A stretch of DNA of 38,418 nt from Macrostomum lignano (GCA_002269645.1 NIVC01004677.1:1-38418), one strand, 5' to 3'. Counted from the stretch's first letter, positions 1-38,418 are shown. A program made the numbers and translations. The notes: generated from the sequence alone by a model not told the origin.

Positions 1-56
1 TTGCAAGGCAAACAATAAAAATCTACTTCCAATTTGTTATTCCCAACTCTGTTTAG

Positions 57-3000
57 CTCGCGAAAAACTCCGCGACCTAACAAAAGAATTCGACAAGTCG
101 AGAGGACGCACTAAAGGCGCTTCAAAGTGTTGGCCAAATTGTTGGCGAAGTGCTTCGCCAGCTAACCGAGGAGAAATTCATTGTAAAGGCCACCAATGGG
201 CCGCGTTATGTTGTTGGCTGCCGGCGCAGTATCGACAAGAAACGGCTGAAGTCTGGCCCCGCGTGGCTCTCGACATGACCACCATGACTATTATGCGCTG
301 CCTGCCGCGCGAAGTAGATCCTCTAGTTTATAATATGAGCGCCGAGGATCCGGCGACGTGTCCTACGCTAGCATTGGCGGCCTGTCCGAGCAGATTCGCG
401 AGCTGCGCGAAGTTATCGAATTGCCGCTGCTTAATCCCGAGCTTTTCCAGCGTGTCGGCATCTCCCGCCTAAGGGCTGCCTGCTGTATGGCCCGCCTGGC
501 ACAGGTGAGTCTGACTGGCATAGATAGATAAATAATAGGGCGAAAAATGACACACACACAGTGCGAGAAAATTCACCCTTTCTTTAAAATTTAAATTCGA
601 AGAAATATACCAATATTTTGACCGAAACTAGGTCTTCGCCAGGGTATAATTGAGAAAAAAAGCTGTAATAAGGGGCGGCGCATTAAAACAATTTGGTAGT
701 ATTTGTCGTGAGTATAGAAGTACAAAATGGCCGTGCGAATTTCGTGAACAACTCGCCCAGAGTGCTCCGTGAAACGAAACACTATTGTGATACAGACGCT
801 TTTTTCAGTGATAACATGTGTTTAAACCTCCCAGAGTCTGAGTCTGTAGTAGTAAAGCGATGAGATTCTGCAATCTGCTCCATATTCCTCCGCCTGCGCT
901 AGGTTCCCTATTTAGTGGTCAGGCACTCAAGTACTGGGGAACCACAGACCCATAAAGCGCAAGTACTGAAGATTGCTTGTTGACCGAAAGTGTCTGGAGA
1001 TTGGGGTGTCCTTAGCCAATCTGATGTCGCTCTGATATGCTTGAAGTCGCCTACAGTCTCACGGACGTAGATACAGCAGTCATTGCAAGTCTTGCACATA
1101 ATGGCATACACCTTATTTCTAGAGTCAGCGGAATTTCTGACAAATATTTTTATCTCATTTTTGTTGCACTAGATCCTGGATAAACTTAGCTAAAGTGTAA
1201 TTCGCAACGGCGAGCGTATCGGAGAAACAGATTTCACTAAATCCTTGAATGTTTGCTTTGACTGAAATGACTCCAGATGCAAGATCTGGCGTGAATCGGT
1301 GGGTTTGAAGTAGATAGAGCACGTCTCTTTTTTGTTGCCTCCGTCAGTCAGACTGACACAGCAGTCCAGGAAGTAATTAAATCTTCTCTCCGCTGCATTG
1401 CATCGTGAGTCGGATGTTGCTATCGAATCCATTCAGATGCCTGTGCATCTCCTTTAGTTCGATTTCAGTGCCGACGAAAACCATAAAAATGTAGCGCTTG
1501 AAAAAGCAAAGAGTCAGCAAAACTGCTTTTGAAGCTTTGGATCCCCCAGACAAACAAATATGTTGGCGTAGGATGGCGCAAAGGCCTTTCTCATGCTTGT
1601 GCCTTTGAATTGAAGATAGCGCGTGTCGTTGAAAACCAAAGTCATTTTTGTTCAAGTTAATTTGCAGGGGCGCAAGTAGTGGTTATCGGGCCTTGAGATT
1701 TAGTAACTTTTTTGAAGGCATCTCTATTGGATTTACATAGATTCAACGTCGATTTTTACCAAAAACACTTGTCTTTGTTAAAAAGTCAAATCATTGATGG
1801 GAATGATAGCCGCTTGAAGTTTATAAGAAGAAAGAAACACCAAAACAAGCATGTTTAAAGCCAACGCGTTTCGACGCAAACCGTCATCAAGGCATGCCAC
1901 AGCAATCATCACGACAAATATATTTAAAAACAAATCCAGTACTAAGGCAATAGACAGAATGATTTCATTTAGGTCCGGTCGATAAATAAGCGTGCAATAT
2001 AATACATTACAACACTTGGCTGCTGGCCGCATTCACGAAACCTACTAGTTTTTTGCACTTTGCCATAGACAATATTTATGACTTTCAAGGCGGATTGGCC
2101 AGATAGTGTGACCTTGTCTGACAGATTGAGATTCCCTGCCTGGCGGTTCAATTTGTCCACAGTACTTCGGACGCTGTCGGTTGCCTCGATATCCACCACT
2201 GAGTCAAGTGTGTAAATTTTGTCTCTAGAAAGGGCTTGCGACAATGATTCACGATTACATCTGCAAATCGTCTTGGTAGGTCATGACAACAAGGAAAGAG
2301 AATGACCGCTTTGACAGATGAGCTACAGTTTTCAACTGCCCACGTATCGCTTCGATTACTATAGGAGGGTCAAACCCAAATTGTACATCTGGATTATATA
2401 GAGACTTTCGTCGTCGCCGATCGTTATTGTTGACTTTTCAACAGGAGGCAGTTTCCAGTCCTTATGTCTTTTGCGGGCGTTAATCTGGCTAGATTGAGAA
2501 AGTGCCTATTGAGGTAGCGTCTGTTCATGACTGTCTCCATTGCTATTGTCATGAATGTGTTATTATGAGTACACTATCCTACGCCGGGCCAGTCTGGCCG
2601 TCCGGCGTCCTCCCCCCTCAGATGTTTTCTGACTCACCCACCTTCACTTCTGAGCGTGCGTAGCCCCCAACCCCCCTCTGCCTAGGCATTGTCTGTTTAT
2701 TGAACCCCCTTCTTTGCGTGCGACCCCACCCCATTTTTTAAGTCTAGCTGCCGCCCCTATAGTTTGTGATTGGCTGCCAGACTGCCGTCCCAGTCTGCCG
2801 TGTTGCGCTCTCGGCGATTGGCTGGTACTTCTCATTTTGGTCCCATGTTGTTGTCTAAGCCCCCTGTTGCCGCTTTCATCCCGCGCCCTCGACCCCAGTT
2901 TGCTGCCTATATATTCAGACCCCGTGAGACCCCATTTCCGTCGTCCGCGTTGGCTCCCCGGTGATTTGTGCCAGCGTTGGTTGCTATTACAATAAATTTT

Positions 3001-4830
3001 CCTAAAAAATAGAAATCCAAATAAAGAATACCAAGAAGACTCCCACTGCTCTGTCGGCGCTGTTTCCGGGTTGAACGACCGAAATCGCGGCTGGTAAGCC
3101 TTCCACCTTGCAAGTCATTTGTTGTTCCCTCCCCTGCGCAGTTGTCACAGGGCTGACGGCTTGGTGGAGTCCATTCGAACACGCCACATCAGACAAGAGG
3201 TTTCAAACGGGTACCCCCAGTGAGCTGGTGGTTTGTTTCGTTAAAGTCACGTTTTCAACAGAAAAAATTAATCTAACCTTTCTTAGCAGCACTCGTACGA
3301 CTCGTACATTCAGGTACCTTAGTTTGATGGCAATGCGTTTCAGCCGAGTTTGCAGAAGATCACGGCTGCAGCTGTATCGTCTGCCAAGGTCTTTCGCCAC
3401 CGGTTTCTTGCCAGCCGGTTTCCCAATCAGGAGGATCGACGTCCTTCCTGGCTTCCAGTAATTAGTTACTTGACCTGACGGCGATTCCGGACGCGGCGGT
3501 CGTCAGTGCCCCACTGAATTCCGACGTTGTTGACGGTGGCCGTCCGTCCTGTCTTGTGCGGCGCGGTCACTTGGGCGATTTCTTTGGCGATCACCAAATT
3601 TCTTCGGCTGTCAGCCATGTTGTGGAAGCTGACACTGCACTGTCGATCACACACCTTGGTAGTATTGACATTATAGACGACTTTCGATTGTTAAGGATCC
3701 TTCGCTTAGCGGTTATATGAACTGTACAAGCTTCGACTGGAAAATTTTGAAATTACTGCACTGGTCCCAGGAGAAGTTAAAGCGAAAAAACCACACACAC
3801 AGTGCAAGCAGATTCACAATTTCTTTATTTAAATACGAAGAAATATAATATATAGATAGATATAATGATAATTCGTATAGATAGGTATACGATTCGTATA
3901 CGATCGTATAGATCGTATAGATATGTTAATATATATAAAGCTGTATTGAACTTATTGAAGAGAGAGCTAGTTTCGCCAGTCGGATCCCCCATTGCTCTGC
4001 ACATCCAGGCAAAACTCTGCTGGCCCGCGCCATCGCTTCGTCAATTGACGCCAAATTCCTAAAAGTGGTGTCCTCGTCAATCGTTGACAAGTACATCGGC
4101 GAGAGCGCCCGCCTGATTCGCGAGATGTTCGGCTACGCCCGAGAGCACGAGCCCTGCATCATCTTCATGGACGAGATCGACGCCATCGGCGGTCGCCGGT
4201 TCAGCGAGGGCACGTCGGCTGATCGAGAGATTCAGCGGACGCTCATGGAGGTGCGTTTTACTTATTATTTGCAGAGAAGACTATCCACCCCTTGACCTTT
4301 ACAATACGCCCCTTCAGTCTCACAATACGCCCCTGTCAGCCTCACCATCCGCCCCGTCAGCCTCACAATCCGCCCCGTCAGCCTCACGATCCGCCCCTCC
4401 AATCTTAAATCTGCCCCTCAATCCACCCGGTTGGCAGCTCCTAAACCAGATGGACGGTTTCGATGCCCTGGGCGCGGTGAAGATCATCATGGCCACTAAC
4501 CGACCGGACACCCTGGACCCTGCCCTGCTCCGGCCCGGCCGACTCGATCGCAAAGTTGAAATCCAGCTGCCAAACGAGCTGGGCAGGCTGGACATTCTCA
4601 AGATCCACTCCGGGCCCATAGCCAAGCACGGCGAAGTTGACTGGGAGGCGGTCGTAAAGCTGTCGGACGGCTTCAATGGTGCCGATCTGCGCAACGTGTG
4701 CACGGAGGCCGGCATGTTCGCTATCAGGGCCGAGCGAGACTACGTCATCGAGGAGGACTTTATGAAGGCTGTGCGTAAGATTGCCGACACTAAGAAGCTG
4801 GAGACCAAGCTGGATTACAAGCCGGTATAA
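57..4830 (+). CDS. PSMC6: 26S proteasome regulatory AAA-ATPase subunit Rpt4 (subunit 10B), 5'-partial; exons 57-504, 4009-4250, 4438-4830
   Basis: The spliced translation follows PSMC6 closely: [36 protein letters not shown], a Walker A GPPGT|GKT split by a phase-1 intron, Walker [32 protein letters not shown]|[34 protein letters not shown], and C-terminal KLDYKPV*. All junctions are GT-AG. The first exon needs 4 single-base indel corrections (about 101, 258, 352, 464). Confidence 0.95.
800..2330 (-). mobile_element. Decayed Penelope-like retroelement (RT + C-terminal GIY-YIG endonuclease), Neptune-like, in Rpt4 intron
   Basis: Motifs occur in the expected order on the minus strand, across frameshifts: [30 protein letters not shown] (~1650-1555); [32 protein letters not shown] (~1500-1400); [31 protein letters not shown] (thumb, ~1380-1260); [19 protein letters not shown] (GIY-YIG, ~1111-1055); terminal GGLN (~815). 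The Neptune assignment is an inference from the RT motif wording. Confidence 0.85.
4301..4398. repeat. 21-bp minisatellite (ACAATCCGCCCCGTCAGCCTC), about 4.6 copies, in Rpt4 intron 4251-4437
   Basis: Units start at 4301, 4322, 4344, 4365 and 4386. Confidence 0.85.
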
Positions 4831-5423
4831 ATAATATCGTTAGCGTGTGTATACTGCTACTGGGCTGGTAGTAGACTGAACTGCAAGTTGTAGCTGTAAT
4901 GTAAACTGCTCTTTTGTCTTAACTTGTGTTTGCCTAATGCTTAGGCTATGAATGCGGGTCTCAACAACTGGGGGGGGGGGGTGTTTATTTTCTCGCATAA
5001 ACAAGTCTAATAAGTTTTTTCTCTTTCGTCTTATTACGCAAATCCAGCAGCGGCTTTGCCAACCTCTCGTACAGCGCATTGAACTATTTACTATAAAGTG
5101 CATCGGCAAGGTGTGTCTGAAGTAGACTGAACTTTCGGTTATTCGCACCACTGTGTAACCCTGCCGTGTTGCTGTGCTTGTCTATCAGAATAATTAAATT
5201 TATAAAGTCCAAGTTAGTAGCCCATTGTTCACTTTATTACATGATTTATGCAATGCAAACCAACATTTTTCATTTGCACTTTTTCGCTTGCGTTCAATTT
5301 CTTTTTAACTTTTAAAGAAATTCATTAGACATCTCATTTCATTTTTCTTATTGTACGAGTATTGTTTTATTGTGTATGAAGGGTAACAAGTAGTTGGCCA
5401 AAAACAGAGTAATCAAGAAGGTT

Positions 5424-6210
5424 AGATGATTCACTGGCAGGTGAGGCACTCAGGTATCATCAGGAAGGGCAGATGATTCACTGGCAGGTGAGGCACTCAG
5501 GTATCATCAGGAAGGGCAGATGATTCACTGCCAGGTGAGGCACTCGATATCATCAGGAAGGGCAGATGATTCACTGTTAGGTGAGACACTCAGGTATCAT
5601 CAGGAAGGGCAGATGATTCACTGTTAGGTGAGACACTCAGGTATCATCAGGAAGGGCAGATGATTCACTGTTAGGTGAGACACTCAGGTATCATCAGGAA
5701 GGGCAGATGATTCACTGTTAGGTGAGACACTCAGGTATCATCAGGAAGGGCAGATGATTCACTGTTAGGTGAGACACTCGATATCATCAGGAAGGGTAGA
5801 TGATTCACTGTTAGGTGAGACACTCAGGTATCATCAGGAAGGGCAGATGATTCACTGTTAGGTGAGACACTCAGGTATCATCAGGAAGGGCAGATGATTC
5901 ACTGTTAGGTGAGACACTCAGGTATCATCAGGAAGGGCAGATGATTCACTGTTAAGTGAGACACTCAGGTATCATCAGGAAGGGCAGATGATTCACTGTT
6001 AGGTGAGACACTCGATATCATCAGGAAGGGTAGATGATTCACTGCCAGGTGAGGCACTCGATATCATCAGGAAGGGTAGATGATTCACTGCCAGGTGAGG
6101 CACTCGATATCATCAGGAAGGGCAGATGATTCACTGTTAGGTGAGGCAGTCAGGTATCATCAGGAAGGGTAGATGATTCACTGCCAGGTGAGTCCATCAG
6201 ATATCATCAG
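5424..6210. repeat. 47-bp minisatellite (AGATGATTCACTGTTAGGTGAGACACTCAGGTATCATCAGGAAGGGC), about 17 copies
   Basis: Direct periodicity, e.g. 5424 to 5471. Confidence 0.95.
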
Positions 6211-6758
6211 TTTATGCATATGTAAACTTGAGGACTTCCATGTGAACTCGAGTTTGGTCATATTTTATCTCGACAGCTCATCGAGCTTGCGTGCGCCTTG
6301 GAGCTGTTAAGCGGGATTTTTTTATCTGATAGAATGAGAAATCAAAATGATGGGATCTTCTTAGGTGTTCAAATTGACTTACAGACCGGCACTTAAGCAG
6401 GTGAAAATGAAAGTCTGCTGACCGATGCGGTGTTAATTAGTTGCTGGCACGCATCTTGATCGCTCTTCACTGCGAACTCCGATGAACTTTCCAATTAAGT
6501 AAGACTCAATTCGTTGGTGCCTCTTTTATGACTAATTATCTGTTCTGTAGGTTTTTGAGGGCCAGGTGAAGCGGAAACCTTGGGGAGAATTTTTTAGATG
6601 ATGATTAAAAATCAGTCTCAGCTTGTCTAACGACTACATACAAGCCTTGCTTCTTTTATTGAGGCGTTTATTATATAAGCGACTATTTTAAATCCTGACT
6701 TCTTCAAAATCGCTTTTTCCGTTTTCCCGTTTTTGATCCGGCTTTCAAGTGTGCCATA

Positions 6759-7697
6759 AGATTTGTTATACCGGTGTCCGGATGTGAGATTTGTTATACC
6801 GGTGTCCGGATGTGAGATTTGTTATACCGGTGTCCGGATGTGAGATTTGTTATACCGGTGTCCGGATGTGAGATTTGTTATACCGGTGTCCGGATGTGAG
6901 TTTTGTTATACCAGTGTCCGGATGTGAGTTTTGTTATACCGGTGTCCGAATGTGAGATTTGTTACACCGGTGTCCGGATGTGAGATTTGTTATACCAGTG
7001 TCCGAATGTGAGTTTTGTTATACCGGTGTCCGGATGTGAGATTTGTTATACCGGTGTCCGGATGTGAGATTTGTTATACCGGTGTCCGGATGTGAGATTT
7101 GTTATACCAGTGTCCGGATGTGAGATTTGTTATACCGGTGTCCGAATGTGAGATTTGTTATACCGGTGTCCGGATGTGAGATTTGTTATACCGGTGTCCG
7201 GATGTGAGATTTGTTATACCGGTGTCCGGATGTGAGATTTGTTATACCGGTGTCCGGATGTGAGATTTGTTATACCGGTGTCCGGATGTGAGATTTGTTA
7301 TACCGGTGTCCGGATGTGAGTTTTGTTATACCAGTGTCCGGATGTGAGTTTTGTTATACCGGTGTCCGAATGTGAGATTTGTTACACCGGTGTCCGGATG
7401 TGAGATTTGTTATACCAGTGTCCGAATGTGAGATTTGTTATACCGGTGTCCGGATGTGAGATTTGTTATACCGGTGTCCGGATGTGAGATTTGTTATACC
7501 GGTGTCCGGATGTGAGATTTGTTATACCAGTGTCCGGATGTGAGATTTGTTATACCGGTGTCCGAATGTGAGATTTGTTATACCGGTGTCCGGATGTGAG
7601 ATTTGTTATACCGGTGTCCGGATGTGAGATTTGTTATACCGGTGTCCGGATGTGAGATTTGTTATACCGGTGTCCGGATGTGAGATTTGTTATACCG
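6759..7697. repeat. 28-bp minisatellite (GATGTGAGATTTGTTATACCGGTGTCCG), about 33 copies
   Basis: Direct periodicity, e.g. 6781 to 6809. Confidence 0.95.
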
Positions 7698-8651
7698 ACT
7701 ATAGTACACCATATTCTCATATTGTACTTTTTAACGTCAAACTCTCTGGTAAGAGATTCGGTACACTCATGTCCAGCTTGCGTTTCCATTCGCTGAGTCC
7801 ATCCATTTCTGCAATTAGCAATAAGTGAGTCCTGCAGCACCTCCCGCTATTCAATTCTACTTTGCTACCTCAAGTGTCAGGCGGACATATAATTTACAGT
7901 ATTTTTCCCGGCTCCCAGCCCAATGCGCCAGAGGCCATCGTCATTTAGCGCCATAAATAATCAGGCGTTAAAAGCGGACAGCCCTTGCGATCAGGAAACG
8001 GCGCGTGGGTGCCCAGGCAGAGTCCAGCGTAACCAACTAGCTAAGTCGTAAATATTATTCCATTTTGCTAAGCGGGGATTTTATCCCCATAAATTCTATA
8101 GGCGTACCCAACGGCGCTCACGCCCCATCTCTCTCTGTAATCGGCACTTAAACAGGGTAATACACGACCATACCCAACACCATTGTGGTGGCCTATGGGC
8201 TTCAGTATGCGGTTTAGTGTCTCGACCGTAGTAGCCAGCCATCTCTCGTGGGAGCGCCTTCCTCTCTGCACCCCCCCCCCTGTGCATCTCCCTCTAGATT
8301 CTGATGCAGCTATTTATTCTATCGTATCAGTAGCAGATTTATGTGTGCCTGCACTGTTGCCAGACTGATTATGAAGCTGCAATACTGTCTAGTAATTCTA
8401 GTACTGCAGTACTTGTAACAATATAGTAACTTGCTGCTATACACATATACATCCTAAGCGAATATTAAGGTTCACCCTGCTAAAGTCAAAAGCCAAGACC
8501 TCCTAAGTTATTTATCTGGATTAGAAATAAATATCAACACTAAGAGGCCAGTTCGCTTTGCCTTCAGCCAATTTTAAAATCTGTCTAAACTGCATTTCTA
8601 AAATGCGGCTGTAGTGTGACAGGCTGGCTTTACAGGCTGGCTACAGGCCTC

Positions 8652-9320
8652 GTCTCCCTCTACCTCCCCATTTTCCTCTACCTCCCCATCTCCCTTTATC
8701 TCTCCACCTTCCTCTACCTCCTTACCTCTCTCCCTCATCTCTCTCTACCTCTCCACCTTCCTCTACCTCCTTACCTCTCTCCCTCATCTCCCTCTACCTC
8801 TCCATCTCACTCTACCTCCTTACCTCTCTCCCTCATCTCCCTCTACCTGTCCACCTTCCTCTACCTCCCCATCTCCCTTTATCTCTCCACCTTCCTCTAC
8901 CTCCTTACCTCTCTCCCTCATCTCCCTCTACCTCTCCATCTCACTCTACCTCCTTATCTCTCTCCCTCATCTCCCTCTACCTCTCCACCTCCCTCTACCT
9001 CCTTACCTCTCTCCCTCATCTCCCTCTACCTCTTCACCTCCCTCTACCTCCTTACCTCTCTCCCTCATCTCCCTCTACCTCTCCACCTTCCTCTACCTCC
9101 TTATCTCTCTCCCTCATCTCCCTCTACCTCTCCACCTCCCTCTAACTCCTTACCTCTTTCCCTCATCTCCCTCTACCTCTCCACCTCCCTCTCCCTCCTT
9201 ACCTCTCTCCCTCATCTCCCTCTACCTCTCCACCTCACTCTACCTCCTTACCTCTCTCCCTCATCTCCCTCTACCCCTCCACCTCACTCTACCTCCTCAT
9301 CTCCTTTTTTCACGTCTCCC
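8652..9320. repeat. CT-rich (polypyrimidine) low-complexity repeat
   Basis: The + strand is almost only C/T with scattered A (CTCTACCTC/CTCCCTCATCT modules). The 239-aa ORF here is a repeat artefact. Confidence 0.9.
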
Positions 9321-9730
9321 TCTGACTCCCTGTAAGCCCGGTAGGCACTGTCTCCTGGACCGTCGACTATTTTTCTCATTAATATTCACTGGCACTGCCC
9401 AACCAATCAGAGCCAAGCTGCAACCCTATTCGCTGGCTAGTGGGTGCAGCAGCTGGTAAAGCAAAATATCATACATTAGCCAACACAGTGAGTCGCCTGG
9501 GCCAATATGCTGATATTGCCTCCACAAATTCGCATCTAATTCTCAGCAGAACTGGATTTAGCAACCATTGGGAACTTCGTCTCAGCCGAACTGATTTGGA
9601 AAGACATTTTTCGGCATCAGGTTGCAGATAATTAGCAAGGTGAGCGGATTTTTTATTTGGCTTTCACTTTCTACTAAAGTGTGGTATGCAACCTCTTAAT
9701 TTATTGATAAGGGGAATGACTACTAAATGT

Positions 9731-10113
9731 ACACTGTGACTACCACACTCTGACTACCACACTGTGACTACCAAACTCTGACTACCACACTGTGACTACC
9801 ACACTGTGACTACCACACTGTGACTACCACACTGTGACTACCACACTGTGACTACCACACTGTGACTACCACACTCTGACTACCACACTGTGACTACCAC
9901 ACTGTGACTACCACAATCTGACTACCACACTGTGACTACCACACTGTGACTACCACACCGACTACCACACTGGGACTACCAAACTCTGACTAACACATTC
10001 TGACTACCACACTCTGACACACACTGTGACTACCACACTCTGACTACCACAATCTGACTACCACAATCTGACTACCACAATCTGACCATCCACTCTGACT
10101 ACCACAGTGACTA
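9731..10113. repeat. 14-bp minisatellite (TGACTACCACACTG), about 27 copies, just upstream of the TRIM9-like start
   Basis: Direct periodicity. Confidence 0.95.
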
Positions 10114-10245
10114 ACAGAGACAAAGTACTCTACGCTTTAATCAACAAAATGCCGGCAAACCAATAAATTACTCGTAATATTTCGCAGGACAGCACCCACC
10201 CCCTACCTCTGCATCTCCCAGTCTGTCTGCCAGTCTCTCTTCGCA

Positions 10246-13200
10246 ATGTCCGGCAGCATCGGCAAAGGCCTCGAGCAGGAGCTGAAGTGTCCGCTGTGCA
10301 GAGCCTGGTTCGTCCGGCCGCTGCTGTTGCCATGCGGACATTCGCTGTGCCGCGACTGCTGGGCCGGCATCCAGCAGGCCCCGGCGGACGACCAGATGTC
10401 CGTGCTGTCCGAGACCGACTCGGGCGTGTCCCTGCCGGCGTCCAGGCCGGACAGTTTGGTGACCGCTGGTGAGCGGTTTCTTGGAAACTACTGCAAGGAA
10501 ATTGCTTTACAGTTTTCTTCGACCTAGAAAGTTTCTTAGAAATAATAAATCTTAGCAAGATATAATATTTAACGCGAATACTACGTTTAAAAATGCAATT
10601 ATGTTTCTTGGAAAACTGGGCACTAGAAAAGTTTTTTTCGGGCACTTAATAATAATAATAATTGATTGATTACACCTGCCAAAATTGGGCCAGATGCGCA
10701 ACCGACATCTCAGCCGCAGCTATTGCGCGGCGCATCTGAAGGCTGCGTACGGCTGTTCAGTCCAAGGACTGGGGGGTCGCCACACACACCCTCCATTTCC
10801 CCAGCTGAACTGAAGCAATGCAGAGTTAAGTGTCTTGCTCAAGGACACAAATTATTCCAGTGGAATCTGGAATCGAACCGCCGACCTTTGAGTCGTGAAT
10901 CCGACACTAATCACTAGGCTACAACCCCTTTTTCTAAGAAACTTACGTGGTTTTTATGACAAGCCGGAGGTTTTCGTTAAAAAGCAACTCAGCTTGAAGA
11001 CAATCATTAGAAACATTTTTGTTTCAGCTTCCAGCGGCTCCGGCAGCAGCGGCGGCGGCGGCGGCGGCGCAGGAAGTTCCGGCGCTGCTGGCACAATCGG
11101 CGGCTTCCTCTGCCCGGCCTGCCGCAAGCCGGTGGCGCCGCCGCACAGCCAGCAGCTGCCGGCCAATCGCGCTCTCGAACGGCTTGTCTCCGCCACTGCC
11201 GCCGCCTCTTCGGCTAACAAAGACCACGGCAGCCAGGACTGCGGCAACGACGAAGATGTCGTCGAGTTGAACGACTGCCGGAGACACCTGGGCGAGCCGG
11301 GCGCCTTCTGCCTCTCCTGCCGGGGCAGCTTCGCCTGCGGCCTGTGCGCCGGCGAGGAACCCTGCGGCGGCGGAGGCGGCGGCGGCGAGCGGCACCAGCC
11401 TGTACCGCTGCCGGCCGCCTGCAAAGCTCAGAAGGTGCGTTGGTTGTTTGAGGCTGTGCTGAGATGCCGGAGAGGCTGTTTTATTCTAATGGGAGGACCA
11501 CTGGGTTCTTTGTTGTGAACACCTAGAAATAAGTCACTCTGAAGACATTTCTAAAGAAGTCACTCTGAGGTGATCTCCGAGGTCATCTCATTCTGAGGAA
11601 ATTTCCCAAGTTGTCACTCTGAACACATCTTTTAAGAAGTCACTCTGAGGACACCTCTGAAGTAGTCACCTTGAGGACAGCCCTGAAGTAGTCAATCTGA
11701 GGACATCCCTGAAGAAGTCACTCTGAGGACGTCTCCGAAGAAGTCACTCTGAAGACATTTCGGAAGTAGTCACCTCGAAGACATCTATCTATGAAGAAGT
11801 CACTCTGAGGACATCTCCGAAGAACTCACTCTGAAGTCATATTTAAAGAAGGCACTCGGATGTCTAACTGTAGTCTGCCACAGCTTACAGTAATATCTAA
11901 AATCCTACACACTTTTCCTAACAAGGCTCTGAGTCACCAACAGCAAAGAAATTCCTAAAATATTCTACCTGCATCTTTATTTAAAAGTCGCCAGGGCCTT
12001 CCGACAGCTTCTTGAGGTTCTGCCTGACGCAACCGGGCAAACAAATTGTCCATTACTGTTGGAATTCTGGGCGCGGGCAGCATTAATTTCCTGGGAAAAT
12101 TCCCGATTGGTTAGACATTGGTTTCTTTTCCCAGATTGCCATCACAGGCTAGAAATTTTAGAGATCCGGGAGGTCCAAGACTTGCTTAAAGCACCACGTG
12201 GGTGATCGAATGCATTAGTATGGTGGTAGTTAAAAAAAGTAAAGTTTGAATATCAATAGAGTATCAATAGAGCTATAAGAAAGGCACAACATACTGGTAT
12301 CAAAAGATGAGCATTGGGTCTGCCTCCTATCAAAAGCAATAACAATTTTAGTATGAAAAAAGGTGAAAGCTTCTATCTCCGTAGTGTATTTTTCGTCGAA
12401 AACCAGCCTCTAACATTTTCTAAGAAATTTACGAGATAGTTTGCCGTCCTAATTTAGTTGTCCTTGGAATTCTAATAATGGAGCTCAATTGCATTGTCTA
12501 TGGTTCAAGCCTATTAGTTCAGCTCCAGTTTGACCCCTAGTTGCATATTCTTCACCTCACTTTGAGGTCACCATCACCGACTCTGATTGCACTCACCATC
12601 AATATATTTCCTTTGTAAGATCGTACAGTTTACCGCCCGAGAGCTATTCGATGTGCAAAGTTTGTTTGCTAGCAGATTCTTATCACCCAAACTCGTTGAG
12701 CTGCACTTGCCGGCTGGACTGATTTGACCTCAAATGTGAGTCAAACAGAGAGCAGGAGCTACCAGCGTTTGGGGAGCGGTGGGAGCAGATTTCGGCACCT
12801 GGGAGTTCGCAGATAAGACTGCAACGGGCCCCGCTTCAATGCGGCTTCGATAAGCTCTTGCGGGATGCCAGCAGATGCGGATTACAGAGAATCCCTTCTC
12901 AGAGCCCCCCTCCCCACTGGAGCAGTGGCAATCGCGCGTTACGAAGGCAGGGACACCTACAGTCACAACCTGGAGTGGCCTCATCAAACACTTGTCATTT
13001 TCAGACAACTATAGGCCGACTGCGGTTCTTCAGTTTACAAAGGAAGGACAAGTCTGTCTAATGTCACCGCAATCAGCCTACAGTTGTCTGAAAATGCAAG
13101 GCTTTGTCGAGCCGCAATCAGCCTACAGTAGTCTGAAAATGCAAGGCTTTGTCGAGCCGCAATCAGCCTACAGTTGTCTGAAAATGCAAGGCTTTGTCAG

Positions 13201-16200
13201 GCCGCAATCAGCCTACAGTAGTCTGAAAATGTGGAGTTCAGTAAGGAGTTGGCTCTCCAGCTTCTGACTCTAGATCTCCTTGGTTGAGGACAAAGTTCCG
13301 GGAGAAAAGAAATCCCACTAGACAACTACGGGGGGGGGGTTTCATTCCACCTGAGGTGTCCCGAAAAGCTCTCCGGTTCGCATAAGCCCCAGCCCAGGTG
13401 AAGCACTGCCAGTCCATTTCCCATGGCCGTTGTCATCTTCATTCGGCCTTGAAGAGATGGTCCCGGCTCTTCTGTCCGGTTTTCCTGCCTGACTGCGCTT
13501 GGCTAAAAGGGCGAATTCGCTCGGGCTGAACTGCCGCTCCTGAGTGGCAACTTGCACGCTTCCACTTGGTTTTAGTTACTGTAATATTCTGTTAGACAGT
13601 AGCTATTATCGGTTAGACAGTAGCTATATCCGGTTAGACAGTAGCTATATCCTGTTAGACAGTAGCTATATTCTGTTAGACAGTAGCGATTATCGGTTAG
13701 ACAGTAGGTATATTCTGTTAGATAGTAGCTATATCCTGTTAGACAGTAGCTATATTCTGTTACACAGTAGCTATATTCTGTTAGACAGTAGCTATTATCT
13801 GTTAGACAGTAGCTATATTCTGTTAGACAGCAGCCATATTCTGTTAGACAGTAGCTATATTCTGTTAGACAGTAGCTATATTCTGTTAGACAGTAGCTAT
13901 ATTCTGTTAGACAGTAGCTATATTCTGATAGACAGTAGCTATATCCGGTTAGACAGCAGCTATTATCGGTTAGACAGTAGCTATATTCTGTTAGATAGTA
14001 GCTATATCCTGTTAGACAGTAGCTATATTCTGTTAGACAGTAGCTATATTCTGTTAGACAGTAGCTATTATCTGTTAGGCAGTAGCTATATTCTGTTAGA
14101 CAGCAGCCATATTCTGTTAGACAGTAGCTATATTCTGTTAGACAGTAGCTAATATCTGTTAGACAGCAGCTATATTCTGTTAGACAGTAGCTATATTCTG
14201 TTAGATAGTAGCTATATCCTGTTAGACAGCAGCTATTATCGGTTAGACAGCAGCTATATTCTGTTGGACAGTAGCTATATCCTGTTAGACAGCAGCCATA
14301 TTCTGTTAGACAGTAGCTATATTCTGTTAGACAGCAGCCATATTCTGTTAGACAGTAGCTATATCCTGTTAGACAGCAGCCATATTCTGTTAGACAGCAG
14401 CTAAATTCTGTTAGACAGCAGCCATATTCTGTTAGACAGCAGCTATATCCTGTTAGACAGCAGCTATATTCTTTGACAGTCCCCATGCACTGCAGTATCT
14501 GCACCGGCCCCAGCATACGCACAGAGGCTGACCGGCAATTCAAGCCAATTTAATATTTAATGCAACAATCCCAAATTGATGGGAGCGCATTCCTCTCTCT
14601 GTCCAACCCGTTCCCGTATCCCGCTGCAACCTTCAGCAAAAAAATGCCGCGGGTGGGAATTAACGGGATCACAGGGCACCGTCCCCAACACCAATGCTTC
14701 CCAATATGAATTACGGCGGGCCATCTGTCTGGCGGCTCAGCCAAGGAGCTCTAACTAGAACGCTTGTCTGGAGCGTCCTTCTTCTATTCAGGTACTTCAG
14801 CTGTCCATACTACGAGTAGGAGTCCTTGGACAAAGGAAAGTATTAATGTAGAATTCAAGTTCTTAGCTTCAATTAGGTAGATTAAATAATATTGTTCGAC
14901 GGTCTAGCGATTGGTCGGTTTCCAATCCAGATAACTTTATTTAGAAGTCCTTGTTCTGCTGAGCATCCCTGGCCGCCAGTTACCCCCCCCCCTCTGCCCC
15001 AAATTTTGCTCAGTCAGTCACTCTCATCACGGCTGGGATCAAAGAGGGTAGAAATCTCCCCTAAACTCCCAAAACCTCATCAAGAATGAGCGGGAGAGCT
15101 CAACGGCTTGCGGGTTATCCTCTAAGCAGCAGAGGTTAGCACTGTTGTAAGAAGAAATCAGTGAGAACTTTATCAGTTTGAATTAATTCCCTCATATATT
15201 CAAAGTGTTACGTTTTGGAGCAGGGGATTTTCTGGCTTCCTCATTCTGATGCTGTGTCTTCTGCATGCGGCAACCAGCTAGCAGTGTTCGGCAATAAATA
15301 ATATATCAATAAAAATAGAAACTTTATTTTCCACCCACTGTAAAGCCATAAACATCAGGCAACACGGCGGAGAGCTGGTGGCGATGGAAGACAAGTGGGA
15401 GGCTGGGAGCGAGCAGCGCGAAAGTCTTCATTAGGCTCCTTCCCGCCCCCGCCTCCCTGCCCTCCGCATGCGTTCGCCTGTTGCTTTTTCGTTTCTCTTC
15501 TTTTGCAGTTTCTGCTTCTTCTTTTAGTTGTTCCAGAGGCGACGAAGTGGCCTCGGAATTCTTTCAGTCCCAATTATGCAGCGCAGCCAGCAAGCGGGAG
15601 GAAACGCATGAGGGAGAGCAAATGAAAAAGCAACACAATGCACAGGCCGTAGGTGCCAAGTGCGGTGCCCACCCTCCCCCTTAGTCCCACTGCGCCAGGG
15701 CGAAAGCGCGCGTAACACAACGCAGATCGGATGAAGAAAAAATGGTCCCTGCCCCTACCTGTAGCTTCCCAGCTTCCTCTCTGGCCATCGTCTGTCTTCA
15801 CTTCCCCCCCCTCCCCGAGGGAGAGACGGGGAGACGGTCCAGTTGGCGCCGAGAAGTCTCGCTGCCGCTCGCGATGCCGCTAGCTGATAAAATGTCAGCG
15901 GCCCTCCTCTTGGCCCCGCGACCCCCATCCTGGAAACTCCTTTTGCAGATTTGGCCGCTTATCCCTTGAAGGAAGGCACCTGCATTTACCCCCCCCCCCC
16001 TACTGCAGTTCTTTCCGACTCTGCGATGCCACCTGCAGTTGACTTTCGCGCGCTTATGGCTGTGCGAGCTTACGAATTCCCCAAGGAGAGGCGCACCACT
16101 CAATCACAATCACTTGGCTACCCGGCCTCACCCTCTCCGTAGAGACAAAGCATGCAAAGCGTGTTCATTACAGTCCAGGGAGTTCAGCTGGGGCAGCTCC

Positions 16201-19200
16201 TCCCGGTAGTTTGAGGTATGCGGGGCAGGCAAGTGCTTTGATAAGTATAGATAAGTATTACCAGTATGTTGGATTGCCAGTTGTTTTCCTCGATCCGATC
16301 AAATTAGTTTAACCTTTGATTGTACTTTTACTGCTTGCCGTTGCCCGAGTCAGATATCAGTCATCAGGCCCTGTCTGTATAGGAGGTCATCAGGCCCTGT
16401 CTGTATAGGAGATGATCAGGCCCTGTCTGTATAGGAGGTCATCAGGCCCTGTCTGTATAGGAGGTCATCAGGCCCTGTCTGTATAGGAGGTCATCAGGCC
16501 CTGTCTGTATAGGAGGTCATCAGGCCCTGTCTGTATAGGAGATGATCAGGCCCTATCTGTATAGGAGGTCATCAGGCCCTGTCTGTATAGGAGGTCATCA
16601 GGCCCTGTCTGTATAGGAGGTGATCAGGCCCTGTCTGTATAGGAAGTCATCAGGCCCTGTCTGTATAGGAGATGATCAGGCCCTGTCTGTATAGGAGATG
16701 ATCAGGCCCTGTCTGTATAGGAGGTCATCAGGCCCTGTCTGTATAGGAGGTCATCAGGCCCTGTCTGTATAGGAGATGATCAGGCCCTGTCTGTATAGGA
16801 GGTCATCAGGCCCTGTCTGTATAGGAGGTCATCAGGCCCTGTCTGTATAGGAGGTCATCAGACCCTGTCTGTATAGGAGGTCATCAGGCCCTGTCTGTAT
16901 AGGAGATGATCAGGCCCTATCTGTATAGGAGGTCATCAGGCCCTGTCTGTATAGGAGGTCATCAGGCCCTGTCTGTATAGGAGGTCATCAGACCCTGTCT
17001 GTATAGGAGGTCATCAGGCCCTGTCTGTATAGGAGGTCATCAGGCCCTGTCTGTATAGGAGGTCATCAGACCCTGTCTGTATAGGAGGTCATCAGGCCCT
17101 GTCTGTATAGGAGGTCATCAGGCCCTATCTTCATTAAAAAGCAAGTCCTGTCTTTACAGGTCAATAAACGCTTATTTTTATTCACATTTATTGATATAAT
17201 CATTCGTATTCATTCATATTCATATTTGTACTTACCCACAAATTTTATTCCTCAAAACAACAATCCAGACTGAGCTGTCCCAGGCCCTGCAGAGTCTGTT
17301 AGAGCAAGCAAAATCCGGTTCGGAATTCCTGCAGCGGCTGAAATCCAGTTCAGAGCGAATCAAGGTGAGAAGGAAAGTGAATTTATTGCTGGTATTGAAA
17401 ATATTGTGCCTAATTTGCGTCAAATCTATTAATTTATATAACTTATCCCAGTCCAACCGGGAGGTCATGGCTGCAGCGGTCACAGAGCAGTTTGACTCGC
17501 TGGTGTCTGCTCTGCAGTCAAAGAAGCAGGTGATGCTGAGCCAGCTGGCATCTGAGCAGGAGCACAAGCTCAGGCTCACCAGAGACCAGGCGGCCCAGTG
17601 CGCCTCCTCGCTGGCCAAGGCAACTGGATTGCTGCAGCTGTGCGTTGAGCTGCTCAGGGAGACTGAACCGGCCGCCTTCATCGCGGTGAGAAAGCTGAAG
17701 GCTTGTTGAGGCCAAACTTCAATCTACAGTCTTTATCCACTCCAATCTGCATAAACTACAGTCTTTATCCATTCCAATCTGCATAAACTACAGTCTTTAT
17801 CCATTCCAATCTGCATAAACTACAGTCTTTATCCATTCCAATCTGCATAAACTACAGTCTTTATCCACTCCAATCTGCATAAACTACAGTCTTTATCCAC
17901 TCCAATCTGCATAAACTACAGTCTTTATCCACTCCTATCTACAGTCTTTATCCACTCCAATCTGCATAAACTACAGTTTTTATTCACTCCAATCTGCATA
18001 AACTACAGTCTTTATCCACTCTTATCTACAGTCTTTATCCACTCCAAACTAGTCTTTATCCATTCCAAACTAGCTCGTAGTCTTTATCCACTCCAGACTA
18101 ATCTTTATCCAATCCAATCTACATAAACTACAGTCTTTATCTACTCCAATCTGCAGTCTTTATCCACTCCAAACTACAGTCTGCTCCACACTCGAGCTTA
18201 GAACGGAACCTCCCACCCCCCATCCTCACGCAGGTGTCGGCCGCGATGCAGGACCGGGCGGCCGGCATGCAGCGGAGTCTGCAGCGCCAGACGGAATCCG
18301 GGCCGAGGGTCAGCGAGCAGTTCGAGATCCGCCTGGACCCGGAACCGGTCCTGGTGGCCATCAACAGTCTGGCGTTCTCCGAGCACAAAAGTGAGTTATT
18401 GAGCTGTTTCTTAGACTGATGTTGGGATTAGTCTTTGATTTGCAGGTGAGCTAGTCAGTTGATGATTGACAGGTGAGCTAGTCAGTTGATGATTGATAGG
18501 TGTAGTCAGCTGATAATTGACAGGTGAGGTAGTCAGTTGATGATTGACAGGTGAGCTAGTCAGTTGATGATTGACAGGTGAGCTAGTCAGCTGATGATTG
18601 ATAGGTGAGGTAGTCAGTTGATGATTGGACAGTTGAGCTAGTCAGTTGATTATTGACAGGTGAGCTAGTCAGCTGATGGTTGACAGATGAGCTAATCAGC
18701 TGATAATTGACAGGTGAGCAAGGTGCTTGAAAATCCTTTTGATAAAGAAAAATGCAGCTGAAACCCTGACTGAACCCGCACACACAGACGGGCCAGACCT
18801 ACCGACTGTCTATCACCAGGCCTCAGCCTGCAGCCAGAAAGGTGTTTATCTCAAAGCACTTTGTCATAATAGAGGGTTTTGTTCTGCCCCCATTTAGTTA
18901 GCATATAAATAATGCGAACCCGTCTGCGGTGCTGTGATCCCAGATAATATTTATTAAGTGGCTTAATGCCTGTTCTACCTGAGCTGGCTTATCTGTCTCA
19001 ACTGCTGTGAGCTGCTTTCATTTTCGTTTTTGCGGTTGTGTGAATTTACGTTATTAAATATTATTTTCATTTCATTTTCACCAGCGGCAAATAATTATTT
19101 TCATTTGCCGCTGCATCTGTGCATTGTTGGCCTTTTTTCAGTGTATATCGATACTGTCGTTATGTTGTGATCCTCATTGTTAGTAACGTAAATTTTAACA

Positions 19201-21387
19201 CATTCTTTTGCTTTTGCTATTCTTTTCTTATCCAATATGCATCTCAGAAAATTAGTTAGTAATTCTGATCAGTTTGGAAAGTGGAGTTCTCACTCTGACC
19301 TTCGAATATTTTCGATTCAGCAATAATCAGCAACGTCCGAACCATCAACAAGCAACGAAACTCACTCCCTGCCCCTCCAAACCGCACTCCGACAGCCACC
19401 TCACTCCCTGCCCCTCCAAACCGCTCTCCGAAAGCCACCTCACTCCCTGCCCCTCCAAACCGCTCTCCGACAGCCACCTCACTCCCTGCCCCTCCAAACC
19501 GCACTCCGACAGCCACCTCACTCCCTGCCCCTCCAAACCGCTCTCCGACAGCCACCTCACTCCCTGCCCCTCCAAACCGCTCTCCGACAGCCACCTCACT
19601 CCCTGCCCCTCCAAACCGCTCTCCGACAGCCACCTCACTCCCTGCCCCTCCAAACCGCACTCGGACAACCACCTCACTCCCTGCCCCTCCAAACCGCACT
19701 CGGACAACCACCTCACTCCCTGTCCCTCCAAACCGCACTCGGACAACCATCTCACTCCCTGCCCCTCCAAACCACACTCTGACAGTCACTTCACTCCCTG
19801 CCCCTACTGCACACTCCGACAGCCACCCCCTGCCACTCTAAATTTAATGCTCTAGATGGAAAAGGTATATCCACTATATACTAAATTTTTTCCATCGTCT
19901 CATCTCTTCGATAGATACAACAGTAATAAATTGAATTTCTTACAACCTGCCCATTTCGCCAGCTCCCTCCCAGCCGGTCATTCTGAAAGGCGAGTGCAAG
20001 TCGGAGAACAACACTCTTACAATCGCTTGGTCGGCTGGTCGCTCTGGCCCGACGCCCGAAGCTTTTAGTCTGGAAATTGACGACGGAAGAGGTAGTGGAT
20101 TCAAGGTGAGATACGCTTTGGAAGTTTAGAAGACGGAGAGGGGCTGATTCCAGGGGATTCCTATGGTTGGGGTTCGCTTATAGTCAGGAAAATCTTCAAA
20201 ATCCACCACAGCGCTGCTACCGCGGCCCAGATTCGGCCTGCTGCGTGCAGTCGCTTCGATTTGACGCCGTCTACCAGGCCCGGGTTCGAGCTCACGGCCC
20301 TACAGGTGACTCAGCCTACAGCGACTTTGTCCGGCTGCGCACTGCCGCCCGGGCTAGCTTCCAGTTCTGCCCGGATGCCTCTCACCGCGACCTGGTGTTC
20401 ACCAACCGCGGCTGCACCGCCACCGCCTCAGTCCTGGACGATCGGGTCGCGCTCTGCTCGGCGGGGCTGTCCCGCGGCCAGCACTACTGGGAGTTTTCCG
20501 TGGACCGCTACGACGACAAAGGCGATCCGGCGTTCGGCGTTGCTAGGATCGACTGTCGCAAGGACGAGAAGCTCGGTGGGTCTTGGACAGCATCCTCTTC
20601 TCTCCCAGCCCGACGGAGTCATGTACATTGCAGGAAACACCAGTTATGCTTTTTAACTACTCTTATGCCCTTCACACTGCTACTACTGCACTGCACACTC
20701 CGACAGCCACCTCACTCCCTGCCCCCCCAGGTTCCATACCGCACACTCCGACAGCCACCTCACTCCCTGCCCCCCCAGGTTCCAAACCGCACACTCCGAC
20801 AGCCACCTCACTCCCTGCCCCCCCCCAGGTTCCAAACAGCACACTCCGACAGCCACCTCACTCCCTGCTGCCCCCAGGTTCCAAACCGCACACTCCGACA
20901 GCCACCTCACTCCCTGCCCCCAGGTTCCAAACCGCACACTCCGACAGCCACCTCACTCCCTGCCCCCCTAAACTAAAAACTCCGACTTTTGCCTTCCTTT
21001 GTAATCTAAGGCATACATGTACATCATACTCCCAATCAGTGTTAAAACTAACTACGCTGGTACGCTGTCCCCCCCTGGACAGGCCGCGACCACAAAGCCT
21101 GGTGCATGTACATAGACTTCAAGCGCAGCTGGTTCCTACACAGCGGCGAACACTTCGAGCGCACTGACGGCGGAATCGCACGCGGTGCGACCGTCGGCGT
21201 CCGTCTGGACTGCGACAGGGGCACGCTGAGCTACTATCTGAACGGGGCGCCGCACGGCCCAGTGGCTTTCACCAACCTGACTGGCACTCTCTACCCGGCC
21301 GTCAGCCTCAGTCGCAGCACGCAGGTGACGCTCAACGCTGGCCTTGAGGTGCCGCACGACCTGTCTGAGGATGAAAGTGACGAGTGA
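10246..21387 (+). CDS. TRIM9: TRIM9/TRIM67-like E3 ubiquitin ligase (RING, single B-box, coiled coil, COS, FN3, SPRY), about 642 aa; exons 10246-10468, 11028-11434, 17269-17364, 17452-17685, 18234-18390, 19963-20105, 20212-20575, 21083-21387
   Basis: RING: [23 protein letters not shown], with the TRIM9-type insert [12 protein letters not shown] and the tail CPACRK..PANRALE. Coiled coil: [10 protein letters not shown] and [34 protein letters not shown]3: [26 protein letters not shown]: [58 protein letters not shown]. All introns are GT-AG with compatible phases; total 1929 nt, divisible by 3. Confidence 0.92.
10648..10928 (-). mobile_element. tRNA-derived SINE with V-domain-like core, in TRIM9 intron 1
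   Basis: Minus strand: head GGGGTTGTAGCCTAGTGATTAG (Pol III box A) ... GGTTCGATTCC (box B), then GTGTCCTTGAGCAAGACACTTAAC..ATTGCTTCAG (V-SINE-type core), ending in an (ATT)n tail at ~10648-10662. Confidence 0.75.
11531..11858. repeat. Diverged ~23-bp minisatellite (GAAGTCACTCTGAGGACATCT core), TRIM9 intron 2
   Basis: GTCACTCTGA(A/G)GAC recurs at about 23-25 bp spacing. Confidence 0.8.
12790..13060 (+). mobile_element. Possible highly degenerate LTR-retrotransposon integrase (rve) remnant
   Basis: Frameshift-joined reading [42 protein letters not shown] resembles FG.P..SDNGPQF..F..FL...GI.H..S....SNG..ER...L.NYR.TP. Weak, by-eye similarity only. Confidence 0.3.
13066..13230. repeat. 45-bp minisatellite, about 3.7 copies, TRIM9 intron 2
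   Basis: CCGCAATCAGCCTACAG recurs at 13067, 13112, 13157 and 13202. Confidence 0.9.
13584..14472. repeat. 21-bp minisatellite (TATTCTGTTAGACAGTAGCTA), about 42 copies, TRIM9 intron 2
   Basis: Direct periodicity; produces spurious LDSSYIL and EYSYCLT ORFs. Confidence 0.95.
16361..17130. repeat. 26-bp minisatellite (GGAGGTCATCAGGCCCTGTCTGTATA), about 30 copies, TRIM9 intron 2
   Basis: Direct periodicity, e.g. 16382 to 16408. Confidence 0.95.
17720..18181. repeat. ~32-bp minisatellite (AAACTACAGTCTTTATCCACTCCAATCTGCAT) filling TRIM9 intron 4
   Basis: Direct periodicity; degenerates at the 3' end. Confidence 0.9.
18443..18718. repeat. 27-bp minisatellite (GACAGGTGAGCTAGTCAGTTGATGATT), about 10 copies, TRIM9 intron 5
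   Basis: Direct periodicity. Confidence 0.9.
19360..19830. repeat. 39-bp minisatellite (CTCACTCCCTGCCCCTCCAAACCGCACTCCGACAGCCAC), about 12 copies, TRIM9 intron 5
   Basis: Direct periodicity ([13 protein letters not shown] 13-aa period in the ORF track). Confidence 0.95.
20693..20970. repeat. ~48-bp variant of the 39-bp family, about 6 copies, TRIM9 intron 7
   Basis: Shares ACTCCGACAGCCACCTCACTCCCTGCCCC and TCCAAACCGC with the 19360-19830 array, with an inserted C-run/CAGGT. Confidence 0.9.
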
Positions 21388-22916
21388 TAGGATTTCCCGA
21401 TATCAAATTGTAAGGCTTTTGCACAGTCTGCATGTGCAGCGCGGGGGTTCACCAATCAGAGATGAAAAAATTGAACGGCTGACGGGATTGTTGTTGACGT
21501 CACTAAAACGGAAAAGTCATAAGATTTACTCGCTCCAAGTCTAGTTTAAATTAGGCTCAGTGCTTGTACGTTTTGAGTAACCCAGAAGACAGACTGCTCA
21601 TATCTGCCCATTATTTTCTATGGATTCTGTACAATTCAGTACCGTCACGTCTTCTGTTGCCTGTCATGTTACTGATTGCTGTTATAAATATTTTCATTGA
21701 GCTCTCGCCAAAATCTCCATAGACGACCGGAGCGATCAAAAAGGGGATTTCGCTCCCAGTTGACAGACAGCAGTTGCGCTGCTGAATGTAAATACATTCA
21801 ATGCACAATATATAATCACTTGCAATGAAATCCCTTCCCAGAAATGGGAATAAAATGCCTTTGTTTGTGTTTTATTCCTGCCACCGACCACCTACCTGTG
21901 CGCAGGCTGAGGGGAACGGGCAAGCTATATCGACGCGGTTACCTGGGAGGAAAATGAAATCGGGATAATCGGGGCCAGCATGGCAAAGGGGGTTATTGGG
22001 AGTATTTTATTACCTGGGCTATTCGCAATATCATCGCATTTTAGCCTTGGGTTGCCTTGGCGACGAGGCCCATGCAGCAGCGCTGCGCCATCAATGCTTC
22101 ATTGCTTGGGCACAGGAGAAAGCTGCATTGGAAAGTGCAGAGACGCTGCATCAAGGCTGGCCCAATTTAAGGTAGAAGCTGATCGACAGAAAAAGCTACC
22201 GGCTCTGTATGAATGCACAGAGATTAGACAGTCAGGGCCGGTGTACACTCTTGGTGCGCTTGTATTGTGCTTGTGTCAGCGGAATTGGCACAATTGCCTC
22301 AGCGCAGGTTTTTTGGGATGATATCGCCGAAGTTCTAAAGTTCCCATATGCATGCAAGTTTAGTTGCATAAATAATTCCAAGTGTTGTTATGCATCAGAT
22401 CAAAATTTAGGTCAAGCTAACCACAGAACGTGAAGCTCACACGAGCGATAGTCACTGAATGGAGAATTGGGAGCTCGGCGGCGGCTTTTTCCGATGCAAA
22501 TTTCATTTGGATGACTCAGTGTCCGGGACTCAGCACGCTGCGCACATGACTTGCGCAATCCGGGCGGATCATCCCGTCAGACATTCGGCTTGCGTGAATG
22601 GAGATTTGAACTCGAGTTATCCTCAACAGCCTGTATCCTCAACAGACTATCGTTTTACCAACGATTAGCTATGGTTTGCCCCCGAGAATTATCCCCCATG
22701 TGTACAATGACGTGAGCAGCTATACAGCAAGCTTTGCGACTCAAAGTAATGTTTTGTAGATAATTTTTAGATTGCAAAATTAATTGTGGTAGAGCTTTGG
22801 GAAGATAACTATTTTATTATCTTACAAGCTACTTGCAGTAGCAAGTAGTGTCTTTTGATTCTGTTATAATAGCTCAGATGAAACCTATTGCTAGCGAGAT
22901 GCAGTTCGAATTTACT

Positions 22917-23702
22917 GCGGATGGGAAGGGAGCCGATGGGATGGGAAGGGAGCCGATGGGATGGGAAGGGAGCCGATGGGATGGGAAGGGAGCCGATGGG
23001 ATGGGAAGGGAGCCGATGGGATGGGAAGGGAGCCGATGGGATGGGAAGGGAGCCGATGGGATAGAAAGGGAGCGGATGGGATGGGAAGGGAGCCGATGGG
23101 ATGGGAAGGGAGCGGATGGGATGGGAAGAGAGCGGATGGGATAGAAAGGGAGCGGATGGGATGGGAAGGGAGCCGATGGGATAGAAAGGGAGCGGATGGG
23201 ATGAAAAGGGAGCGGATGGGATGGGAAGGGAGCGGATGGGATGGGAAGGGAGCCGATGGGATAGAAAGGGAGCGGATGGGATGAAAAGGGAGCGGATGGG
23301 ATGGGATGGAGCCGATGGGATGGAATGGAGCCGATGGGATGGGAAGGGAGCGGATGGGATAGAAAGGGAGTGGATGGGGTGGAATGGAACCGATGGGATG
23401 GGAAGGGAGCGGATAGGATGGGAAGGGAGTGGATGGGATGGAATGGAGATGTGAAGGGAGCGGATGGGATGGGAAGGGAGCCAATGGGATTGGATGGAGC
23501 CGATGGGATGGGAAGGGAGCGGATGGGATGGAAAGGGAGCGGATGGGATGGTGGGGGCGGTGGGAGCGGATGGGATGGTGGGAGCGGGTGGGATGGTGGG
23601 AGCGGGTGGGATGGTGGGAGCGGGTGGGGTGGTGGGAGCGGGTGGGATGGTGGGAGCGGATGGGATGGTGGGAGCGGGTGGGATGGTGGGAGCGGATGGA
23701 AT
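22917..23702. repeat. Purine-rich 20-bp satellite (GATGGGATGGGAAGGGAGCC) changing to an 18-bp unit (GGGAGCGGGTGGGATGGT)
   Basis: Direct periodicity; source of many spurious ORFs on both strands. Confidence 0.9.
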
Positions 23703-24467
23703 GGATTGAAGGCCCAAGAGTTGCTCAACTCAAACAGCCCGAACTCCCTAAAATGTTGGTGAACCAGCTGAGAGGCAGGAGAAAAAGGCCACGCTAGTAC
23801 AAAAAATACCGGTACATGTAACTAATTCTGTTCTATCAGTGTGTCCGGTGTTTAACTTTGGTCAAGGCAGTGGGATTTTAGTCCCAAACCAAACGATTGA
23901 TCTGCTGGACAGCGTTGCCTGGGCAACCAACTTCCCGAGTGCAGCTGCAGAGTAATTTTTGTGAACTCATAATCGGTGAGCCATGGGCACAAAGCGTAGA
24001 GTGTTTGACTTTATTAGCAAACATAGCTGGTAGTTGGGTAGCTGCAGCAGAGCCTCTCAGTGCTGGCAATTAGTCAGTCAGTGCGGCGGCCCAGTTCGCC
24101 ACACGATACTGTACGATCCACTGATTCCACTCTGTTGCGGAGCACGCATACACTTTATGCAAGTATCGCGTTTTCTTTCTAAATAAAACAGAAATTGTTT
24201 TAAGCTGAAGCTATGCAAACAAAGAAACGCTGTCTGGTTTTTTTGTGTTTTTTTGGGGGGGATTATTTTTCCTGGGGAAATTAATTTGCTAATTTACGTT
24301 TTCTGTACGCCCTCGCCTCCGGTCTTCCAATTGGCGACTGGGAGAATCTCCTTCCCTGTCCTTCCTTCCTTCCTTTACTGACCAGAGAGCAGCCTTGCTA
24401 TATGTAAGCATCCGGCCTACTGCAGGGGAGCCAACTCAGGCCATTTGGCGTTTTCGACAGCTCGACA

Positions 24468-26742
24468 ATGCAGCCGTCCAGCCCAGGCAAGTCGCGCCAG
24501 TCGCGCCTGGACCTGCTGTACCTGGCCGCTGAGGAGACAACAGCTCACGGACTCAGCCGCACAGTGGGCAACCGGCACCCTGTGGTTCGGGTGCTCTGGG
24601 GCCTGGCCTTCCTCTGCATGCTGGGCGTCTTTCTCAAGCAATTCGTGGACTCCTGCAACCGCCTCTACTCAAAGCCGGTGTCAACCTCAATCGAGCCGAA
24701 CACTGTGGATTTCCAGTTCCCGGATGTGCACATCTGCTCCGTGCCCATTGTGTCGGCCAGTTACGCCTCGCTGATGAGCCCGGCAGATCTGAATTTCACT
24801 GTCGAGCTCATGAAGCAGATTGAAAACCGGCTGAAGGCCGCCAATCTCCCAGTGCTGTACCTCGGCGGTCAGCTGTTCACCGGCAGCCTGCCGTACAACT
24901 TTCTGAGCAGAAACTTCGGCACTCGCAAGGAGCAGTCGGTCATCGGGGCGCTGGTGATGCCAGTGAACACGAATCTGCAGCTCGATGTTGACATTATCGA
25001 CCTGCGGCATCACAAGTACCTGAACTGCTTCACCATGCGGCTGAGGGATCCTTCACTGCACAGCCTGCTGAACAATGTACTGGGCTACCTGGATCTCAAC
25101 CTGTACGCCGATGCCAGCTTCAACCAGAGCGAGATTCTGCGCTACTTCAACAACATCATGGACGTCCGCGGACTAAACTTTGACGTCTACGAGGCCCTGA
25201 TAGGCTCCGGGTTTCGCATATTTTTCACTCCGCGGGGCTACTACCCAGACGATTACAGCCCGTCAGTGACTGTGAGCCCGGGATTCCAGCATCGGATCAG
25301 TCTGAGCATGCTCTACACAGAGTTGACTCCGGACAAGGGCCAGTGCGTTCGCGACAGTCCAGATGTTGTGTACCTGGACCAGTTCACCGGACAGCCCGTC
25401 ACTTACCACTACGATCTGTCTTGTACGTGTGCAGAGTCACATTGGTGTCTCAAGTCAAGCAAATCGTTAGGAGTTTTATTTGGAATTTGGAATTTTGGCT
25501 TTACAGTTTTGGTACGGATTGGTCACTGTGGGATTCAGAGTTTGGTACGGATTGGCACTGGTATTCAGAGTTTGGTACGGATTGGACACTGGGATTCAGA
25601 GTTTGGTACGGATTGGACACTGGTATTCAGAGTTTGGTACGGATTGGACACTAGGATTCAGAGTTTGGTACGGATTGGACACTGGGATTCAGAGTTTGGT
25701 ACGGATTGGTCACTGGGGATTCAGAGTTTGGTACGGATTGGTCACTGGGATTCAGAGTTTGGTACGGATTGGTCACTGGGATTCAGAGTTTGGTACGGAT
25801 TGGACACTGGGATTCAGAGTTTGGTACGGATTGGTCACTGGTATTCAGAGTTTGGTACGGATTGGACACTGGTATTCAGAGTTTGGTACGGATTGGACAC
25901 TAGGATTCAGAGTTAGGTACGGATTGGTCACTGATATTCACTTTAATTTTCGCTTTCACGCAGCTTGCTACGCCCAGTTTATGAACGAGATGTTCAAGAA
26001 TGAATTTGGCTGCTTCCTGCCCGGCTACTCGCCCATCCTGTACGAACACCGGGACCTGCGCTTGTGCAGCAACCTGGCCTACATTGACTCCAACGCCACC
26101 GGTCAGTCAAGGAGTGGAAAGCTGAATTTCCTCTACGGCTTCACCAACGGCACCTTCACGGAGCAGCTGGTTGGCAGCATGCACAAGATGATGGAGCGCT
26201 GCCGGCAGAGGCAGTCCTGCCAGGAGGCCAAGTACGTGTCCAGCCTGAGCTCTATTCGATTCCCGCTGAGTCAGGCCGTCAACAATGAGCTGATCAACAC
26301 TTTCCGTACGCTGAACGGCCACCGAATCGCGAACAACTACTCCATCCCCGGCCGGATGTGGATGCAGCGCCTGTTTGAGTCTGGCGTCAATTCCACAGCG
26401 TCCAGCGCCACTTCGCTTGAGTACGTGCAGGCGGTGGAGGAGAACATTGTCCGGGTGCAGATCCACGCGGGCGAGCTCACGTCCACCTTGTACAGGCAGC
26501 AGATATCCTACCTGCCCAGCGACCTGTTAGCCGGAGTTGGCGGTCTCATGGGTCTCTACATGGGCTGCAGTGTGCTCACCCTGATGGAGCTTCTCGAACT
26601 GCTAGCCGTGCTCATCTACGGGCGTCGTCTTGTCGCCGAACCGTCAGCCGTGACCGATCAGAGTCAGCAGCAGTCGCAGCAGCAGCTCAGTGGGCAGTCG
26701 GGCAGTAAAAGCGACCGTAAGATTGAGCTGGTCACCTTTTAA
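24468..26742 (+). CDS. DEG/ENaC (amiloride-sensitive sodium channel / ASIC-like) family subunit, about 577 aa; exons 24468-25422, 25964-26742
   Basis: Pre-TM1 ETTAHGLSR (HG motif); TM1 VRVLWGLAFLCMLGVFLKQF; PVSTSI..FQFPDVHICS; GFRIFF..VSPGFQ; post-splice YDLS|SCYAQF..FGC; TM2 DLLAGVGGLMGLYMGCSVLTLMELLELL with a G-x-S filter. One phase-1 GT-AG intron, 25423-25963. Confidence 0.93.
25505..25935. repeat. 31-bp minisatellite (GATTCAGAGTTTGGTACGGATTGGACACTGG), about 14 copies, filling the DEG/ENaC intron
   Basis: Direct periodicity, 25591 to 25622. The consensus has no + strand stop codon, which explains the two overlapping long ORFs. Confidence 0.95.
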
Positions 26743-27059
26743 CTACCAGAAGCGAGCAAGAATGCAAGCTCAAACGCTCTTTGATTTTTTTTTCAAAACA
26801 GAAAATTTAAGCATTGAGAAAGTAGAAATTCAGGTCTTACCAAAGGAATTGTTCAATAAAGTTTTGTCGCCACAAATCAGGCTTTGAAGCTACTTAGTAA
26901 GTAGATATTGAAGCACAGGACTTTTGACTGTTAAGTTATCAGTAATGCCATTAGCAGGGCGGAATTCAGTGGTAAACTTTTTGTTTTTTTGCATTCAATA
27001 TTGACCGTTTCTATGTTTAACTTGTAGTCTAAATTTTTCGATTCTTTACTTAGCTGTGT

Positions 27060-28385
27060 TTCACTCTACTCTGCTCTGTTTTACTCTGTTCCACTCTACT
27101 CTACTCTGTTCAACTCTACTCTGTTCCACTCTACTCTACTCTTTTCAACTCTACTCTACTCTGTTCCACTCTACTCTACTCTGTTTCACTCTACTCTGTT
27201 CCACTCTACTCTACTCTTTTCAACTCTACTCTACTCTGTTCCACTCTACTCTACTCTGTTCCACTCTACTCTACTCTTTTCAACTCTACTCTACTCTGTT
27301 CTACTCTACTCTGTTCCACTCTACTCTACTCTTTTCAACTCTACTCTACTCTGTTCCACTCTACTCTACTCTGTTTCACTCTACTCTGTTCCACTCTACT
27401 CTACTCTTTTCAACTCTACTCTACTCTGTTCCACTCTACTCTACTCTGTTCCACTCTACTCTACTCTTTTCAACTCTACTCTACTCTGTTCTACTCTACT
27501 CTACTCTGTTCCACTCTACTCTACTCTGTTTCACTCTGTTCCACTCTACTTTACTCTGTTTCACTCTGTTCCACTCTACTTTACTCTGTTCCACTCTACT
27601 CTACTCTGTTCTACTCTACTCTGTTCCACTCTACTCTACTCTGTTTCACTCTGTTCCAGTCTACTCTACTCTGTTCAACTCTACTCTGTTCCACTCTACT
27701 CTACTCTGTTCCACTCTATTCTACTCTATTCTACTCTACTCTACTCTGTTTCACTCTACTCTGTTCCACTCTACTCTACTCTTTTCAACTCTACTCTACT
27801 CTGTTCCACTCTACTCTACTCTGTTTCACTCTACTCTGTTCCACTCTACTCTACTCTTTTCAACTCTACTCTACTCTGTTCTACTCTACTCTACTCTGTT
27901 CCACTCTACTCTACTCTTTTCAACTCTACTCTACTCTGTTCTACTCTACTCTACTCTGTTCCACTCTACTCTACTCTGTTTCACTCTGTTCCACTCTACT
28001 TTACTCTGTTTCACTCTGTTCCACTCTACTTTACTCTGTTCCACTCTACTCCACTCTGTTCTACTCTACTCTGTTCCACTCTACTCTACTCTGTTTCACT
28101 CTGTTCCAGTCTACTCTACTCTGTTCAACTCTACTCTGTTCCACTCTACTCTACTCTGTTCCACTCTATTCTACTCTATTCTACTCTAGTCTACTCTAGT
28201 CTACTCTACTCTGTTCCACTCTACTTTACTCTGTTCCACTCTACTCCACTCTGTTCAACTCTACTCTGTTCCACTCTACTCTACTTTGTTCCACTCTACT
28301 CTACTCTGTTCCACTCTACTCTACTCTACTCTACTCTGTTCTACTCTGTTATACTATGCTATACTCTACTCTACTTTAATCTACT
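27060..28385 (+). repeat. Pentamer-based satellite (CTCTA/CTGTT/CCACT)
   Basis: Direct inspection; the 377-aa STLLYS ORF is an artefact. Confidence 0.95.
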
Positions 28386-28608
28386 CCACTTAGCACATGC
28401 TTAAACGAAGACGGGCAGAAAAAAGTGTGTTTTTTTCTAATAGTTCGTTTGTTATAGTTTCACTCGTGGCATAAAATGTTGACACAGTCCAATGTGAGTA
28501 CTGTGGACTTTTCCTCGTAAAGCAAAACAAATATTTTAAATTTGTAATTCTGGCAATGACTGCTCTTGCAAGCTTTTCTTGCTGATCGCTTAAGTACTGA
28601 ATAAAATA

Positions 28609-29090
28609 TTGACTAAATAAACGTAATTGACTAAATGACTAAATAAACGTAATTGACTAAATGACTAAATAAACGTAATTGACTAAATGACTAAATAAAC
28701 GTAATTGACTAAATGACTAAATAAACGTAATTGACTAAATGACTAAATAAACGTAATTGACTAAATGACTAAATAAACGTAATTGACTAAATGACTAAAT
28801 AAACGTAATTGACTAAATGACTAAATAAACGTAATTGACTAAATGACTAAATAAACGTAATTGACTAAATGACTAAATAAACGTAATTGACTAAATGACT
28901 AAATAAACGTAATTGACTAAATGACTAAATAAACGTAATTGACTAAATGACTAAATAAACGTAATTGACTAAATGACTAAATAAACGTAATTGACTAAAT
29001 GACTAAATAAACGTAATTGACTAAATGACTAAATAAACGTAATTGACTAAATGACTAAATAAACGTAATTGACTAAATGACTAAATAAAC
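28609..29090. repeat. Homogeneous 26-bp AT-rich minisatellite (TAAATAAACGTAATTGACTAAATGAC), about 18.5 copies
   Basis: Direct periodicity, 28614 to 28640; no variant units seen. Confidence 0.95.
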
Positions 29091-29159
29091 ATAAAAGCCT
29101 TAAAACAGTATCAGATGTTACTGGATCTTACTGGATTATATGACAGATAGTAAAACTGT

Positions 29160-29690
29160 GTAGAGAACAACGTAGAACTTAGTAGACACGCGTAGAACAG
29201 GGCAGAACAGAGTAGAGTAGACTAGAGTAGACTAGAGTAGAATAGAGTAGAATAGAGTAGAACAGAGTAGAGTAGACTAGAGTAGAATAGAGTAGAACAG
29301 AGTAGAGTAGACTAGAGTAGACTAGAGTAGAATAGAGTAGAATAGAGTAGAACAGAGTAGAGTAGACTAGAGTAGACTAGAGTAGAATAGAGTAGAATAG
29401 AGTAGAACAGAGTAGAGTAGACTAGAGTAGACTAGAGTATAATAGAGTAGAATAGAGTAGAACAGAGTAGAGTAGACTAGAGTAGAATAGAGTAGAACAG
29501 AGTAGAGTAGACTAGAGTAGAATAGAGTAGAATAGAGTAGAACAGAGTAGAGTAGACTAGAGTAGAATAGAGTAGAATAGAGTAGAACAGAGTAGAGTAG
29601 ACTAGAGTAGAATAGAGTAGAATGTTACGGAGTAGAAAAGCGTAGAACTGTGAAGAATAGAATAGAGTAGAACAGAATTCAGAGTAATAT
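29160..29690 (-). repeat. Same pentamer satellite family as 27060-28385, in inverted orientation (TAGAG/TAGAA/CAGAG)
   Basis: The reverse complement reads CTCTACTCTATTCTACTCTAGTCTACTCTACTCTGTT. Confidence 0.9.
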
Positions 29691-29869
29691 AGCAGTAAAA
29701 CACAGATTAGTTCCCGACTGGACTGATTAGTCACTGCCAGCGCAAATCCATGTGCAAACACTCCTGACAGGACTTCCTTGATGAGGTAATTGGATTACGA
29801 ATAAGCGTTAAGCGATGAATTGGCGATCATATTGCTGGTCTGCTGATTGCCTGAGCGGAACGCTGCACA

Positions 29870-30056
29870 AATCTATGCCTGCTCCGTGAATCTATGCCTG
29901 CTCCGTGAATCTATGCCTGCTCCGTGAATCTATGCCTGCTCCGTGAATCTATGCCTGCTCCGTGAATATATGCCTGCTCCGTGAATCTATGCCTGCTCCG
30001 TGAATCTATGCCTGCTCCGTGAATCTATGCCTGCTCCGTGAATCTATGCCTACTCC
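29870..30056. repeat. 19-bp minisatellite (CTCCGTGAATCTATGCCTG), about 10 copies
   Basis: Direct periodicity, 29882 to 29901. Confidence 0.95.
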
Positions 30057-30547
30057 ACACTTCGCACTAAGTGAATCTACATTCTACACGTATGCCATTC
30101 CAGCTCAAAATTCTACTCGAATTGTTATTATCGTTGACAGAAATCTGTGGAACAGCCGAGTACTGAACACAGTCCGCACTTCCCTCCCCTCTCCCCCTCG
30201 CTCTCCACTGCTGAAGTTACCCAACAGTCAGAGCACAGCCGAGTCCTTAGCACTAATCCCCAGCAGTTCGCCAGCTGTTGCACCAGGGTTCGCAGCGGCA
30301 GGCAGCTCACAGCTTTGCCAAACTTGGAAGGCAAAAATTGTTCTGTCCCTTGAAGAGGCAGCCAGCACAGAGGGGAAAAATAGGCTAGTGGACGATACGC
30401 AGATCCCCAAGCCAACAAGTCAGAACCCAACTCTCTGCCAAAGCGTTTTTAGTCCTGGCGACAACTGGCCTCCTACTGATCGTTAAACCCGCGCTCTCTC
30501 TCTGTTACACTTCCAATTCGACTCGCTAACTAAATTATCGAACAAGA

Positions 30548-33500
30548 ATGAATCTAACAGCCTTGACAACTGTCTGCATACTTTTTCTGATAGCTGTGCA
30601 TCACACAGGTATGTAGCTGAATCAGCATCAATACTTGTACATTAGTTGCAAGAATATTTATATCATATATTATGCCATAGACAAAACCAATCCTGCACAC
30701 CCGGAGAGATCTGTGCCATAGACACAACCAATCCTGCACACCCGGAGAGATCTGTGCCATAGACACAACCAATCCTGCACACCCGGAGAGATCTGTGCCA
30801 TAGACACAACCAATCCTGCACACCCGGAGAGATCTATGCCATAGACACAACCAATCCTGCACACCCGGAGAGATCTGTGCCATAGACACAACCAATCCTG
30901 CACACCCGGAGAGATCTGTGCCATAGACACAACCAATCCTGCACACCCGGAGAGATCTATGCCATAGACACAACCAATCCTGCACACCCGGAGAGATCTG
31001 TGCCATAGACACAACCAATCCTGCACACCCGGAGAGATCTATGCCATAGACACAACCAATCCTGCACACCCGGAGAGATCTATGTCATAGACACAACCAA
31101 TCCTGCACACCCGGAGAGATCTGTGCCATAGACACAACCAATCCTGCACACCCGGAGAGATCTGTGCCATAGACACAACCAATCCTGCACACTCGGAGAG
31201 ATCTATGCCATAGACACAACCAATTCTGCACACTCGGAGAGATCTATGCCATAGACACAACCAATCCTGCACACCCGGAGAGATCTGTGCCATAGACACA
31301 ACCAATCCTGCACACCCGGAGAGATCTGTGCCATAGACACAACCAATCCTGCACACCCGGAGAGATCTGTGCCATAGACACAACCAATCCTGCACACCCG
31401 GAGAGATCTGTGCCATAGACACAACCAATCCTGCACACCCGGAGAGATCTGTGCCATAGACACAACCAATCCTGCACACCCGGAGAGATCTTTGCCATAG
31501 ACACAACCAATCCTGCACACCCGGAGAGATCTGTGCCATAGACACAACCAATCCTGCACACCCGGAGAGATCTATGCCATAGACACAACCAATCCTGCAC
31601 ACCCGGAGAGATCTGTGCCATAGACACAACCAATCCTGCACACCCGGAGAGATCTATGCCATAGACACAACCAATCCTGCACACCCGGAGAGATCTATGT
31701 CATAGACACAACCAATCCTGCACACCCGGAGAGATCTGTGCCATAGACACAACCAATCCTGCACACCCGGAGAGATCTTTGCCATAGACACAACCAATCC
31801 TGCACACCCGGAGAGATCTGTGCCATAGACACAACCAATCCTGCACACCCGGAGAGATCTATGCCATAGACACAACCAATCCTGCACACCCGGAGAGATC
31901 TGTGCCATAGACACAACCAATCCTGCACACCCGGAGAGATCTATGCCATAGACACAACCAATCCTGCACACCCGGAGAGATCTATGTCATAGACACAACC
32001 AATCCTGCACACCCGGAGAGATCTGTGCCATAGACACAACCAATCCTGCACACCCGGAGAGATCTTTGCCATAGACACAACCAATCCTGCACACCCGGAG
32101 AGATCTGTGCCATAGACACAACCAATCCTGCACACCCGGAGAGATCTATGCCATAGACACAACCAATCCTGCACACCCGGAGAGATCTGTGCCATAGACA
32201 CAACCAATCCTGCACACCCGGAGAGATCTATGCCATAGACACAACCAATCCTGCACACCCGGAGAGATCTATGTCATAGACACAACCAATCCTGCACACC
32301 CGGAGAGATCTGTGCCATAGACACAACCAATCCTGCACACCCGGAGAGATCTGTGCCATAGACACAACCAATCCTGCACACTCGGAGAGATCTATGCCAT
32401 AGACACAACCAATTCTGCACACTCGGAGAGATCTATGCCATAGACACAACCAATCCTGCACACCCGGAGAGATCTGTGCCATAGACACAACCAATCCTGC
32501 ACACCCGGAGAGATCTGTGCCATAGACACAACCAATCCTGCACACCCGGAGAGATCTGTGCCATAGACACAACCAATTCTGCACACCCGGAGAGATCTGT
32601 GCCATAGACACAACCAATCCTGCACACCCGGAGAGATCTGTGCCATAGACACAACCAATCCTGCACACCCGGAGAGATCTGTGCCATAGACACAACCAAT
32701 CCTGCACACCCGGAGAGATATGTGCCATAGACACAACCAATCCTGCACACCCGGAGAGATCTGTGCCATAGACACAATCAATCCTGCACACCTGGAGAGA
32801 TCTATGCCATAGACACAACCAATCCTGCACACCCGGAGAGATCTGTGCCATAGACACAACCAATCCTGCACACCCGGAGAGATCTATGCCATAGACACAA
32901 CCAATCCTGCACACCCGGAGAGATCTATGCCATAGACACAACCAATCCTGCACACCCGGAGAGATCTGTGCCATAGACACAACCAATCCTGCACACCCGG
33001 AGAGATCTATGTCATAGACACAACCAATCCTGCACACCCGGAGAGATCTATGCCATAGACACAACCAATCCTGCACATCCGGAGAGATCTATGCCATAGA
33101 CACAACCAATCCTGCACACCCGGAGAGATCTGTGCCATAGACACAACCAATCCTGCACACCCGGAGAGATCTATGCCATAGACACAACCAATCCTGCACA
33201 CCCGGAGAGATCTATGCCATAGACGCAACCAATCCTGCACACCCGGAGAGATCTGTGCCATAGACACAACCAATCCTGCACACCCGGAGAGATCTATGCC
33301 ATAGACACAACCAATCCTGCACACCCGGAGAGATCTATGCCATAGACACAACCAATCCTGCACACCCGGAGAGATCTATGCCATAGACACAACCAATCCT
33401 GCACACCCGGAGAGATCTATGCCATAGACACAACCAATCCTGCACACCCGGAGAGATCTATGCCATAGACACAACCAATTCTGCACACCCGGAGAGATCT

Positions 33501-35467
33501 GTGCCATAGACACAACCAATCCTGCACACCCGGAGAGATCTGTGCCATAGACACAACCAATCCTGCACACCCGGAGAGATCTGTGCCATAGACACAACCA
33601 ATCCTGCACACCCGGAGAGATCTGTGCCATAGACACAACCAATCCTGCACACCCGGAGAGATCTGTGCCATAGACACAACCAATCCTGCACACCCGGAGA
33701 GATCTGTGCCATAGACACAACCAATCCTGAACACAGAAAAAAACTTACATCTTCGGTAGCAAAATCTAATTCAGCAGTTTAAATTTCTGCCTCAACAGAA
33801 CAGCTCACAGCTAATGGGACCATGACTGCTCCGCCGCCGACGACTGCCCATACGACTACGACCGCCCCACCGCCAACGACATCGACAAATTCGACGACAG
33901 CGGCCAGCACGGCCAGCCCGGCCACAACTCGCACCTCAGCAGCCACAACCGCCCAGTCTACCAGTGCATCCACCACCAGTGCATCCACCACCAGCGCATC
34001 CACCACCAGTGCATCCACCACCAGTGCATCCACCACTGCCAAGCCCAGCCCGACAACAACTACTTCTACTACTAGTACTACAACTACTACGTCTACGACT
34101 ACAACTACAACTACCACGGCGGCCACAACTACAGCTAAGAAGAAGCCAAAGCGACTGTGCAAGTTTCCGTTCTGGCATCGGAACGAGTGGCAGCACGAGT
34201 GCATGCCATACGGCTCCAAGGGCGCGCACTGGTGCTCGCTGACTCGGAACTTCACTAGGGATGAGGAGTGGCGAGACTGCGCTAGTGAGCTGGGATTGAG
34301 AGCTGGGATTATTAGGATTGAGAACTGGGATTATTAGGATTGGGAACTGGGATTATTAGGATTGGGAACTGGGATTACTAGGATTGGGAACTGGGATTTC
34401 CGGGATTGGGAACTGGATGACTGGGATTGGGAAGTGGGATTACTGGGATTGGGAAGTGGGATTACTGGGATAACTGGGATTGGGAAGTGGGATTACTGGG
34501 ATTGGGAAGTGGGATTACTGGGATTACTGGGATTGGGAAGTGGGATTACTGAGATTGGGAAGTGGGATTACTGAGATTGGGAAGGGGGATTACTGGGATT
34601 GGGAAGTGGGATTACTGGGATTACTGGGATTGGGAAGTGGGATTACTGAGATTGGGAAGTGGGATTACTGAGATTGGGAAGGGGGATTACTGGGATTGGG
34701 AAGTGGGATTACTGGGATTGGGAAGTGGGATGACTGGGATTGGGAGTGGGATTACTGGGATTACTGGGATTGGGAAGTGGGATTACTGGGATTACTGAGA
34801 TTGGGAAGTGGGATTACTGGGATTGGGAAGTGGAATTACTGGGATTGGGAAGTGGGATTACTGGGATTGGGAAGTGGGATTACTGGGATTGGGAAGTGGG
34901 ATTATTATGATTAGGAATGTGACTGAGAAGTTTGATTTCTGAAGTCCGGAGCTATTAAAGCGCCATCAGAAATATTTCAAACCTGCAGGATACGACCTGA
35001 TGCGGTACAAGTGCTCTGTGCCATTCCACCACGCGGGCAAGACGCACACCGAGTGCCAGCCGCTGCAGCTGGAGCCACTGGCCCGGCGAATCTTCTGGTG
35101 CTCCCTGGTGCCCAGCATCTCCAGCGTCACCTGGGCGAACCTCGGCACCGACTGGACCTTCTGCGAGGCGGCCAACGCCACCGGCCCCGACTACCTGAAA
35201 TCCGTGGCCGGCTATCGTAGCCAGGCCGACGCCCAGATTCACGGTAACCATGGCAACAAGAATGACACAACTATGGCGAAACTTATTGAGCACGCTGTGC
35301 AGCAGGCGGGCGACTCAAAATCGGCGAATTCCGATGGCGACTCCACCGGAAGTGGCGGAGCCGCAGCCGCCACGCCGAGCTCCGTGCTGGGCGTCGCTCT
35401 GGGCATCGTTGGTCTGATCTTGGCCGCTGTGGCCGTGGCGGCCGCCTTTGCCGTGCACAGGAGGTAA
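30548..35467 (+). CDS. Predicted type-I membrane glycoprotein: signal peptide, Thr-rich mucin stalk, two fibronectin type II (FN2) domains, linker, TM; about 341 aa; exons 30548-30608, 33799-34284, 34989-35467
   Basis: Exon 1 encodes MNLTALTTVCILFLIAVHHT with a strong donor (G|GTATGT, phase 1). Exon 2 has a Thr/Ser/Ala run (TTSAS repeats) then CKFPFWHRNEWQHECMPYGSKGAHWCSLTRNFTRDEEWRDC. Exon 3 has CSVPFHHAGKTHTEC..FWCSLVP..DWTFC, then the hydrophobic VLGVALGIVGLILAAVAVAAAFAV-HRR*. Both introns are phase 1 and GT-AG. The exon-2 acceptor could alternatively be 12 nt downstream (exon start 33811). Confidence 0.8.
30672..33729. repeat. 41-bp minisatellite (GCCATAGACACAACCAATCCTGCACACCCGGAGAGATCTGT), about 75 copies, filling intron 1 of the FN2 gene
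   Basis: Direct periodicity; all minus-strand QDWLCLWH ORFs are artefacts. Confidence 0.97.
34290..34915. repeat. G-rich satellite (GGGATTACTGGGATTGGGAAGT modules) filling intron 2 of the FN2 gene
   Basis: Direct inspection. Confidence 0.9.
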
Positions 35468-35559
35468 TTCAGGGGGGTGAGAAACTGTCTCTGATGTGAT
35501 AAGCGCCTTGAGATTTTCTAACTCTTTACTTCAGTGATTAGAGGTCCGCATTTCATGCT

Positions 35560-35930
35560 TCACCATTCACAATTCACGATTCACGATTCACACTTTATCA
35601 TTCACAATTCACGATTCACGATTCACGCTTTATCATTCACGAATCAAGATTCCCGATTCACGATTCACAACTCACGGTTCACGATTCATGATTCACGATT
35701 CACGCTTTACCATTCGCGATTCACGATTCACGCTTCATGATTTGTGATTCACAATTCACACTATACTATTCGTGATTCACGATTCACGCTTTATAATTCA
35801 CGACTCACGATTCATGGTTCACGATTCATGATTCACGATTCACGCTTTACCATTCGCGATTCGTGATTCGTGCTTTAAGATTCACGATTCATAATTCACA
35901 ACTCAAGATTCTCGATTCACGCTTCGTATT
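35560..35930. repeat. Degenerate 7-mer satellite (ATTCACG)n
   Basis: Direct inspection. Confidence 0.85.
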
Positions 35931-36344
35931 CTTAAATTATTGCACGATCTCAGTTCGCCACTTCACACGCTTTTTAAACTACTGTCGAGCTTCATAGTAG
36001 TCTGAAAGGGTTTTTAATTGAAGAATCAAGCTGGGTAAGAATAATTGCTATTAAACGAGCAATCCACCGGGCCCATTCCAGAAATCACACGTTTACTAAT
36101 CATTGAAACTTCATGCTTATAATTATGATCAAACAATACAATTTAAACAGCTCATGCTGCGTGTACGGCATTAACTTAAAATCTGATCGCTTGTGAGCTT
36201 GCCGATCACCATCCAGGGCGCGGGTTTTATTGTTTGATTTTTGAAGTGATTTCATTCAAGAAAGAATTATTCTGCGTCTGCCCATTCAGTGATAAAAATT
36301 AGAGAACTCATTGTGCTTTTCTGTGAATGGATCATCTCAGTGTA

Positions 36345-36657
36345 TTCTCCCTAGATATTAGTCCAGTCTCACTAGATTTCAGTCCAATTCTCACTAGATT
36401 TCAGTCTAGTCTCACTAGATTTCAGTCCAGTCTCACTAAATCTCAGTCTAGTCTCACTAGATCTCATTTCAGTCTCACTAGATCTCAGTCCAGTCTCACA
36501 CTTAGATCTTAGTCCAGTCTCACTCGATCTCAGTAATCTCATTCCAGTCTCACTAGATCTCAGTCCAGTCTCACACTTAGATCTTAGTCCAGTCTCACTA
36601 GATCTCAGTAATCTCAGTCCAGTATCACTAGATCTCAGTACAGTCTCGCTAGATCTC
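36345..36657. repeat. Degenerate ~21-bp minisatellite (TCTCACTAGATCTCAGTCCAG)
   Basis: Direct inspection. Confidence 0.85.
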
Positions 36658-37425
36658 TGGGCTCTGAGTGTCTGTGATGACGAATGTCACTCAATTGTGA
36701 TCAGGCGATATTTCGGTTGCTTGCATAATTTCAATGTACTTCAGTCAAGTTATAAGAAACTTTTATGTATTACTCTACTAATAGTAGAAAGGAAATACGT
36801 TACCAATAAAATCATTAAAATGTTTATTACATCTGCTGCCCTGGAAAAATTAGCAGGTCTTAATCACTTCACTACATAAGGGTTGCAACTTTCTTAGTCA
36901 TTTCTTATAGTTCATCTGCACTCGTCTCTGTTTACTGTTTTCTCTCCCTCTCTGTCCAGTTCAATCTTGTCATTCTTATCTCTCCCATTGCTGCCTTCTG
37001 ATTGGCTGTTCAATCTCGCCTCTTTCCTTAGTCGCGCACTTCACTCCACCCCTCCTTTTCCTATTTGCACTCAACCCCCCAGTTAATGTCTTTTAAATGT
37101 ACCTGTTTAAGTTCATCGCCCTACTTACTGTTTGGTTTCAACTCTAATCGAAAAGTTTTCCTAAATAAAATTTCATCACACAGAGCTGTCAGTTGAAGCA
37201 AAAGCTCGAAAACTCGATGAAAGTGTAGCGTTTACTAAAGGTTATTTTGTTTGTGGAGTTAAATTGCCGCGATATTTCTGAACCATAGGACATCGTGACA
37301 GCCAACATCCGGTTACCGGAAAGACCAACCGAAAAATGATTCCAGCGATCAACCTCTCTATTCTGACAGTATAAAATCAACAGTATTCACAATTGCAGCC
37401 AGTTCCCGGACAAGCATCTCCAATT

Positions 37426-38418
37426 ATGCTGCTAGTAGTTCAACTGTTTCTGCTGTGCTGCTGAATCTGCAGGTGCAGGCATCAGAGTCGTCCAACAACA
37501 GAGCGATGCGAACCAATCGCAGTTCCAATGTGTCAGGGGCTTGGCTACAATTTTACCACCAGACGCATAGTCTGATGGGCAGTGACCAAGAAGAGATTGG
37601 CCTTAATCTGCACTCATTCAGGCCGCTGGTCCAGGTTGGATGCTCAAAGGACCTGAAATTCTTTCTCTGCTCTGCCGCACTTCCGATGTGCGCACCGAGT
37701 TACGCGCGGCCAATTGGTCCATGCCGTCATCTGTGTAAGAGAGCTCGGCGAGGCTGCCGACCCTTGATGCGGAAGTACGGATTCGACTGGCCAAGTATGC
37801 TCAGTGCAGTCGCTTCCCGGATGCTGGAGGAAACAGACTGTGTTTGGGGACCTGGATAGCGGTGGCGGTAGCTTCGGAAGCGGAAGCGCCGACCGAGATG
37901 GGAGCGGAAGCGCCGACCGAGATGGGAGCGAAGCGCCGACCGAGATGGGAGCGGAAGCGCCGACCGAGATGGGAGCGGAAGCGCCGACCGAGATGGGAGC
38001 GGAAGCGGCGACCGAGATGGGAGCGGAAGCGCCGACCGAGATGGGAGCGGAAGCGCCGACCGAGATGGGAGCGGAAGCGGCGACCGAGATGGGAGCGGAA
38101 GCGCCGACCGAGATGGGAGCGGAAGCGGCGACCGAGACGGAAGCGGAAGCGGCGACGAGACGGAAGCGGAAGCGGCGACCGAGACGGAAGCGGAAGCGCC
38201 GACCGAGATGGGAGCGGAAGCGCCGACCGAGATGGGAGCGGAAGCGCCGACCGAGATGGGAGCGGAAGCGCCGACCGAGATGGGAGCGGAAGCGCCGACC
38301 GAGATGGGAGCGGAAGCGCCGACCGAGATGGGAGCGGAAGCGCCGACCGAGATGGGAGCGGAAGCGCCGACCGAGTATGGGAGCGGCAAGCGCGACCGAG
38401 ATGAGAGCGGAAGCGGCG
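37426..38418 (+). CDS. Frizzled-family cysteine-rich domain protein (Frizzled receptor or sFRP-like), 3'-partial, with several apparent frameshifts
   Basis: Frame-joined reading: signal-like MLLVVQLFL/VLLNLQVQAS; ERCEPIAVPMCQGLGYNFT; DQEEIGLNLHSFRPLVQVGCSKDLKFFLCSAALPMC..PIGPCRHLCKRARRGCRPLMRKYGFDWPSML; CSRFPDAGGNRLC. All ten CRD cysteines are present. Indels are needed near 37453, 37500, 37562, 37803 and 37848. No 7TM region lies within the window. Confidence 0.8.
37877..38418 (+). repeat. 24-bp tandem repeat (GGGAGCGGAAGCGCCGACCGAGAT), about 22 copies, probably coding GSGSADRD
   Basis: Direct periodicity; runs to the window end. Confidence 0.9.

What the first reader, a model, noticed from the sequence alone, without database searches (positions are those of the whole stretch)
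30548..35467. Uncharacterised invertebrate surface protein: mucin stalk, tandem FN2 pair, TM and almost no cytoplasmic tail
Both FN2 modules keep four Cys and the aromatic F-P-F / W-C / W pattern. FN2 domains are best known from vertebrates, where they bind collagen/gelatin (fibronectin, MMP2/9, MRC2) or phosphorylcholine (two-FN2 binder-of-sperm proteins). I know no described family with the order signal peptide, O-glycosylated Thr stalk at the N-terminus, FN2, FN2, TM, HRR. The 3-residue tail argues for an adhesion, coat or decoy role rather than signalling, or the C-terminal hydrophobic stretch may be a GPI signal. In a hermaphroditic, adhesive flatworm, candidate roles are sperm-surface or seminal function, glycocalyx, or matrix binding. 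ORF-based annotation would miss the signal peptide because a 3.2-kb repeat intron isolates it.
Basis: partly seen in the sequence, partly recalled or inferred. Interest (0 to 1): 0.75.

Follow-up and report, generated by a model that had tools for sequence, protein, structure and literature searches.

The report
Flatworm membrane protein with two FN2 modules
This is a real, intact Macrostomum lignano gene for a small surface glycoprotein (signal peptide, threonine-rich mucin region, two fibronectin type II modules, membrane anchor) from a small uncharacterised family so far seen almost only in this worm, but the "three-residue tail" comes from reading a splice donor as a stop codon.

Summary
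The three-exon model (30548-30608, 33799-34284, 34989-35467, + strand) gives a clean 341-aa ORF with GT-AG introns. FN2-1 is unambiguous (Pfam 48 bits, E 9e-13). FN2-2 is a divergent FN2 with two loop insertions. Alone it scores below Pfam's cut-off (15 bits), but paralogue scores, a profile-profile match and PDB hits confirm it. Three divergent paralogue groups exist in M. lignano. A full-length mRNA-like contig (P0005) shows the same order: signal peptide, T/A/P-rich region, FN2, FN2, linker, TM. It also carries a conserved ~29-aa cytoplasmic tail (basic cluster, LL, YGGM) on a separate last exon. A 99%-identical database protein (A0A1I8GRR5) splices there to a 29-residue tail exon. That exon is not in the window, so it lies beyond 38418 or is lost in this copy. 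The ectodomain layout matches mammalian binder-of-sperm proteins, and the membrane anchor is the new element. Canonical collagen-binding and phosphorylcholine-binding tyrosines/Arg-Asp are not kept, so the ligand is unknown. This is a new architectural variant of a known module in a narrow lineage, of moderate-to-low interest.

The parts
30548..30608 (+). Exon 1: start codon and signal peptide (MNLTALTTVCILFLIAVHHT + first base of Glu21); donor CAG|GTATGT, phase 1
   Evidence: A phase-1 signal-peptide exon with the same GTATGT donor exists in paralogue locus L001. P0005 mRNA has an N-terminal signal peptide. No direct transcript evidence for this exon.
30609..33798 (+). Intron 1 (3190 nt), almost entirely a 41-bp x 74.7 tandem repeat (30673-33734)
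   Evidence: The minus-strand ORFs listed inside it are repeat artefacts.
33799..34142 (+). Exon 2, first part: Thr/Ala/Ser/Pro-rich mucin-like region (aa 21-135), including a 15-bp x 5 (TSAST)n repeat at 33960-34036
   Evidence: 46% Thr; TRF; 96% identical to the P0001 N-terminus.
33963..33965 (+). Internal alternative donor ACCA|GT used by database model A0A1I8GRR5 (P0001), which skips the rest of the mucin region and FN2-1
   Evidence: P0001 jumps from ..AQST to RYDLMRYKC. Real isoform or prediction artefact is not resolved.
34158..34280 (+). FN2-1 (Cys141-Cys181), canonical fibronectin type II module with Cys spacing 14/11/15 and a conserved NFT sequon
   Evidence: Pfam PF00040 48.4 bits, E 9e-13; PDB hits MMP-2, MMP-9, PDC-109.
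34285..34988 (+). Intron 2 (phase 1) between the two FN2 modules, filled with a 22/44-bp repeat
   Evidence: Same intron position in L001 (81 nt there) and the junction is read through in mRNA L002.
35012..35164 (+). FN2-2 (Cys191-Cys241), divergent FN2 with insertions in the C2-C3 and C3-C4 loops
   Evidence: Pfam 15 bits alone. Paralogue modules 22.8 and 23.0 bits. hhalign against FN2-1 94.6%, E 7e-8. Profile against PDB gives fibronectin FN2 at E 0.005. Foldseek hits on tandem FN2 structures span 107-117 alignment columns.
35165..35209 (+). Family-specific conserved segment E-x-x-N-A-T-x-x-x-Y-L-K-x-V after FN2-2
   Evidence: Invariant E, A, Y, L, K, V in alignment A2; predicted helix in the low-confidence model.
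35210..35377 (+). Low-complexity juxtamembrane linker
35378..35455 (+). Transmembrane helix (aa 313-338), rich in small-xxx-small motifs
   Evidence: Kyte-Doolittle maximum 2.8; aligned TM segments in P0001, P0002 and P0005 and, by reading its sequence, in P0008.
35456..35467 (+). HRR followed by AG|GTAATT. A conserved phase-2 splice donor (35463|35464) whose GTAA supplies the apparent TAA stop
   Evidence: Same position and phase as the L001 donor CG|GTTTGT. P0001 continues past HRR into a 29-aa tail. The tail exon is not found in 35468-38418.

Best explanation
What it is: the locus is an intact member of a small family of type I membrane glycoproteins, so far seen only in Macrostomum. The family gene plan has four exons:
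1. Signal peptide (phase 1 intron follows).
2. Mucin-like Thr-rich region plus FN2-1 (phase 1 intron follows).
3. Divergent FN2-2, a conserved NAT/YLKxV segment, a low-complexity linker, the TM helix and a basic cluster (phase 2 intron follows).
4. A short cytoplasmic tail carrying LL and a near-C-terminal YGGM.

Shown: exons 1-3 are present in the window. The tail exon is not in the window.

Inferred: the mature protein most likely carries the ~30-residue tail seen in the 99%-identical protein A0A1I8GRR5, encoded beyond 38418.

How it most likely works (inferred):
- The FN2 pair sits about 70 residues above the membrane, under a heavily O-glycosylated N-terminal brush.
- Each module keeps the two Trp that line the ligand-binding depression described for other FN2 domains (W165/W178 and W219/W238). 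The pair would capture an extracellular ligand, either an extended hydrophobic or Pro-rich peptide or a cationic head-group.
- The conserved tail matches the YxxPhi (YGGM) and di-leucine consensus by inspection. It would couple the protein to clathrin adaptors for internalisation or sorting.
- Overall it would act as a miniature capture-and-uptake receptor. Its ectodomain is laid out like binder-of-sperm proteins and its logic resembles Endo180 or endolyn.
For: - Gene model and splice sites.
- FN2-1: Pfam 48 bits; PDB hits to MMP-2, MMP-9 and PDC-109.
- FN2-2: paralogue modules pass the Pfam cut-off; hhalign 94.6%, E 7e-8; profile against PDB hits fibronectin FN2 at E 0.005; Foldseek top hits are all tandem-FN2 structures at E 2e-4 to 7e-4, on a low-confidence model.
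- Family: HMMER of the exon-3 product against 1.84 billion representatives finds only P0001, P0002 and P0003. The profile search adds the full-length P0005. All named members are M. lignano.
- Conserved residues: 8 Cys, PFW, WCS, NFT-DE-W, FWC, DW-x-x-CE, YLK-V.
- Conserved exon plan: L001 has a signal-peptide exon, an FN2-1|FN2-2 intron and a TM|tail intron at the same places and phases. mRNA L002 aligns to L001 in blocks that break at those borders.
- Tail conservation in P0001, P0002 and P0005.
- BSP layout: PMC4476173. Short tails with endocytosis motifs in FN2-bearing mannose-receptor family members: PMC4635314.
Against: - No transcript of this exact locus was available. Exon 1, the choice between donor 34284 and donor 33963, and use of donor 35463 are therefore inferred from paralogues.
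- The tail exon is not in the 2.95 kb downstream. An Fz-domain sequence on the same strand starts at about 37.43 kb, which makes a very long last intron awkward.
- One database model of another paralogue (P0008) also ends right after HRR (..AVHRRYF), so tail-less products cannot be excluded.
- The ligand is untested. The Endo180 collagen-critical residues (Y193, R206/D208) and the PDC-109 phosphate-binding Tyr have no equivalents here (H147/F172 and H197/I226).
- A conserved N-glycan sequon (N171-F-T) sits next to F172, the equivalent of PDC-109 binding-site Tyr54.
- The sorting motifs are short and could be chance. The di-leucine acidic residue is present only in P0005.
- The AF2 model is low confidence (pLDDT 55).
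Confidence: 0.55

Rival explanations
1. This copy is a truncated paralogue that has lost the tail exon. The transcript reads through the donor, stops at TAA, and yields a tail-less TM (or GPI-processed) surface protein. It would act as a passive coat, adhesion or decoy molecule, which is essentially the first reader's reading.
For: No tail exon anywhere in the window. An Fz-domain sequence starts about 2 kb downstream on the same strand. The GTAA donor gives an immediate in-frame stop. Database model P0008 of another paralogue ends ..AVHRRYF. Small residues (GSGGAAAATPSS) precede the hydrophobic segment, as a GPI omega region would need.
Against: The donor AG|GTAATT is intact and sits at the conserved intron position and phase. 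The 99%-identical P0001 has the tail. No canonical AATAAA lies within 1.3 kb; the nearest ATTAAA is at 36050 and the nearest AATAAA at 36805. The Fz sequence shows frame disruptions and could be a pseudogene lying inside an intron. The family has a basic stop-transfer cluster, which is typical of true TM proteins (own knowledge).
Confidence: 0.2
2. The locus is a non-expressed or decaying duplicate (pseudogene) in a highly duplicated, repeat-invaded genome.
For: Both introns are swollen by satellites. The neighbouring Fz sequence has frame shifts. No NCBI-annotated protein and no Logan transcript product for this exact gene exist in the protein collection. The tail exon is missing from the window.
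Against: All three exons are open. All splice sites are canonical. Every family-invariant residue is kept, including all 8 Cys. The differences from P0001 are 3 of 212 residues with no disruptions.
Confidence: 0.1
3. The membrane form is a precursor. The ectodomain is shed by cleavage in the low-complexity linker and acts as a soluble BSP-like FN2-pair protein, for example in seminal fluid or mucus, binding cell surfaces or matrix.
For: The ectodomain layout equals that of BSP proteins (PMC4476173). The only non-flatworm hit of the pair profile is a BSPH1-like protein. A long unstructured juxtamembrane linker is present.
Against: No protease site or shedding evidence was found. The conserved cytoplasmic tail argues for a function of the membrane-bound form. 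The phosphate-binding Tyr residues of BSP are not conserved.
Confidence: 0.1

Closest known systems
Binder of sperm (BSP) proteins: PDC-109/BSP1, BSP5, BSPH1
   Same: [quoted passage not shown]
- FN2-1 has exactly the Cys spacing of PDC-109 domain b (14/11/15).
- Both cation-pi Trp positions are kept in both modules.
- A bat BSPH1-like protein is the only outside hit of the pair profile (E 1e-7).
- PDC-109 gives the only PDB hits for FN2-2 alone.
   Different: - BSPs are small secreted mammalian proteins. This protein adds a ~70-aa linker, a TM helix and, in the family, a cytoplasmic tail.
- The phosphate-binding Tyr residues (Y30/Y54, Y75/Y100; PMC2823774) are H147/F172 and H197/I226 here.
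- FN2-2 has two loop insertions.
- Similarity does not extend beyond the FN2 modules, so orthology is not shown.
Collagen/gelatin-binding FN2 modules of MMP-2/MMP-9 and fibronectin
   Same: These give the best sequence hits in the PDB for the pair (E 2e-11 to 1e-7) and the best Foldseek hits. They share the four-Cys and aromatic pattern (CxFPF, WC, W near C4).
   Different: There is no catalytic or FN1 context. The GRxDG loop with the Arg/Asp pair is absent from both modules, and the C1+6 Tyr is His. Equivalents of these residues are critical in Endo180 (PMC4635314).
Endo180/uPARAP and the mannose receptor family
   Same: Type I membrane receptors that use an FN2 module for ligand capture and have short cytoplasmic tails with endocytosis motifs (PMC4635314). 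The family tail here has YGGM and LL.
   Different: No ricin-B or C-type lectin domains (Pfam finds only fn2). The protein is about 10 times smaller, has two FN2 modules rather than one, and lacks the collagen-critical residues.
Small membrane sialomucins such as endolyn/CD164 (own knowledge, not tested here)
   Same: Layout of a mucin domain, a Cys-rich module and a stalk, followed by a TM helix and a short tail with a YxxPhi motif near the C-terminus that drives endosomal/lysosomal sorting.
   Different: The Cys-rich module there is not FN2. There is no sequence relationship, so this is an analogy of design only.
FN2 modules previously reported in flatworm contexts: turbellarian VAL proteins and the planarian nidovirus PSCNV
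   Same: FN2 modules in free-living flatworms (PMC3435950). In PSCNV a Thr/Ser-rich region sits adjacent to FN2a, with a second FN2b (PMC6211748).
   Different: These have different architectures (an SCP/TAPS domain, or a viral polyprotein). No viral relatives of this pair were found, and the PSCNV sequence itself could not be compared here.

Membership tests
Fibronectin type II domain (PF00040) | Profile score above the curated cut-off (22.2 bits) | tested here: met
   FN2-1 scores 48.4 bits, E 9e-13. FN2-2 of the window scores 15 bits alone (not met on its own), but the orthologous module in two paralogues scores 22.8 and 23.0 bits, and hhalign of FN2-2 against FN2-1 gives 94.6%.
Fibronectin type II domain (PF00040) | Four Cys plus conserved aromatics (C-x-x-P-F, W-C, W three residues before C4) | tested here: met
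   Cys at 141/155/166/181 and 191/205/220/241, with PF, W165/W219 and W178/W238; invariant across the family.
Fibronectin type II domain (PF00040) | Two perpendicular two-stranded sheets with 1-3 and 2-4 disulfides (fold) | tested here: inconclusive
   The AF2 model of the P0005 pair reaches only pLDDT 55. Its Foldseek top hits are nevertheless all tandem-FN2 structures. Disulfide connectivity is not testable here.
Binder of sperm (BSP) superfamily | Variable glycosylated N-terminal part followed by exactly two tandem FN2 modules with a short linker | tested here: met
   114-aa region with 46% Thr, then FN2, a 9-residue linker and FN2. BSP definition taken from PMC4476173.
Binder of sperm (BSP) superfamily | Small secreted protein ending after the second FN2 module | tested here: not met
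   A further ~100 residues follow, including a 26-residue TM helix. Homologues also carry a cytoplasmic tail.
Binder of sperm (BSP) superfamily | Phosphorylcholine site: two Trp plus two Tyr per module (W47/W58/Y30/Y54 and W93/W106/Y75/Y100) | tested here: not met
   The Trp positions are kept. The Tyr equivalents are H147/F172 and H197/I226. Positions were mapped through the PDC-109 alignment and the numbering in PMC2823774.
Collagen/gelatin-binding FN2 (Endo180, MR, MMP-2 type) | Critical residues equivalent to Endo180 Y193, R206/D208, Y219, W225, F227 | tested here: not met
   FN2-1 has H147, no R-x-D in the C2-C3 loop (MPYGSKGAHW), F172, W178 and D180. FN2-2 has H197, an expanded loop without R-x-D, I226, W238 and F240 (PMC4635314).
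Mannose receptor family | Ricin-B domain, one FN2 module and 8-10 C-type lectin domains | tested here: not met
   Pfam finds only fn2 in the 341-aa product.
   Family members have a basic stop-transfer cluster and a conserved ~29-aa tail, which argues for a true TM anchor. No GPI predictor was available, so a tail-less product of this copy cannot be formally excluded.
Macrostomum FN2-FN2-TM family (defined here: P0001, P0002, P0003/P0008, P0005) | Invariant residues of the FN2 pair, the E-x-x-NAT-x-x-x-YLK-x-V segment, and the TM helix | tested here: met
   Alignments A1 and A2. Exon-3 product against P0002 gives E 6e-20 and against P0003 gives E 9e-11.
Macrostomum FN2-FN2-TM family (defined here) | Terminal exon encoding the LL...YGGM tail | tested here: not met
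   Not present in the window. The conserved donor that leads to it is present (35463|35464).

The most novel reading that the evidence does not exclude
A flatworm lineage independently built, or retains, a membrane-anchored version of the binder-of-sperm design: a glycosylated N-terminal part plus an FN2 pair. The protein would function in reproduction, for example in sperm-surface or female-tract recognition in this hermaphrodite. Tail-bearing and tail-less forms, produced at the GTAA donor by splicing versus read-through, would switch it between an internalising receptor and a static coat or decoy. A further possibility is that host genes of this kind were the source of the Thr-rich + FN2 segment of the planarian nidovirus.
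Probability: 0.12. Interest if true: 0.6.

Novelty: new variant of a known kind. Interest (0 to 1): 0.33.

Why it matters
- It adds a clear protostome example of tandem FN2 modules in a domain order not described before: a BSP-like ectodomain on a TM anchor with a conserved sorting-type tail. FN2 was once thought to be vertebrate-specific (view quoted in PMC3435950).
- It is a tractable candidate for a matrix- or lipid-binding surface receptor in a model flatworm where RNAi and in situ hybridisation are routine (own knowledge).
- It is a practical annotation lesson. All public models of the family are partial. They lack the signal-peptide exon, skip FN2-1, or stop in the last intron. Satellite-filled introns and a GTAA donor that mimics a stop codon are the probable reasons.
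- The biological stakes are modest, because the family is narrow and its function is unknown.

Tried and rejected
- AF2 on FN2-2 alone without an alignment gave pLDDT 46 and was unusable.
- AF2 with the 5-sequence family alignment reached only pLDDT 55. It was used only as weak support through Foldseek.
- Spliced sequences could not be submitted to the representative search, structure prediction or contig look-up, so exon-wise translations and paralogues were used instead.
- Exact look-ups found nothing for P0001 or for the window's two exon ORFs. The locus of P0001 and any extension of this locus therefore could not be retrieved.
- Tail exon searches all failed: tblastn with word size 2, motif scan and a tail HMM against all six frames.
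- There is no synteny between L001 and the window.
- Viral contigs, BFVD folds and JGI metagenome contigs gave no relatives.
- The third word-indexed protein search, with the pair profile, returned only P0003 and one bat BSPH1-like protein. A broad census of FN2 architectures in invertebrates was therefore not obtained.
- Literature searches for the gene identifier and for FN2 in Macrostomum found no characterisation. Many 'fibronectin type II' hits were really type III.
- Rejected: membership of the mannose receptor or gelatinase families (no accessory domains).
- Rejected: the 'mucin stalk' description, because the mucin region is distal to the FN2 pair.


Full report
**1. Observation**

The window is eukaryotic and repeat-laden. 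Joining 30548-30608, 33799-34284 and 34989-35467 on the + strand gives a 1026-nt ORF of 341 codons. The splice sites are CAG|GTATGT...AACAG|AA and CTA|GTGAGC...TGCAG|GA, both in phase 1.

- Intron 1 (3.19 kb) is almost wholly a 41-bp unit repeated 74.7 times at 97% identity.
- Intron 2 is a 22/44-bp repeat.
- Only about 64 nt of unique sequence flank the satellite on each side. A signal-peptide exon therefore cannot hide inside intron 1.

The product, in order:
- A hydrophobic N-terminus (MNLTALTTVCILFLIAVHHT).
- A 114-residue segment with 46% Thr, 18% Ala and 18% Ser, which includes a (TSAST)5 repeat.
- Two four-Cys modules (141/155/166/181 and 191/205/220/241).
- A ~70-residue low-complexity linker.
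- A 26-residue hydrophobic helix (aa 313-338).
- HRR, then TAA.

**2. Are the FN2 modules real?**

FN2-1 is unambiguous.
- PF00040 scores 48.4 bits, E 9e-13, over the full profile.
- The best solved-structure matches are MMP-2, MMP-9, PDC-109 and fibronectin.

FN2-2 alone is sub-threshold.
- It scores 15 bits, E 0.026, against profile positions 1-32.
- Its only PDB hits are PDC-109, at non-significant E-values.

Four further results settle FN2-2.
- The same module in two paralogues passes Pfam's cut-off on its own (22.8 and 23.0 bits against 22.2).
- A profile of the four FN2-2 sequences aligns to the profile of the four FN2-1 sequences at 94.6% probability, E 7e-8. The alignment pairs all four Cys and shows an 8-residue and a 6-residue loop insertion.
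- The FN2-2 profile hits fibronectin FN2 in the PDB at E 0.005, and 11 of its 13 hits are FN2 proteins.
- A low-confidence AF2 model of the pair (pLDDT 55) retrieves only tandem-FN2 structures at the top of a Foldseek search. These are 3mql, 1l6j, 1eak and 1h8p, at E 2e-4 to 7e-4, with 107-115 alignment columns.

FN2-2 is therefore a divergent FN2 module.

**3. Relatives and what they show**

The 5.8-billion-protein word search with the FN2-to-TM region found one protein, P0001.
- It is UniRef A0A1I8GRR5, a Macrostomum lignano 'Fibronectin type-II domain-containing protein'.
- It is a 242-aa fragment and is 99% identical over exon 3.

Full HMMER of the exon-3 product against 1.84 billion representatives added only P0002 (37% identity, E 6e-20) and P0003 (44%, E 9e-11). 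A profile search added P0005.

- P0002 is NCBI PAA67322.1, BOX15_Mlig033966g2.
- P0003 heads a cluster of four M. lignano UniRef entries that includes P0008.
- P0005 is a 318-aa complete ORF on a 1487-nt Logan contig (L002, run SRR30276812; organism not stated).

P0005 has the following order:
- Signal peptide.
- A ~65-aa T/A/P-rich region.
- FN2-1.
- FN2-2, with the same insertions.
- The conserved segment, a linker and a TM helix.
- The tail RRRRRSGKDRKSLLESREKGTYGGMEASD.

The four-way alignment has 42 invariant columns. These include all 8 Cys, PFW, WCS, NFT-DE-W, FWC, DW..CE and YLK.V.

No relatives were found in viral contigs, viral predicted folds or JGI metagenomes. On present data the family is restricted to Macrostomum. 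It has at least three divergent paralogue groups in M. lignano.

**4. Gene plan and the 'stop codon'**

In paralogue locus L001 (GCA_002269645.1, NIVC01001493.1) tblastn and direct reading give four coding blocks:
- A signal-peptide exon, ATGAAC...AATGGAG|gtatgt, phase 1.
- A mucin plus FN2-1 exon.
- An 81-nt intron exactly between the two FN2 modules.
- An exon running through the TM to ..ATCCGCAAGCG|gtttgt, phase 2.
- An 837-nt intron, then a terminal exon encoding RRNGQHKALLQTREKGTYGGMEASN.

The L002 mRNA aligns to L001 in three blocks that break at those borders. The splice pattern is therefore transcript-supported at family level.

In the window the equivalent point reads GTGCACAGGAG|GTAATT. 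P0001 continues there with NQYKRIDPLLSSEQGADKSSYGGMQAYHD. That sequence aligns with the P0002 and P0005 tails through LL and YGGM(E/Q)A.

The 'almost no cytoplasmic tail' feature, and with it the GPI suggestion, is therefore not a property of the family. It is most likely an artefact of ORF reading.

The caveat is real, however.
- No tail-coding sequence exists anywhere in the window.
- An Fz-domain sequence begins about 2 kb downstream on the same strand.
- Another database model (P0008) ends ..AVHRRYF.

The exon may lie beyond 38418, may be missing from this assembly, or may have been lost in this copy. I rate the tailed form about 0.55 and a genuinely tail-less product about 0.2.

**5. Other model issues**

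- P0001 starts at the first full codon of exon 2. It has Thr where the window has Met29, so that copy needs an upstream start. This agrees with a separate signal-peptide exon but does not prove this one.
- P0001 also jumps from ..AQST to RYDLMRYKC. It uses an internal donor ACCA|GT at 33963|33964 inside the TSAST repeat and skips FN2-1. Whether that is a true isoform or a prediction artefact cannot be decided here. All other members retain FN2-1.
- Public models are all partial. P0001 lacks the signal peptide and FN2-1. P0002 starts inside FN2-1, apparently because of a frame break in the mucin exon of L001. P0008 probably runs into the last intron.

**6. Likely function**

Shown: it is a type I membrane glycoprotein with an N-terminal mucin-like brush and a membrane-proximal FN2 pair.

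Residue mapping gives the following. PDC-109 numbering comes and PMC2823774. Endo180 numbering comes from PMC4635314.
- FN2-1 has the Cys spacing of PDC-109 domain b (14/11/15).
- Both modules keep the two pocket Trp (W165/W178 and W219/W238).
- The Tyr residues that hydrogen-bond phosphate in PDC-109 are H147/F172 and H197/I226 here.
- The Endo180 collagen-critical Tyr193 and the Arg206/Asp208 pair have no equivalents. DEC-205, which lacks these three, is not believed to internalise collagen (PMC4635314).
- A family-invariant N-F-T sequon lies at the position of the usual N-Y-D.

The aromatic groove is thus preserved, but neither canonical ligand can be assumed.

Inferred: the conserved tail fits the YxxPhi consensus (YGGM) and has a di-leucine (own knowledge of adaptor motifs). 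This parallels the short endocytic tails of FN2-bearing mannose-receptor family members (PMC4635314).

My best mechanistic guess is a small capture-and-internalise or sorting receptor. Rivals are a static coat or decoy (a tail-less copy), a shed BSP-like soluble protein, and a silent duplicate.

**7. Comparison with known families**

- The only non-flatworm hit of the pair profile is a BSPH1-like protein.
- The membership tests for 'secreted, ends after FN2-b' and for the phosphorylcholine Tyr residues fail. It resembles a BSP in layout, but I do not file it as a member.
- It is not a mannose-receptor or gelatinase family member, because it has no accessory domains.
- FN2 in free-living flatworms was already noted in VAL proteins (PMC3435950) and discussed for the planarian nidovirus. 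That virus has a Thr/Ser-rich region next to FN2a (PMC6211748). This is an intriguing parallel that I could not test.

**8. Verdict**

This is a real gene and a real FN2 pair. The architecture is a new variant built from known parts, in a narrow lineage, with no functional data. Interest is about 0.33.

Noticed in passing
window 37426-37859 (+): Frizzled-type cysteine-rich domain (PF01392, 71.8 bits for ORF 37455-37859). The signal-peptide-like MLLVVQLF, the CEPIAVPMC...GYNFT start of the CRD and the rest of the CRD lie in different frames, with a shift between 37557 and 37566. This is either a pseudogene or assembly indels. It sits where a long last intron of the FN2 gene would have to run.
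   Followed up: partly
window 24468-26742 (+): Amiloride-sensitive sodium channel (DEG/ENaC, PF00858) gene in two coding blocks (profile positions 2-295 and 298-455). The blocks are separated by a tandem repeat at about 25.40-25.95 kb that stays open in frame and inflates the mechanical ORFs.
   Followed up: partly
window 4450-4830 (+): Terminal part of an AAA+ ATPase (PF00004 C-terminal part plus AAA_lid_3).
   Followed up: partly
window 20167-20600 (+): Weak SPRY-like match (17 bits, below the cut-off) followed by a Pro-rich tandem repeat. Cys-rich and coiled-coil-like ORFs lie upstream at 10895-11518 and 17365-17709, but neither has any Pfam hit, so a link between them is unverified.
   Followed up: no
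window 33960-34036 and 33963|33964: A 15-bp x 5 coding repeat (TSAST)n inside the mucin exon carries a GT at each unit. The first is used as a donor in UniProt model A0A1I8GRR5, which removes FN2-1 from that model.
   Followed up: partly
window 8000-10000, 13500-14500, 19250-21100, 22800-23800, 27000-28200, 29200-30060, 35559-35925, 36334-36657, 37879-38415: Very dense short-period tandem repeats with strong strand skew. They generate many long spurious ORFs on both strands in the ORF list. The 24-bp repeat at 37879-38415 runs to within three bases of the window end.
   Followed up: no
L001 9690-9900: The mucin exon of the paralogue BOX15_Mlig033966g2 changes reading frame midway (AAAATTSTT... 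in one frame, ...TTPTKPAVTTGK in another). This probably explains why the NCBI model starts at an internal Met inside FN2-1. It is an assembly indel or a real frameshift.
   Followed up: partly
P0008 (UniRef A0A1I8ICH7), no DNA available: This paralogue model ends ..CAVHRRYF, immediately after the same HRR as the window. This suggests a second case where a gene model runs into the last intron, or else genuinely tail-less family members.
   Followed up: no
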